DNA of 63,698 nucleotides, counting the filler, from an uncultured Gemmatimonadota bacterium (GTDB lineage: Bacteria; Blakebacterota; Blakebacteria; Blakebacterales; Blakebacteraceae), in NCBI GenBank assembly GCA_964576115.1. It is 3 parts of 3 records of this genome, joined end to end, with 100 filler letters (N's around TTAATTAATTAA, not from the genome) between each part and the next. Parts side by side here need not be neighbours in the genome. Positions count along the whole stretch, not along the records: positions 20,464 to 51,797 come from CAZNUA010000040.1; 2 more parts are not named here. The stretch is one strand, 5' to 3'. Positions within the stretch are counted from its first letter, which is position 1. Each line of letters starts with the position of its first letter. Position numbers and translations under genes: made by a program. The notes under the pieces were generated by a model that saw nothing but the letters and a program-made list of their open reading frames with translations, did not search any database and was not told the origin of the DNA. Below, piece after piece: positions 1 through 63,698 of the stretch.

Positions 1-10
1 CGGGGAAACG

Positions 11-59
11 GCACCCGCCGTCCGGCCCCAGCCACGGGGGTCGGGCGGCGGGTGTTTTT
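11..59 (+). terminator. Rho-independent terminator of an upstream gene outside the window
   Basis: GC stem cacccgccgtccggcccc / ggggtcgggcggcgggtg (with G-U pairs) followed directly by TTTTT. Confidence 0.7.
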
Positions 60-245
60 CTGCCTGGCGGGTGATTCTCCGCCTTTGGCGCGAAAAGAAG
101 GAATAGCGGTGTCTATTGCGGCGACGAGCAACACTGCAGGGTGGAAGACCTCGGCTCTCGAATGCGAGCGCAATTGCGGAATGGTGTACTTCGGGTATAG
201 TTGTGAACGGTCATCTTCCGGGAGGCGTCGTATGGGAGGCCGGAT

Positions 246-1694
246 GTGTCGAACAAACCGGACAGGAGTACCGTGGAGGACGAAAGGCACCAGAAATCAG
301 CCGGACGGAACGGTCGTTCGGGAGGCACCAGACTGGCCCTGGCCGTCGCAGCGGGGATAGTTCTCCTTCTGCCCGGCCGGCACCTGCGGGGCCAGGAGGT
401 CCAGTTCCCCGATCGTGTCGGACCGGAGTTCCACGCCAGCGTGGTGACCTTCCGGAGCGAAGAGGGGGTCGGACAAACCCTGGTCGAGGTGTACGTCTCG
501 ATCGCCCACGACCAGCTCGCCTTCACCCGGGCCGGGAATGTCTTCCGGGCCGAATACGACCTGGGGCTGGTTCTGGTCGGACCGCGGGGCGAAACGGTCT
601 TCGACGAAACCACCACCGAGGAGACCACCACCCCCGCCTTCGAGGAGACGATCTCGGAGGAGATCGTGCGGGTCAAACGGTTCACATTCATCGTGCGTCC
701 GGGCCTGTACGAACTGCAGCTCCGGTTCGCCGACCGGCATTCGGAAGATCCCCGTGAACTCGATCTGGATATCACCGTCCCGCGGTACTCCGACACCCGG
801 CTCGGCATGTCCGACATCCTGCTGGCCGATTACCTGGGCGAGTCCTCACCCGATCTGCCGCCCGGTGCGGTGGTGGATTATGCCGGCACCCGGCTCTTCT
901 CGCGCCGCGGCCACGCCTATATTCCCAACACCCGCGGCATCTACGCCAATTTCGCCCCGTCGGTCCTGGCCTATTACGAGGTGTACGGTTTCAATCCCCT
1001 GCGGCGCACCGAGCAGGACCGGATCTACCAGGTCGAGTTCTGGGTCAACAATGATGACAACGAAACCGAAATCTACTACCTGCGCCGCCACGACAAACCC
1101 GGGGATGCGGCTTACAACTCGGTCGAGATGAACATCCAGGACCTCACCCCCGGCACGTATGAGCTGCAGATCGATATCACCGACCTGGGCAGCAGCACGA
1201 CTGTCTCGAGCCGGCGGGAGTTCACCGTTCTCGAATCGTACCTGACGCTGGCCTACCGGGAGTACGACAAGGCCGTCAACCAGTTGCGGTATATCGCCTC
1301 GGAGCGCGAACTGCGTCTGCTTCGCAACGCTCCCCAGGATCAGCGGCTCTCCCTCTTCCGGCAGTTCTGGGCCAGCCGCGATCCCACGCCGGGCACCAAG
1401 CGCAACGAATCGATGATCGAGTACTACCGCCGGATCGCTTATGCCAACGAGACCTTCGGGGTTCCCCAGCTCGACGGCTGGGCTACCGACCAGGGGATGG
1501 TCTACATCACCCTCGGCCTGCCCGATTATATCGAACGGCAGCAGTTCGCGAGAGGGTCGAAGCCGGCTCAACTCTGGGTGTATAACACAGTAAGACTTAA
1601 CCTGCTCTTCGTGGATGAGTCCGGCTTCGGGGATTTCATCCTGCAGAACCGAGACGAGTACATGCAACGCGTGCAGTGGAGACCCCCGCGCTGA
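246..1694 (+). CDS. GWxTD domain-containing exported protein
   Basis: Signal-like hydrophobic N-region; C-terminal FWASRDPTPGT..NE..EYYRRIAYANETF..GWATDQGMVYITLGLPD signature. Confidence 0.85.
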   Translation: MSNKPDRSTVEDERHQKSAGRNGRSGGTRLALAVAAGIVLLLPGRHLRGQEVQFPDRVGPEFHASVVTFRSEEGVGQTLVEVYVSIAHDQLAFTRAGNVFRAEYDLGLVLVGPRGETVFDETTTEETTTPAFEETISEEIVRVKRFTFIVRPGLYELQLRFADRHSEDPRELDLDITVPRYSDTRLGMSDILLADYLGESSPDLPPGAVVDYAGTRLFSRRGHAYIPNTRGIYANFAPSVLAYYEVYGFNPLRRTEQDRIYQVEFWVNNDDNETEIYYLRRHDKPGDAAYNSVEMNIQDLTPGTYELQIDITDLGSSTTVSSRREFTVLESYLTLAYREYDKAVNQLRYIASERELRLLRNAPQDQRLSLFRQFWASRDPTPGTKRNESMIEYYRRIAYANETFGVPQLDGWATDQGMVYITLGLPDYIERQQFARGSKPAQLWVYNTVRLNLLFVDESGFGDFILQNRDEYMQRVQWRPPR

Positions 1695-1722
1695 ATCCGG
1701 GGTCAAGGAGGAAAGGGATACG

Positions 1723-3218
1723 ATGCACCTCGGTGACACAGTCCGTTCATTGACCCGGGCGGTCGAACGCCCCGGCCCGGCAACCATGCTGACGCTCCTT
1801 CTCCTTCTTTTCGGTCCGACGAACAGCGTGTGCGGGCAGAGCTATCTGCAGGGACAGCAGCTCATCAACCAGAGCTTTTCGGGCGATGTCATGTTCTATG
1901 TCGATGTCGTCGGCTACAAGCACCTGGAGGATCCGCAGCAGACCTTCGTCGAAATCTACTACGCTATCGAACGCAACCAGATGCACTTCATCCCCCTACC
2001 GAACGATCCGCAGGTTCGCAGCTCGCTCTGGGAGATCGAAACGGTGGTCGAGACAGAGATCGGCGACCGGGTGACCTGGCGGCGCTGGCGACGGGTCAGC
2101 CAGGAGGCCTCCGAGGAAGCGACCGAACAGAGCCGGACTGTCTTCGACATCTATCCCCTCCTGCTCGATCCGGGCACCTACCGCTTCATCACGACCGTGA
2201 CCGACATGAACTCGACCCTGGAGGGAGATACGAAAATCGGAGTCGATCGGCGCACGGTCGTCATCCCCGCCTTCGCTCCCGATGAGCTGAGCCTGAGCGA
2301 TATCGAATTCGCTGTGCGTCTGGGACAGGCCTCCTCACCGAACGAATTCGTCAAGAACGGTCTGCAGGTGGTCCCGAATCCGTTGAGCACGTTCGGACTG
2401 AACGTCCCCGCCCTCTCGCTCTACGTCGAGATCTACGGGCTCAGCGAACCCGCTGCGGCCGGTGCGGAGCCGCACACCTACACCAGAACCATCTCGGTCG
2501 AGGGGCTGAATGTGGACTACCGTCAGGTCTTCGAGGACCGGGTGCGCAAGCCGATCCGGTCCGCGAACGAGATCGTGGCCGTCTCGAACATGTACGTGCA
2601 CATGATTCCCAGCGGCACCTATCAGCTGATTCTCGAGGTCGTGGACGAAGAGACCGGTGAGCGGGTGGTCAGGGCCCGGCCCTTCCAGGTGCTCAGTGAC
2701 GTGGTTGCGGTCGAGGCCGACGAGTTGGAATCGATCGAGATGACCGAGGAGGCGATCGTCCAGCTGCGGAACGAGATCGTCTACCTGGCCACCGAGGAGG
2801 AACTGGCCGAGTTCGATGCCCGCGACCCCGAAGCCAAGCGGGCCTTCCTGATCCAGTTCTGGGGCTCGCGCGATCTCGATCCCGCGACCCCGGTGAACGA
2901 GTTCCGCGAAGAGTTCATTTCGCGTTTCAACTACGCCAACGACAATTTCGCCACGCCGACCCAGCCGGAGGGCTGGAAAACCGACCAGGGGCGGATCTGG
3001 ATCACCTACGGCAACCCCGACGACACCGTCAATCACCTCATGGAGGGCGCGACCGGCAAACCGTGGGTCGAGTGGGTGTACAACCAGATCGGTGAGCAGG
3101 GGAACGCCTACTTTATCTTCGTGGACACCAGCGGGGGTTTCGGCGCCTATGCCCTGGTCCACTCCAATGTGCGCGGCGAGATCGCCAACCCCCAGTGGAA
3201 GGAAGAGTACGGGATTCC
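1723..3218 (+). CDS. GWxTD domain-containing exported protein (3' end runs into gap)
   Basis: ATG 1723 after AAGGAGG; FWGSRDLDPATPVNEF..RFNYAN..GWKTDQGRIWITYGNPD; no stop before the N-gap. Confidence 0.85.
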
Positions 3219-3318
3219 NNNNNNNNNNNNNNNNNNNNNNNNNNNNNNNNNNNNNNNNNNNNNNNNNNNNNNNNNNNNNNNNNNNNNNNNNNNNNNNNNN
3301 NNNNNNNNNNNNNNNNNN
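3219..3318. other. Assembly gap (100 N)
   Basis: Run of N. Confidence 0.99.
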
Positions 3319-3383
3319 GGTGACCGGGCTTTTTTCACCCGTGGATATGCAGCGCGAATCCTGTCGGCTCTGTCTTATCGGCT

Positions 3384-5798
3384 CTACCGGCCTTCGTCGC
3401 CTCCCGGAGCGGGCGTGACCATGAATTGCTGGGTGCGGCTGTACTCGGTGTCGGTAATCAGATCCCTCACGGTCAGCGAGAGCAGATACAGACCCGGTTT
3501 GGGGGCATCGAACTCGAGTTGAAGCCACTTGTTTTCCTGGGCGCTGATGCCGTACTCGACATCGAGTTCGATCGCGACCGCTTGACTGCGCCCGATCCCG
3601 ACCAGCCGTCCCAGCCCCCGCCAGGCCGAAGCCAGGATATTCTGCCGGCGGCTCTCATCGGCCGGTTCGACGCTGTAGGTGACCTGGAAGGCGGTCGTGC
3701 CGAATTCGTCCTTAGCCAGGTTGTAGAGTTCGTAGTAGATGTAGATCTCCTGCTCCAGAGTATAGGTCCGGGTGGGCAGGGGGATGATCTCGACCCCCTC
3801 GCGCCAGAACCGCCCTCCCCGCCGCTGGCTGATCCGGCCGGCCATCTCGATGTCGCTGATGGCCAGACTGCGGCCGGCGAAGTCCTCGACCACCAGACTG
3901 TCGCGCACCACCCCGATGCGCCCCGAATTCATATCGGTCACGCTGATGGCGAAGTTGTAGGAGCCGGGCAGGGTGCGGAGCATGTTCATGTCGACCATGA
4001 CCGTGCCCTCCATCTGCTCGACACTGCCGGTCGACTGGAACTCGCGGATCTCGTTGGTCCTCACGATCTCGTTCCAGTTCTCGTCGAACATCCCGATCCC
4101 CAGGTCGACCCGGGCGCGCTGTCCCTCGCCGTAACGCTCGAGTTCGAGTTCGAGTGTGGGCACGCCGTAGTAGACCTCGATCCGGGTGTGCCCCTGCATG
4201 TCCTTGAAGGCGGCGGTGTAGAACTGGAAGGCCAGCGGATCGACGGGATCGATATTGGCATAGCTCGAGGTGCTCTCGATCACCGAGACGTCGCGCATGA
4301 CCTCCATCTGCTCGTCCTCGAGCATCTGCTCGAGCTGGTTGTAATCCACACTGGCCACCTCGACCCCGCCTCCCGCTCCCTGGGCGTTGCGGATCAGCTC
4401 CTCCATCTTGTTGGCGATCCGGTCGTACATCGGATCGATGATGGCGCGCTCGCGGTAGATGTTGATCGGGATCTGGTCCATGGTGAGTTCGGACGTTTCA
4501 GGCTGAGAACCGCCCTCGGGCACCTCGGGCATGATGGTCAGTGGCGTGCGCTCGGAGGCCTCCATCAGGCTCATGACCTGCTCGAAATAGCCCTGGCCGC
4601 GGTCGACGAAGTGGATGATCAGCCGCTCGTCGCGCCCCGACCAGTAGACCCAGCTGATGTTGGGTCGGGTCTCGGCATCACCGGCGGGGAATTCGACCGT
4701 GTCATCGGGCGGTCCGTGTTTGACCCATACCCGGCCCCGGTCGTCGTACCCGCCGGGGTGCACCGGGCTGCGGAAGTACTGCCGGGCGTAGCGCAGGCGG
4801 GCGTAGTGCTCGACCATCCGGGAGTTGTTCTCGGGATTGGTGGGATCGAAGTCGCGCTTGCGCCAGAAGCGGCGGAAAAAGTCGGTCATTTCTTCGAGCG
4901 GGGTTTCCCGGTACTCGCGCCGCTCGGCGTCGGTGGCGATATCGACCACGTCGCGCCAGAGCCGCTCGGCGGTCTCTTCGTCGGTGAATTCACGGTACGA
5001 CATGAGGTAGAGCTGGTTGGCCCGGGTGTAATCCTCGACCGCCAGATAGACGTCGGCCAAAAGGAGCATGGCCGGCACGAAATCGGGGAACTGGTTGACC
5101 ATCGGCAGGAGCATGTTTTCGGCGTCGCTGTAGCGTTCGGAGAGAAAGTACACCCGGCCGAGTTCGAGGCGGTTCTCGCGGTGGTTGGGAGTTAACCGGT
5201 ACTGGGCCCGGAACTCCTCCTCGGCTTCTGTAAGATCCTCGGCTTCGATGGCCAGCAGGCCGAGGCGGTAGTGGACGTCGCTGAAATCGGGTTCGATGGC
5301 CAGGATGGCCTCAAAGGCCTCGCGCGCGCCGCGCATGTCATCCATTTCGGTGCGGGTCGTCCCCAGGTTGTAATGGGCCTGCAGGTAATCCGGCTCCAGT
5401 TCGAGGGCGCGTTCGAAACTGCGCAGAGCCTCCCGGTGCCTCTGGGAATCCTTGGCCAGGACCATGCCCCGCCCGTTGTGTGCTGCGGCCAGGCGCGAAT
5501 CGAGATCCAGCGCCCGCTCGAACGAGGCCAGGGCCAGGGTATCGTTCTCGCGCTGCAGGTAGATGTAGCCCAGACTGGAATGGGCCAGGGCGTAGCCGGG
5601 ATTGAGTTCGAGAACCTTGCGGAAGGTATTGATGGCGTTCTCGATATCGCCTTCTTCGAGCTGGGTCAACCCGAAGCGGTAGATGGAATCGACATCCTGG
5701 GCCCGGGCCGGTTGGAGCGGCAGGACCAGGACAGGCAGGACGAGAACGACGCCCAGAGCAAGGCGTCGAGCAGAGGAACGCAGGGTGGCGTGCAGCAT
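3384..5798 (-). CDS. TPR-repeat + GWxTD-like domain protein
   Basis: ATG 5798 with GGAAGGAG RBS; signal peptide; multiple TPRs (AHSSLGYIY, AHNGRGMVL, AHYNLGTT); FWRKRDFDPT..EHYARLRYA..GGYDDRGRVWVKHGPPD variant motif. Confidence 0.85.
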   Translation of the reverse strand: MLHATLRSSARRLALGVVLVLPVLVLPLQPARAQDVDSIYRFGLTQLEEGDIENAINTFRKVLELNPGYALAHSSLGYIYLQRENDTLALASFERALDLDSRLAAAHNGRGMVLAKDSQRHREALRSFERALELEPDYLQAHYNLGTTRTEMDDMRGAREAFEAILAIEPDFSDVHYRLGLLAIEAEDLTEAEEEFRAQYRLTPNHRENRLELGRVYFLSERYSDAENMLLPMVNQFPDFVPAMLLLADVYLAVEDYTRANQLYLMSYREFTDEETAERLWRDVVDIATDAERREYRETPLEEMTDFFRRFWRKRDFDPTNPENNSRMVEHYARLRYARQYFRSPVHPGGYDDRGRVWVKHGPPDDTVEFPAGDAETRPNISWVYWSGRDERLIIHFVDRGQGYFEQVMSLMEASERTPLTIMPEVPEGGSQPETSELTMDQIPINIYRERAIIDPMYDRIANKMEELIRNAQGAGGGVEVASVDYNQLEQMLEDEQMEVMRDVSVIESTSSYANIDPVDPLAFQFYTAAFKDMQGHTRIEVYYGVPTLELELERYGEGQRARVDLGIGMFDENWNEIVRTNEIREFQSTGSVEQMEGTVMVDMNMLRTLPGSYNFAISVTDMNSGRIGVVRDSLVVEDFAGRSLAISDIEMAGRISQRRGGRFWREGVEIIPLPTRTYTLEQEIYIYYELYNLAKDEFGTTAFQVTYSVEPADESRRQNILASAWRGLGRLVGIGRSQAVAIELDVEYGISAQENKWLQLEFDAPKPGLYLLSLTVRDLITDTEYSRTQQFMVTPAPGGDEGR

Positions 5799-6128
5799 GA
5801 AAATCGGTCTCCTTCCGGCCTGAGGCCGCCGGTGATGCACAGCCTCGCCGCGGAGCGTAAAATGCCAGAGGGCTGTATGCCCCACGTTTTCGACGAAAAG
5901 TGCGTCGGGGGCGTTTACTGTTCCCGATGACGGTTCCTGTGGGTCGGATCGTCCATTCGATAGTATAGTATACGGGTGCCCCGGGGGTGAGTCCATGAAT
6001 GCTGTCGGGACACAGCGATCTGCGGGACCGCTGCCGGCCGTTCGGCTCGCTGCTTGACACGGGCGGGGGCATTCCGTTTGTATACAACATCTGCTTCACG
6101 GGACGTACGTAAAGGAGCGAGATCACTC

Positions 6129-6806
6129 ATGCGCACAATCACTCCCCGGCATGCGACCGGAGTCTGCGCTGCTCTGCTGGCCGTGGCCGTACTCACCCTC
6201 GCCGGCTGCGGCGGAGGTCTTTCCACCACACTGACCGAGCCGGAAGAGGGCAAGGTTCTCGTCATCGGTTCGATCATCATTGAGAACGTCGTCGGTATCG
6301 GGCCCCACCGCGAATCATACACCTCGGGTACCGAGGTCCTGATCATGGCCGATATCGAGGAAGAGGGCAGCATCACGCGCAGGGGCTACAACGTGTGGGC
6401 CGATGAAGACGGCTACTTCTGCGTCGAGAACCTGCCCTACGGCCGCTATACCCTCAAGGGTGTTCGCAACAGCGGTAACCGGGGCGGCTCGTGGACGATC
6501 TGGAACGAGCTGCGGATGCCCAACGAACGCTGGGTTTACACCGGCAACCCGAACCATCCGCTCTCCTTCACCGGCGAGTACTTCCACTTCACCGAGAGGA
6601 TGAACGTCTTCAACTTCCAGCACTCCATTTTCAGTATCATGGGCGGTGGGGTGGTCTACTGGACCCCGCGGCCGAAGCTGGAGAACGAGTCGTTCCATAT
6701 CGAGGAGAGCTACACCCGGCCCTATGTCGAGCAGTACTTCATCGACCTGTATCCCGATTCGGGGTGGGTGCCGATCCTGCAAGCCATCATGCCCGTCGAC
6801 CGCTGA
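6129..6806 (+). CDS. Hypothetical lipoprotein
   Basis: AAAGGAG RBS; lipobox LAGC; ADEDGYFCVENLPYGRYTL beta-sandwich-like motif. Confidence 0.7.
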   Translation: MRTITPRHATGVCAALLAVAVLTLAGCGGGLSTTLTEPEEGKVLVIGSIIIENVVGIGPHRESYTSGTEVLIMADIEEEGSITRRGYNVWADEDGYFCVENLPYGRYTLKGVRNSGNRGGSWTIWNELRMPNERWVYTGNPNHPLSFTGEYFHFTERMNVFNFQHSIFSIMGGGVVYWTPRPKLENESFHIEESYTRPYVEQYFIDLYPDSGWVPILQAIMPVDR

Positions 6807-6871
6807 AGCGGGCAGGAGAGACGGCATACAGAAGCAGGTGGGCTGATCCTGAGGGTGAAGGAGAGCCGAGT

Positions 6872-7195
6872 ATGGCTGAACCTGTTCATGTGACCGACAC
6901 CTCTTTCGAGGCGGAGGTCCTCAAGAGCGAGGTGCCCGTGGTGGTGGATTTCTGGGCCGAGTGGTGCCTGCCCTGCAAGCAGATCGCACCGATCGTCGCG
7001 GATATCGCCGTCGAATACGAGGGGCGGGCCAAAGCGGCCAAGATGAACGTCGACACCGATCAGAACGTGGCCGCCTCGTTCGGTATCCGCAGCATCCCCA
7101 TGCTGCTGTACTTCAAGAACGGCGAGCTCGTCGACCAGCTCATCGGCACTGCTCCCAAGAGGGTCGTTACCGAAAAGCTCGACGCTCTGCTGTAA
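6872..7195 (+). CDS. trxA: Thioredoxin
   Basis: VVVDFWAEWCLPCKQIAP..FGIRSIPMLLYFKNG; AAGGAG RBS; 107 aa. Confidence 0.93.
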   Translation: MAEPVHVTDTSFEAEVLKSEVPVVVDFWAEWCLPCKQIAPIVADIAVEYEGRAKAAKMNVDTDQNVAASFGIRSIPMLLYFKNGELVDQLIGTAPKRVVTEKLDALL

Positions 7196-7212
7196 TCGAG
7201 GAGGATCCGGGG

Positions 7213-8028
7213 ATGCCCCCGCGAGCCCTCGCCCCCGATCGTGAGATGCCCGCGCGCGCCATGCGGCCGCGTCGGGACGGGTGCGGGGGCATCGTACGTC
7301 TGGGGGCCGGAGCCGTCCTGATCGTTCTGGCGGCCTGTGCCTCGGGCGAGGGCGCCGAACAGGCCGCCCAGCAGGATCGTGACGTGCTCAACGACGCCCG
7401 CCTGCGCATGGTCGAGCGGCAGCTGCAGCCGCGCGGCATCAGCGATCCCGAGGTGCTGCGGGCCATGAGCACCGTACCCCGGCACGAGTTTCTCCCCGCC
7501 GGCCAGCGCGCCCTGGCTTACACCGACCAGCCCCTGCCTATCGCCCACGGGCAGACCATCTCCCAGCCCTATATCGTCGCCTTCATGACCCAGGTCCTCG
7601 AACTGGAGCGGGGGGACAAGGTGCTCGAGATCGGTACCGGCTCGGGGTACCAGGCCGCCGTTCTGGCCACTCTGGTCGACAGCGTCTACTCGATCGAGAT
7701 CCTCGAACCGCTCGCGGTCCAGGCCCGCGAGACCCTCGACCGTCTGGGGTACGGCCGGGTGCGCATCCGGATCGGCGACGGCTACCGCGGCTGGCCCGAG
7801 CACGCCCCCTTCGACGCCATCATCGTCACCGCCGCTCCCGACCACGTGCCGCAACCCCTGGTGGACCAGCTCGCCGTCGGCGGCCGCATGGTCATTCCGG
7901 TCGGCACCTACTACCAGGAACTGATGCTTTTTACCAAGGATCCCGACGGCACCATCACCCGCGAAGGGGGTATCTCGGTCCGTTTCGTACCGATGACCGG
8001 CGAAGCCGAGAACCCTCCCCCGCCGTGA
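7213..8028 (+). CDS. pcm: Protein-L-isoaspartate O-methyltransferase with N-terminal lipoprotein-like signal
   Basis: GQTISQPYIVA, VLEIGTGSGYQAAVL, GDGYRGWPEHAPFDAIIVTAA; start uncertain. Confidence 0.92.
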   Translation: MPPRALAPDREMPARAMRPRRDGCGGIVRLGAGAVLIVLAACASGEGAEQAAQQDRDVLNDARLRMVERQLQPRGISDPEVLRAMSTVPRHEFLPAGQRALAYTDQPLPIAHGQTISQPYIVAFMTQVLELERGDKVLEIGTGSGYQAAVLATLVDSVYSIEILEPLAVQARETLDRLGYGRVRIRIGDGYRGWPEHAPFDAIIVTAAPDHVPQPLVDQLAVGGRMVIPVGTYYQELMLFTKDPDGTITREGGISVRFVPMTGEAENPPPP

Positions 8029-8122
8029 CAGACCGCCCTGATCAGACCGGTAGTGACGAACTGTCGCTGACGGACCGCCCGTGACGGAGCGACCGTAACG
8101 GAGCGCCCGCAACGGATCCTCG
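8025..8122. repeat. Degenerate 14-bp tandem repeat (about 7 units, consensus GTGACGGASCGCCC)
   Basis: Units gtgacagaccgccc, tgatcagaccggta, gtgacgaactgtcg, ctgacggaccgccc, gtgacggagcgacc, gtaacggagcgccc, gcaacggatcctcg. Confidence 0.6.
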
Positions 8123-8152
8123 CCCTCCTTTCACTGCCAGGCTGGAGGCCAC

Positions 8153-8671
8153 GTGATGAATCCCCGAGTTGTTCCCCTTCTTGTCGCCGTCGTCCTGTTT
8201 TGCGCGGCGGGGTTTTTCATGCTCGTCCGCTCCTCCCGTCCCGACCCGGCTCCCGCCGGCATCCCGGAGGCCCTGTGCGTCAAGCAGGCCGTAATACCGC
8301 CAGGTTCGAGCCCGCCGGTCGGCCCCTACACCCCGGCCGTACAAGTGGGGAACATGCTCTTTCTCTCGGGTCAGATCGGGCTCGATCCCGCCAGCGGGGA
8401 GATGGTCGAGGGGGGAACCATCGGTCAGGCCCGCCAGGCGATGGAGAACCTGCGCACCCTGCTCACCGCCGCCGGCCTGGATTTCAGCGACGTGGTGCGG
8501 GCCACAGTCTACCTGGCCGATCTGGATGAGTACGCCGCCTTCAACGCCGAGTACGCCCGCTACTTCTCGACCCTGCCCCCGGCCAGGGTCTGCATCGAGG
8601 TCGCTCGTCTGCCACTGGACGCCCGGGTCGAGATTTCGATGATCGCCGTCGCATCGGATGCGGCCGGGTGA
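8153..8671 (+). CDS. RidA/YjgF family imine deaminase with N-terminal hydrophobic anchor
   Basis: PVGPYTPAV..LFLSGQIGLDP..FNAEYARYF..PPARVCIEVARLP..VEI. Confidence 0.88.
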   Translation: MMNPRVVPLLVAVVLFCAAGFFMLVRSSRPDPAPAGIPEALCVKQAVIPPGSSPPVGPYTPAVQVGNMLFLSGQIGLDPASGEMVEGGTIGQARQAMENLRTLLTAAGLDFSDVVRATVYLADLDEYAAFNAEYARYFSTLPPARVCIEVARLPLDARVEISMIAVASDAAG

Positions 8672-9885
8672 GAAGCGGTCGGCTGAAAATAGGCCCCGGC
8701 GCCCTGGTCGCCGCCGCGTTTATCGGACCCGGTACGGTCACGACCTGCTCGCTGGCCGGCGCCCGGGCGGGTCCCACCCTGCTCTGGGCCCTGACCTTCT
8801 CGATCATCGCCACCCTGGTTCTGCAGGAGATGAGCCTGCGACTGGGCGTGGTGGGGCGACTGGGCTTGGCCGAGGCCATCAGGGCCGAATTCGCCTCACC
8901 GGTGTCACGCTGGGTGGTGGGCGGGCTGGTGCTGACGGCGGTGACCTTCGGCTGCGCCGCGTACGAAACCGGCAACCTGCTCGGAGCGGCGCTCGGTCTG
9001 GAGAGCCTGGTGCCCCTCTCGCCCCGCCTGCTGGTGCTGCTGATCGGGCTCGGTTCGGCCGCGCTGCTTCTGACCGGCAGCTATCGGGTTCTCGAAGCGT
9101 TGCTGATCGGGACCGTCCTGCTGATGAGCCTGGCTTTCGTATCCACCCTGCTGATCACCGGCTTTGCGGTCCTCCCGGCCCTGACAGGAGCCCTGCGGCC
9201 CTCGCTGGCCGGGGGGGGCGACATCTATCTGGTGATCGCGCTGGTGGGCACCACGGTGGTGCCCTACAACCTCTTTCTGCACGCGGCGGCGGTGCGCGAG
9301 CGCTTCGGGCGCGGCGAGCTCGGCTTCGCCCGCACAGATGCCGCCGTGAGCATCGTGCTGGGGGGCCTGATCTCGGGCGCGATCGTTCTGACCGCAGCCG
9401 GAGCCTTCTGGACCGGTCCCGGCTCCGGAGCCCAGATCGCCAGTGCGGGCGACATGGCGGTGCAGCTCGAGCCCCTGCTCGGCCGAACCGCCACCATCTT
9501 CTTCTCGATCGGCCTGCTCGCGGCCGGTCTCAGCTCGGGTCTGACCGCCCCGATGGCGGCAGCCTGGGCCACAGCCGGAATCGCCGGCTGGGAGCCGACC
9601 CTGCGTGCCCGGCGCCCGAAGGCGGTGGCGCTGGCGGTGGTGGCGACCGGCATCATCTTCGGTACGGCCGGGGTACGTCCGGTACCCGCGATCATGATCG
9701 CCCAGGCGGCCAACGGTCTGCTGCTGCCTATCGTGGCCCTCTTTCTGCTCCGGGCCGCCAACAACCGTTCGGTGCTGGGCGAGCGGGTCAACTCGCGCAC
9801 CGCCAACGCTCTGGGAGCGGTGGTGGTGGCGGTGGCGGCCGGATTGGGGCTCTGGGCCCTGGCCCGGCTGGCGGGACTGGCATGA
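8668..9885 (+). CDS. Nramp-family divalent metal transporter-like protein
   Basis: GPGALVAAAFIGPGTVTT, LQEMSLRLG, IALVGTTVVPYNLFLH; many TM segments. Confidence 0.85.
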   Translation: MRSGRLKIGPGALVAAAFIGPGTVTTCSLAGARAGPTLLWALTFSIIATLVLQEMSLRLGVVGRLGLAEAIRAEFASPVSRWVVGGLVLTAVTFGCAAYETGNLLGAALGLESLVPLSPRLLVLLIGLGSAALLLTGSYRVLEALLIGTVLLMSLAFVSTLLITGFAVLPALTGALRPSLAGGGDIYLVIALVGTTVVPYNLFLHAAAVRERFGRGELGFARTDAAVSIVLGGLISGAIVLTAAGAFWTGPGSGAQIASAGDMAVQLEPLLGRTATIFFSIGLLAAGLSSGLTAPMAAAWATAGIAGWEPTLRARRPKAVALAVVATGIIFGTAGVRPVPAIMIAQAANGLLLPIVALFLLRAANNRSVLGERVNSRTANALGAVVVAVAAGLGLWALARLAGLA

Positions 9886-10063
9886 GAACCCGGGTCGGGC
9901 TAGATTAGTTCCCGTCCGGAAACGGCTCTTTTCCGCGATCTCGGCGTCAGTCGGCCGGGTTTCTTGTGCGGCGTACAGTCAGTACGCCTCCGCGCAACCC
10001 GTTGACTTCCTTGACCTCGCGGAAAATTCCTCGTTTCCGCCTCGGGAACCACAATCGTGTCCT

Positions 10064-10113
10064 TCCGGAGTTTCCGGATGGACACTAGATTATGCCCATC
10101 CGGAAACTCCGGA
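10064..10113. repeat. Perfect 18-bp inverted repeat (hairpin) upstream of the phosphatase gene
   Basis: tccggagtttccggatgg (10064-10081) and ccatccggaaactccgga (10096-10113) are exact reverse complements. Confidence 0.85.
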
Positions 10114-10172
10114 CGGGTACCGGTACGGTTCCCGCATCCGTATCCCGATCCCCTGGTGCGAGTGACGCAGTG

Positions 10173-11603
10173 ATGAAACGCGGCCCGAGTCGCCGACAGC
10201 GCCTGATCAACAGCACCATCCTCATCGCTGCGGCGGTGGTGCTGGTCGTCGTGCTCTGGATCGAGCACCGCTATTACGTGACCGCTCCCCAGATCTATCA
10301 CTGGTGGGTGGAACTGCTCTTCGTGGCCACTGCGGTCTTGCTCTTCATCACCCTGTGGCTCTCCCTGAAAGGCCGGCGGGAGTCGCGCGAGAAAGACCTG
10401 CTCTTCGAGATCGGGCGCCGGATCTCGGCCACTCTCGATCGCGAGGAACTGCTCAACCTGATCCTGGACGGCCTGCAGGAGGTCGTGGGGTTCGACGCCG
10501 CGGCGATCTTTTTAGTCGATATCGAATCGGGGGAGATGGAGTACAACCTCACCCGGGGGTACGATCAGCGCTATCTCGACCGCCTGCAGCTCAAGGTCGG
10601 GCAGGGGCTGGTGGGTTTCGCGGTCGAAAACAACGAACCGGTCATCGTCGACGACGTGCGGGAGAATCCGCGCTACATCAACGCCCGCTCTCGGACCCGC
10701 AGTGAAATGTGCGTGCCCCTCTCGTGGGCGGGGGAGATCGTCGCCGTGATCAACCTGGAAGCCGATGCGCGGCGGGCCTACCGGCGGCGCGATCTGCGCC
10801 TGCTCGAGGCCTTCGGAGCCCAGGCCGCGGTGGCGATCGAGAACGCCAGCTGCTACTTCGACGCCCAGGAACGTCGCAACCTGGAGCAGGAACTGCAGAT
10901 CGCCGGCGAGATCCAGCGGGCCCTGCTGCCCGCCTCGCCCCCCGAGGTGGAAGGGCTCGAAGTAGCCACTTTTTTCAGACCTTCGCGTAGCATCGGGGGC
11001 GACCTCTACGACCTGGTACCGCTCGGGGAGGGCCGTCTGGGGGTGGCGATCGGCGATATTTCGGGCAAGGGCACGCCGGCCGCCATTCTGATGGCCAGCC
11101 TGTATGCCTCGTTCCGTTCGCTGACCCGCAAGGGGCTCTTTCTGCCCGAGATCATGCGTCAGCTCAATAACCTGCTGTGCGAGAACTTCGGGCTGGGGCG
11201 CTTCGCGACCTTTTTTTACGGCGTCATCGACACGCCGGGCAGAACCATCTACTACTCCAACGCCGGCCATTTCGCGCCCCTGCTCATCAAGGCGGGCGAA
11301 GAACCGGAGACGTTGAGCGACGGCGGCATCGTGCTGGGCTACCTCAGGGATTCCGAATACGACGAGAGCCGCCGCCGGCTGGATGCGGGCGATATCGTCC
11401 TGCTCTACACTGACGGGGTCATCGAAGCCGAGGGCCCCGGGGGAGAAATGTTCGGCGAGGAGCGGCTTGTCGATACCGCCGCCACTCTCATCGGCCGCAG
11501 CGCGAAAGACGTGCTCGACGGGGTGCGCAACGCAGTCATGAACCACTGCCGTCAATGCGAGCAGGCCGACGACATCACCCTGGTGGTGGTCAAGGTCCTC
11601 TGA
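10173..11603 (+). CDS. Membrane-anchored GAF + PP2C (SpoIIE/RsbU-like) serine phosphatase
   Basis: Two N-terminal TMs; GAF (GQGLVGFAV..TRSEMCVPL); IGGDLYD, AIGDISGKG, NAGH, YTDGVIEA, DDITLVV. Confidence 0.9.
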   Translation: MKRGPSRRQRLINSTILIAAAVVLVVVLWIEHRYYVTAPQIYHWWVELLFVATAVLLFITLWLSLKGRRESREKDLLFEIGRRISATLDREELLNLILDGLQEVVGFDAAAIFLVDIESGEMEYNLTRGYDQRYLDRLQLKVGQGLVGFAVENNEPVIVDDVRENPRYINARSRTRSEMCVPLSWAGEIVAVINLEADARRAYRRRDLRLLEAFGAQAAVAIENASCYFDAQERRNLEQELQIAGEIQRALLPASPPEVEGLEVATFFRPSRSIGGDLYDLVPLGEGRLGVAIGDISGKGTPAAILMASLYASFRSLTRKGLFLPEIMRQLNNLLCENFGLGRFATFFYGVIDTPGRTIYYSNAGHFAPLLIKAGEEPETLSDGGIVLGYLRDSEYDESRRRLDAGDIVLLYTDGVIEAEGPGGEMFGEERLVDTAATLIGRSAKDVLDGVRNAVMNHCRQCEQADDITLVVVKVL

Positions 11604-11620
11604 GTCTAAGGATCCCCGGC

Positions 11621-12238
11621 ATGGTCGAACTCACGGTCAGCGGGCTCGAGAAGAAGTACGGCCGCCGCACGGTTTTCCGCGACCTGGAGCTGAGGTGCGC
11701 CGGGGGCGAGATCGCGATCGTGACCGGTCCGAACGGAAGCGGGAAGAGCACTCTGCTACGCACTCTGGCCGGTCTGGAACGGCCCGATGCCGGGACCGTG
11801 CACTGGAGCGAGCACGGGCGGACCTGGGAGCGGGCCGAGCGCCGGCGCCGGATCGGTTTCCTGAGCCCCGACCTCACGTTTTACCGTGAGCTGACCGCGG
11901 TCGAGAACCTGCGTTTCTTCGCCCGTCTGCGGGGCCGGCCGGTCGCTGTGGCCGAGATCGACACCCGGCTCGAAGAGGTCGGTCTCGGAACCCGGGCCGG
12001 CGACCGGGTGGCGGAGTATTCGACCGGCATGGTCCAGCGCCTGCGCCTGGCCTTCGCCCGGCTCGGGTCCCCCCCGGCCCTGCTGCTCGACGAGCCGGGG
12101 CAGAACCTCGATCGGGCGGGGACCGCCCTGGCGCTCGAACTCATTGCCGTGGCCCGCAGCGAAGGCTGCGGTATCGTTGTCGCCACCACCGTCGAAACAG
12201 AGAGGGAGCTGGGCGATGTCGAAGTCCGTCTCGGCTGA
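11621..12238 (+). CDS. ccmA: Heme exporter ATP-binding protein CcmA
   Basis: Walker A GPNGSGKST, YSTGMVQRL, LLLDEP; first gene of the ccmABCD run. Confidence 0.85.
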   Translation: MVELTVSGLEKKYGRRTVFRDLELRCAGGEIAIVTGPNGSGKSTLLRTLAGLERPDAGTVHWSEHGRTWERAERRRRIGFLSPDLTFYRELTAVENLRFFARLRGRPVAVAEIDTRLEEVGLGTRAGDRVAEYSTGMVQRLRLAFARLGSPPALLLDEPGQNLDRAGTALALELIAVARSEGCGIVVATTVETERELGDVEVRLG

Positions 12239-12908
12239 AGGGCGTCTGGCCGGCGCGGCCCTGGCGGTGCTGGTCAAGGAGGTGCGCTGTGAAGTGCGGG
12301 CCGGGTCGGCCCTGCTCACCATCGCCCTTTTCGCCCTGGTGACCCTGACGGTGGTTTCCTGGGGAATCGGCGGCCGCAGCCTCGAACCGGTGGTGCAGGC
12401 CAGCCTGCTCTGGACAGTGCTCTACTTCGCCGCCTCGGTCGGTCTGGCCCGGACCTTCGTGCAGGAAGAGGAGACCGGAACCGCCCTGGCCCTGCGTCTG
12501 GCGGCCGATCCGCCGGCCGTGCTGGCGGGCAAACTGTTCTTCAACATTCTGTTGCTCACGGCCCTGACCCTGCTCGTCACCCCTCTCTTTCTGGCCCTGC
12601 TCGCCGTTCCGGTCCTCGCCCCCGGTTCTTTTCTGCTCCTGCTCGCGATCGGGATCGTCGGCCTGGCGGGGGTCTCGACCCTGGTGGCGGTGATCATCGC
12701 CCGGGCCCGCCTGCGGGGGCCGCTCTTCGGGGTGCTGGCCTTCCCGATCCTGCTCCCGGTGCTCCTGGTCGCGGTCCGCGGCACCGAACTGGCTCTGATC
12801 GGAGCGCCCCCCGCTACGCTCGGTCCCTATCTGGGTTCACTGGCCGGTTTCGCCGGCGCCGCAGTAACGATAAGCTTCCTGCTCTTCACCCCGATCTGGG
12901 AAGGATGA
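12216..12908 (+). CDS. ccmB: Heme exporter permease CcmB
   Basis: KEVRCEVR..RTFVQEEETGT..GKLFFN..LAFPILLPVL; 6 TMs; overlaps ccmA. Confidence 0.88.
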   Translation: MSKSVSAEGRLAGAALAVLVKEVRCEVRAGSALLTIALFALVTLTVVSWGIGGRSLEPVVQASLLWTVLYFAASVGLARTFVQEEETGTALALRLAADPPAVLAGKLFFNILLLTALTLLVTPLFLALLAVPVLAPGSFLLLLAIGIVGLAGVSTLVAVIIARARLRGPLFGVLAFPILLPVLLVAVRGTELALIGAPPATLGPYLGSLAGFAGAAVTISFLLFTPIWEG

Positions 12909-12911
12909 GCC

Positions 12912-13598
12912 GTGCGTCGCGGGCTCACAACAACCGTCCTGCCGGTCGTGACCGGTCTCTGGCTCGCGGCCGCCATAGCGGCCGCCTTCACGGCCGTGCC
13001 GCCGATCCGCGGGCTGGGCGAGCTGAGCCGGATCGCCTGGTTTCACATTCCCGCCGCCTGGGTAGCGGTGCTGGCTTTCACGGTGGCCACGGTCAATTCG
13101 GTCCTCTACCTGCTGAGACGTCAGCGTGCCGGCGGCCGAGCTGCAGGAGCCGACGACCGGGCCGCGGCTGCCGCCGCCCTGGGTCTGCTTTTTGCGCTAC
13201 TGGCCACTCTCTCGGGCGCCTTCTGGGCCCGGCGGGCCTGGGGGGCGTTCTGGAACTGGGATCCCCGTCAGGCGAGCATCGTCATCCTGCTGCTGCTCTA
13301 CGGAGCCTACTTCGCCCTGCGGGCGGCGGTGGATGAGGAGCGCCTGCGGGGCACGCTGGCCGCGGCCTACAACATTCTGGCTTTTCTGACCGTGCCGTAC
13401 CTGATCTTCGCCGTCCCCCGGATCATGGACACCCTGCACCCCGATCCGCTCTTCACGACCGGTTCGGGAGGCGGTATGGCGGGCGGCATGCTGCTCGTTC
13501 TGCTTGCCACCACGGCCGGTTTTACCCTGCTTTTCTTCTGGATGTTCTCGATCGCCGTCCGCCTGCGGCGGCTGCGGCGGGAGGTATGTGATGAGTGA
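12912..13598 (+). CDS. ccmC: Cytochrome c biogenesis heme chaperone-loading protein CcmC
   Basis: WFHIPAAW; WWD motif GAFWARRAWGAFWNWDPRQ; TLHP. Confidence 0.9.
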   Translation: MRRGLTTTVLPVVTGLWLAAAIAAAFTAVPPIRGLGELSRIAWFHIPAAWVAVLAFTVATVNSVLYLLRRQRAGGRAAGADDRAAAAAALGLLFALLATLSGAFWARRAWGAFWNWDPRQASIVILLLLYGAYFALRAAVDEERLRGTLAAAYNILAFLTVPYLIFAVPRIMDTLHPDPLFTTGSGGGMAGGMLLVLLATTAGFTLLFFWMFSIAVRLRRLRREVCDE

Positions 13599-13728
13599 TC
13601 TGACCTGGGCCACCCTGACTGTCCTCCTCATCTGGGGAGGGATCTTCGTCTACCTGCTGGGCCTGGACCGGCGCCTGCGCCGGCTCGAACGGGCCCTGAC
13701 CGACACCGGAGAGGACGCGAGCGCATGA
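13591..13728 (+). CDS. ccmD: CcmD family small membrane protein
   Basis: 45 aa, IWGGIFVYLLGLDRRLRRLE, directly after ccmC. Confidence 0.8.
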   Translation: MSDLTWATLTVLLIWGGIFVYLLGLDRRLRRLERALTDTGEDASA

Positions 13729-14957
13729 GCGAGCCCTTCCCCCCGATCCCGGCCGGCCTGCCGACCGGAATCGCCAAGCCCCATCTCTTTACCCCCGGTC
13801 CCACCATCAGCCTGCCGGCGGGCCGCCTGGCGGCCCTGGCAGCCGAGTGGCACCACCGCACCCCGTCCTTCGAAGCCGCCTTCGCCGAGAGCCGGGAGCG
13901 CCTGGCCGCCCTGATGGGTCTGGAGGGTCCGGTCGCCCTGATCGCCGCCTCGGGTACGGGCGGCATGGAAGCCGCCCTGGTCAACACGGTCGGACCCGGG
14001 CAGGAGGCGATTGTCGTCAACGCCGGCAAGTTCGGCGAGCGGTGGGGGGAAATTCTCGAAGCGTACGGCGCTGTCCCCCGGGTTCTCGAAGTGGAGTGGG
14101 GCGCATCGGCTCAGCCCGATCAGGTGCGCGAGATACTGGCGCGCTTCCCGGCGGCGCGAGCGCTCTGCGTGCAGGCCAGCGAGACCAGTACCGGGGCCGC
14201 CCACGACCTGCCGGCGATGGCGGCCGTGGCCCGCGAGGCCGCCGACTGCCTGCTCATCGCCGATGCCGTGAGCTGGATGGGAGCTGCGCCCCTCACGGCC
14301 GACGAGTGGGGCGTGGACGTGGTGGTCGGGGGCTCGCAGAAAGCCTTCATGATGGGCCCGGGGCTGACCTGGGTCGGTCTCGGAGAGCGGGCGGTGCGGC
14401 GCCAGCAGCAGGATGCGGGAGCGGCGCGGTTCTATTTCGATCTGGCCCGGCAGGGCAAACCGGGGGGGCGCAGCGCCTTCACCCCCGCCATCGACCTGGT
14501 CATGGCGCTCGTGACCGCCCTGCGTTTCATCCAGGACGAGGTGGGCGCCGAGCGTTTCATCCTCAACGCCCTGCGCCAGGCGACCGCCTTCCGGGCGGCT
14601 CTGCCCGAGCTGGGTCTGGCCCCCTTCGCCGCTCATCCGACTCCTTCGCTGACCGCCATCAAGGTGCCCGAAGAACTCGACGGGGCGGCCCTGCTCAAAC
14701 GGCTCGAGCACGCCTACGGCGTCAAAGCCGCCGGCGGACAGGCCCATATGAAGGGCAAACTGCTCCGATTCGCCCACATGGGCTATTACGACCTGTACGA
14801 CACCATCGGCTGTGTTTCGGCGCTCGAACTGGCCCTGGCCGATCTCGACCATCCGGTCGAACCGGGCCGCGGCCCGGCGGCTGCCCAGCGGGCCGCCCAC
14901 GCTTTCGACCGGGATCACGCCCCGGCCGCGGGCGGAAGACCGCCGGATCCGGACTGA
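13725..14957 (+). CDS. Class V PLP aminotransferase (alanine-glyoxylate/serine-pyruvate family)
   Basis: LFTPGPT, ASGTGGMEAAL, SETSTG, DAVS, GSQKAFM (PLP Lys), RFAHMG. Confidence 0.9.
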   Translation: MSEPFPPIPAGLPTGIAKPHLFTPGPTISLPAGRLAALAAEWHHRTPSFEAAFAESRERLAALMGLEGPVALIAASGTGGMEAALVNTVGPGQEAIVVNAGKFGERWGEILEAYGAVPRVLEVEWGASAQPDQVREILARFPAARALCVQASETSTGAAHDLPAMAAVAREAADCLLIADAVSWMGAAPLTADEWGVDVVVGGSQKAFMMGPGLTWVGLGERAVRRQQQDAGAARFYFDLARQGKPGGRSAFTPAIDLVMALVTALRFIQDEVGAERFILNALRQATAFRAALPELGLAPFAAHPTPSLTAIKVPEELDGAALLKRLEHAYGVKAAGGQAHMKGKLLRFAHMGYYDLYDTIGCVSALELALADLDHPVEPGRGPAAAQRAAHAFDRDHAPAAGGRPPDPD

Positions 14958-15000
14958 GCACACCGCTTCATACATACGGTAGCGTATCGAGAGGGCCGAG

Positions 15001-16002
15001 GTGTCCGGCCCGCAGCCGGAACCGGAGAGCCCCGATCAGGAGGGCGCCGGCGAACAACCGGGGGAGGGGAGAGTGAATGTGAACCAGCCCGCCCCGACCG
15101 TGGTCATCTGCGGCCCCTTCGATCCCGCCGGGCGTGCTTCTCTGGAACAGGCCGGGCTGTCAGTGCGCGCCTTCCCCGATTTCACCCCCGAAGCCGAACG
15201 AGCGGCCCGGGGCGCCTCGGCCCTCATCGTACGCAGTCATACCCCCGTGACCGCCGAATTGATGGACCGCTGCCCGCTGCTGCGGGCGATCGGCCGGCCC
15301 GGCTCGGGCACCGAGCGGGTCGACACCGCGGGTGCCGAAGCGCGGGGGATCGCGGTCGTGAGCGCTCCGGGCGCCAATGCCCCGACCGTCGCCGAGCATA
15401 CCCTCGCTCTGATCCTGGCCCTGACCCGGCGCCTGGCCCCCCTCTTTGAGGGCCTGCGCGAAGGCCGATGGGAGAAAGCCGGGTACGAAGGGAGCGAACT
15501 CGCCGGGCGAAACCTGGCCCTGATCGGCCTGGGCCGGGTGGGCCGGGCGGTGGCGCTTCGGGCCCGCAGTTTCGGGGTCCGCCTGCGGGCCCACGATCCC
15601 TGGCTCGAGCCCGACCGGGCTGTTGCGGCCGGGGTCGAACTGACCGGTCTCGAGGATCTGTTACGCGAGGCCGACATCGTGAGCCTGCACGCTCCTCTGA
15701 CACCCGAGACAACGGGGCTGCTCGACACCCGCCGCCTGGCTCTGCTGCCCCGCGGTGCTCTGGTCGTCAATACCGCCCGGGGAGCCCTGATCGACGAAGC
15801 GGCCCTGCTCGCCGCCCTCGAGAGCGGGCAGGTAGGGGGCGCAGCCCTCGACGTGCATGCCGAGGAGCCCCCCGGCGCAACCGCCCTGCTGACTCATCCC
15901 CGCGTCATCGCCACCCCCCACGTGGCCGGCACCGGTCCCCGCGCCCGGGCCGAGGCCGCCCGGATCGTGGCCGAGCGGCTGATAGAGATTGTCGTGCCCT
16001 GA
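15001..16002 (+). CDS. D-2-hydroxyacid dehydrogenase (SerA-like, no ACT domain)
   Basis: GLGRVG NAD motif, SLHAPLTPET, NTARG, DVHAEEP, TPHVAG; start may be GTG 15073. Confidence 0.88.
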   Translation: MSGPQPEPESPDQEGAGEQPGEGRVNVNQPAPTVVICGPFDPAGRASLEQAGLSVRAFPDFTPEAERAARGASALIVRSHTPVTAELMDRCPLLRAIGRPGSGTERVDTAGAEARGIAVVSAPGANAPTVAEHTLALILALTRRLAPLFEGLREGRWEKAGYEGSELAGRNLALIGLGRVGRAVALRARSFGVRLRAHDPWLEPDRAVAAGVELTGLEDLLREADIVSLHAPLTPETTGLLDTRRLALLPRGALVVNTARGALIDEAALLAALESGQVGGAALDVHAEEPPGATALLTHPRVIATPHVAGTGPRARAEAARIVAERLIEIVVP

Positions 16003-16180
16003 GCCACGAATTCGTCGTCATTCGTACTCTGCTGCATCCGCATCGGCGGCGTTGCGCCTCCTCACCACAGCCACCGCTATGGTGTCGTCGCCGCGCCCGG
16101 CCGCAGCGGCGCAGCGGAGCCGGACCCGGAAGCGATACACGGATCGGCCGGCGGAACGTCGGTATGGGTGCCATGATTCA

Positions 16181-16209
16181 TTGACTTGCCGGGGTACAAT
16201 GGCGAGAAT
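16181..16209 (+). promoter_or_regulatory. Putative sigma70-type promoter for the STAS gene
   Basis: TTGACT-N17-GAGAAT about 60 bp upstream of GTG 16270. Confidence 0.4.
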
Positions 16210-16269
16210 AGTGGGGTTGATTCCAACGGCTACCGTGGAGCGGCTCGTGCCGAGCGGAGGGTATCACGC

Positions 16270-16620
16270 GTGAAGATTAACGAGACGATGGAGGGCAACG
16301 TCGCCATCATCACCCTGAAGGGGAAATTGATGGGCGGCCCCGAGATGCAGGAACTCCACGATCATATCAGTGAGCTGATGCAAGACGGCGTCAAGCAGGT
16401 CGTCTGCGATCTGAGCAAGGTCAAGTGGCTGAATTCTTCCGGCCTCGGAGCGCTGATGGGGGCACTGACCACCCTGCGCAACAACGGCGGAGACATGAAA
16501 CTGGCCCACGCCTCGGACAAGATCCAGAGCCTGCTCATGATCACCAAGCTGATGTCGATCTTCGATACCCACGAGGATGTTGATGGCGCGGTGAAGTCCT
16601 TCGGGGCCGCAGAAGAGTAA
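16270..16620 (+). CDS. STAS-domain anti-sigma factor antagonist (RsbV/SpoIIAA-like)
   Basis: GGAGG RBS; DLSKVKWLNSSGLGALM with phosphorylatable Ser; ITKLMSIF. Confidence 0.92.
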   Translation: MKINETMEGNVAIITLKGKLMGGPEMQELHDHISELMQDGVKQVVCDLSKVKWLNSSGLGALMGALTTLRNNGGDMKLAHASDKIQSLLMITKLMSIFDTHEDVDGAVKSFGAAEE

Positions 16621-16635
16621 TTTCCGGAGTCGGCG

Positions 16636-17553
16636 ATGCAGGCTCCGGCCTTTCTCGATGGGGTCATCGTTCCGGTGGTGACCCCTTTTTCGTTGGCCCA
16701 CGACGTGGACCCGGCGGCCCTGCGGGCCCAGCTCGACTGGCTCGGCGGGCGCAGCCTGGCCGGGGTGGTGGCGCTCGGATCGACCGGTGAAGCGCCCTTC
16801 GTGACCGATGACGAACGTCGGCTCGTCTACGACACGGTGGCTGAGGCCCGGGCGGCCGGTCAGACATTCATCGCCGGCACCGGGGCCGAGAGTACGGCCA
16901 GCACGATCGCCAACGCCCGGCTGGCCGCCGCAGCCGGCGCCGACGCCCAGCTGGTCATCAATCCCTGTTACTACGCCGCGCAGATGGATACCGCCGCCCT
17001 GGTGGCGCACTACACCGCTCTGGCCGACGCCGTCGAGCTGCCGGTCATCCTCTATAATATCCCTCAGAATACAGGCGTCCCGATTCCTCCCGAAGCGGTC
17101 GAAACCCTGGCCGGGCACGAGAACATCGTCGGCATCAAGGATTCCTCGGGCGATCTGCGCACGATCCAGCTCTACCTGGAGCGGACCCCGCCCGGGTTCG
17201 GGGTTATCACCGGCAGCGCCCTGCTTGCCGTCCCGGCCGCGGAGGCCGGAGTCTGCGGCGCCATCCTGGCCATGGCCAACGTCGTCCCCGAACTCTGCGG
17301 GGCGGCCTTCGAAGCCGGGCAGGAGGGCCGGGTGGAGCAGGGGCGGGCCCTGCAGGTCGAACTGAACTACCTGACCCGGGCGGTGCAGGGACGCTTCGGT
17401 ATTCCCGGAATCAAGGCTGCCGCCACCCTGCTCGGCGGTTCGGGAGGCCTTCCCCGGCCGCCCCTGCGCGCTCTGAGCGAGGGCGACGAAGAGGAAGTCC
17501 GGGCGGCGCTCGCCGAGGGCGGGCTGCTCGAACCGCAGCCGGCCGGCGACTGA
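16636..17553 (+). CDS. DapA-family aldolase, resembling 4-hydroxy-2-oxoglutarate aldolase
   Basis: GSTGE, NPCYY, LYNIPQNTG, GIKDSSGD (Schiff-base Lys), RFGIPGIK. Confidence 0.85.
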   Translation: MQAPAFLDGVIVPVVTPFSLAHDVDPAALRAQLDWLGGRSLAGVVALGSTGEAPFVTDDERRLVYDTVAEARAAGQTFIAGTGAESTASTIANARLAAAAGADAQLVINPCYYAAQMDTAALVAHYTALADAVELPVILYNIPQNTGVPIPPEAVETLAGHENIVGIKDSSGDLRTIQLYLERTPPGFGVITGSALLAVPAAEAGVCGAILAMANVVPELCGAAFEAGQEGRVEQGRALQVELNYLTRAVQGRFGIPGIKAAATLLGGSGGLPRPPLRALSEGDEEEVRAALAEGGLLEPQPAGD

Positions 17554-17556
17554 CCC

Positions 17557-19008
17557 GTGGGGGGGCTGTACCGGCCGGGCATCGCTTCCCTTCCCTCCTC
17601 TTCCGCCTCCCCTTCCTGTCTCTCTTTCAGGCTCCGTTTCCGCCGCGCGCTCGATTCGCCCGGGCTTTCGCCATCCCCTGGCGTCCGCATTCACGTCCTG
17701 CCCGTTCTCTTCCTGTTCCTGGCCGCCGCCTGCAGTTCCGGCGAGCGCGGCGCCGAGGGGCGTACCGTCCTGCGGGTGACGACCTGGGCCAGCCAGGAGG
17801 AGCTGGCCATCATGGAAAGCTCGGTCGAACTCTTCGAAGCCGCTCATCCCGAGGTGGACGTGCGCCACGAGCCGGTCACGGTGAACTACAAGGAGAAGAT
17901 CATGGTCAGTCTGGCGGGGGGGTCCCCACCCGACGTGATGCTCCTGGATTCGGACGATCTGCCCGCTTTCGCCGATCGCGGCCTGCTCATCAACCTGGCT
18001 CCCTACGCCCGGCGGGTCGGGCTCGACCTGGATCTCTTCTACCCCCACGTGCTCGATATCGGGCGGCGCGGCGAGGCCCTCTTCGCCTGGCCGAAGGACT
18101 TCACTCCCATGGTCATCTATTACAACCGCGACCTGCTCGAGGCGGCCGGGGTGGCTCCCGAGGGGGTGAACTGGAACTGGGAGGAGTTCCTGGCGGCGGC
18201 CCGCGCGGTGCGGCGCGACGTCGACGGCGACGGCGAACCCGAGATCTACGGCGCCTACGTCGGCCGCTACTTCTACACCTGGCAGCCGTGGATCTGGGCC
18301 GGGGGGGGTGCCGTCTTCAGTCCCGACGGTACCCGGGCGGTGGGCTGGACCGATTCGGAAGCGGTCAACCGGACCATCGGTTTTCTGGCCGATCTGCGGC
18401 GGCGTTACGCGCTCAGCCCGCGCCCCGAGGTCTTTCGGGGCACCTCGGGAATGGTGCAGAACCTCTTTTACGTGGGGCGGGTGGCGATGATCGAAAGCGG
18501 CCACTGGTGGCTCCCCAAGCTGGGGCAGTACGTACAACAGGGGCGGGTTCGGATCGGGGTGGCCAATATCCCCCACGCCGAGGGAGTCGACCCGGTCACG
18601 GTCATGTACGAATCGGGGTGGGCGGTCCCGGTGGGGAGCCGGCACCGGCAGTGGGCCGTGCGACTGGCCGCCTTTCTGGCCGATGAGCGGTGCCAGCGAC
18701 TGCGCGGCGAGCTCGGACTGGCGATTCCCGCCATGCCCCATATCGCCGAAGAGATCGTTCGCAACGACCCCTGGGGAGTGGGGGACGCCTTTCTGCGCAT
18801 CATCCCCACCGCCCGGCCGAGCCGGGGCACCCAGATCGACAACTACCGGGTAGCCGCCCGCCAGCTCGAGGAGATCTTCGACCGCATCTACGCCCGGGGC
18901 GAGAGCGTGGCCAAGGCCACCGCGGCGGTGGCCCCCAAGGTCGAGGCGGCCCTGCGGCCGCGTCCCGGTTCGCCGCCCGGCTCCGGGGGGGAGGAGAACC
19001 GGCGATGA
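17557..19008 (+). CDS. Sugar ABC transporter substrate-binding lipoprotein (start uncertain)
   Basis: Lipobox LAAAC; PPDVM, IYYNRDLL..WNWEEFL, GRVAM. Confidence 0.85.
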   Translation: MGGLYRPGIASLPSSSASPSCLSFRLRFRRALDSPGLSPSPGVRIHVLPVLFLFLAAACSSGERGAEGRTVLRVTTWASQEELAIMESSVELFEAAHPEVDVRHEPVTVNYKEKIMVSLAGGSPPDVMLLDSDDLPAFADRGLLINLAPYARRVGLDLDLFYPHVLDIGRRGEALFAWPKDFTPMVIYYNRDLLEAAGVAPEGVNWNWEEFLAAARAVRRDVDGDGEPEIYGAYVGRYFYTWQPWIWAGGGAVFSPDGTRAVGWTDSEAVNRTIGFLADLRRRYALSPRPEVFRGTSGMVQNLFYVGRVAMIESGHWWLPKLGQYVQQGRVRIGVANIPHAEGVDPVTVMYESGWAVPVGSRHRQWAVRLAAFLADERCQRLRGELGLAIPAMPHIAEEIVRNDPWGVGDAFLRIIPTARPSRGTQIDNYRVAARQLEEIFDRIYARGESVAKATAAVAPKVEAALRPRPGSPPGSGGEENRR

Positions 19009-20363
19009 TGCGGCAGCCAGCCGGTTCCCCGGCCTCCGGGCGCGGCTTTGCCGGGCGCCTGCTCGCCCGGCTGCGCCGACACCGCACGGCGGCGGCCGTT
19101 CTGGCGCTGGCCCTGCCCCTGGCCGCCGGGGCGTTCGGGTTCGGGCCCCTGCTCGCCGGGCGTCTGTTGAAAGCGTCCGAACAGGTGCGCCGGGAACGGG
19201 TGCTCGAGATTGCGGCGGCGGTCGCGGAAGTGCGCGACGAGGCCCGGCGGGAAGTAGCCCGCGTCGTGGGGAGCGGGAGAGGGATCGAAGCGGCCGCGGT
19301 CCGCGTCGCGCTGGCCCGGACCGGGTGGGAGACGGTACCGGGGATCTTCACACCCGATGACGGTATTCCCGGCGACGCGACGCCGGAGCTGAGCCGGGTC
19401 TTCCTCGACGCGGTCGACCGCGAGGGAATCGTGGCCGCCTATCGTTTCGACACCGCCGGGCCGCAGCTCATCATCGGCGTGCGCACGGACGCCGCCGGAG
19501 CGGGCCCCCCGGGAGCGGGCACCGCCCCGCTGGTGGTGGCCGTCCGCCCGGCCCGCGCCCCCCTCGCCCGGGCTCTGGGCCGCGCCGGCGATCTCGGAGC
19601 GGCCCTCTATGTCGAAGGCCGCAGTCTCGTCGTTTCGCCCGCTCCCCTGAGCGCCCTGCTGCCCTCCGATCTGGACGAGGAACTGATCGTGGCCGTCATT
19701 GGAGAGGAGCAGCCGCGGCCTTTCGCAACGGGCGGGGGAGATGAATTTCTGGGCGCCGTGGCGCCGCTGAAGGATTTCGAGTCCTGGGATGTGATCGGCC
19801 TCGTTGCGGCCGGCGCGCCGCGGTCGGCCTGGCAGGGACTCGAGCGCCGCGGTGATGGATTCGCCCTGCTGCTGCTCGCTCTGGCCCTGCTCGCCGCCCT
19901 CGCCCTGGTGCCCGCCGTGCGATCGACAAGCGGCCGGGCCCCCTGGCTCGCCCTGCCGGCGCTCATTCCGGTCGTGGCCGGAGGCCTGCTGATGCGCAGC
20001 CGCCTGCAGGCGGGTGTCGAAGACGTGCTCGGCTCGGGACCGGCGGCGGTCCGGCAGGCTCTGGCCGCGGGGGGGCTCGTGGAACGCTACACCTTCGGGG
20101 CCGAACTGCTCCTGCTGGGCGCTTTCGTGCTGATGGTCTTCTGGGCCGCTCTGGTCCTGCTCACGGCCGCCAACCTCGACCGGCCCCGCACCCTGCGCAC
20201 CACCTTCACCGCCTGGGCTTTTCTCAGCCCCTCGGTGCTCGGCCTGCTGGTCTTCTTTCTGGGTCCGATGCTCTTTGCCCTTTTCATCAGTTTCCATTCC
20301 TGGAGCATCGTGGAAAGTGCCAAACCCTTCGTCGGCCTGGATAACTACACCGAGCTGGTGGCC
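19005..20363 (+). CDS. Sugar ABC permease with long N-terminal extracytoplasmic (Cache-like) extension, truncated at contig end
   Basis: ATG overlaps the SBP stop; C-terminal AWAFLSPSVLGLLVFFLGPMLFALFISF..FVGLDNY is the CUT1 permease N-terminus. Confidence 0.75.
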
Positions 20364-20463
20364 NNNNNNNNNNNNNNNNNNNNNNNNNNNNNNNNNNNNN
20401 NNNNNNNTTAATTAATTAANNNNNNNNNNNNNNNNNNNNNNNNNNNNNNNNNNNNNNNNNNNN
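20364..20463. other. Artificial contig linker (N-TTAATTAATTAA-N)
   Basis: TTAATTAATTAA (20408-20419, stops in all six frames) embedded in N run. Confidence 0.97.
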
Positions 20464-21791
20464 CTCCCGATCTGCGGGTGCTCGGTTTCACCCTCGGGCT
20501 GGTCTTTGCCTGCACCCTGGCCATGGCGTTTGTTGCCGCCGTGCGCAACCGGCGGGCCGATATCTCCCGCACCCTGCGACCGGTCAGCGGAACGACGCGC
20601 CCCGACCACCGGCTCTTCACCCTCAGGAACCTGCTGGTCGCAGGTCAGATTACCGTCTCTCTCGTTCTGCTGGCCGGCGCCGGCCTGCTGCTGCAGTCGG
20701 TCATCCGCCTGCGGGCACAGGATCCGGGATTGGACACGCAGAACACCCTGATCGTCTCCCTCGACAATGAACACGTTCCCCTGGACGATCGGGCCGGGAC
20801 CGATCTCTACGATCGTATCCTGGAACGGATCAGGGGCATACCCGGGGTAGAGGCGGCCACGATCGCCAAAATCCCCCCGCTGGCCGGCCGCACCTGGAGC
20901 ATGACGTTGTTCTTCGAGGGGTACGAAGCCGCCGAGAACGAACAGACGGGAGCCAGGGAGAACTTCGTCGATCCCGGTTTCTTCGACATGATGGGGATTC
21001 GCCTGCTGCAGGGAAGAGGATTTACCGGCGATGATGCCATCGGTTCGGAACAGGTCGCCATCGTCAACGAAGCCCTGGTCAGGAGGTACTGGCCCGACAC
21101 CGATCCGCTCGGCAAGACGATCGAGTGGTGGTCATCGTATGGAGCGGGCGAAGTCTTCCGTGTCATCGGCGTGGTGGAGGATCACTTCTACGCTTATCTC
21201 AGAGAGGGCGTGCGACCGGTGGCGTACTACCCGATCACCCAGTACTTCCTGAAAAATCCCGTTCTCCTGGTACGCACCACCTCCGATCCATACGAGAAGA
21301 TCTCCATGATCCGGGCCGCAGTATACGACATGGATCCCCGCCTGAACCTCTGGAACGAGATCAGCCTCGAGGACCAGATCCGGGCCACCGGCATGAAGGA
21401 GCGTTCGGCGACCATTCTGCTCCTGGCCTTCGCCGGGATCGCCCTGCTGCTGGCGCTGATCGGTACCTACGGCGTCATCGCCGGTTTCGTGACCCGGCGC
21501 CGGCGCGAGATCGGCATCCGGATCGCCCTGGGCGCCCGCAATGGCGAGGTCATGGGTTACATCGTCGGGCGGGGTATGCGGCTGGTCGCCATCGGCGTGA
21601 TCGCGGGGCTGGCTCTCGCCCTGCTCGCCACACGCATTCTCGCAAGCCTGGTATTCGGGGTCGGTACGACCGATCCGGTGACCCTGATCGCGGTCAGCCT
21701 GGTACTGGCCGCCGCCGGCGCCCTGGCCTGCCTCTACCCGGCTCAACGGGCGGTGCGGATCGATCCGATCGAGACCCTGCGGGCGGAGTAG
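20464..21791 (+). CDS. ADOP/MacB-FtsX-type ABC permease, 5'-truncated
   Basis: PDLRVLGFT, LVAGQITVSLVLLAGAGLL, RRREIGIRIALGA, RIDPIETLRAE. Confidence 0.9.
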
Positions 21792-21865
21792 GCGGACGCG
21801 CAGAGAAACGGACGTAAAAGGAACGAACACGCAGAGGAATGGATACGCGGGAAGAAGGACATCGC

Positions 21866-24661
21866 ATGACAGGGAAAACACAACCTGACTTCAACCGGCT
21901 CGTCCGCGACCGGCTCACCCTGCCCGCCCTGGCCCGGCGCGACACCGATTCGGTCATCGACGAGGTTGCCGCCCAGATGGAGGACTGCTACCGGGACGCC
22001 CGCGCCCGGGGAGTGACCGAGGACGAGGCCGTCGCGGACGCCCTCGAACTGGTCGACGACTGGGAGGAGCTGACCGCCGATATCGTCGGCAGCGTGGGAT
22101 CGCACCGCGGCGTCGAGGCCGACCGGTGGCTCGAGGGCCGGGAGGAAGAGCTGCGTGCCTCGGCCGGCCGGTTGGGCGAAGTGCTGGCCGATCTGGGCCG
22201 TGATCTGCGTCTGGCCGCGCGCATGCTGCGTCGCCGGCCGGGCTTCAGTCTTCTGGTCCTGCTCTCGCTCACCATCGGCCTGGGAGCGGCGACAGCCATC
22301 TTCAGCATCACCAACGGTATCCTGTACAAACCTCTGCCGATCGCAGACCCCGACCGGGTGGTGAGTGTCTGGAACGGGGAATTCGGCAGCTTCACCTACC
22401 CCGCCTACAGCGCCCTGCGGCGGGAATGCGCGTCCTTTGTCGACCTGGCGGCCCGCGACGAAACCTGGTTCGCCGATGACGGTGCGGATCCGCTCTTCCT
22501 GCGCTCGGGAGCCGGGAGCGCACGGGTGCGGGTGGGTCTGGCGGCCGGCAACTACTTCTCCGTTCTCGGCGTGCCCGCCGCCCGGGGACGCCTGCTGCGA
22601 CCTGAGGACAACCGGATCGAGGATCCCCGGGCCGTGGCCGTCCTGAGCCACACTTTCTGGCACGAGACCTTCCATGGCGAGTCGGATGTCATCGGCACCG
22701 ATCTCGATATCAGCGGTACCACCTTCCAGGTGATCGGCGTGGCCGCGGAGGGCTTCGACGGCGCCGACCATCGATCGACGATCGATGTCTGGGTACCGGC
22801 CGTCATGGCCCGGGCCTTCCAGTCTCCGGAGAGCGAAACGCAACTTGTTCGCGGGGACAGTTTTCACTGGGTCAGTATCGTCGGCCGGTTGAAACCGGGC
22901 GTGAGCCTCGAACAGGTCCGGGAACGGGTGGACACGATCGCCGGAACCCCCGGTGTGCTTCCCGGCAGCATGGAGCAGAGAACGATCACGGTGCGACCGA
23001 TCATGGCCACCACCGTGCACCCCCTGCTCAGGGAGCGGACCGTCGCCTACCTGACGACCCTCATGCTGGCGGTCGGCCTGGTTCTGGTCGTGGTCGGTGT
23101 GAACGTGACCAACCTCCATCTGGCACGGATGGAAGAACGGCGGGCTGAGATCGCGATCCGTCGCGCCCTCGGGGCCGGCAGCGGCGCCCTGCTGCGCCAG
23201 CACCTGTTCGAGGGCGGTCTGCTGGCCCTGGCCGGCGGTGCCGGCGCCCTGCTCTGCTCGGTCTGGCTCGACGACATACTGCTGCGCCTGCTGGCCCGGG
23301 GCATCTCCCTGCCCGGGACGCGGGCCGACATCGATCCCGACCTGCGGGTCATCGCCTTCATGCTGGGCCTGGTGATCATCAGCGGTCTCGTCATGGGGGT
23401 GATTCCGGCACTGCGCACCCGCCGATCCGATATCACTCTGTCGCTGCGACCCGGCTCCCGCATCACCGACGTACGCCCGCGTCGACCCGGTCTCCAGAGC
23501 TTCCTGGTTATCGGTCAGCTCACCCTCTCACTGGTTTTGCTCACAGGCGCCGGCCTGCTGCTGCGTTCGGTCCTCGCTCTTTCCCGCCAGGATCCGGGAT
23601 TCGATTCGGAGAACGTTCTGATCCTTTCGCTGCACAACGAACAGGTGCCCCTCGATCCGGCCGCCGGAGCGGCCCTGTATGCCGGAATCGCCGAACGGGT
23701 CCGGTCGATGCCCGGTGTCGAGGACGTCAGCCTGGCCACGGTTGTTCCCCTCTCGGGCCAGACCTGGGGGGGACGGGTGGAATTCGAAGGCTACGAACCG
23801 GGACCGGATGAAGGAGTCCGGGTTGCGGAGAACTATGTCGAGCCCGGTTTCTTCCACCTGCTGGGCATCCCGCTGAGGCGGGGTCGCGACTTCACCGACG
23901 CCGATGCCGCCGGTACACAACGGGTTGCGATCGTGAACGAATCGCTCGCCCGGCGCTACTGGCCCGACGAGGATCCGGTCGGTCAGACCGTCCGCTGCCT
24001 GGATCCGCCGGTCGAAAACGAACGTATCCGGGTCATCGGGGTGGTCGCCGACCACTACTATTCTCACCTGCGCCAGGGGGTGGTGCCGCTCATCTACCAC
24101 CCGCTCGCCCAGGTCTTTGTGAAAAATCCGAACCTGCTGGTGAAAACGACCTCCGATCCCTACCGGAAGATGCAGCCGATCCGGGCCGCGGTTCTCGACC
24201 GGGCTCCCCGGTTCACCATCCACGGCGAGATTTCGCTCGAAGATCAGATCCGGCGACAGACACCGAGGGAACGGGCGACCATGATCCTGCTCGTGGCCTT
24301 TGCCGGCATCGCCCTGGTGCTGGCCCTGCTCGGCACCTACGGTATCGTCGCCGGCTTCGTGACCCGGCGCCGGCGCGAGATCGGTGTCCGGCTCGCCCTG
24401 GGGGCGCGCAATGGCGAGGTCGTGGGGTACATCTTCGGTCGGGGCATGCGCCTGATCGTCATCGGCGTGATCGCGGGACTGGTTCTGTCGCTGCTCGCCA
24501 CCCGCATCTTCACGCGGCTCATATTCGGGATCAGTCCGACCGACCCGGTCACCCTTATCGCCGTCAGCCTAGTTCTGGCCGGTGCCGGCGCCCTGGCCTG
24601 CCTGGTTCCCGCCCGGCGGGCGGTCCGGATCGATCCGATCGAGACCCTGCGGGCGGAGTAA
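21866..24661 (+). CDS. ADOP-type duplicated ABC permease with N-terminal permease-prefix domain
   Basis: IDEVAAQMED..ARGVTEDEA prefix; DLRLAARMLRRRPGF; two FtsX halves; RIDPIETLRAE. Confidence 0.92.
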   Translation: MTGKTQPDFNRLVRDRLTLPALARRDTDSVIDEVAAQMEDCYRDARARGVTEDEAVADALELVDDWEELTADIVGSVGSHRGVEADRWLEGREEELRASAGRLGEVLADLGRDLRLAARMLRRRPGFSLLVLLSLTIGLGAATAIFSITNGILYKPLPIADPDRVVSVWNGEFGSFTYPAYSALRRECASFVDLAARDETWFADDGADPLFLRSGAGSARVRVGLAAGNYFSVLGVPAARGRLLRPEDNRIEDPRAVAVLSHTFWHETFHGESDVIGTDLDISGTTFQVIGVAAEGFDGADHRSTIDVWVPAVMARAFQSPESETQLVRGDSFHWVSIVGRLKPGVSLEQVRERVDTIAGTPGVLPGSMEQRTITVRPIMATTVHPLLRERTVAYLTTLMLAVGLVLVVVGVNVTNLHLARMEERRAEIAIRRALGAGSGALLRQHLFEGGLLALAGGAGALLCSVWLDDILLRLLARGISLPGTRADIDPDLRVIAFMLGLVIISGLVMGVIPALRTRRSDITLSLRPGSRITDVRPRRPGLQSFLVIGQLTLSLVLLTGAGLLLRSVLALSRQDPGFDSENVLILSLHNEQVPLDPAAGAALYAGIAERVRSMPGVEDVSLATVVPLSGQTWGGRVEFEGYEPGPDEGVRVAENYVEPGFFHLLGIPLRRGRDFTDADAAGTQRVAIVNESLARRYWPDEDPVGQTVRCLDPPVENERIRVIGVVADHYYSHLRQGVVPLIYHPLAQVFVKNPNLLVKTTSDPYRKMQPIRAAVLDRAPRFTIHGEISLEDQIRRQTPRERATMILLVAFAGIALVLALLGTYGIVAGFVTRRRREIGVRLALGARNGEVVGYIFGRGMRLIVIGVIAGLVLSLLATRIFTRLIFGISPTDPVTLIAVSLVLAGAGALACLVPARRAVRIDPIETLRAE

Positions 24662-24745
24662 CCAGAGCCGGAGCGGATTGCCGGCGGGTGAGGCGCAGCA
24701 CACCGAGCGAGAGGGCGAGCGCGAACGGGTGACGGGAGCGGCGCC

Positions 24746-25546
24746 CTATTCCCCCTGATCGAGGCGGTATTCTTTCCAGCCGGGCAGCAGGGCGGCCAGC
24801 AGGGTGAAGACGGCCGCTATACCCAGAGCAATCAGGACCGCAGCGGCATCGGAAATTTCACGGACCGGTATGATGGCCCCGAAAATCGCCGCCCGCAGAT
24901 CCTGCCCTCCGGCCTGGGGCATGGACGGGAAAAGGACGTGCAGATAGTGGGCGATCGAGAATAAGCGGATGCTGCCGGGCAGAGCCGAGACGAGCCGTTC
25001 CCAGCCGAAAATGAAGAGCAATCCGACCAGGACGGGACGCTTCATCAGCCCCCCGAACAGCGTGAAGAAGGGCAGGTAGGCCACCAGTCCGAGCAGCAGA
25101 ACCGCCTGACCGGAAAGCAGGACCGAGATATTGGCGCTCATGCCCCCCGAATCGGGATCGGCCACCAGCACCACCCAGGTACAGAACAACGAGAGAGTCA
25201 GAATGAGGCCGAGGGTGATGACGCCGGCCAGCATTTTGGACAGGACGATCGCCGGACGCGGTACGGGTCTCAGGAGCAGGTAAGGCAGCGTGCGCTCGTC
25301 GACCTCGTCGGCAATCACGGCGGCACCAACAAAGACCGCCACCAGGGGCAGCAGGATGTCGAGATAGAGCAGCTGCCCCAGCTGGGGGTAGAGTTCCCAC
25401 AGACCGACCCCTTCGGGTTCGAGCAGGGGCTTGAAGAGCCAGAGGAGCACGGCACAGCCGACCGGGAACAGGCCGAGGACCACCATCCACCAGGTGCGCC
25501 GGCTGTGGGTGCCGGCCCGCAGGAAGAATGTCGTCAGGTAGCGCAC
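24746..25546 (-). CDS. ABC-2 type transporter permease
   Basis: IADEVDERTLPYLLLRPVPRPAIVLSK; 6 TMs. Confidence 0.85.
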   Translation of the reverse strand: MRYLTTFFLRAGTHSRRTWWMVVLGLFPVGCAVLLWLFKPLLEPEGVGLWELYPQLGQLLYLDILLPLVAVFVGAAVIADEVDERTLPYLLLRPVPRPAIVLSKMLAGVITLGLILTLSLFCTWVVLVADPDSGGMSANISVLLSGQAVLLLGLVAYLPFFTLFGGLMKRPVLVGLLFIFGWERLVSALPGSIRLFSIAHYLHVLFPSMPQAGGQDLRAAIFGAIIPVREISDAAAVLIALGIAAVFTLLAALLPGWKEYRLDQGE

Positions 25547-25550
25547 GGCC

Positions 25551-26468
25551 TCACCTCACCAGGTATCCGAAGACCGCTTCGAGGTTCTCGTCGGGCGAGA
25601 AGAGCGAGCGGATCGTGATGCCGTTCTCGAGCAGGAGCGCGGGGAGCCGGGCGTGGAATTCGTCAGGCCGGTTGGTTTCGGCGGTGAGCTGGTTCCGGGC
25701 CCGGTCGAAATTGACGCTCAGCACGTCCTCGTACTCCATGAGCAGGGCGGTCAGGACGTTGACGTTGTCGCAGCGGATGGTGACCTGCAGGGGGTGGGTG
25801 TCGATCAGGCGGCGGATCTCGTAGATATTGCCCTCGGCCAGCAGGCGGCCGTGGTTGATCAGCACGATTGTGTCGGTCATCTCTTCGACTTCGTGCAGGA
25901 TATGGCTCGAGACCACGACCGTTCGGCCCTCTTCCCCCAGGCGTTTGACCAGATCGATCGCCGAACGCCGACCGAGCGGATCCATGCCGTTCAAGGGCTC
26001 ATCCAGAAAGAGCACGTCAGGATCGTGAGCGATCGCCTGGGCCACCTTGATACGCTGGCGCATGCCCTTCGAGTATCCGGCGATCTTCTTCCCGCCCGCC
26101 TCGACCATGTCCATGACCTCGAGCGCGGCCCCGGCCCGCCCGTCTGCTTCGGCGGCATCGAAGCCGTGGATCCGGAGCAGACCGGTCACGAACTCCCGGC
26201 CGGTCAGGTAGCCCCAGAAGGCATCGGCCTCGGGGCAGTAGCCGACTCCCCGCATCAGACCGGGATTGTTCCAGACCCTTTCTTCGGAAAGGGTCACCTG
26301 CCCCTGCGAGGCTTTGAGCTGGCCGGTCATGAGACGCAGCAGAGTGGTCTTGCCCGCCCCGTTCGGACCCAGAAAACCGGTCACGCCGGGGCCGATCTCG
26401 AAGGTGAGATCGTTGACCCCGATCACCTGTCCGTACCACTTCGAGAGATGCTCGGCCCGGATGCTCAT
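25551..26468 (-). CDS. ABC transporter ATP-binding protein
   Basis: MSIRAEHLSKWYGQV; GPNGAGKTT; YSKGMRQR; LDEPLNGMDP; SSH. Confidence 0.93.
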   Translation of the reverse strand: MSIRAEHLSKWYGQVIGVNDLTFEIGPGVTGFLGPNGAGKTTLLRLMTGQLKASQGQVTLSEERVWNNPGLMRGVGYCPEADAFWGYLTGREFVTGLLRIHGFDAAEADGRAGAALEVMDMVEAGGKKIAGYSKGMRQRIKVAQAIAHDPDVLFLDEPLNGMDPLGRRSAIDLVKRLGEEGRTVVVSSHILHEVEEMTDTIVLINHGRLLAEGNIYEIRRLIDTHPLQVTIRCDNVNVLTALLMEYEDVLSVNFDRARNQLTAETNRPDEFHARLPALLLENGITIRSLFSPDENLEAVFGYLVR

Positions 26469-27313
26469 GTCACCACCTCGGTGGGCCGCACCCGCAGCCA
26501 GAGGACGAGCAGGGCCAGTCCGATGATGAGGCCGATCACGGCCAGTCCGAGCCAGGAGGAGAATGCGAAGGGCGCTTCGAGACCGAAGAGAAGGGCGTTG
26601 GACTGCCGCAGCAGGGTCGTCGGAGAGATGAGACCCACCTCGGGTATCCGGTTGAGGATCTCGCGGAAGAGGTCGGTGATGAAGATCAGGGCGAAGAAGA
26701 GGATCCCGGCCTGACGGGGACCCTTGAGGGCCGCCGAGAGAGCCAGCATGATCCCGCCGAGGGTGCCGACCATGAGCAGGCTCTGGGCTGTAACGGCGAA
26801 GGGCACCCACCAGAATTCGGCCCCGAATCCGCTCTCGCGCGTGAGCAGGAGCTGCAGGACGAAGAGCACGAGACCCGGCGCCAGAGTGATGAGAGCGCCG
26901 TACCAGCCGAGGGTCAGGAACTTGCCCAGGATGTAATCGCCGAAACCGACCGGCTTGGAGAAATAGATCTGCAGAGCGCGGAAACGACGGTCGTTGGCAA
27001 TCAGCCCTGCCCCGGAAAGAACCATCATGAGGATCAGAAAAAACGTCTGGCCCTGCAGAAAAGCGGAGAAGAACTGTTCGTCGATCACGAGATCCCGAAC
27101 CACGTCGGCGAGCTGGGGAAAATCCGCCAGCCGGGTAGCGGCGTAGATCTGCCCCAACCGTACCAGAAAGGGGAGCGCGGCCAGGATCAGGAGCAGGATC
27201 ATGGCCCGTTTCCAGAGCAGCGAAGCCCCGGTGCGCGAGATGATCCACCAGGTGCGCGGGCGGGCCTCGAGCCGCCCGTGCCAGGGGCGGTAGATTTCCT
27301 CATAGATCGGCAC
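26465..27313 (-). CDS. ABC-2 type transporter permease
   Basis: GAGLIANDRRFRALQIYFSKPV..YILGK; multiple TMs. Confidence 0.87.
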   Translation of the reverse strand: MPIYEEIYRPWHGRLEARPRTWWIISRTGASLLWKRAMILLLILAALPFLVRLGQIYAATRLADFPQLADVVRDLVIDEQFFSAFLQGQTFFLILMMVLSGAGLIANDRRFRALQIYFSKPVGFGDYILGKFLTLGWYGALITLAPGLVLFVLQLLLTRESGFGAEFWWVPFAVTAQSLLMVGTLGGIMLALSAALKGPRQAGILFFALIFITDLFREILNRIPEVGLISPTTLLRQSNALLFGLEAPFAFSSWLGLAVIGLIIGLALLVLWLRVRPTEVVT

Positions 27314-28226
27314 GGGCGTCCTCCCCGATCAGCTTCATGAAGACATCCTCAAGGGTCTGCACGCTGGTCACCAGACGCCGGAGTTGCACATCCGATTCCC
27401 TGACTGCCTCCAGGATCAACTCGGTCCCCTGCCCGGCCGGCAGGGTGACATCGAGCAGATGCTTGCCGTTGGATTCGACCGTACAGCCGCGGTTTTGCAG
27501 GGCGGTTTCGAAAGCTTCCTGTTCACCCTCGATCCGGACCGTGTAGGCGCCCGACCAGGTGCCGCGCAGTTCGGCTACGGTTCCCTCTTTGAGCGCTTTG
27601 CCCCGGTTCATGATGACGACCCGGTCGCAGGTGCGCTCGACGTCGACCAGGATATGCGTGGCCAGAACGATGCTCATCTCGCCGCGACCGGAGATGTTCT
27701 GAATCAGATCGAGCATCTCCTGCCGGCCCTTCGGATCCATGCCGCTGGTGGGTTCGTCCAGAAAGAGCAGCCGGGGATCGTGCACCAGCGCCTGGGCAAG
27801 TTTGATGCGCTGCTTCATCCCCGAGGAATAGGTCTCGACCTTGCGATAGCGGGCTTCTTCGAGTCCGACAAGAAAGAGCACTTCGTGGGCCCGTTGCATG
27901 GCATCGACGCGATGCATGCCGCACAGCTCGCCGGCGTATTGCACCATGCCGATCCCGGTCAATCCGGGGATCAGGCAGTCGTCCTCGGGCATGTAACCGA
28001 TGGTCTGCAGAACGGCCTTCGGTTCGACGGCGATATCGCGTCCCAGCACCGTGGCCGAGCCGGCCGCGACCGGCACCAGGCCCAGCAGGCCCTTGATGAG
28101 ACTGGATTTGCCGGCTCCGTTGGGTCCCAGCAGGCCGGTCGAGCCGGGGGGAAAGGTCGCCGAGACGGCATCCACGGCCCGCAGCTCGCCGTAGGTGATA
28201 GTGAATTCCGACAGTGTGACCGACAC
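27300..28226 (-). CDS. ABC transporter ATP-binding protein
   Basis: GPNGAGKSS; YSSGMKQRIKLAQALVHDP; LDEPTSGMDP. Confidence 0.93.
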   Translation of the reverse strand: MSVTLSEFTITYGELRAVDAVSATFPPGSTGLLGPNGAGKSSLIKGLLGLVPVAAGSATVLGRDIAVEPKAVLQTIGYMPEDDCLIPGLTGIGMVQYAGELCGMHRVDAMQRAHEVLFLVGLEEARYRKVETYSSGMKQRIKLAQALVHDPRLLFLDEPTSGMDPKGRQEMLDLIQNISGRGEMSIVLATHILVDVERTCDRVVIMNRGKALKEGTVAELRGTWSGAYTVRIEGEQEAFETALQNRGCTVESNGKHLLDVTLPAGQGTELILEAVRESDVQLRRLVTSVQTLEDVFMKLIGEDARADL

Positions 28227-28385
28227 GCATCGTCCCGGGTTCGGGGGAAAACCGTCCTCTTCCGTCGCCCTCTGCTACGTGTCAGCCTGCGGTTGGTTTC
28301 ATATGAGCTGTCGAATAGTGTGAACTTCACACTATGGCAGCGGACGGACGCGCCCGCTGGCACCGGCAGACAGGGAGAGCCCGAC

Positions 28386-28958
28386 TTACTTGCGCCGGTA
28401 AACCAGATGGGCCGAGGCGGGTCCGCCGGTGGGTGAATCAGGCAGCCATTCGCGGATCACGAGGCGCTCTCCCTCCGGAGTACTCGTCAGCGCCACGATC
28501 TGGCGCCGCACCAGAGTGCGCGAGTTGAAACCCATAGGGATGGTGGAGACCGAATCCACCACCAGGTTCTCCCCCTCCCAGGTACAGGTCACCACCTCGT
28601 CGCGATCAACGTCGTCATTCGGGTGCGATTCACCGTCAGTAAGCCACACCCGGGTCCGCCACTCGGATTCCCTGAGTCTCCCCCGGCGGTCGTCCCAGGC
28701 CTTGTAGACCAGGGTGATCTTCTCGCCCTCGGAGCTGATCTCTATCTCGGCCCCGGGGATGTAGGTCCGCATATTATCGGTCCGGCCGTCGTCCGGTTGG
28801 CGGGTCTCCTCTTTGACCAGCACCCACTCGCCGGAGAAATCGGGATGCTCCTGGGCCCGAAGGACCGAGGACGAAAGGAGGAGCAGCAAACCGGTCGATA
28901 CCAGAAACGGGATCGGAGGGTGGACAGCACCGAACCGACGGGCAGTAATCATATTCAT
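28386..28958 (-). CDS. Secreted hypothetical protein (lipocalin-like PDFSGEW start)
   Basis: AAGGAG RBS; signal peptide ending LRA-Q; PDFSGEWVL; ends LVYRRK. Confidence 0.65.
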   Translation of the reverse strand: MNMITARRFGAVHPPIPFLVSTGLLLLLSSSVLRAQEHPDFSGEWVLVKEETRQPDDGRTDNMRTYIPGAEIEISSEGEKITLVYKAWDDRRGRLRESEWRTRVWLTDGESHPNDDVDRDEVVTCTWEGENLVVDSVSTIPMGFNSRTLVRRQIVALTSTPEGERLVIREWLPDSPTGGPASAHLVYRRK

Positions 28959-29086
28959 GGTCCACTCCTTAGATCAGCTGTTGTTGTCATCTGTTGATAT
29001 ATACGCCCGGAAACGGATCCGGTTGCATCGGATCGAACTGGATCGAATCACACCGGGCGAAGAAAATCCGATGGAGCACAACCTGC

Positions 29087-29192
29087 CCGGATGCAACCTG
29101 ATCGAGTGAAGCACGATCGATTGAATCTATCCGGATGCAATCTGACCGAGTGAAGCGCGATCGATTGAATCTATCCGAATGCAACCTGACCG
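29087..29192. repeat. 44-bp tandem repeat, about 2.4 copies, in a divergent intergenic region
   Basis: ccggatgcaacctgatcgagtgaagcacgatcgattgaatctat / ccggatgcaatctgaccgagtgaagcgcgatcgattgaatctat / ccgaatgcaacctgaccg. Confidence 0.85.
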
Positions 29193-29206
29193 GAGCAGAG
29201 TTCGTA

Positions 29207-29240
29207 TATCTGGTCACGCAATATATCATCAGACCAGATA
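29207..29240. promoter_or_regulatory. Inverted repeat, possible PadR operator
   Basis: tatctggtc-N16-gaccagata in AT-rich DNA about 100 bp upstream of the PadR gene. Confidence 0.35.
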
Positions 29241-29342
29241 CCGGGCGGGATTCCCCGGCGAACCGTGGCCCGGCAACACCCTGTCCCTGCGGGGAACGCG
29301 GTGCCGGGGAACGCGGTGCAAGGATCGCGGAAGGAGCCGGCG

Positions 29343-29675
29343 ATGTTCACACCGGAACAGAAGAAAGGCAGCGTCGAACTCCTGGTCCTGACGATGCTCG
29401 ACGAGGAGCCCCGGCACGGCTACGACATCGGCAAGCGCATCGAACTGCGCTCGGGGGGCCGGCTGACCTTCAACCCCTCGACCCTCTACCCCGTTCTCTA
29501 CCGCATGGAAAACCAGGGGTGGATCAAGGGAGTCTGGGTCGAGAAGGAAGGCAAGCGCCGCCGCTGCTACTACCACCTGACCACCGACGGCAAGAAGATC
29601 CTGGCCGAGAAGGTCAAAGGCTGGCAGGAGTTCACCGACGCCGTCAACGAGGCTATCGGACTGAGTAATGCCTGA
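29343..29675 (+). CDS. PadR family transcriptional regulator
   Basis: KKGSVELLVL..RHGYDI..STLYPVLYRME..RRRCYYHLTTDG. Confidence 0.93.
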   Translation: MFTPEQKKGSVELLVLTMLDEEPRHGYDIGKRIELRSGGRLTFNPSTLYPVLYRMENQGWIKGVWVEKEGKRRRCYYHLTTDGKKILAEKVKGWQEFTDAVNEAIGLSNA

Positions 29676-29733
29676 ACTGCGCGGACCGGGATAAAGCGGC
29701 AGCGGTGCGAACCGGGGCGGCGTTCCGGCCGCC

Positions 29734-33018
<3,285 letters not shown>

Positions 33019-33046
33019 CTATCGGTTCGCGGTACGACCGGATGCG

Positions 33047-34237
33047 TCAGGGCCAGATGACCGAGTAACGCCTGGCCGAGGTCACATAGTCGGTGTCCAG
33101 CAACCAGAGATCTCCCGAGGGAGTGAACCTGATACGGGTGGCCGGCTCAGCCAGCGGGATTGCCGCCAGCAGCTCTCCGGAGGCACTGAAAACCTCGAGC
33201 CGGATCAGCTCTTCGAACTCGCCCTCCTCCTCGCGTTCCTCCCGCTCGGCCTGATCCACCAGGTAGGTGAGAACCCAGATTCTGCCGGCCGGATCGAAAG
33301 CCACATCGATCGAGATCGGATCGGCGCTCACAGCCAGCGACACGCGGACTTCGCCGCCGTCGGGGGAACGTTCCTGCTGTAAATCGGCGGAAGGTTCGAC
33401 GGGATTGAAAGCCAGCCCCCGGTTGAAGACGAGTTCAGGTTCGCCCGAAGCGGCGTCATAGACATGTATCTCGTCGAAGAACCGCGGCGCGACCGCAATG
33501 CGCCCCTCCGGACTCCAGGCCAGCGAGATCTGGTTGAGGATGTTGGCCAGATGCTGATCCTCACTCGTCCACCGCTCACCGAAAGAACGGAGTACCGCCC
33601 CGTCCTCGTCCACGATATCGATCAGCATCGATTCTCCGCGATCCATCCCTTCGGTCCCCTCGGGGGCGAAGGGCAGGACCGGGGGAGCGGGCTGGATGTA
33701 TTCGCCTGGTACGGTCGGGATCCGACCGACGGCACCGCCGATGATGATGATCATGTTCCCCCCGCCCATACCTTCGGAACGCAGGAACTCCCCTTCCTTT
33801 GTAAACCAGGTCGTTCGCTGACTCTGCATGTCGGGCACGACCAGCTCGCCCTCCCACGACATGAAGGCCATGGCGGGAGCCATGATTTCACCCGGCCCCG
33901 AACCTTCTCTTCCTATCCGACGCAGGAAATTCCCGTCGCGATCGAAAACGAGGATGCTGTGGTGACTGCCGTCGGGCACATAGACGTTGCCGTCGGTATC
34001 GAAGAAGAGGTTGGTGGGTCGGAAGAAAGCCTGTTCCTCAGGCCCCTCGAGACCGATTTCGACTTCCTTGACGAGTTCGGGGGTACCCCTGGCCGGCGCC
34101 CGGAAGCGGTTGTGCACCACATCGGGTTGCTGAGCCGCCAGAGCAGCCGTGCTGCCGGTAGAGAGGATGAGCATGATCACCGTCATACCGGCCGGTGCGA
34201 TCGTGCTCGAACCCCACCATCCGCTGAGTCTCATCAC
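33047..34237 (-). CDS. Secreted 6-bladed (NHL-like) beta-propeller protein
   Basis: Signal peptide; DGNVYVPD..ILVFDRDGNFLRRIGREGSGPGEI. Confidence 0.8.
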   Translation of the reverse strand: MMRLSGWWGSSTIAPAGMTVIMLILSTGSTAALAAQQPDVVHNRFRAPARGTPELVKEVEIGLEGPEEQAFFRPTNLFFDTDGNVYVPDGSHHSILVFDRDGNFLRRIGREGSGPGEIMAPAMAFMSWEGELVVPDMQSQRTTWFTKEGEFLRSEGMGGGNMIIIIGGAVGRIPTVPGEYIQPAPPVLPFAPEGTEGMDRGESMLIDIVDEDGAVLRSFGERWTSEDQHLANILNQISLAWSPEGRIAVAPRFFDEIHVYDAASGEPELVFNRGLAFNPVEPSADLQQERSPDGGEVRVSLAVSADPISIDVAFDPAGRIWVLTYLVDQAEREEREEEGEFEELIRLEVFSASGELLAAIPLAEPATRIRFTPSGDLWLLDTDYVTSARRYSVIWP

Positions 34238-34358
34238 GTCATCTCCTGTTGAGTATCTGCCGGGCGTCTTCTAGTACAAACCTGCGCAGGATTTGTTCGC
34301 GGCAACCTGACCCCGGAACCCCGAAATTGCGGGGAATCCGCCCGACGCTCACCCCGGC

Positions 34359-35333
34359 TCAGTCTGCCGCACCGGCGGAGCCGATCTCGCTTTCGATACG
34401 TTCGATGATGAAGGGAATCTTCTCGCGTGAGAAGTCCACCCCGAGTTTTTCGAGCTCGGCCTGCGGCCGAAGCTGCATAAAGACTCCGCGGGCATAGATG
34501 TTGTGCTGGACCATGAAGTTACACCAATCCTGATAGGTAAAATCGTACCGCGGGAACTTGGTGTGCCTGATCGTTGTCAGACCCATCTCGTAGAGGACTT
34601 CGTCGGTGTTCTCGATATAAAAGGCCGGCGAGGGCAGCAGCTGCTGACCGAACCGCTCGAAGAGGGGTTCGAGGATCTGCTTGCGCACGCTCACCATCTG
34701 GCCGATCCAGACGCCGGCGCCTTCCATATGGGCGCCCGAGGTTGTGTACCTGATGCCGTGTTCGGCATTGAACACGATCGCCGCGGCATGCATGCCCAGC
34801 TTGCAGGGCCCGCAGAAGAGCTGGGCGAAGAGGCCGTATTTGTCCAGACACTCCTTGAGCTTTTCGTTGTAGATGGCCTGACAGAATTCGTCTACATCAA
34901 TGAAATGATGCTCGATCTTTTCGGGTCCGTAGATGTCCTGCAGCGTACGGACGTTGATTTTCGGGGGTTCCCCATCGTGCGTGCCCAGGTGGGCGAAGGT
35001 CAGCAGATGTACTTTGCGGAAACGTCCGGCCAGCTGGTATGCGGAGTAGGTGGAATCGGCCCCACCGGAGTAGAGCACCGAAATCTCTTCGGATTCCGCA
35101 TCCGGGATCTCGGCGTACACACCTGGAGCGGCCTCAGTGTCCACGCTCAGTCCCTGCTGGATGTTGCCGGTCGCAATCGCCAGCCGCTGCAGCGCCCCGA
35201 CCATTTTGAGCATCGGGTGCAGTACCCGCCAGATCGCTCCGGCCAGGATATCCTTCTGTTTCAGGGGCAGAAGGCGGAACAAATGGGACAGCACGAAACA
35301 GACCGGCACGACCGCGATTCTGATGATCCGCAT
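34359..35333 (-). CDS. PP-loop ATP pyrophosphatase family protein (QueC-like fold)
   Basis: VLYSGGADST PP-loop; FCGPCKLGMH Cys motif. Confidence 0.7.
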   Translation of the reverse strand: MRIIRIAVVPVCFVLSHLFRLLPLKQKDILAGAIWRVLHPMLKMVGALQRLAIATGNIQQGLSVDTEAAPGVYAEIPDAESEEISVLYSGGADSTYSAYQLAGRFRKVHLLTFAHLGTHDGEPPKINVRTLQDIYGPEKIEHHFIDVDEFCQAIYNEKLKECLDKYGLFAQLFCGPCKLGMHAAAIVFNAEHGIRYTTSGAHMEGAGVWIGQMVSVRKQILEPLFERFGQQLLPSPAFYIENTDEVLYEMGLTTIRHTKFPRYDFTYQDWCNFMVQHNIYARGVFMQLRPQAELEKLGVDFSREKIPFIIERIESEIGSAGAAD

Positions 35334-35512
35334 GGGCTCCCTTCTCTCGCGCGCCCCTCATTCAATCATCGGGCCTTCTCGAGTGTCAATATAGGAGTAC
35401 CAACGAATTCCCGGACCCGGTTTTCCCGACGATTTCGATCCCGGTTGCTGGTAGAATGATCCGGCGGTACCCTGACCGACCTGTGTTTCTCCGAGCCGGC
35501 GGTGCCTGACGA

Positions 35513-37381
35513 ATGTGCGGAATTTTCGGACAGATCTCGCTCACGGGGGGTGAACCCGACCCGAGGGTTCTGGAACGGGCTCTTGCCCGCCTGGAGCACC
35601 GCGGCCCCGACGACGCCGGTACCCACCGGGACGGTCCGCTCGTCATGGGTGCGCGCCGGCTGGCTGTCGTCGATATCGCCGGCGGGCACCAGCCCCTGGC
35701 CAACGAAGCGGGTACGGTCTGGGTGGTCTTCAACGGCGAGATATACAACGACTCCGATTTGCGCGAGGAGCTGCGGGAACAGGGTCACACGTTCAGAACC
35801 CGGTGCGACACCGAGGTTCTGGTGCATCTCTACGAGAACGATCCCGACCACTTCCTCGACCGTCTGAACGGGATGTTCGCCCTGGCCCTGTGGGACGCCG
35901 AACGCAGGCGCCTGGTTCTGGCCCGCGACAGGGTCGGGCTGAAACCGCTCTTCATCGCCGAATGGGAAGGCAGTCTCTATTTCGCCTCGGAGATGAAAGC
36001 CATTCTGGACGTACCCGGATTCGAACGGTCCTGGGACTACGAAGCCATCGATCATTATTTCTCTTTTTATTATCCCAACGCCCCGGCCACCCTGTACCGA
36101 CGGATCCGCCGGATCATGCCCGGCGAATGCGTGCGGGTCGAAGGGGGCCGGGTAACCCACCGGCAGTACTGGAATCTGCGCTATGAAACCGATCGGGGAC
36201 TGCGCAACGACGACATGGTCCCCGCCTTTCACTCCCTGCTCGAAGACGCGGTGAAGCGGCACCTCAGGAGCGAGGTGCCCGCGGGCGTGTTTCTTTCCGG
36301 GGGGCTCGATTCGGCGAGCCTGGTGGCGGTGATGTCCCGTTTCGTGGACCGCGTGCGCACCTATACCGTCGGGTACGAAGAGACCTCGTACAGCGAGTTC
36401 GCCACAGCCCGCAGTGTGAGCGAGCGTTTCGGGACCGATCACCACGAATGTCTTCTCACTCCCGACCTGGTGCGGGAGAATCTCCCGGCCGTCATCAGAC
36501 AACTCGACGAACCGCACGGTGACTGGACTTATCTGGCCCACAGCTGGCTTTCCCGCTTCTCGGCTCAGGACGGCGTGACCGTCGTTTTCGCCGGCACGGG
36601 AGGAGATGAGCTCTTCGGCGGGTATCCGACCTATGTCGCCGCCCGGCTGGCCCGGCTGTACCGACTCCTTCCCGCAGTCCTGCGCCGGGGCTTCATCGAA
36701 CGGCTCGTCGCCCGCCTGCCAACCTCGTATCGACGGATGTCCTTTGACTTCAAAGCCAAATCCTTCGTTGCGGGGGCCTCTCTGGAACCCGAACGGGCCC
36801 ACCTGCGCTTCAAGGAGATATTCACGCCCGCGCAGCGGGCGGCTCTCTTTACCACCGCCATGAAAGAGGCCATCGGAGTCTCCGACAGTTTCGATGTTTT
36901 CGCCCGGCACCTGGCGATGATTCACGAACCCGAGCTCATCAACCGGCTCATGTATCTCGATTTCAGAACCTTTTTGCCCGACGGCACTCTCTACCCGATC
37001 GACATCGTGACCTCGGCGCACTCCCAGGAATGCCGGGCGCCGCTGCTGGACACCGAACTGGTTGATTTCGCCGCCCGGGTTCCCTGGCGCTGGAAACTGC
37101 ACGGTTCCACGACCAAGTACCTCATCCGCCGGGCCATGAAGGACAGCCTGCCCCGGGAATGCATCCGCATGCCCAAGAAGGGATTTCTGCTGCCGAGCGG
37201 TCCCTGGCTGCGTCAACCGCTGTACGAGTTCGCCCGTCAGATAATCGGAGACTGCACCCGTCACGACGATCTGCTCGAGCGAAAGGAAATGGAGCGACTG
37301 CTCTCGGAACACCGGGACGGTCGGGCCGATCATACCCGCCGGCTGACCTGTCTGCTGGCATTTCTTCTCTGGGCCGATTGA
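35513..37381 (+). CDS. asnB: Asparagine synthase (glutamine-hydrolysing)-like amidotransferase
   Basis: MCGI with catalytic Cys; HRGPDD, RRLAVVD, FNGEIYN, LSGGLDS, GTGGDELFGGY; the glycosyltransferase context suggests glycan amidation. Confidence 0.9.
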   Translation: MCGIFGQISLTGGEPDPRVLERALARLEHRGPDDAGTHRDGPLVMGARRLAVVDIAGGHQPLANEAGTVWVVFNGEIYNDSDLREELREQGHTFRTRCDTEVLVHLYENDPDHFLDRLNGMFALALWDAERRRLVLARDRVGLKPLFIAEWEGSLYFASEMKAILDVPGFERSWDYEAIDHYFSFYYPNAPATLYRRIRRIMPGECVRVEGGRVTHRQYWNLRYETDRGLRNDDMVPAFHSLLEDAVKRHLRSEVPAGVFLSGGLDSASLVAVMSRFVDRVRTYTVGYEETSYSEFATARSVSERFGTDHHECLLTPDLVRENLPAVIRQLDEPHGDWTYLAHSWLSRFSAQDGVTVVFAGTGGDELFGGYPTYVAARLARLYRLLPAVLRRGFIERLVARLPTSYRRMSFDFKAKSFVAGASLEPERAHLRFKEIFTPAQRAALFTTAMKEAIGVSDSFDVFARHLAMIHEPELINRLMYLDFRTFLPDGTLYPIDIVTSAHSQECRAPLLDTELVDFAARVPWRWKLHGSTTKYLIRRAMKDSLPRECIRMPKKGFLLPSGPWLRQPLYEFARQIIGDCTRHDDLLERKEMERLLSEHRDGRADHTRRLTCLLAFLLWAD

Positions 37382-38310
37382 TGGAAGGGGAGATTCGACA
37401 TACATTGGATGCCATGAGTGAACAACCTGTCAGCGTCGTACTTCCCGCCTTCAACGAAGCAGCCACGCTCGCAGAAGACCTCGCGGCGATCAGAGAGGCT
37501 TTCTCCGGGACAGGTATCGCCTACGAGTTGATCGTCGTGGATGACGGATCGACCGACGAAACCGCTTCGATTGCAGCCGGGATGCCGGATGTCCGTCTGA
37601 TCCAGCACGAGTTCAACCGCGGTGTGGGAGCCGCACGAATGACGGGTATCAGAGCGGCCGAACACGAATGGATCGTCACCACCGATACCGACGGTACTTA
37701 CCCGAACCACGAGATGCCGCGCCTGGTCCGGCTGCTGGCCGATTACGACATGGTCATCGGAGCCCGGACCGGTTCCAATGTGGCCCGCTCGTGGATCCGG
37801 GCTCCGATCAAATGGCTGATCAGGATGCTGGCCTCGTACCTGGCCCAGAGGCGCATCCCCGACCTGAATTCCGGCCTGCGGGCTTTCCGGAAAACCGAGG
37901 CGCTGAAATTCTTCTACCTGCTGCCCGAATCGCACAGCTGGGAGAGCACGATCACACTCGCCTTCCTGACCAACCGGCGGCGCGTGAAGTTCGTCAGCGT
38001 GGACTACTACCAGCGCCGGGGGGGACGTTCCAGCTTCCATCCCCTGGTCGACACCAACAACTACCTCCAGCTCGTGATCCGGACGATCATGTATTTCCGG
38101 CCCCTGCGGATATTCCTGCCCTTGAGCCTGATCATCTTTGCCGTCGGCGCAATCAAGACCATCAGCGACTGGATCATCTTTCGCGACATCGGCGGAGCGG
38201 ATGTCATCATCATCCTGTTCGCCATCGTGATCGCGGTAGCCGGACTGCTCGCCGATCTGATGGTCGTCCTGCATCGCAAGCAGGATGCGGCGGAAGATCT
38301 GCACCCCTGA
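37381..38310 (+). CDS. GT2 glycosyltransferase (polyprenol-phosphate glycosyltransferase-like, 2 C-terminal TMs)
   Basis: VVLPAFNE, VVDDGSTD, TDTDGTY (DxD), DLNSGLRAF. Confidence 0.9.
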   Translation: MEGEIRHTLDAMSEQPVSVVLPAFNEAATLAEDLAAIREAFSGTGIAYELIVVDDGSTDETASIAAGMPDVRLIQHEFNRGVGAARMTGIRAAEHEWIVTTDTDGTYPNHEMPRLVRLLADYDMVIGARTGSNVARSWIRAPIKWLIRMLASYLAQRRIPDLNSGLRAFRKTEALKFFYLLPESHSWESTITLAFLTNRRRVKFVSVDYYQRRGGRSSFHPLVDTNNYLQLVIRTIMYFRPLRIFLPLSLIIFAVGAIKTISDWIIFRDIGGADVIIILFAIVIAVAGLLADLMVVLHRKQDAAEDLHP

Positions 38311-38338
38311 GCGTGTTCCGGAACGAAGGAAACAGGAT

Positions 38339-41029
38339 ATGAGTGCCGCCAGTCAGCGATCGCGATCATCCGCCGCCGTTACCCCGTCCCTGCTCCCCGC
38401 TCTGATCGCCGGCGCGGCCGGGGCGCTGATTTTCATTCTGCAACTCAATCCCTGGGCCAACTGGCGGGACGGCGCCGAGTTCATCGGTGTCGCCTCCACC
38501 TTCGGGATCGCCCACCCGACCGGGTATCCGCTCTACGCCCTGTTGAGTCGTCTGTCGGTTATCATCCTGGGCTGGCTCACCGGCGCCGTCACAGCCGCGA
38601 ACCTGCTCTCGGCGCTGGGTGCCGGAGCGACCTGCGCGGTCATGACCACCATCTCGCTGCGGCTTTTCGTCTTCCTGCGACTCGGGCCGCTGCCCCGCAT
38701 CATCAGGATCGGTGCGGCGCTGCTGCCTCCGGCCATTCTGGCCGGCATCGGTGTCTTCGTGGATCAGGCGATCGTCGCCGAGGTCTACACCCTCAATACC
38801 CTGCTGGCCGGACTGCTCATTCTGTGCGGCCTGATCAGCATCCAGCAGGCCGAACATCCGCGGCCGATCTCGGCCGAGAACGGAGAGATCCGCAGCGGTT
38901 GGTGGGGCGAGCAGCCGGGGGGATGGCGCTACCCGCTCCTGATGGCCTATCTGGCTGGAGTGGCGACCGGCAACCACCTGACAATCGTTCTCTACTATCC
39001 CGCCCTGGCCCTGATGCTGCTCTGGGCACTTTCGCCCGAGACTCAAGCACGCTTTTTCAACCGGAAGCAGGAAAAACGGGGCGTTTTCACCATCGCGGCG
39101 CCGCTGGCGATCTTCTTCGCACTGGGTATCACCATCTACCTGCTCATCCCCCTGCGGGCGAGTCTGAACCCGCCCTATAACTGGGGAGACGCCTCGACCC
39201 TGAGAGGCTTCCTGCGTCTGGTCACCGCGGCCGAAATCCGGGCCCGCCCCGGAACCTACTTCCCCATTACGCCCTTCAACATCTGGGGCAGGATCGCGGC
39301 GGACACGGGCTGGATCGTCCTTGTCCTCTCGCTGCTCGGCTGGGTTCTGGCCGGCCTGCGCTGCCGCCGGCTGGGCTTGATCTCGCTGGCGTACTTTCTC
39401 TTCCCCCTCTTCTTCCTGATTCTCGGACTCGATATCATCGATGACGCCCTGCTGCCCTTCCACCTCTGGGTCACCCTGGGGGCGGCCCTGCTGGGCGTGC
39501 TGGTGGCCGAACGTCTGGTCTCGCTGCTCGGTCCCGTCCGCGGCAGGAACCTGGCCCTGACCGTGCTCGGGCTGTTTCTGGTTTTCGGGCCGGGCTGGCG
39601 GATCGCGGCGAACTGGGGCCGATACACTCCGCCGGCCGAGGGCGGCGCCGAGACCTACGCGCAGGCCGTCATCGCTTCGGTCAGCGGAACCGCCGAACCG
39701 ACGGGCGACGTGGAGGGATGGGTCTTCTGCGAGGACAATACGACTGTTTTCATGCTCTGGGATTACGAGCGCCGGCTCCAGGAGCATCCCGACCTCTACG
39801 GCATCTACCTGCTGCTCGCCCGGGAACAGTGGTATCAGCAGGAGCTGCGTGCCCGGGTGCCGGAACTGACGGTCCCCCAGCTGGACCGCTCCTACGAGAG
39901 GTTGCCGCACGGCGCGGCGGCCCGGGAGCTGATCGCCGCGAATACCGACGCCGACCGGCCGCTCTTTCTCAGTCCGATCCAGCTGCCGCCAACCGAGGTA
40001 TACGGCGTGCTCGTGCCACAGGGTGTGCTCTTCCGCATGGAACCGCCCGGTTATGTCCCCACCGAGCAGGACATCCGGCGTCACGTCGAGATCATGAGCG
40101 CCTATGCGCCCGCCTTTCAACAGGACGAACTTCCGGCTCTCGATCCACAGGCCGTCGACCACTGGAGCTGGAAGCACCTGCGGATCGGTGAAGCCTGGCT
40201 GCGCCTGGGAATGCTGCCGGCAGCCGAAGCGGAATACCGGGCGGCGGTGATGACGGCTCCCGAACGGATCGAAACCTGGCAGGAAATGGCTGCTTTCTAC
40301 ACCATCGTCGGCGATGTGGAGGGCACCGAGGCGGCCCTGCGCGAAGCCCTCGCCCTCGAACCGCGTAACGAAGAGATCCGGGTCATGCTGGCTCGAGCCC
40401 TGAGCCTTCGGGGGGCCTTTGCCGAGGCTGACAGTCTGCTTCCGACCGGCCGACTCAGAAGTGTTCCCCGTGCCGAATATCTTCAGGTGCGGGCCGGTAT
40501 CAGACTGGGGTTCGGGAATGCCGCGGCGGCGTTGACCGATCTCGAGGAAGCCACCCGGCTGGCTCCGGACGACGGCGAAATCTGGAACGATCTGGGAGTC
40601 GTCTACCTGCAGCGCGGACGGTGGGAAGAGGCTACCTCGTCGTTCGAGCGGGCGGTCGAACTGTATCCCGGTCTGAGCGAAGCGTGGATGAACCTCGGCT
40701 TGATCGCAACCCAGAATTCCGAGTGGGAAAACGCCGCGGAGTACCTGAGACGGGCGATCGAAGCCGGCGTGAACACCCCGGAAGCCGGTCACACCCTGGG
40801 CATCGTCCGTTTCAACAACGGCGACTACGCCGGCGCCGAAGAAGCCCTGCGGGACAACCTGCGGGCCTGGCCCGAGCATGCCGACAGCTATCTGGCTCTC
40901 GGCTATCTCTACGAGCAGACCGGCCGGATCCGGGAAGCGATCGCGCTGTACAATGCCGGTCGGGCCGCCGTTCCGGGCGACGGCCGCTTCGCCCAGCGCC
41001 TGCGGAATCTGCAACCGCCACCCGACTGA
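38339..41029 (+). CDS. DUF2723/TMEM260-like GT-C membrane protein with C-terminal TPRs
   Basis: DGAEF..GIAHPTGYPLY, AEVYTLN, NHLT, YLLIPLRA..PYNWG; many TMs; several TPRs (IWNDLGVVY, AWMNLGLI). Confidence 0.85.
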   Translation: MSAASQRSRSSAAVTPSLLPALIAGAAGALIFILQLNPWANWRDGAEFIGVASTFGIAHPTGYPLYALLSRLSVIILGWLTGAVTAANLLSALGAGATCAVMTTISLRLFVFLRLGPLPRIIRIGAALLPPAILAGIGVFVDQAIVAEVYTLNTLLAGLLILCGLISIQQAEHPRPISAENGEIRSGWWGEQPGGWRYPLLMAYLAGVATGNHLTIVLYYPALALMLLWALSPETQARFFNRKQEKRGVFTIAAPLAIFFALGITIYLLIPLRASLNPPYNWGDASTLRGFLRLVTAAEIRARPGTYFPITPFNIWGRIAADTGWIVLVLSLLGWVLAGLRCRRLGLISLAYFLFPLFFLILGLDIIDDALLPFHLWVTLGAALLGVLVAERLVSLLGPVRGRNLALTVLGLFLVFGPGWRIAANWGRYTPPAEGGAETYAQAVIASVSGTAEPTGDVEGWVFCEDNTTVFMLWDYERRLQEHPDLYGIYLLLAREQWYQQELRARVPELTVPQLDRSYERLPHGAAARELIAANTDADRPLFLSPIQLPPTEVYGVLVPQGVLFRMEPPGYVPTEQDIRRHVEIMSAYAPAFQQDELPALDPQAVDHWSWKHLRIGEAWLRLGMLPAAEAEYRAAVMTAPERIETWQEMAAFYTIVGDVEGTEAALREALALEPRNEEIRVMLARALSLRGAFAEADSLLPTGRLRSVPRAEYLQVRAGIRLGFGNAAAALTDLEEATRLAPDDGEIWNDLGVVYLQRGRWEEATSSFERAVELYPGLSEAWMNLGLIATQNSEWENAAEYLRRAIEAGVNTPEAGHTLGIVRFNNGDYAGAEEALRDNLRAWPEHADSYLALGYLYEQTGRIREAIALYNAGRAAVPGDGRFAQRLRNLQPPPD

Positions 41030-41072
41030 GATGTTCTCCCGGTGCCGCTCGTCCGGCTGCTCGTGCGGCCGG

Positions 41073-41855
41073 ATGTATATCCTGCTCCTACCCGCTCTCA
41101 CCTTCCTGCCGGTCGCCTGCACGTCTTCGGTGACCGCGCCCCCGAAACTGGCGGCCCCGACCGAGGTGAGACTCGTCCGCCTGTCGGCGGGGAGCTACGT
41201 ACTACGCTGGAACGACCGGTCGCAGGACGAGGAGGGTTTTCTCATCGAGCGGAGTTTCTCGGCATCGGAGGGTTTCGAACAGATCGCCACCGTAGCGGCT
41301 GACACCACCTCCTGGACGGTCTCGGGACTCGATTCGACCCGAACCCATTACTTCCGGATAGCAGCTTTCAACTCAGCGGGCCGCTCCGCGTATTCCCCGG
41401 TCGTGGATACCGCTCATATCATTCAGCACATCGGCGACCTCGCTCTCGATTTCACCGCTCTGGATCAGAACGGACAGGAGGTCTCTCTCTCCGACTACTC
41501 CGGCCGGGTCATCGCCCTGTATTTCAACACCTACAATACCGACACCTGACTGCCGTCGGGGAACGAGGTCTCGTTCCTGAACGGTCTGCACAACGACTAT
41601 GCGGGTTCGGCCTTTCAGCTGCTGGTCATTCTGGTCAACGGGACGCCCTCTTCGTGGAACCTCGAGATAGGGTCGGCAGCGTATCCGATCCTGGACGATT
41701 CCGCCCGCACGATCCACTCCTCGTTCGGCGGCGGCGGCTGGCCCCTGTTTGTGGCGATCGATTCCGAACGGATCATCCGGTTCCTGCAGGCGGGGACGAT
41801 CGCGGCCCGCGAAGCGGACCTGCGCGCCACGATCAATGAGCTCCTCACGCCCTGA
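41073..41855 (+). CDS. FN3 + thioredoxin-fold (redoxin) lipoprotein, candidate selenoprotein (UGA at 41547-41549 read as Sec)
   Basis: Lipobox PVAC; FN3 (WNDRSQDEEGFLIERS..YFRIAAFNSAGRSAYS); DFTALDQNGQEVSLSDYSGRVIALYF; TGA then 101 more open codons with redoxin features (YPILDD..GWPLFVAID..IIRF) to TGA 41853-41855; alternative start 41031. Confidence 0.8.
41560..41577 (+). promoter_or_regulatory. Putative bacterial SECIS element
   Basis: GGAACGA-GGTC-TCGTTCC hairpin starting 10 nt after the in-frame UGA. Confidence 0.72.
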
Positions 41856-41894
41856 CAGCGCCCGTTCGGCACCCGAGTGCAGAGATCGCCCGAT

Positions 41895-42584
41895 TCAATC
41901 CGGCGGAACCCGTTCCATGCGGAAATCGCGGCCGCGCTGGTGAATGACAAGGGCAATCGCGACGCCCTTTTCGTCCCGGACGAACGTCATACCCGATTTG
42001 AAGTCCTGCGTGAAGAACTCCGTTTCCGATTCGGGAACGAACTCGGAGCGGGGCTCGTGCGGCGGGTCGATGAAGAGCCGATCCCCTTCGACGACGACCT
42101 CGTATTCCACTCCCGAGTCGTGCCGGTAGCGGCCGGCATAACTTGCCAGAACCCGCGGCTCGGGAGCGATCGCAATTCTGTCGTTGGGGACGTTTTCCCA
42201 GAGGACATGCACGACCTGCCACTGCCCCCGCAGACAGGCCAGACTCAGGTACTCGGTGTAGTAAGCCGAATCGATCCGGATCACCGCGGTGGTCCGAGCC
42301 CGATCGAGGACGGCGATGTCGATCTCGCGTTCGTCCTCCGGGGTGGCGCTGTCCCCCCCCCGCCGGGCGTTGGCCAGAAGGGCGTCGCGATCGGTCTCGA
42401 GGAAGAAATCTTCGTCGGAGGTGGTAACGGCGGCGATCCGCCGCACGAAAGCGGGGTGCAGAACGCGCCCGACCCGTTCAGCATCGCCTGCATACCAGCC
42501 CTCGACATAATCGCGGGCGGCCTGCAGCAGGTCCTCCGGATCGCGGCGGGTGTCGAGCGTCAGGAGCAGGACGATCGGAGCAGC
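41895..42584 (-). CDS. NTF2-like (lumazine-binding type) + DUF3471-like domain protein, 5' end in gap
   Basis: DYVEGWYAGDAERVGRVLHP..EYLSL..WQVVHVLW; then LASYAGRY..PESETEFF. Confidence 0.7.
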   Translation of the reverse strand, partial: AAPIVLLLTLDTRRDPEDLLQAARDYVEGWYAGDAERVGRVLHPAFVRRIAAVTTSDEDFFLETDRDALLANARRGGDSATPEDEREIDIAVLDRARTTAVIRIDSAYYTEYLSLACLRGQWQVVHVLWENVPNDRIAIAPEPRVLASYAGRYRHDSGVEYEVVVEGDRLFIDPPHEPRSEFVPESETEFFTQDFKSGMTFVRDEKGVAIALVIHQRGRDFRMERVPPD

Positions 42585-42684
42585 NNNNNNNNNNNNNNNN
42601 NNNNNNNNNNNNNNNNNNNNNNNNNNNNNNNNNNNNNNNNNNNNNNNNNNNNNNNNNNNNNNNNNNNNNNNNNNNNNNNNNNNN
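42585..42684. other. Assembly gap (100 N)
   Basis: Run of N. Confidence 0.99.
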
Positions 42685-42718
42685 GGCAATAGGACTTAAG
42701 TCCCCATTTTCCTCCCGA

Positions 42719-43714
42719 TCAGGGCCGGTCGGTCCTCCCGGCACGCCCCACCGAAGCCCGGGCGAAGTGCAGGACCGCCGCGACGGTGGCCCGGGCGATC
42801 TGCGTCACATACCCGGGATCCATATTGGCCAGGACATCGTCGGGGGTGTGCGGGTAATCCGATTCATTGGTCTCATAGAAACCGGTAATGACATAGCCCG
42901 CATCTTCGAAGGGCACGTAATCGCTGCCGTAGGCATGCGCGATACGGGTATCGAGCGAAGAATAGGCCCGCGTCAGGGCCGCCAGGGTGTCGGTACAGGC
43001 CGCCGAAGCGGCGTTGTTCTCCAGGGGCTGACCTTCATCCCGCTCGCAGGTCACGACGGTATTGTCTTCACCGGCAACGCCGCCGACCTCATCGATGTTG
43101 AGCACCAGGGCGATATCCATCGTTTCGGGTACCACGATCTGGTTGACGTAGGCCCGGCTGCCGATCAGGCCGATCTCCTCGGCGGTGAAAGCGATGAACC
43201 GGATGGAGATATCGCACTCGATATCGGCCAGCAGGCGGGCGGTCTCGAGAATGACCGCCACCCCGGAACCGTTGTCGTTCACGCCGGGCCCCCGGATGGT
43301 ATCGTAGTGCCCGTCGATGACGAGAAAGCGGTCGGGATCGACCGCACCCCGTTTGGTGACGATGATGTTCTGCAGGGTGTGGTCGCGGAAGACGACATCC
43401 TGACGGACGATATCGGTGTAGCCGAAAGCCGAAAAGCGGTCGACGAGCCAGTCGGCGGTGGCCCGCAGGGCAGACGAACCGGCGCTCTTGACACCGAGGG
43501 TTTCGAGTGTGCGCAGCGTGGCCAGGACCGAGTCGGCCGAGACCCGCTCGACGATCCCGGCCAGGGCCGGCTCCGCCGCCAGCTCGAGCCGGGGGGCGGG
43601 TTCCTGTGCTGCAAGACCGGGAACCGTGAGACCGACGATAGCCGCCAGGAGCACCAGTGATATCGCCGTACGAGACGCTTTGGGTCCGAACATGCCCGGA
43701 AACTGGTCGATCAT
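42719..43714 (-). CDS. Secreted M28 family metallopeptidase
   Basis: GHYDT, GVNDNGSG, FTAEEIGLIGS, NIDE, GSDY, HTPDD zinc ligands; signal peptide. Confidence 0.9.
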   Translation of the reverse strand: MIDQFPGMFGPKASRTAISLVLLAAIVGLTVPGLAAQEPAPRLELAAEPALAGIVERVSADSVLATLRTLETLGVKSAGSSALRATADWLVDRFSAFGYTDIVRQDVVFRDHTLQNIIVTKRGAVDPDRFLVIDGHYDTIRGPGVNDNGSGVAVILETARLLADIECDISIRFIAFTAEEIGLIGSRAYVNQIVVPETMDIALVLNIDEVGGVAGEDNTVVTCERDEGQPLENNAASAACTDTLAALTRAYSSLDTRIAHAYGSDYVPFEDAGYVITGFYETNESDYPHTPDDVLANMDPGYVTQIARATVAAVLHFARASVGRAGRTDRP

Positions 43715-43812
43715 ATCATTCCTTCCTGCCGATCGGGGATAAGGATGCTCTGAATTCTGGTACGACCGGTACTTGCCCCGGGTTCTGATGCAATGCCGGA
43801 CCGCGTCGGCGC

Positions 43813-46161
43813 TCACCGCCCGATCTCGACCGTGGCCCGCCAGTAGCGGGCCTTGCCGTAGTCCTCCTGGACCGGGGTGCCGTCATAGGCCAGGCCGTAA
43901 TACCCGGGCTTGCCCTGATAGAGAAGCTGACCGTCCCAGAGCGCCCGGGTCAGGTTGACGATGGTGTAGTCGAGAGTCGAATCCCGGTGCCGGGCGAAGA
44001 TGAAATCGCCGTTGGTCTCGACCTGTCCGACCTCGATCCGCCCGGTCTGCCACGTGTAGCGGGGCCGGCGCCAGTCACGGAACATGTCCTGACGCAGGTC
44101 GTTCTTGGCCCCCACGATGTACTCGGCACCTTCATGTTCGATCATGACGCCGATTGCCGAGCGGCCGGGCCCGGTGTCGGCCAGACGGATACGCTCGACC
44201 CACTGTTCGGGATCGTCCGAGGCGGGGTGCGGCACCAGGACCGTCACGAAAGCCTCGGTCTCGCCCAGTTCGAAGTGGTGAGCGGTCATCTGGTGGATGG
44301 CGATCTCCTCCTGGTAGTGCCGCTGAGCCGTCTCGGTCCCCTCGAGCCGGAAATGGGTGTGCGGAAAGCAGATGAGCAAGTGCTCGTCGGTGGGCAGTTC
44401 GGTGTTCTGGATCCGGTCATAGACGGTGTCGTACCAGTGCTCGCCGCGCGAGGTGATCTGCCGGGTGTGCCAGAAATTGGCGATAGTGAAGTACTCCTCG
44501 ACCCGGGCCTTGACGATATCGAAGACCACGAAGACATTCGGTTCCTTCACCCAGGCAATGACCCGGTCCCACGCATATCCCCAGCGGTCGTCGATCATGC
44601 GGGTGCGGCTGTAGTCGACATCGGGCAGGGTGATGAAATCGATCTTGCGGGTACGCACCTCGCGGTAGGAGCCGGCGTTGCGCATGAACTCGAGCACCCC
44701 CTGCCCCGGCACGTCCTCCTGGTCGGAATAGCGCCACTCCCCCGCTTCCTGGCCCATGAAGATCTTCTCGGGTCGCACGCAGATGCGGTTGTGGAAGTAA
44801 TCCTGGCGGTAGGCTCCATACGGCCCGCTCGGCATGTAATCACGGTAGCCGCCGTCGTGGAGCAGAACCGAGCCCCCTGACATGAGCAGGGCGATCGAGT
44901 TCTCGTCGGCGTGGCCGTGGGTCATCTTCTCTTCCTCGACCGGAATGGTGTCGCGCAGGTAATCGCGGAAGTACACCCCGCCGTCGCCCTCGTCGCGGTA
45001 ATTCAGGAGCAGGTAGGTGGCCTCGGGATCCCAGCCGTCGCGCAGGACGACCTTCTTGCCCTGCACGTCTTCCATGACCTCCATCGAACCGCCGGTGGGA
45101 ACTTCGGCTTCGATTGCGTCACTGCCCCAGCGGAAGGCGTCGAGCAGGAAGACCCCGAGCCCGATGCTGGCCGGTTCGTCGAAGTTCACGAAGCGGCGGG
45201 CGATCTCGTCGGCCGCCCACTGCAGGTGCGGATCGCCGTACTGGGCCGCTGCGGCCTGGAAAAACACCAGGTAATGACGCCAGTTCGCCGTCCAATGAGC
45301 GTCGCCGAAGTCGGGGACGATCCCGTACGGGCACATCAGGTTCAAGAAGTAGTGGGCGTAGTAGTAGATCTCGGGGGTGCGGAAGAGTTCGGCGAACTCA
45401 CCACGAGTGTCGGCATAGCCCATCAGGGCATAGAGCCAGACGCCGTGGTAGATGGTGGCATCCTCGATCTCCCAGGCTCCCCAGTTGTCGTCCCCCAGAG
45501 CCCGGCGCTGCATCTCCCAGACCGGGGTACGCTCGTGACGGGGGAGAGCCCGTACGGCCCAGGCCAGGGTTTCGGCCCGCAGGGCGGTACGGTTCATGGG
45601 CCCCCACTCGGCCGTCTGCAGCAGGTACTCCATGCTGTGGGCGATCAGGTCGCGGCAGTCGGCGACCTCGCGACGGGAGAGGTGGCCCAGCCGGTTGAGA
45701 GTGTCGAAGGCCTTGATGTAGCGCATGGCGGTGAAGAAGTCGGGCAGGGCCGGGATCCCGTCGGTGTAATCGGGCCGCAGTTCCACGGCCCACTCCGGGA
45801 AGGCGGCCCGGTAGTCGCCGTATTCGGTCAGCACTTTCTTTATCCGGGGCAGACAACTCCGGTCGTCCTCGTGCTCGAGGAACCAGGCGTAGATGACGGC
45901 CATCTCGAGCAGGCCGCCGGGGGCGCGGTAGCCGAAGACGTTCTCGGGATCGAAGCTCGCCTCCCAGCGCTCGATGATCTCGTCATAACGCTCCCAGGTT
46001 GCATCGGCCGAGGCCCGGGCATAATCGAGGTAGGCCTGCCGCTCGATCCTCTCCTGGGCCGCGACGGCGCTTCCGCCATCACCGAGTCCCGAAACCGCCA
46101 GCAGTATCGAACCCAGCACCATCGCCGGGATGGTTGTCCGGCTGCCGCTCATCTCTCTCAC
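43813..46161 (-). CDS. Secreted protein with heparinase II/III-like (polysaccharide lyase-like) C-terminal region
   Basis: Signal peptide; helical N-part; VPDFGDA and HGHADENSI..LLHDGGY..HN motifs. Confidence 0.6.
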   Translation of the reverse strand: MREMSGSRTTIPAMVLGSILLAVSGLGDGGSAVAAQERIERQAYLDYARASADATWERYDEIIERWEASFDPENVFGYRAPGGLLEMAVIYAWFLEHEDDRSCLPRIKKVLTEYGDYRAAFPEWAVELRPDYTDGIPALPDFFTAMRYIKAFDTLNRLGHLSRREVADCRDLIAHSMEYLLQTAEWGPMNRTALRAETLAWAVRALPRHERTPVWEMQRRALGDDNWGAWEIEDATIYHGVWLYALMGYADTRGEFAELFRTPEIYYYAHYFLNLMCPYGIVPDFGDAHWTANWRHYLVFFQAAAAQYGDPHLQWAADEIARRFVNFDEPASIGLGVFLLDAFRWGSDAIEAEVPTGGSMEVMEDVQGKKVVLRDGWDPEATYLLLNYRDEGDGGVYFRDYLRDTIPVEEEKMTHGHADENSIALLMSGGSVLLHDGGYRDYMPSGPYGAYRQDYFHNRICVRPEKIFMGQEAGEWRYSDQEDVPGQGVLEFMRNAGSYREVRTRKIDFITLPDVDYSRTRMIDDRWGYAWDRVIAWVKEPNVFVVFDIVKARVEEYFTIANFWHTRQITSRGEHWYDTVYDRIQNTELPTDEHLLICFPHTHFRLEGTETAQRHYQEEIAIHQMTAHHFELGETEAFVTVLVPHPASDDPEQWVERIRLADTGPGRSAIGVMIEHEGAEYIVGAKNDLRQDMFRDWRRPRYTWQTGRIEVGQVETNGDFIFARHRDSTLDYTIVNLTRALWDGQLLYQGKPGYYGLAYDGTPVQEDYGKARYWRATVEIGR

Positions 46162-46229
46162 TCCCTTTCTCGTTATCCCCCGCCCGGTCCGCCGGCCGGA
46201 GGTCCTTCATACATCTGTCTGATTCCGCC

Positions 46230-48338
46230 CTACCGGATACTGACCATCAGCCAGAGCAGCAAAATGATCACCCCTACCAGCACCCAGCTGCCGAAGAAGC
46301 CGAGGTAGTCGAGGGGCGTGGGTTTCAATATCTCCCACTGCGATCCGGGCCAGATTTTCTCCTGCTCGTACCGGCCGGGATCGGCGTAGGCCGCCGCCAG
46401 GGCCCGTTCCTCCTCCTCGGGGGTGGGCTGAACCGGGGTGTGCATCTTCGCGAAGAAGCGATCGAGATGCTCTTTGCCGACCGGCCGGGTGAGGAAACTG
46501 ATCGCGAAGAGGAGCAGAAAGGGAAAGACGGCGCTGAAAAAGAAGCGCAGGGCTACCAGCCACGATTTCGGGCTCCGGCTGAAATCGAACCCGAACCAGC
46601 TCAGCACCCACAGCTCGGCTTCGAAGCGTCCTACTCCGACCCGGGGGGAGTCGGGATCGTCGGGATCTTCGCGGGCCACCGATTCGAAGAAGATGGCCGC
46701 CGGCTCGATGGTGTGCTCTTTCGTGATCGGCTCGCCGACGCGGCGTGCCCGCCCCTCGTCGACATCCTCCTGCAGGGCTTCGGCCTCGACGACGACCGTA
46801 CGGGCCTCGGTCTGGCGCAGGAAAGCCGGATGGTGGGTAGCCCACGGCATCGAGGCGAAGAGGTTGGGGATGACGGCGTAGATGGCGATACAGATGACGA
46901 CCTGGACCCAGACCGCCGGGCGGGTCAGACGCCGCCAGAGAAAACCGAGCCAGATCGAGGCGCCGAAGATGGCCGGTATGGCGATGGCATACTTGAACAG
47001 CTCGAGCAGATCGTCGACCAGGATCGCCACCAGCAGGCCGCCCACCAGAGTGACCGCGATCGCCCAACGCCCCACCGCCAGGTAATGCTCCTCACTGCGT
47101 CCGGGACGCAGGGGTTCGTAGACATTCTTGATGAACAGGGCCGAGTAGGAGACCGACGAGGCGTCCAGCGTACTCATGTTGGCCGCCAGGATACCGACCA
47201 GCATCAGACCGATGGCGCCGGGGATGAGCAGATCGCGGGTCATGAAGCCCCAGATCAGGTCGGGATCGTGCAGCTGGCCAGCATAGAGCCCGATCGCCAG
47301 CAGCCCCGCCAGGGCCCAGAAGATCATGATCACCCGTTTGAAGAACATCCCCCCGATCATGCCGAAGCGGGCCGTCATTTCGTCTTTGGCCGAACCGGAG
47401 GTCTGCATGCCGGTCGCCACGGCCACAATCGAGACCAGGTTGGCCAGGACCATGGCCAGGATGGTGTACCAGCCGTAATCGCTCAGGGCTCCCGAGCCGA
47501 AGAGATCGAACATGTAGTCGGGCACAGCCGCATGCAGGCCGCTGAAGCCGCCGATCCGGGACAGTCCCAGGGGAATGAGAATCAGGCTGAAGATGACGAT
47601 CAGCACCCCCTGGATCGAGTCGGTGATGGCCGCGGCCCGAAACCCTCCCAGCATGGTGTAGATCCCCACGATCAGCGCGAAGATGAAGTAGAAAACGACA
47701 ACCTTTGTGTGCGAGGCGAAGCTGCGCAGTTCCCCCAGCTTGTTCTTCTCGTTCAGCACCTCGTAGCGGGCTTCTTCTTCGGCACTGAGGCCGGCCTCGG
47801 CACGCTGGTCGAGCAGATCCTGGTACTCGCGGAACTCGAGGATGCTCTGTTGCTCGGCGGCGGTGCACTCCTCCATGGTTTTCGGCGTCAGGGCCTGGAA
47901 GGTCTTGCCGGCCACCATGAAGCCGACCCCGCCGCCGAGGATCGAGACCAGCAGGATGAACACGGCATACGCCCCGCCGAGCGGTTTGGAGCGAAAGCGC
48001 TCGGTGAAGTAATCCCCCAGGGTTGTCAGACGCACCCGCCGGAAGAGATAGACGGTGAACCAGTAGAAGGGAGTCAGGAAGAGCACCAGGTACTGGATCC
48101 ACATCCCCCCGATGCCCTGGCGGTAAATCTCGCGCGAGACCGCCACGGCCTGATCGGCGTTGGTGGAGCAGCCGAAGTTGAGGAAGAACTGGTAGACCTT
48201 GCCCAGCTTGCGCCCGGCCAGGTAGAAATCGCCGGTGTCCTTCGTGCCTTCGGCCGCCCGCTTGCCGATCCAGATGATGACGACGACATACGCGGCGATG
48301 ATCAGGGCGTCGATGATGTGCAGGCCGAAAACCCTCAT
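46230..48338 (-). CDS. Sodium:solute symporter family protein
   Basis: DFYLAGRKLG, YTMLGGFRAAAITDSIQG, GILAANMSTLD; many TMs. Confidence 0.9.
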   Translation of the reverse strand: MRVFGLHIIDALIIAAYVVVIIWIGKRAAEGTKDTGDFYLAGRKLGKVYQFFLNFGCSTNADQAVAVSREIYRQGIGGMWIQYLVLFLTPFYWFTVYLFRRVRLTTLGDYFTERFRSKPLGGAYAVFILLVSILGGGVGFMVAGKTFQALTPKTMEECTAAEQQSILEFREYQDLLDQRAEAGLSAEEEARYEVLNEKNKLGELRSFASHTKVVVFYFIFALIVGIYTMLGGFRAAAITDSIQGVLIVIFSLILIPLGLSRIGGFSGLHAAVPDYMFDLFGSGALSDYGWYTILAMVLANLVSIVAVATGMQTSGSAKDEMTARFGMIGGMFFKRVIMIFWALAGLLAIGLYAGQLHDPDLIWGFMTRDLLIPGAIGLMLVGILAANMSTLDASSVSYSALFIKNVYEPLRPGRSEEHYLAVGRWAIAVTLVGGLLVAILVDDLLELFKYAIAIPAIFGASIWLGFLWRRLTRPAVWVQVVICIAIYAVIPNLFASMPWATHHPAFLRQTEARTVVVEAEALQEDVDEGRARRVGEPITKEHTIEPAAIFFESVAREDPDDPDSPRVGVGRFEAELWVLSWFGFDFSRSPKSWLVALRFFFSAVFPFLLLFAISFLTRPVGKEHLDRFFAKMHTPVQPTPEEEERALAAAYADPGRYEQEKIWPGSQWEILKPTPLDYLGFFGSWVLVGVIILLLWLMVSIR

Positions 48339-49366
48339 GCCTGATCTGCCGTCCCTTTCCCGGGGTGAAGGCGGTCCCAGGCCGAAAAGACCGCGAAGAT
48401 GTTCTCAGGCATGGCACCGGGCCCGAACTCGCACTGGGCGATGCAACCCCCGTCGGCCCAGAGGTTGTCATACACCCGTTCGACCGCCTGCTCAACGTCG
48501 GCCGGGGTTCCATAGGCCAGGATCTGCTGGCGGTCGATCTCGCCCCAGAAGGTGATCCGGCCGCGATAGAGCCGGCCGAGCTCTTCGATGTCCATGCAGA
48601 AAAGCTGGCTGTTCAGCGCATCCACACCCAGGGAGGCCAGCTCGCCGATGATGCCGGTGATATGACCGTCCGAATGCATGAAGACTTTCTTGCCCCGGGC
48701 CCGCGCGATCTCGGCGTAGTCGGCATAGAGGGGCCGAAAGTGCTCGTGCCAGATGGCCGGATCGACCATCAACCCCGCCTGGGTGCCCCAGTCGTCCATC
48801 AGGGCGATGGCGTCCACCCCGGTCGCAGCCCACGCTTCGACCTCGCGCAGGTAGAAACGGTGGATGGTGTCGAGCAGCTCGAAGAGTTCGGGAGGCTGTT
48901 CGAAGAGATCGATCAGGGCCTGTTCCATGGTGCGCAGGAAGCAGAGCCGTTCGAAGGGACGCACCACCGTACCGGCCAGGACGAACTCCTCGGAATCGCG
49001 GCAGAAGGCATTGATGGCGTCGACATCGAGGTCGAGAACGACTTCGGGGGGGGTGAAGTCTTCCAGATCGTCCCACGTCGCAATCAGAGGCTCGTGGACG
49101 ATGCCGATGATCCCGTCCTGCGGATTCTCGAACCGGCAGCCCCACTCGTCGATGTAAGCGCCCCGGCGGTAGCGCTCGCCTGTGACGGGAGGCGGCGAGC
49201 GGTAGAGCGCCGGAGCACCGACCAGATCGTCGGGCCAGGTGGCCCGCAGACGGACGACAGCATCGGGGTGGTTCCCTTCAGCCCAGGGCAGGAGCCAGGT
49301 CTGCCGGGGGATACGGGGAGGAGCGCCGAACTCGAGTGTGTCCCGAACGAGCTCCCGTGAGGTCAT
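48335..49366 (-). CDS. Uroporphyrinogen decarboxylase/MtaA-CmuA superfamily protein
   Basis: MTSRELV, IDEWGC, DDWGTQ, FMHSDG, FWGEIDRQ, PENI. Confidence 0.85.
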   Translation of the reverse strand: MTSRELVRDTLEFGAPPRIPRQTWLLPWAEGNHPDAVVRLRATWPDDLVGAPALYRSPPPVTGERYRRGAYIDEWGCRFENPQDGIIGIVHEPLIATWDDLEDFTPPEVVLDLDVDAINAFCRDSEEFVLAGTVVRPFERLCFLRTMEQALIDLFEQPPELFELLDTIHRFYLREVEAWAATGVDAIALMDDWGTQAGLMVDPAIWHEHFRPLYADYAEIARARGKKVFMHSDGHITGIIGELASLGVDALNSQLFCMDIEELGRLYRGRITFWGEIDRQQILAYGTPADVEQAVERVYDNLWADGGCIAQCEFGPGAMPENIFAVFSAWDRLHPGKGTADQA

Positions 49367-49392
49367 GTTCTCCCCTCTCGGCGGGGTGGGCA

Positions 49393-50694
49393 CTACCGCG
49401 AAAACAAAACGTATCGGGTAAAATCAATGCGCTCCCCCGCCTGCGCCCACTCTATTCCGTCCCCGGGTCCGGATTCGGAGGGCAGCCGTCCCTCGGCATA
49501 GCACCGACCGAAAACCTCATCCAGATTCCGGATCCAGAGCCGGGAACCGTCGGGAGCCCGATCGACGAGCTCGCTCCGGACCGTAACCGGTGCCCGAACC
49601 GATTCGTGGGCCCCGTTGACGACCAGGGTCTGAGCCCGGGCGGCCTCGGGGGGACAGATGACCTCCGCCCTGCCGGCCTGTCCGCCGTCCCGTCCGCCGG
49701 CCTGCCCCGGATGCACCCCCCTCCGTCCCGCCCACTCGATGGCCCGGAAGAGCTTGGTGAACTGATGACTCTCCTCGGGCGAACCGTAGTCGAGTTCTCC
49801 GCCGTCGGCAGTCACGGCCCGGACCGGCTCTCGTCCCCCCGCATAGCTGATCACGGCCTTTTCACACTCGATCCGGAAAACCGGCGGGTACTCGGACCCG
49901 GTAGCGTGGGAGCCGAGGAAGAGGAGTTCGGTCCCGGCCGCCGTCTCGACCCGGGCCGCCACCGTATCGGCTGTCTCGATCTCGTAGGCCCGGGCCATTT
50001 CGGCCGTGACCGCGACCGGTTCGGCACTGCGCTCGGTTTCGGGACCGAGCAGGTAGAGCAGGTTGTGCATGAAGTGGGCCATGGCGTTGTTCAGGGGAGT
50101 GTCGAGAATCCAGCGCCCCTCTCCCGAACGCAGCCGCCCGGCCCAGTCGTTGCGGGCGTAGTAGTCCCGTCCCCGGGGCCAGAGGCAGAGGGTCGCGGCC
50201 CGCAGCGGGCGGCCCCAGCGGCCGGCCATCAGGTCGGCCTTCAGAGCCCTGATTGCGTCGGAGAACGACCACTGATAGCCGACGCTCACCCAGCGGTCGC
50301 TCGCGTCACGGGCCCGGATCAGATCATCGGCTTCCTGTACCGCAGCCCCGAGCGGCTTGTCACAGAGCACATGACAGCCCTGCTCGAGACAGGTGATCGA
50401 CTGGGGGACATGGAAGTGGATCGGGGAGGAGATGACCGCCAGGTCGGCCGCACCGCCAGAGTTGAAGAACGTCTCGACACTCTCGTGCACGCCGATCCCG
50501 GCCTCGTGCACAGCCGGCAGGAGGGCCGAGTTCTCCGGTTGCGGGTCCACCACCCCGACCAGTTCGTACGCGGCCGGATCGCACTCCTCGAGCAGGGTTT
50601 TCAGATACCAGTAGCCGTAGCCTCCGATACCGATCATGAGGATGCGGACCCGGGCCGGCATACCGCTCTCGACGATTCCACCAGCTGACGACAT
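49393..50694 (-). CDS. Gfo/Idh/MocA family oxidoreductase
   Basis: IGIGGYG, SSPIHFH, HVLCDKP, VGYQW, NNAMAHF. Confidence 0.88.
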   Translation of the reverse strand: MSSAGGIVESGMPARVRILMIGIGGYGYWYLKTLLEECDPAAYELVGVVDPQPENSALLPAVHEAGIGVHESVETFFNSGGAADLAVISSPIHFHVPQSITCLEQGCHVLCDKPLGAAVQEADDLIRARDASDRWVSVGYQWSFSDAIRALKADLMAGRWGRPLRAATLCLWPRGRDYYARNDWAGRLRSGEGRWILDTPLNNAMAHFMHNLLYLLGPETERSAEPVAVTAEMARAYEIETADTVAARVETAAGTELLFLGSHATGSEYPPVFRIECEKAVISYAGGREPVRAVTADGGELDYGSPEESHQFTKLFRAIEWAGRRGVHPGQAGGRDGGQAGRAEVICPPEAARAQTLVVNGAHESVRAPVTVRSELVDRAPDGSRLWIRNLDEVFGRCYAEGRLPSESGPGDGIEWAQAGERIDFTRYVLFSR

Positions 50695-50859
50695 GTTCTT
50701 CCCTCCGGAAGACAACCCGAAACGTGCGGAGTGTAGCACGCCACTCGGCACCTCGGCCATGTCGAGCCATCGAGCGGCGAGCACCTTGAGATTCGGCCTT
50801 CCCGGATTCTATGATGATGGTCTCTCGTTCCGGCCTATCTGCACCAGACGAGGAAGCTG

Positions 50860-51797
50860 ATGCCGCTATGCATACCGCGAGCCCGTCTTTCACCATTTTT
50901 CCCGATCACAATACTCCTGGTCACCCTGGCCTGCTCAGAACAGACGGGTCCCTCCGACAGCGTCCCCCCCGTTCCCGGACGTGACGGACTGATCCGGTTC
51001 GAATACCCGACAGACACGAGCGTCACCCTCGTCTGGACACAGGGGACCGACGATATGACGGCTCAACCAGGTCTTCAGTACAAAGTCTGTTCCTCACAGA
51101 AACCGGATATCACCACGGTCGAGGAGGCCGAATCGAACGGAACAGTGCTCCTGGATTGGTCCACGGCTGCTTTCACGGTGACCGATACAATCCCCGCCGG
51201 TCAGACAGCATACCGGTATTACAACGTTCTGGTCCGCGACGCCGGAGGCAACACCACTCCCTATAACATGCTGTCGTGGCGGATCCCGCCGGGGGCTGTA
51301 TTCTGGCCTATCAATACTTCTGTCCGTCGGGCGGAACTGAACGGTACCGGAAACACCGTGGCTTTCATCAACGGTGGATTCGCTGGTCTTCATGTGCATC
51401 CCTCAGAACCGCTGATTTTTCTGACGACCGGGACCAAGATCGTCCGAATCGGCGTGGATGGGACCGGACAGAGGGATGTGCTCACTGCTCCCTGTTTCGG
51501 GAAAATCCGGATCGACCCCGTCTGCGAGAAGATGTTCTGGCTGGATGAACATACACGTGCCCTCTACTCGGCCGACCTGGAAGGCAGTGTTCTGGATACC
51601 CTTTTCAGCTCTTTCGACTGCCCCGGCTCTCTGGCCGTCGATTCTTCGGCCGGCATGATCTACATATCCGACGGCGGGGACATCTATCCCCGGATTCTCA
51701 GGATGAACACCGATGGAACCGGCTACGAGATCTTCGTCTATGACCCCACAGGGTGCCCGCTCGACCTGGCCGTGGACGAGATAAACGGAAGACTCTA
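50860..51797 (+). CDS. Lipoprotein with FN3-like domain and LDL-receptor class B (YWTD)-like propeller repeats, truncated at contig end
   Basis: Lipobox TLAC; WTQGTDD..YYNVLVRDAGGN; KMFWLDE..YSADLEGS, IYISDG..RMNTDGT. Confidence 0.65.
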
Positions 51798-51897
51798 NNN
51801 NNNNNNNNNNNNNNNNNNNNNNNNNNNNNNNNNNNNNNNNNTTAATTAATTAANNNNNNNNNNNNNNNNNNNNNNNNNNNNNNNNNNNNNNNNNNNN
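51798..51897. other. Artificial contig linker (N-TTAATTAATTAA-N)
   Basis: TTAATTAATTAA at 51842-51853 within N run. Confidence 0.97.
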
Positions 51898-51899
51898 AC

Positions 51900-51974
51900 C
51901 TGCACTTCGACGTCACTCTGGTCGATGTACGCGAAGCCAGCGAAGCGGAATTAAAGCAGGGTCTCGAGGACTGA
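51900..51974 (+). CDS. slyD: C-terminal fragment of SlyD-like FKBP peptidyl-prolyl isomerase (no His-rich tail)
   Basis: Manual translation LHFDVTLVDVREASEAELKQGLED*. Confidence 0.7.
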   Translation: MHFDVTLVDVREASEAELKQGLED

Positions 51975-51981
51975 GCCTCCT

Positions 51982-52488
51982 TCATCCCTCCGGTCGGTCG
52001 TCTATAACAGCGCGGCTCGTGACGGTCCCGGTATGATCGATGACCATGATACGATTTCCGGCGACGTGACGGGCGGTGATTTCCAGGTCGTTCTGCTGAC
52101 CGCGCACGACGGTGACGGTCAGGTCGGGATCGGTTTTGAGCCCCAGTTCCACCAGATCCTCCAGATCGACCCTTGCCCAGGGATCGCGGGCGAAGAATTG
52201 CAGGGCTGTCACCATGGCTTCGCGCGCTTTGAGCTCAGCCAGTTCGTTGCAGCGCCCGCGGGCTTCAGCGATCATCTCGGCCGCCGTTGCCGCGGCTTCG
52301 GTTCCGGGATACTCGGCGATGAGATCATCGAGATGCGCAATCAGACCGCTCCAGTCACCCTGCTGGATCAGGGGCTGGACAGCAAGCATCTCGTTGCGGG
52401 CCGCCCGTTCCCGACCGGTACAGGTAAGGAGCAGACCCGTACCCGCCGCGACGGTTATCAGTAGCGCACAGGTGCGTCCGGCTTTCAT
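51982..52488 (-). CDS. Exported hypothetical protein with pilin-head-like C-terminal half
   Basis: Signal with LLTC; LIAEYPGTEAA helix pair; AMVTALQFF..LEITARHVAG..IDHTG. Confidence 0.6.
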   Translation of the reverse strand: MKAGRTCALLITVAAGTGLLLTCTGRERAARNEMLAVQPLIQQGDWSGLIAHLDDLIAEYPGTEAAATAAEMIAEARGRCNELAELKAREAMVTALQFFARDPWARVDLEDLVELGLKTDPDLTVTVVRGQQNDLEITARHVAGNRIMVIDHTGTVTSRAVIDDRPEG

Positions 52489-52648
52489 CAGCTTCCTCCG
52501 GCAGGGTATTCAGCAGACTGACCGATGTTCACAAGCGTACGCCGGGCGCGATGGGTGGTGCAAGAATGGTGTCGAAGCCGATCGGGATCTGCTGCATATT
52601 GGGCAGGTTGCCGAATCACCTGCCGCGCTCTTCGGGAAGGAGTGATAC

Positions 52649-52849
52649 ATGAAGCCGATCGAACGCCTGACACAGATCAGCGACACCTGGCACGAATTCT
52701 TCAAACTCTACCACACCTCACTCGAGCAGATCATGGAGCCCGAGGAGGGAACCGACCCGCAGCAGGTCTTCCAGGAGGGTATTACCGAGGCCACCGCTTT
52801 GAGCGACCGGCTCGACTCCATTCTGGACGAGCTCAGAACCGCTCTCTGA
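52649..52849 (+). CDS. Small acidic helical hypothetical protein
   Basis: GAAGGAG RBS; 66 aa; typical codon usage; followed by hairpins. Confidence 0.6.
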   Translation: MKPIERLTQISDTWHEFFKLYHTSLEQIMEPEEGTDPQQVFQEGITEATALSDRLDSILDELRTAL

Positions 52850-52853
52850 TTCC

Positions 52854-52917
52854 CGTCCGGGTTTCCCGGACGAATACGTTCTTCACCGAACCGACCGGTT
52901 CGCGGGCAACCGGTCGG
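52854..52917. terminator. Two hairpins after the small ORF
   Basis: cgtccggg-ttt-cccggacg and ccgaccggtt-N7-aaccggtcgg; no clear U-tract. Confidence 0.4.
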
Positions 52918-53048
52918 CCCGGGTCAAGAGCGGGAACCCCCGTCTACGATACTGCGTATCACCGGGAAACAGGCATGGAATAGAACATCTCTATGTGGGG
53001 ATTCCGTGCCAGATGATATGACTGGCTCTGTTCCCCCTGGAGGTATCC

Positions 53049-55466
53049 ATGTCCAGCTTTCTGCATGACCTGCGTCACAGTTTCCGGGTGCTGCTGCGCA
53101 ATCCGGGACTGACCCTCACCTGCGCCCTGACCTTCGCCTTCGGCATCGGCATCACCGCAATGATGTTCAGCGTCATCAACGGCAGTCTCTGGGAGCCGCT
53201 GCCCTTCGATGAATCCCGGCGTCTGGCCTATATCATGCGGCACAATCTCTCCGAGGGTACCGAACGGATGAATGTCCCGGTCCACGATTTCGTCGAGTGG
53301 CGGGCACAGCAGACCAGTTTCGAAGATATCTCGGGCTGGTACTCGGGAACGGTCAACCTGAGCAACGGCGAGGATCCGCCGATCCGCTACGATGGCGCCT
53401 TCATCACACCCAGTGCCTTCACTCTGACCCGGGTGGCGCCGATCATGGGCCGGATTTTTACAGAAGAGGAGATGGATCCCGCCACCCCGCCGGTGATCAT
53501 GCTCGGGTATGACGTCTGGCAGACCCGCTTTGCCGGCGACCCCGATATCATCGGCCGGACCGTGTTCACCAACGGGGAAACCATGACGATCGTCGGGGTC
53601 ATGCCCGAGGGCTATGTCTTTCCCGAAGGGCAGGATGTCTGGCTCCCCTACCGGGAAAGTCCAACACAGCTTCAGCGGGGTGATGGATACTGGATGATGG
53701 TGATGGGCCGTCTGAAGGAGGGGGTGAAGAGGGCCGAGGCCCAGGCCGAACTCGACGCTATCACCGGCGCCCTGGCTCAGGAGTACCCGGAGACCAACGA
53801 GGGGGTGGGCGCCAGGCTCTACCGGCTCTCCGAGATCATTCTCGACAGCCAGGCCCGGATGATCATGTTCCTGATCCTGGGAGCCACGGTGATAGTGCTG
53901 ATGATCGCCTGCTTCAACGTGGCCAACATCCTGCTTTCCCGGGCCGCGGTGCGAACCCGCGAGATGGCGGTGCGCACCAGCCTGGGAGCCAGCCGGAGCC
54001 GGATCGTCTCGCTGATTGTCCTCGAAGCCTTCGCGCTGGCCCTGGTAGGAGCGGTCGTCGGGACGATCCTCGCCCATTTCGCCATCCAGTATTTCAACGT
54101 TGCCGTGGCCTCGACCGATCCCCCCTGGTGGTTCGACTTCAACATCGATCCCTGGGTTCTGCTCTACGTGGCCGGGTTGGTCGTTTTCGCCAGCCTCGTC
54201 TCAGGCCTGCTCCCCGCCCTGCAATCGACCCGGACCAGCATCAGCGAAGTGCTCAAGGACGAGTCACGGGCCGCCTCCGGCTTCAGGCTCTCCCGCCTGA
54301 GCCGAACTCTGGTGATCGGTGAGATTGCTTTCTCGCTGGGATTGCTGTTTTCGGCCGGCCTGCTGACCCGCAGCCTGATGAACCTGGGCACCCAGGATTT
54401 CGGGGTCGAATCGGAGAACGTGCTGACCGCCCGGGTCGGGCTGTTCGAGAGTGATTACCCGTCGGTTGAGTCGCGCACTCTGTTCTGGCAGGAGCTGTAC
54501 GAGCGTCTCAACAACCTGCCGGGAGTCATCGACGCCACCCTGACCCCCAATCTGCCCGTGCGCGGCTCCGACGGCACGGGATTCCGCTTTGAAGGGGTCG
54601 AATATCCACCCGAAGCCGATCTGCCCTTCACCGGGGTCAAGGCGGTGGCCCCGGGGTACTTCGCGACTTTCGGAATCGAACTCGCGCAGGGGCGCGACTT
54701 TGCCTCATCGGACAATGCCGACGCCAACCTGGTGGCGATCGTCAACCAGGCCTTTGTCGAACGTTTCAGTCCCGGCCAGAGCCCGCTCGGCCGGCGCGCG
54801 GGCCCCTCCGTCGAGGGCGCTGAAACACCCTGGTACACGATCGTGGGAGTGGTCGGCAACGAGTGGACCTCGAGTGAGGATCCCGAACCCGCCCTCGCCT
54901 ACACCTGCCTCTTTCAGGAAGACTTCCGCTTCATCAGCCTGGCCCTGCACACCCAGGGCCCGCCGGAAACGTTCATCGGCGCCATGCGCGAGGCCGTCAT
55001 CTCGATCGACCCGAACCTGCCTCTGTACTGGGTCATGCCCATGGCCGACGCCCTCTACGAAGCCATCTGGCCGTACCATGTCTTCGGCGGCCTGATGATC
55101 GCCGCCGGTGTGATCGCGCTCTTTCTGGGTTCGATCGGGCTGTACGGGGTCATGGCCTTCTCGGTCAGCCGACGTACCCAGGAGATCGGAGTCCGGATGG
55201 CCCTGGGAGCCGAACCGAGCAACCTCATCGGCATGATCCTGCGCCAGGGCGGCCGGCAGCTCGCGGTCGGTATGCTGATCGGGACCGCTCTGGCCCTGGC
55301 CCTGGCACAGGGAATGCAGATGGTCCTGTTCGGAGTGAGTCCGACCGACCCGGTCGTGTTCGCTTTCATCATCGGGGTGCTGACCGTCACGGGACTGCTG
55401 GCCAGTTACATTCCTGCCAGACGGGCGATCCGGGTCGATCCGGTGGAAGCTCTACGGTACGAATGA
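53049..55466 (+). CDS. ADOP-type duplicated ABC permease
   Basis: DLRHSFRVLLRNPG, IACFNVANILL, REMAVRTSLGA, RRTQEIGVRMALGA, VDPVEALRYE. Confidence 0.93.
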   Translation: MSSFLHDLRHSFRVLLRNPGLTLTCALTFAFGIGITAMMFSVINGSLWEPLPFDESRRLAYIMRHNLSEGTERMNVPVHDFVEWRAQQTSFEDISGWYSGTVNLSNGEDPPIRYDGAFITPSAFTLTRVAPIMGRIFTEEEMDPATPPVIMLGYDVWQTRFAGDPDIIGRTVFTNGETMTIVGVMPEGYVFPEGQDVWLPYRESPTQLQRGDGYWMMVMGRLKEGVKRAEAQAELDAITGALAQEYPETNEGVGARLYRLSEIILDSQARMIMFLILGATVIVLMIACFNVANILLSRAAVRTREMAVRTSLGASRSRIVSLIVLEAFALALVGAVVGTILAHFAIQYFNVAVASTDPPWWFDFNIDPWVLLYVAGLVVFASLVSGLLPALQSTRTSISEVLKDESRAASGFRLSRLSRTLVIGEIAFSLGLLFSAGLLTRSLMNLGTQDFGVESENVLTARVGLFESDYPSVESRTLFWQELYERLNNLPGVIDATLTPNLPVRGSDGTGFRFEGVEYPPEADLPFTGVKAVAPGYFATFGIELAQGRDFASSDNADANLVAIVNQAFVERFSPGQSPLGRRAGPSVEGAETPWYTIVGVVGNEWTSSEDPEPALAYTCLFQEDFRFISLALHTQGPPETFIGAMREAVISIDPNLPLYWVMPMADALYEAIWPYHVFGGLMIAAGVIALFLGSIGLYGVMAFSVSRRTQEIGVRMALGAEPSNLIGMILRQGGRQLAVGMLIGTALALALAQGMQMVLFGVSPTDPVVFAFIIGVLTVTGLLASYIPARRAIRVDPVEALRYE

Positions 55467-55737
55467 AACTTATCACATAAATAATCGTACACTTTTTCAT
55501 ACGGTCCGATTGCCCCGTCTGCGACAGGATATGCAGTCCACTCACTTGCCGGGCCGGGTGGCAGCATGTTTCCTCTCCCGACCGGGCACCGGGCCGTATT
55601 CTTTATCCCCGCCTCTTCCGCAACCGGTGAACCGCCCCACCGGCAGCCATCACGAGTCCATTGAGGTTGTGGACCGCCTGACCGGGCACTAGGGTGATCC
55701 GGGCAGACCGGCCCCACCGAAACCGGAAGGATCCGAA

Positions 55738-56211
55738 ATGGCGAACCGGAGGGCGCGATTCGAGACCAGCCAGGGAGAGTTCGCACTCGAACTCTTCGAA
55801 GACAGAGCCCCGCTCACCACGGGCAATTTCATCGAACTGGCTGAAAAGGGATTTTACGACGGGTTGATCTTCCACCGGGTCATCGAGGATTTCATGATCC
55901 AGGGAGGGTGTCCCCACGGCACGGGGACCGGCGGTCCCGGCTATCAGATCGATGATGAGTTCCATCCCGACCTGCGTCATGACGCTGAAGGGATTCTCTC
56001 GATGGCCAATGCCGGACCGGATACCGGCGGCTCGCAGTTCTTCATCACGCTGGCGGCTACACCATGGCTGGACGACCATCACGCGGTCTTCGGCCGCGTG
56101 ATCGAGGGTATAGAGGCGGTTCGAAAGATCGGCAGCGTGCCCACCAATCCCGGCGACCGGCCGCTCGAGGACGTGACCATCAGTCAGGTGACGATCAGCG
56201 CTGCCGAGTGA
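55738..56211 (+). CDS. Cyclophilin-type peptidyl-prolyl cis-trans isomerase
   Basis: FYDGLIFHRVIEDFMIQGG, LSMANAGPDTGGSQFFIT, WLDDHHAVFGRV. Confidence 0.95.
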   Translation: MANRRARFETSQGEFALELFEDRAPLTTGNFIELAEKGFYDGLIFHRVIEDFMIQGGCPHGTGTGGPGYQIDDEFHPDLRHDAEGILSMANAGPDTGGSQFFITLAATPWLDDHHAVFGRVIEGIEAVRKIGSVPTNPGDRPLEDVTISQVTISAAE

Positions 56212-56325
56212 CCGTTGGCGGCGCCGCCATCCACTGCGAGCACCGGGGCTCCGGACAAACCGAGCGCCGACGCATCAAAAAATTGCTGCTGCGGCAGCGA
56301 CAGGTCAGATGCATGCGGTGTTCCG

Positions 56326-56348
56326 TTTTCCCCCGGACCGGGGGAAAA
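56326..56348 (-). promoter_or_regulatory. Putative bacterial SECIS element
   Basis: Minus strand TTTTCCCCC-GGTCC-GGGGGAAAA, starting 11 nt after the UGA at 56362-56360. Confidence 0.6.
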
Positions 56349-56350
56349 GG

Positions 56351-56914
56351 TCAGAAGCCTCAGCCGTAGGCGGTGCGGTCGGGAGCCGAACTCAGATCGA
56401 TCTCGGCCGGGTCTGTGCCGGCCGCTGCGGCCAGATCGGCGTTCAGGGCTGCCAGGGCTTCACGACCGTAGCCGGGGTAGATCTTTGCGATCGTACCGTC
56501 GGTGGCGATCTGGAAGGTCACGATCGAGCGGACCAGACCATAGGCCCCGATCAGGATCTTGTCGGGATCGGGGAGGATGGTGAAGGAAGACCCGTACCTG
56601 TCGAGCCAGCGCTCCAAACGCTCCTGCGGCCCGCTCACCACCCCCAGCAGAACCGCCTTTCCGTCATACGCCGACGCGATCGCGGAGAAGAGCGGCACCG
56701 CGGCCACGTTCGAGGGACAGCTCTCCTTCCAGAAGGTGACGAAGACCGGGGCTTGTTGCCGCAAGGTATCGAGGCTATAGGTCTCGCCATCACTGCCCGT
56801 CAGAGTGAAGGCAGGCGCTTCGGAACCTTCCTGCAGGGTCTGTTGAGGCCAGGACAGTCCCATCGTACAGATCAGTATCACAAAGACTGTCAGGGGTCTG
56901 AAAACGACTTTCAT
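56351..56914 (-). CDS. Exported AhpC/TSA-like redoxin, candidate selenoprotein ending TAYG-U-GF
   Basis: APAFTL..YSLDTL..FWKESCPSN..LPDPDK; TGA-GGC-TTC-TGA at the 3' end followed by a SECIS-like hairpin; ends at 56360 if the first TGA is a stop. Confidence 0.8.
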
Positions 56915-57021
56915 CGTGTTCACCGCACCTTTGGTATGAGCGTTCCTCGACTCGCGGAAAAAATATATAGGAATCCGAAACAAATCGACAAGCCCGGAAT
57001 GTTGCCTGCCTCCGAAAACGC

Positions 57022-58185
57022 TCAGCCGAAAATGAGCTTGAGAACGCCCCGCACCCCCTCCCGAAAGAAGTAGAAGACCCGCCGGGCATAGGCCGGGATC
57101 AGCTGCCGCCTGCGGGTAAGCCCGTACTGCAACATCATGAAATCGGGGACGGGGAAGAAGAGCGCCAAGAGATAGCGCAGTTTCGTACGGATCCCCCGGG
57201 TGGCGACGAAGAGCGCCAGGCTCTCCCTGCCGTCGATATCGGAACCGGAAGCGAGCAGATCGGCCAGACGCCCCGCCCGTGTCGGCGGGGGTTTGTCAGG
57301 AAGGGTCTCGAGCACCTCGACCGGAACCGGTGTGCAAAGATGCCCGATGAGGAGCCGTAGCGCCCGGCCGAGCAGGAAGCCCTGTCCCGAATTCACGGCT
57401 GACGCGGTCAGGAGCGACCAGTCGAGGCCAACCGAAGAGCGCCGGATCAGACGGTCGAGTTCGTAGAACCGCAGGAAGGGTGCCGAGGGCCCTTCATGCA
57501 TCAGATGAAGCGAGAGGTGAAGAATGAGATCTTCATCGCTGAGCTGCTCGACATCGATATCCAGCACCCTCCCCGTCCGGCAGCGGTCGAAGACGGCTGC
57601 CATGTCGAGCTGTTCGTGAAAGGGGGGGTAGGCCAGTGACCAGCGCGGTTCAACGATGATCCAGCCGTACCGCTTCTTGATGAACTTCAGGGTGTAGTAG
57701 AAATCCTCGGCATAGCCCGGCCGGCGATCCATCCGGCGGTATCCGAGTTCTGCCATTGCCTCACCGAACCGGGATAGGTCCCGGCGCGGCACCAGCAGGT
57801 CGATATCACCCATCGGACGAAGGAAGGGATCCCCGAAAAGCTCCTCGGCCAGCGCCAGGCCCCGGATCGGGATGCAGGTATGGTCTGCCTCGCCCAGGCG
57901 GAGCAGGATCGCGGTGAGTTCTTCAGCCAGAAGCAGGTTGCGGGCGACCGTACCGCGGTATTCCCGATCCATCCGTTCCCCGATCGCTTCGGGGAGTGAG
58001 GTCTCGATCGCCGGCGCGGGAAGCTCACTCAGCCAGTGCCGGAAGAGGGGCAGCAGATTCTCGTCCGCCAACCAGTCCAGCAGGGCGGACCATTCGGCCG
58101 GCGGGATCCGGGCGGCGGTTTCCGGATCCGGCGGAACTCCCCGCAGGAAATCTCCGAGCAAAGGCAGAGCGGGAAGCGCGATCAC
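57022..58185 (-). CDS. Nucleotidyltransferase family protein (lasso cluster tailoring enzyme)
   Basis: IPIRGLALA..LRPMGDIDLLV (NTP_transf_5-like); GTG start overlaps the kinase stop. Confidence 0.85.
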   Translation of the reverse strand: MIALPALPLLGDFLRGVPPDPETAARIPPAEWSALLDWLADENLLPLFRHWLSELPAPAIETSLPEAIGERMDREYRGTVARNLLLAEELTAILLRLGEADHTCIPIRGLALAEELFGDPFLRPMGDIDLLVPRRDLSRFGEAMAELGYRRMDRRPGYAEDFYYTLKFIKKRYGWIIVEPRWSLAYPPFHEQLDMAAVFDRCRTGRVLDIDVEQLSDEDLILHLSLHLMHEGPSAPFLRFYELDRLIRRSSVGLDWSLLTASAVNSGQGFLLGRALRLLIGHLCTPVPVEVLETLPDKPPPTRAGRLADLLASGSDIDGRESLALFVATRGIRTKLRYLLALFFPVPDFMMLQYGLTRRRQLIPAYARRVFYFFREGVRGVLKLIFG

Positions 58186-59129
58186 GGATGCCGCCGCAGC
58201 AGGGCTTCGCGGACCTCGTCGAGCCGGGTGAGGTCGCGGGGCCAGGCGAGTGTACGGACGGGGATCTCCTGTGCCAGACGGGCGGTCTGCTCGAACTGAA
58301 CGGTCAACCGCTCCGGTTCCACCGCCAGGGTATTGAAGGTGTTGGCGATCAGGGCCAGACAGGCCTCGCGGGCGGACAGATCGCCGATAACCGGAGCAGC
58401 CGGCCCCCCCACTCCTTCATCGGGGGCGAGGATGTAGAGCGCCGTCAGCGGCACAGTCCGGTCGGGTGCGACCGCCTGCTGAGCGTCAAGCGGAATAATG
58501 CACTTCTCGGTATCGGGATTCATCGGAACGCCCCGGCCGTGGTCCCCGAGCAGGGCCGCGGCGACGTGAGGGAAGAGCTTTATCCGGGCCGGACCGGGCC
58601 AGGTGGCGAAGCCTCCTGATCCGTCGGGTTCGATCACCAGGAGGTCATCGGTAACCAGGGAATAACCCGCCCCCAGGAAGGCGGCACCGAGGGTCGATTT
58701 CCCGAATCCGCTGTCGCCCAGGAATCCGATCGCCCCTTTCTCGACAAGAACGGCAGTGGCATGGAGCGGTTCGCGCCCCTGCCGGAGCAGAGCGAATGAG
58801 AGCACCTGTCCGAGCAGGTAGGTCTGCAGTGACTCGAGTGAGGTCTGACCCAGCTCATGGCCCTCGATCGTCCGGCCGTCGGGAGATACGAGGAATTCGA
58901 ACAGATCGGTCCAGCGCAGGTAGATCTCACCACCGGGACGCGGCAGATAGCGGAACCACTCCCGGCCGTCCGGTTGATGGGTAACGGCGGCAGCGGCCTC
59001 GCGGAAGCGGTCCGCCGGCGCCCGGGTGAGGATCACATCGGGTTCGGAGTCATCTGTACCGGGCGGAGCCGGTAGAGGCCAGTCGCTCGCAAGCTGAAGA
59101 CCGTAGAGGACGTACGGGCGGGGGGGCAT
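58182..59129 (-). CDS. HPr kinase-like serine kinase (lasso cluster tailoring enzyme)
   Basis: YVLYGL, LHATAV, P-loop GDSGFGKST, LVTDD. Confidence 0.85.
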   Translation of the reverse strand: MPPRPYVLYGLQLASDWPLPAPPGTDDSEPDVILTRAPADRFREAAAAVTHQPDGREWFRYLPRPGGEIYLRWTDLFEFLVSPDGRTIEGHELGQTSLESLQTYLLGQVLSFALLRQGREPLHATAVLVEKGAIGFLGDSGFGKSTLGAAFLGAGYSLVTDDLLVIEPDGSGGFATWPGPARIKLFPHVAAALLGDHGRGVPMNPDTEKCIIPLDAQQAVAPDRTVPLTALYILAPDEGVGGPAAPVIGDLSAREACLALIANTFNTLAVEPERLTVQFEQTARLAQEIPVRTLAWPRDLTRLDEVREALLRRHP

Positions 59130-59181
59130 GTCGGGTGAACCGGTCACACAGGGCGGAGAAAAAGCCGGTTCGATCGCGCGC

Positions 59182-59346
59182 TCAGGCGGGCCTGCCGGTG
59201 GAGCGCGTGCTGGGCTTGGCCCCGCCATCCTGTTTGGTGCCACCCTTGGCCATGGTGAGGGTGGTGAGGTTCCCGTATTCAACAAGCTCGGGCGAAGAGT
59301 ACGGCTTCTTCCCGCCAGCCGTTCCGGGTCTCTGTTTCCCATCCAT
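59182..59346 (-). CDS. Lasso peptide precursor (54 aa): MDGKQRPGTAGGKKPYSSPELVEYGNLTTLTM-AKGGTKQDGGAKPSTRSTGRPA
   Basis: Manual translation; GGGAGG RBS; leader motif YxxPxL..G..T(-2); core Ala1..Asp8; lies between cyclase and kinase. Confidence 0.9.
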   Translation of the reverse strand: MDGKQRPGTAGGKKPYSSPELVEYGNLTTLTMAKGGTKQDGGAKPSTRSTGRPA

Positions 59347-59409
59347 GTCTTGGTCCTCCCGGTCGCAAACGACCGCTATGCAGGACAGGTCATCGCTCGA
59401 CCAATAATA

Positions 59410-61310
59410 CTACACCTTCATGAAGGTGTGTAGGAAGAGCTCCAGACCGAGCACTTCGGAAAGTCCCATGGCGGCCTGGTAGTCATCACGGTCGAGTTCG
59501 TCCCGGGCCCCGGCGAGCGCGGGGGCCAGAACAGCAGGATCGAACAATCCCGCCCGTACACCGGCAGATTCGCTGCCGAGCAGGGCGAGCAGGGTTTCGT
59601 ATTCCTCACGCACCGCAGCGCTCACGACGGGGGTGAAATCCGCCTTCCAGGTGCGTTCCCGGATCGGGTCGGGCAGGATGCCCCGCATCGCCCGGCGCAG
59701 GATCCCCTTGGGCACTCCTTCCGGATGCACGGCTTCACCGGGCACGTTGAGCAGGAAAACGAGCAGATCCCGATCGAGAAAGGGGAAGGCCATTTCACAC
59801 CCGTACATCGCCGCCAGTTTGTCGTCCCATTCCAGGCAGAGTCCGTGATGCCCCGATCTGATCTGCTCGTAGAGTGAACGGGCGTGCACGGTCGGCTGTG
59901 AGGAGACGAACGGAGCGGCAGAGATCCGCCGGTGGCGTACCAAACGGACAAAACGGGGTGTAAACCACTCCCGGCCCGGACGCAGGCGACGGGCTCGCAG
60001 ACGAACCATCAATCGCCGGGGCAGGCTGTACTTGATCAGGTCGAGCCCGAACCGCCGGCGGTAGACCCGGCGATCGGGCTCGTTGAACCAGTATCCATAC
60101 TGACGCATGTGACCGGCGATCGTACCCCAGGCCAGCTGCCGGAACAGATCAACCAGATAGGCCTGATCGAAGAGCAGCTGGTCGGCCCAGTGCCCGCTCA
60201 GGATCACCCGCGCTCCCCCAGCGCGAACGGCTTCGAACAGTTCGTGCAGGGTTGCCTGCAGTTCGTCGAGAAAGGGGCTCTCGATGCTATGGACCATCGC
60301 CCGGTGCCCGTCGAGAGTATTGCCCGGGGCCACCGGGATCCGCTGGATAGCGACCGGATAGTGACGCTCGATCTCATCCAGGAAGGCAGATTCATCGGAA
60401 GGCGAGCCCTGCGGCAGGGTATAGGAAAAGGCGCTCACTTCCGGGAAGGGTTCCGCTCCACCGCTTCCCCTTAGATTCAGAGCGGTCGTGAGGATCGAGG
60501 AGGAATCGATCCCGCCGCTGACCGAGACCGCCACCGGGAACCGGCTCCGCAGCCGCCGCCGGACCGCCTGGAAGAACAAGTCACGGTAGGCCTCGGCATA
60601 CTCCTCGGGGCCGGAGAGCCGGATTGGCTGATCCGCGGGAAAGTCCCAGTAGCAGCCCTCCCTCACTCCCCTTCTATCACAGCTGAGCAGATGAGCGGGC
60701 GGCAGGCTGGATACGCCGGCGAAGAAGGTCCGGCCCCAGACATCCTCGCGACTCGATCCCAGCAGGTGGAGGGCCAGAAAATCCTCGTCGGGGCGGGCTT
60801 CGATCGCCGGGTGGGCCAGGAGCGCCTTGATCTCGGATGCGAAAACGACGCTGTCTCCGAGAACGGCGTAATAGAGCGGTTTGAGGCCGATCGAATCGCG
60901 CAGCAGGAACAGGCGCTGCCGACCGGCATCGAACAGAGCACCGCGAAATCGCCGATCAGGGGCGCGGCAAAGGCCTCTCCCCGGGCCAGATAGAAGGCCA
61001 GGAGGAGTTCAGAGTCGGGGACGTCGGATGACAGGCCCGGTTCATCCGGTAGCGCACGTAGCAATTCACTCCGGTTGTCGAGGCGGCCGTCAAAGACGAG
61101 TGTAACTCCGTCGCGGGGGCCGGCCGGCTGGGTCTCGCGCTGCGCCTCGGGCGTCGTCCGGGCCAGCCGACAGACGAAGCCGACCGCTCCCTCGTGCCAG
61201 AGCCCGGCATCATCCGGACCGCGATGGGCCAGGAGCCGGCTCATCTGCCGCAGCAGTTCGGTATCGACCGGCTGCCCGTCCCGGTTCCAGATGCCGGCGA
61301 TCCCGCTCAC
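59410..61310 (-). pseudogene. Lasso peptide cyclase (asparagine synthase-like C protein) interrupted by a 1-nt frameshift near 60940
   Basis: Starts (M)SGIAGIW without the Ntn Cys; HRGPDD, FDGRLDNR, GDFAV; the other frame continues ALFDAGRQRLFLLRDSIGLKPLYY..FASEIKALL into YWD..SVSGGIDSS..FPFLDRDL; real lesion versus assembly error unresolved. Confidence 0.8.
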
Positions 61311-61317
61311 GAGCGTT

Positions 61318-61773
61318 TCATTCGTTCGGCAGCAGGGGAACGTACCCCCGGTTCTCAACGGCGCCGGTCACCGGACGTCCCGCCCACTCCAGCCAGGCAT
61401 GGGCGTCGAGATCTTCACCGTTGCGAGCCACGCCAAGGTGAAGCACGGTCTCGATCCCGCGCCGGGATAGCAGGCGCCTGAGAACCAGCGAGCGTCTCAG
61501 ACAGCTGTCGGCGACCGGGGCATACCGACCGGCGAGTTCGACCAGTTCCGCCGACCGGAGGATAAAACTGCCCAGTTCCTCCTCCTCTGACGGCACCCGG
61601 TCAGAGAGACTTACAGCCCCTGCCGATCCCTGATCGGCGAGGATGGTCCGGGGGGAACGGAAGGCGAGCTCCAGAGCAACCCGGCACCAGGTGAACCAGG
61701 CGGCAACGAGCAGACGCCGTTCCGAGCCCGGGAGAGCGTACAGCTTCCTGATCTTCCTAGACAGTGACCTCAA
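61318..61773 (-). CDS. Lasso peptide B2 leader peptidase (transglutaminase-like)
   Basis: SCLRRSLVL..LHLGV..AHAWLE Cys/His motifs; start approximate. Confidence 0.9.
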   Translation of the reverse strand: MRSLSRKIRKLYALPGSERRLLVAAWFTWCRVALELAFRSPRTILADQGSAGAVSLSDRVPSEEEELGSFILRSAELVELAGRYAPVADSCLRRSLVLRRLLSRRGIETVLHLGVARNGEDLDAHAWLEWAGRPVTGAVENRGYVPLLPNE

Positions 61774-62050
61774 CCAGCCCCTTCCCGGCCAGCTGCTGCA
61801 CCAGATCGACGAGATCGCGTTCGGCCCGGTCGCAGTCCACATCGAATTCTGCAACGATTCCGGTCAGCACATCGCCGAGCGTCGAAGCCCCGTCGAGAAG
61901 TTCCCAGATTCTGGTCCCGACCCGGTCGAGGCCGAAATAGACTCCTGTGTCCAGGTTGAGAAGAACCGCTTCACCATCCAGATTTCGGAACACCACGTTA
62001 TCGGCGGCCCGCACGCGCGAAGCCAGGCAGGCAGCGGCACCCATGCTCAC
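61757..62050 (-). CDS. PqqD-family RiPP recognition element (lasso B1/E protein)
   Basis: VVFRNLDGEAVLLNLDTGVYFGLDRVGTRIWELL..EFDV..DL..L..GLV. Confidence 0.93.
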   Translation of the reverse strand: MSMGAAACLASRVRAADNVVFRNLDGEAVLLNLDTGVYFGLDRVGTRIWELLDGASTLGDVLTGIVAEFDVDCDRAERDLVDLVQQLAGKGLVEVTV

Positions 62051-62129
62051 CTCGGAGTTGGAAGTGATGAACTGATCCTGATGCTATACAGTCCCCCCCC
62101 ATCCTGTCCAGTCATGCGGAATCGGTCGA

Positions 62130-63662
62130 TCAGGGTGTGATACCCAGCTCGCCGAGCACCCCTGTGGCGTTCTCGTTGCCGGGATCGAGCTCGAGACTCT
62201 GACGATAGGCGGCGATGGCCCGTTCCCGCTCCCCGGCGGCCAGCAGGGCTTCGCCGAGGCTGTCCCAGGCATTAGCCGAGTCGGGGAAGCGATCGGTGTT
62301 CATTTCGAATAGAGCGATCGCAGCATCGGTGCGATCGGACCGCAGAAGCCGGTAGCCGGCTGCATTCATTTCTTCCTCGACGAAGATCAGGTCTTCGCGG
62401 CGCCCGGTGACGATCCGTTCGAACAGCCGGCGGGCGCTCTCCCGCCCCCGGCTCCCCAGTTCGTACTCGAGAGCCGAGGCCGCCGAGCGCTCGAGAGCTT
62501 CGAGCCGGACCCGGAAGCGGGGCGGCAGTCCCATCTCGAGCCCCTGCCGGAGACGGTCCAGGGCCCGGGGGCGATCGCCGAGTGCCTGATAAGCATCAGC
62601 GAGCCTATAGACCGCATCCAGTGACCAGGGAGCCTGTCGCTCGAGACGCAGCAGGACCTCGACCGCTTCGGTGTAGCGGCCCCTCTCGGCGAGAACGTCG
62701 GCAACGCGCAGCAGGGCCATCCCGGGCACCGGCAGGGAGTAGCCGATCCGTGCGGAAAGATCGTCATACCAGGCGTCCATTTCCTCTGCACCGCCGGTTA
62801 CCATCGCTTCGGTGAATCGATAGCCCCGGAACAGAGCCAGCAGGCCCTCCCGGCACGAGGTGTAATTGCGGTGGGGCTCATAACTCTCGCGGACGAGGCG
62901 GATCCGCTCCCAGTTCAGGTCCCCCCGGTCCGGGGACTCGAGCTGCGACCGGATTAAAGCACGGAAGGGATCTTCACGCCGGCCCGATGCCTCGATCTCG
63001 GTGATGTGCAGGAAGGGCTGCGAACCGCTCTCAGCGGACTCGCGGGCCGAAAACCACTCCGTCACACAATCGTATTCACGCCCCCAGCCCGGCTCGGTCA
63101 CCAGGACGGCATCGAATGTCTGAGGTGAGGTCAGCCAGACCCAGACTCCGAAGAGACCGCAGTCGAAGGTGCCGAGCAGGATCCGGAAGCCATTGGTCCG
63201 GTAGTGCTCATCCACCCAGGGAAGAAGTTCATCCTCCAGAAAGGGGAAAAATTCCTCGGCCCGGATCGGCACCTCGTTCGGCGCGACCGCCCGGGGCAGA
63301 ACTTCATCGTGCCCATGCTGCTCGACACAGACCACGATCAGCGGGGGAATACTGCCGAAACTCGTCAGGGTGCCGATCTGACCGACGAGGCCGGCAAAAT
63401 AGTCCGGATCGGTTCCGAAGAGTTTGATCAGAACCGGATAAGTCGCTCCCGTCTCCTCGTAGTGTTCGGGCAGATACACGTTCACACCGCGCGGCTGACC
63501 GAGAATCCGGGAGGGGACGACATGGCTGTGGCCCAGGACGATCTCCTCCGAACCGCCGCAACCGCAGGCGGCGAACAGGCCGAGGATCAGTCCGGCCCCG
63601 ATAATACCGGTCCTGAACCGGAGCAATCCGGGTACGGGACGGTGTTCTCTCCCCCCGTTCAT
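62130..63662 (-). CDS. Alpha/beta-hydrolase-fold (esterase-like) + TPR exported protein
   Basis: VYLPEHY..YPVL, F..ELLPWVDEHYRT..RILLG; C-terminal TPRs (FPDSANAWDSLGEA..SLELDPGNENA). Confidence 0.8.
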   Translation of the reverse strand: MNGGREHRPVPGLLRFRTGIIGAGLILGLFAACGCGGSEEIVLGHSHVVPSRILGQPRGVNVYLPEHYEETGATYPVLIKLFGTDPDYFAGLVGQIGTLTSFGSIPPLIVVCVEQHGHDEVLPRAVAPNEVPIRAEEFFPFLEDELLPWVDEHYRTNGFRILLGTFDCGLFGVWVWLTSPQTFDAVLVTEPGWGREYDCVTEWFSARESAESGSQPFLHITEIEASGRREDPFRALIRSQLESPDRGDLNWERIRLVRESYEPHRNYTSCREGLLALFRGYRFTEAMVTGGAEEMDAWYDDLSARIGYSLPVPGMALLRVADVLAERGRYTEAVEVLLRLERQAPWSLDAVYRLADAYQALGDRPRALDRLRQGLEMGLPPRFRVRLEALERSAASALEYELGSRGRESARRLFERIVTGRREDLIFVEEEMNAAGYRLLRSDRTDAAIALFEMNTDRFPDSANAWDSLGEALLAAGERERAIAAYRQSLELDPGNENATGVLGELGITP

Positions 63663-63698
63663 CGTGAATGGCTCCTACCGTTGAGCGTGAATGGAACC

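Follow-up and report, generated by a model that had tools for sequence, protein, structure and literature searches.

Gene structure and domain organization

The window (the whole stretch of DNA analysed, 63,698 nucleotides) carries on its plus strand a predicted selenoprotein gene with the following features:

41031..41072, + strand: possible 14-codon N-terminal extension from an alternative ATG, in frame with 41073, suggested by the sequence
41073..41855, + strand: predicted selenoprotein CDS, 260 codons, Sec at codon 159, then TGA stop
41073..41120, + strand: hydrophobic signal segment ending in Cys16 (LPVAC), putative lipoprotein signal judged from the sequence
41154..41408, + strand: fibronectin type III domain, residues 28-112, Pfam fn3 (PF00041) with 31 bits (cut-off 25)
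41430..41819, + strand: TlpA/ResA-like thioredoxin-fold (AhpC-TSA/Redoxin) domain, residues 120-249, running across the UGA (Pfam, phmmer, Foldseek)
41547..41549, + strand: in-frame TGA, predicted Sec U159, position 1 of U-L-P-S, matching the nucleophilic Cys of CxxC
41552..41585, + strand: SECIS-like element with 5-bp lower stem, 2x2 internal loop, 8-bp upper stem and GGUC apical loop
41742..41744, + strand: conserved cis-Pro codon of the thioredoxin fold (GWP-LFVAID), invariant column P238 in alignments A2 and A3
41853..41855, + strand: true stop TGA, without a SECIS-like hairpin behind it

The frame starts with ATG at 41073, which is also the start used in public gene calls (P0002), and reaches an in-frame TGA (41547-41549, codon 159) directly after ...YFNTYNTDT. 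Past TGA 41547, ORF 41073-41855 (+) remains open for 101 further codons up to TGA 41853-41855, exactly as reported in the preliminary description of this DNA. GC1/2/3 after UGA 41547 was 0.61/0.48/0.85, and the same pattern was found before the UGA and in neighbouring genes. TGA is the commonest ordinary stop of the window (23 of 32 ORFs tallied, most but not all of which are Pfam-supported). The alternative ATG at 41031 is located 1 nt past the stop of the upstream gene, and initiation there would provide the signal peptide with an Arg-containing n-region (MFSRCRSSGCSCGR).

TGA 41547 is not an assembly error, since it is kept in L003, an independent metagenome contig of 99.7% identity, and is also present in Logan contigs of 4 runs from 3 studies. 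Independent data thus bear out the triplet on which the preliminary description was built. Run X5 covers only 18 of 30 bins. No RNA run was listed among the sequencing runs that contain the contig.

The N-terminal hydrophobic segment ends with ...TFLPVAC, in which Pro at -3 is non-canonical compared with the lipobox [LVI][ASTVI][GAS]C. Hydrophobic segments of homologues end with LTGC (GLTGC), FSGC (AFSGC), ICGC (LICGC) and ISC (TISC). Judged from these segments, the protein is probably exported and anchored to lipid through Cys16, with an extracytoplasmic location. The FN3 part was modelled by AF2 with a pLDDT of 86-96 and matched FN3 structures in Foldseek (TMt up to 0.81). Further downstream, Pfam AhpC-TSA (PF00578) covers residues 120-236 with 45.8 bits (cut-off 26, E 6.9e-12) and Pfam Redoxin (PF08534) residues 121-249 with 27.5 bits (cut-off 26.6). 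As the AhpC-TSA match runs across the TGA, it agrees with the initial proposal that a thioredoxin fold is completed past the UGA. In Foldseek, the redoxin domain was aligned with 3drn (TMt 0.66) and 3kcm (TMt 0.67). Around the active site, the AF2 model has only moderate confidence (block pLDDT 67-71); helix 1 begins four residues past the Sec according to DSSP. The protein has a single Cys, C16, with which the signal-like segment ends; residues 17-260 are Cys-free, in line with the earlier observation of a redoxin domain devoid of Cys.

Active site and homologues in related genomes

In phmmer alignments with solved structures (3kcm and ResA 4nmu), residue 159 corresponds to the first Cys of WCxxC and S162 to the second. 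Both the Glu that follows the motif and the cis-Pro loop (GWP) are preserved. The UGA is therefore found where the catalytic Cys sits, as had been claimed. Two motifs, TxxU and UxxS, had been offered for this site. Because U replaces the first Cys of CxxC in the structure alignments, the site is better read as UxxS of the TlpA/ResA type than as TxxU of Prx. In place of the CxxC dithiol that characterizes the TlpA/ResA/DsbE thiol-disulfide reductases, the window protein has U-L-P-S, and it contains no second, resolving Cys anywhere in the mature protein.

For homologue detection, the redoxin part was searched against 9 related genomes. This yielded 14 matches, 5 of them with exactly one in-frame TGA. 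Four of the TGA matches are lipoprotein-FN3-redoxin homologues (G001:C159, G003:C491, G004:C141 and G007:C43) from MAGs labelled Gemmatimonadota, which are 31-38% identical and have U in the same alignment column. G004:C47 is a non-FN3 TlpA-like gene with TGA (UPPC) that forms only 3 bp at the fixed register of the hairpin described below, and thus no hairpin. In alignment A2, the column of residue 159 is invariant as TGA (7 of 11 rows) or Cys (4 of 11 rows), so that the homologue comparison named in the preliminary description came out in favour of its reading in all 11 rows. Active-site motifs were ULPS in the window, ULPT in the sister strain L003, URPG in the closest MAG, G001, and UGAC, UGPC and UPAC in further related MAGs; the relatives in G003, G004 and G007 have UxxC. 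The window protein additionally has a 3-residue insertion before U (alignment A2). Between the G003 and G004 homologues, dN/dS was 0.23 after the UGA and 0.21 before it.

The G001 homologue adjoins an Ala-racemase/GFO/URO-D/SSF cluster, which in the window is located 4-9 kb away. Next to the TMEM260-like/TPR gene, L001 and L002 have another gene as downstream neighbour, and operon context is therefore not conserved.

When the full read-through protein was used for a search of representatives, all 150 listed matches except P0002 covered the FN3 part only. Giant multi-FN3 proteins dominated this search, which was uninformative on the redoxin part. With the single sequence as query, word-based searches recovered no more than the truncated gene product itself (P0002), an FN3 protein and, at E = 3, P0154. 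A protein pattern scan of genome contigs matched 100 stretches, none of which was confirmed.

Public gene calls contain only fragments of the family, broken off directly ahead of the Sec codon. Among the cluster representatives, seven with lengths of 121-170 aa terminate in ...NFAASW, ...NFGAWT or ...NLSADW, and one 89-aa C-terminal fragment from a relative starts at an internal Met well past the active site. The 26 listed members of 9 clusters are all 89-170 aa long and all without a name. The FN3-redoxin family is thus unannotated, its public gene calls being truncated throughout at the predicted Sec codon, and each genome would thereby lose a redox enzyme and gain a spurious "FN3 protein".

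The hairpin downstream of the in-frame UGA

The upper stem is formed by 41559-41566 and 41571-41578, and its loop GGUC (41567-41570) starts 17 nt after the UGA. The core GGAACGA-GGUC-UCGUUCC, which had been described 10 nt after the TGA, was found at this distance at 41560-41577 and is extended to 8 bp by a G.U pair (41559-41578). According to the available text of PMC13188914, a bSECIS has a loop of 3-9 nt, a stem of 4-16 bp, a G in the first two loop positions, a distance of 16-37 nt from the UGA and an MFE of -7.5 kcal/mol or lower. The window hairpin lies within these published bounds with its 4-nt GGUC loop, 8-bp stem, 17-nt spacing and an MFE of -20.2 kcal/mol, and it covaries among homologues (see below).

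At the fixed register, a stem of at least 8 bp with a GG-initiated loop of 3-4 nt occurs at 5 of 63,002 window positions, compared with a background rate of 41 of 63,002 for a stem of at least 6 bp with a GG loop. Among the 802 plus-strand UGA triplets of the window, only 41547 has a stem of at least 6 bp with a GG loop. However, the 71-nt segment as a whole folds no better than shuffled sequences (z = -1.24; a fold at least as good in 28 of 200 shuffles). In Rfam searches, the 1-kb region 41000-42000 produced 8 weak matches to unrelated families at E up to 10, with no SECIS family among them; the whole window gave no match at gathering scores.

The hairpin loop starts at nt 20 counted from the U of UGA in each of the 5 distinct FN3-redoxin genes, as it does in the selD of G002, which itself contains Sec. 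Stems at this fixed register have 6-8 bp, and the loops are GGUC, GGCU, GGCC or GGC. The stems covary at position 3 (CG/UA/GC), position 4 (AU/GC/CG) and position 6 (GC/UA). Six Cys-encoding redoxin genes of the same genomes form at most 4 bp at the fixed register and no hairpin. With 8 bp, compared with 6 bp in G001, the window hairpin is among the best of the FN3-redoxin family. The GG of the loop overlaps a conserved Glu codon, which is followed by an Ala or Val codon; the loop letters are therefore partly explained by the protein, whereas the stems are not.

The AGGUCU apex had been likened to that of the E. coli fdhF SECIS, and comparison with the K-12 sequence confirmed the match (A-GGUC-U within GCA-GGUC-UGC). 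The loop positions are also similar, 18 nt after the UGA in fdhF and 17 nt in the window. In contrast to fdhF, the window upper stem is a perfect 8-bp helix, and the stem sequences are otherwise unrelated. The bulged U in the fdhF SECIS is important for binding by E. coli SelB; it is not evident in the window hairpin. From its sequence, recognition of the AGGUCU apex by E. coli SelB is plausible.

Selenocysteine machinery

Scores for selA were over cut-off in 9 of 9 related genomes. selD was found in 7 of 9, six of these genes having their own in-frame Sec-UGA, and selB in both genomes tested (G001 and G002). The tRNA-Sec of G002 (58.6 bits, anticodon UCA) adjoins selD, and in G007 selA is located 3.5 kb from the FN3-redoxin homologue. 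The closest MAG, G001, is fragmented; selA and selB are present there, and no selD or tRNA-Sec was over cut-off. At a contig end of L010, a 3'-cut tRNA-Sec was found by Infernal where ARAGORN calls no tRNA. The window itself contains no tRNA gene (ARAGORN) and no sel gene (Pfam scan of long ORFs). Sec machinery is present in the clade of the window, as seen in the closest genomes, which serve as a proxy for the host. With selA, selB, selD and tRNA-Sec found across these genomes, the presence of the machinery on which the preliminary description had staked its reading is established for this proxy.

Interpretation of the locus

We consider it very likely that 41073-41855 (+) is one selenoprotein gene in which UGA 41547 is decoded as Sec through hairpin 41552-41585. 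The Sec redoxin first inferred for this locus thereby gains support from the homologue column, the covarying hairpin and the Sec machinery of the clade. At UGA 41547, the hairpin would recruit SelB.GTP.Sec-tRNA(Sec), and selenocysteine would be inserted as residue 159. The product would then be exported and probably lipid-anchored via Cys16, its FN3 part serving as a spacer ahead of the TlpA/ResA-like thioredoxin-fold domain, where Sec would take the place of the nucleophilic Cys of CxxC. The UxxC relatives would be expected to follow an intramolecular selenenylsulfide cycle in the manner of thiol-disulfide reductases. The ULPS, ULPT and URPG forms without resolving Cys most likely represent a single-selenol enzyme. 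Its selenol could be oxidized to selenenic acid in a peroxidase-like reaction, as in GPx-type UxxT proteins, or could form mixed selenenylsulfides with a substrate or partner thiol.

Alternatively, the selenoprotein family would be real but the window copy might be a relic in decay. Either termination at UGA 41547 would yield a 158-aa FN3 lipoprotein, or Sec would be inserted into a redoxin domain that no longer has a catalytic role; in both forms the downstream frame would persist only because little time has passed. Judged from its substitutions, the window member looks less constrained than its relatives and appears to evolve fast, as a relic would. It is only 36% identical to the G001 homologue, compared with 78-83% for neighbouring genes. 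Against G001, dN/dS was about 0.69 after the UGA and in an overall range of 0.5-0.7, dS being saturated. When the window is compared with strain L003, all 4 differences in the redoxin part are nonsynonymous (0 synonymous), as opposed to 3 nonsynonymous and 14 synonymous ones in other genes (Fisher p = 0.006; p = 0.02 with the one synonymous change of run X5 added to the redoxin part), and all 3 synonymous changes of the gene fall into the signal and FN3 part. The loss of the resolving Cys and the insertion before U would fit a relic as well. However, far as the window and G001 copies have diverged, the UGA, the same hairpin and an intact downstream frame of 100 codons persist in both, together with the cis-Pro loop and the FPILD motifs. 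The quality of the window hairpin within its family, the GC3 of 0.85 after the UGA and the synonymous downstream change in run X5 likewise speak against decay. By an estimate for this GC content, chance alone would leave about one frame in 10 open over 101 codons; the conserved residues are not expected by chance. On balance, we regard a relic as unlikely.

Translation of UGA 41547 into one of the standard amino acids (Trp, Cys or Gly), through a near-cognate or suppressor tRNA or an alternative code, would also account for a frame that is open and conserved across the UGA. It is nevertheless highly improbable: TGA ends 23 of the 32 window ORFs tallied, including this very gene, homologues have the catalytic Cys at the aligned position, a covarying hairpin of the SelB type is placed at canonical distance, and selA, selB, selD and tRNA-Sec are present in the clade. 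A split into one gene for an FN3 lipoprotein and another for a redoxin fragment translated on its own, as the 158-170-aa N-terminal products of gene callers and the 89-aa C-terminal product of one relative might suggest, deserves hardly any credence, since it would interrupt the thioredoxin fold after strand 1, ahead of helix 1, and take away the nucleophile, the 89-aa call begins at its internal Met well past the active site, and the TGA column is invariant among homologues at 31-38% identity.

If the gene is decoded with Sec, one may further speculate, with some doubt, that the lipoprotein-FN3-redoxins constitute an obligately Sec-dependent cell-envelope family, in which the window lineage switched from UxxC to a fast-evolving single-selenol UxxS/T/G form. 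The product of this lineage might act as a selenoperoxidase in the periplasm or at the cell surface, or use its selenol, displayed on the FN3 stalk, as a trap or sensor, and would then be without counterpart among the described envelope proteins of bacteria. A Cys form of the lipoprotein-FN3-redoxin architecture was found neither among 45 database matches nor in the 9 genomes.

Comparison with known selenoproteins and redoxins

Sec-containing TlpA-like and Prx-like redoxins as well as UxxS AhpC/TSA-like Sec redoxins are already catalogued in the available text of two surveys (PMC13188914; PMC1088965), and the kind of protein is therefore known. As far as the sets can be compared by their description in this text, the catalogued Sec TlpA-like redoxins share with the window protein an AhpC-TSA/TlpA fold, Sec in place of the first CxxC Cys and a SECIS behind the UGA, and share UxxC with the relatives in G003, G004 and G007. 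Unlike these, the window protein has an FN3 domain with a lipoprotein-type signal, and UxxS without resolving Cys. The catalogued UxxS AhpC/TSA-like proteins resemble it in their single selenol without resolving Cys, corresponding to ULPS in the window. They differ in being assigned to cd02970, whereas PDB and NCBIfam matches of the window protein suggest the TlpA-like cd02966, and their description in the same text, by which they were compared, does not mention an FN3 or lipoprotein architecture. The words "fibronectin" and "lipoprotein" are absent from the available text of the selenoproteome reviews. An FN3-lipoprotein redoxin architecture was not found in the searched literature, whose supplementary tables may list such members. 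The preliminary description, in which the architecture was not recognized among described selenoproteins, thus holds for the FN3-lipoprotein form but not for Sec redoxins as such. What is new is the FN3 stalk, the predicted lipid anchor and UxxS; a Sec redoxin of TlpA/Prx-like kind is itself already known.

The curated selenoprotein model NF041054 of NCBIfam (ResA-like WAxxUGC) likewise describes a ResA-like redoxin with active-site Sec, but has 354 positions, another N-terminal part and another motif. The window protein gave no match to it at E up to 0.01, and its relatives scored 29.8-32.9 bits (cut-off 300). Scores were also below cut-off for NF053656 (TUGYCR thioredoxin-fold (seleno)protein; 14.9 bits, cut-off 100) and NF040737 (PrxU; 12.9 bits, cut-off 270). 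With ResA, TlpA and CcmG (DsbE), the window protein shares the fold, the position of the nucleophile, a Pro within xx, the Glu after the motif and the cis-Pro loop. These are membrane-tethered, extracytoplasmic Cys-type reductases; for the window protein, tether and location are predicted from sequence. It differs from them by Sec in place of Cys, the absence of a second Cys and the FN3 stalk, and scores far below the NCBIfam cut-offs (ResA subfamily 29.2 bits, cut-off 170; TlpA 21.3 bits, cut-off 230).

With its fixed 17-nt register, the clade provides a clean case of a bacterial SECIS with internal controls, and possibly a lineage-specific search model. An envelope-anchored selenol on an FN3 stalk, with UxxC replaced by UxxS/T/G between close relatives, would be a natural experiment on Sec versus Cys outside the cytoplasm. 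The family also adds to the evidence that the uncultured sediment and seawater bacteria of this clade depend on selenium.

Reading frame and domains

The gene at 41073–41855 (+) is very probably a genuine, unannotated selenoprotein gene. Judged from sequence, its UGA is a conserved, SECIS-accompanied selenocysteine (Sec, U) codon in a TlpA-like active site, within a Sec-using clade. The gene belongs to a small family that represents a new architecture within an already known kind of selenoprotein; the window member is atypical, with a single selenol and fast evolution. The following features were located:

41073 (+): ATG start of the gene by ORF reading
41031 (+): alternative ATG, 1 nt past the stop of the upstream gene, adding 14 residues including three Arg
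41547–41549 (+): in-frame TGA, codon 159, directly after ...VIALYFNTYNTDT
41560–41577 (+): hairpin GGAACGA-GGUC-UCGUUCC, starting 10 nt past the TGA
41853–41855 (+): terminal stop TGA, the frame being open for 101 further codons past codon 159
Residues 28–112: fn3 domain (Pfam, 31 bits, cut-off 25)
Residues 120–236: AhpC-TSA domain (Pfam, 45.8 bits, cut-off 26, E 6.9e-12)
Residues 121–249: Redoxin match (Pfam, 27.5 bits, cut-off 26.6)

The read-through product has 260 residues. Its short N-terminal hydrophobic segment terminates in Cys16, after which no further Cys occurs. Both the AhpC-TSA and the Redoxin match span TGA 41547 without interruption. GC content by codon position (1/2/3) was 0.61/0.48/0.85 after the TGA versus 0.58/0.48/0.77 before it, and similar in neighbouring genes. 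TGA was the ordinary stop in 23 of 32 tallied window ORFs (most, not all, with a Pfam match) and is therefore not generally a sense codon in this organism.

The TGA itself, on which the preliminary description depended, was confirmed in other data. It was kept in metagenome contig L003, which is 99.7% identical to window positions 34369–42580 (24 mismatches, 0 gaps). Logan contigs from four runs of three studies (sediment, seawater, estuary) covered the codon with no difference; two of them, however, possibly gave rise to the window itself and are not counted as independent.

Active site and fold

For assignment of the active site, the protein was aligned to PDB sequences using phmmer. In both 3kcm (WCPPC) and ResA 4nmu (WCKPC), residue 159 was paired with the leading Cys of the motif and S162 with the second one. 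A Glu three residues downstream and the cis-Pro loop (GWPLFVAID) were retained. This makes the motif U-L-P-S: a CxxC of the TlpA/ResA type in which Sec takes the first position and Ser the last, and not the Prx-type TxxU also proposed at the outset. An AlphaFold2 model built from five family members had a mean pLDDT of 72.7 (FN3 part 86–96, redoxin part 60–85) and placed a strand at 160–165, the Sec-bearing loop and then a helix at 177–190 (numbering from the 41031 start). Foldseek matched FN3 structures with TMt up to 0.81, Bcp1 (3drn) with 0.66 and the Geobacter thioredoxin-family protein 3kcm with 0.67.

Homologues and public gene calls

The redoxin part alone was searched against nine genomes from the phylum of the related genome G001. 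Exactly one in-frame TGA was present in 5 of the 14 matches, and four of these five shared the full architecture of a hydrophobic signal ending in Cys, FN3 and redoxin domain:

G001:C159: 256 aa, motif URPG
G003:C491: 251 aa, motif UGAC
G004:C141: 269 aa, motif UGPC
G007:C43: motif UPAC, N-terminus masked by Ns and supplied by database protein P0161

The remaining TGA-bearing match, G004:C47 (UPPC), is TlpA-like with another N-terminal region. At G004:C47:7713–8075 (L041:901–1923), its TGA, a possible Sec codon (WGDW-U-PPC), follows a non-FN3 region of approximately 200 residues, and a hairpin at the 17-nt register was not found (3 bp).

Homologues with Cys or UGA aligned to the proposed Sec position were thus recovered. 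In an 11-row alignment (A2), the Sec/Cys column was one of five invariant columns, with TGA in 7 rows and Cys in 4 (three membrane-anchored WCGPC/WCQWC proteins and database protein P0154). In a separate MAFFT run, all five FN3-redoxin TGAs fell into one column. TGA was entered as C in these alignments, which slightly favours a shared column, but the flanking alignment supports the column independently. dN/dS between the G003 and G004 homologues was 0.21 before the Sec codon and 0.23 across the 97 codons after it; synonymous sites of other pairs were saturated.

Searching with a profile of the five aligned members yielded 45 proteins (E up to 1e-5) out of 8,000 candidates scored. Eight were N-terminal fragments of the FN3-redoxin architecture (121–170 aa), including the window's own P0002, which stop immediately short of the Sec residue (...NFAASW, ...NFGAWT, ...NLSADW, ...NTYNTDT); one was an 89-aa C-terminal fragment. 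No Cys-form of FN3-redoxin was present among the 45, PF00041 and a redoxin family never being combined in the precomputed Pfam column. The nine fragment clusters had 26 listed members, all unnamed and of 89–170 aa. For one relative, the 170-aa and the 89-aa fragment are both listed with 54,160 bases as their longest contig.

Sec machinery in related genomes

Components of the Sec machinery expected for a selenoprotein were found in the nine related genomes. selA scored above its curated cut-off in all nine and selD in seven; selB did so in G001 and G002, the two genomes examined for it. No selD above cut-off was detected in G001 and G003, both fragmented assemblies. In six of the seven genomes with selD, the gene has one in-frame TGA, so SelD is itself a selenoprotein:

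TGA-bearing selD: G002:C29:33541–34667 (L004, L010); G004:C273; G006:C168; G007:C40; G008:C130; G009:C118

The TGA context ...SCAG-U-ASK... occurred in six of nine genomes. In three genomes, a TGA-free selD match lay in a longer open frame, of 741–771 aa in G006 and G007, which suggests a fusion, and of 451 aa in G005. In G002, selD is followed directly by a tRNA-Sec that the contig end truncates (58.6 bits against a gathering score of 47; anticodon loop CUUCAAA). In G007, selA is located 3.5 kb from the FN3-redoxin homologue.

SECIS-like hairpin

The hairpin stem comprises 8 bp counting a G.U pair (41559–41578) and is flanked by a 5-bp lower stem; the folding energy of the first 48 nt was -20.2 kcal/mol. 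The loop starts 17 nt past the UGA. PMC13188914 gives four constraints for bacterial SECIS elements (loop 3–9 nt; stem 4–16 bp; G in the first two loop positions; spacing 16–37 nt with MFE <= -7.5), and the hairpin agreed with all four as stated there. The likeness of its AGGUCU apex to E. coli fdhF, pointed out in the preliminary description, held: K-12 fdhF reads GCA-GGUC-UGC, with the same GGUC loop 18 nt past the UGA rather than 17 nt. Two results run counter to this: the 71-nt segment folded no better than shuffled sequences (z = -1.24), and Rfam returned no relevant match.

A stem of at least 8 bp with a GG-initiated 3–4 nt loop at the 17-nt register occurred at 5 of 63,002 window positions. 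With at least 6 bp and a GG loop, only the UGA at 41547 was recovered among 802 plus-strand UGA triplets. The sole other UGA in the window with such a stem and a GG-initiated loop (GGGC) at this register, 47326 (-), is out of frame with both long minus-strand ORFs covering it (SSF transporter; 47092..48513), and its hairpin is therefore probably due to chance.

A 6–8 bp stem is present in each of the five distinct FN3-redoxin genes, and also in the Sec-containing G002 selD; it closes a loop that starts at nucleotide 20 from the U of UGA (loops GGUC, GGUC, GGCU, GGCC, GGC and GGC; the GGC-loop hairpin of G002 selD lies 17 nt downstream of its TGA). Counted outward from the loop, stem pairs 3 to 6 vary on both sides: pair 3 is C-G, U-A or G-C, pair 4 A-U, G-C or C-G, pair 5 A-U, G.U or G-C, and pair 6 G-C or U-A. 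The peptides encoded across the hairpin differ (NEVSF, SEASL, AEAPH), so peptide conservation does not account for the pairing. The loop GG does, however, overlap the codon of a conserved Glu that precedes Ala or Val. Six redoxin genes of these genomes that encode Cys served as a control and had no more than 4 contiguous pairs anywhere near that register.

Divergence of the window member

Several comparisons call for caution about this member. The window protein was only 36% identical to its G001 homologue (91/254); between the same two organisms, identity was 83% for URO-D and 78% for the TMEM260-like protein. Compared with L003, 7 of 24 differences lay inside the FN3-redoxin gene (783 of 8,212 nt; binomial p = 0.006), three synonymous (codons 6, 17 and 39) and four nonsynonymous (S143P, S162T, N255D, L257F). 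In the other genes, 14 differences were synonymous and 3 nonsynonymous. A Fisher test of the redoxin part (4:0) against these genes (3:14; nonsynonymous:synonymous) gave p = 0.006, or 0.02 once the one synonymous change (41609) of sequencing run X5 was added. In the window–G001 subclade, the resolving Cys has been lost and 2–3 residues have been added before U. Relaxed constraint and rapid adaptive change are both compatible with this divergence. An untranslated tail after the UGA is not: despite their divergence, both copies retain the UGA and its hairpin, an uninterrupted frame and the landmark fold residues.

Predicted function and known systems

The hydrophobic segment ending in Cys and the canonical lipoboxes of relatives suggest that the product is exported and lipid-anchored, and FN3 may serve as spacer or docking module. 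By analogy, UxxC relatives would cycle via an intramolecular selenenylsulfide, as is usual for envelope reductases. The ULPS form of the window would use its single selenol, which might either be oxidized to a selenenic acid that an external thiol then recycles (GPx-like) or form mixed selenenylsulfides with a client. The gene context helps little in choosing between these two chemistries.

PMC13188914 and PMC1088965 catalogue UxxT as the motif of GPx-like selenoproteins. The former, a 2026 review, tabulates a "Prx-like thiol:disulfide oxidoreductase" (PF00578, UxxC/UxxU), and the Sargasso Sea tables of the latter contain Prx-like and thiol-disulfide isomerase-like UxxC families. No NCBIfam family was reached at its cut-off; the ResA-like WAxxUGC selenoprotein model gave no match to the window protein and approximately 30 bits for relatives versus a cut-off of 300. 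The words "fibronectin" and "lipoprotein" are absent from the main texts of the 2026 review and the deep-Sep paper, whose supplements could hold such entries, and "fibronectin" from a 2022 review. By title and abstract, a literature search for bacterial selenoproteins with fibronectin type III and SECIS returned nothing related.

Gene neighbourhood

Directly upstream of the FN3-redoxin gene lie genes for a GT2 glycosyltransferase and for a TMEM260-like protein (GT-C type, 914 aa) bearing TPRs at its C-terminus (37159–41029, +). The stop of the latter lies 1 nt before the alternative start 41031, so these genes may be co-transcribed. The TMEM260-like/TPR gene matches two "uncultured Gemmatimonadota bacterium" MAGs (78% and 66% identity), in neither of which (L001, L002) an FN3-redoxin gene follows it. 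In G003 and G004, the homologue is head to head with another AhpC-TSA gene (L045:927–1544; L043:10472–10966), a neighbour absent in the window; in G003, this encodes a signal-bearing single-Cys protein (...WKESCPHN...).

The G001 homologue adjoins alanine racemase. A GFO_IDH_MocA/URO-D-like/SSF-transporter trio at 46233–50784 (-) is syntenic with L046:2344–6753 (G001:C159). The G001 homologue is just upstream of this trio and the window gene approximately 4.4 kb beyond its other end, which points to local rearrangement around the fast-evolving gene.

Several masked runs, located between 3219 and 51897, account for 376 N in the window. One run (approximately 42550–42650) breaks a lumazine-binding/DUF3471 ORF (41898–42689, -) just downstream of the FN3-redoxin gene. 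A ccmA/ccmB/ccmC-like cluster (ABC_tran, CcmB, Cytochrom_C_asm) is located at 11555–13595 (+), 28 kb from the FN3-redoxin gene; cytochrome c maturation normally employs a TlpA/CcmG-type reductase. Two large adjoining proteins with GWxTD domains are encoded at 246–3519 (+).
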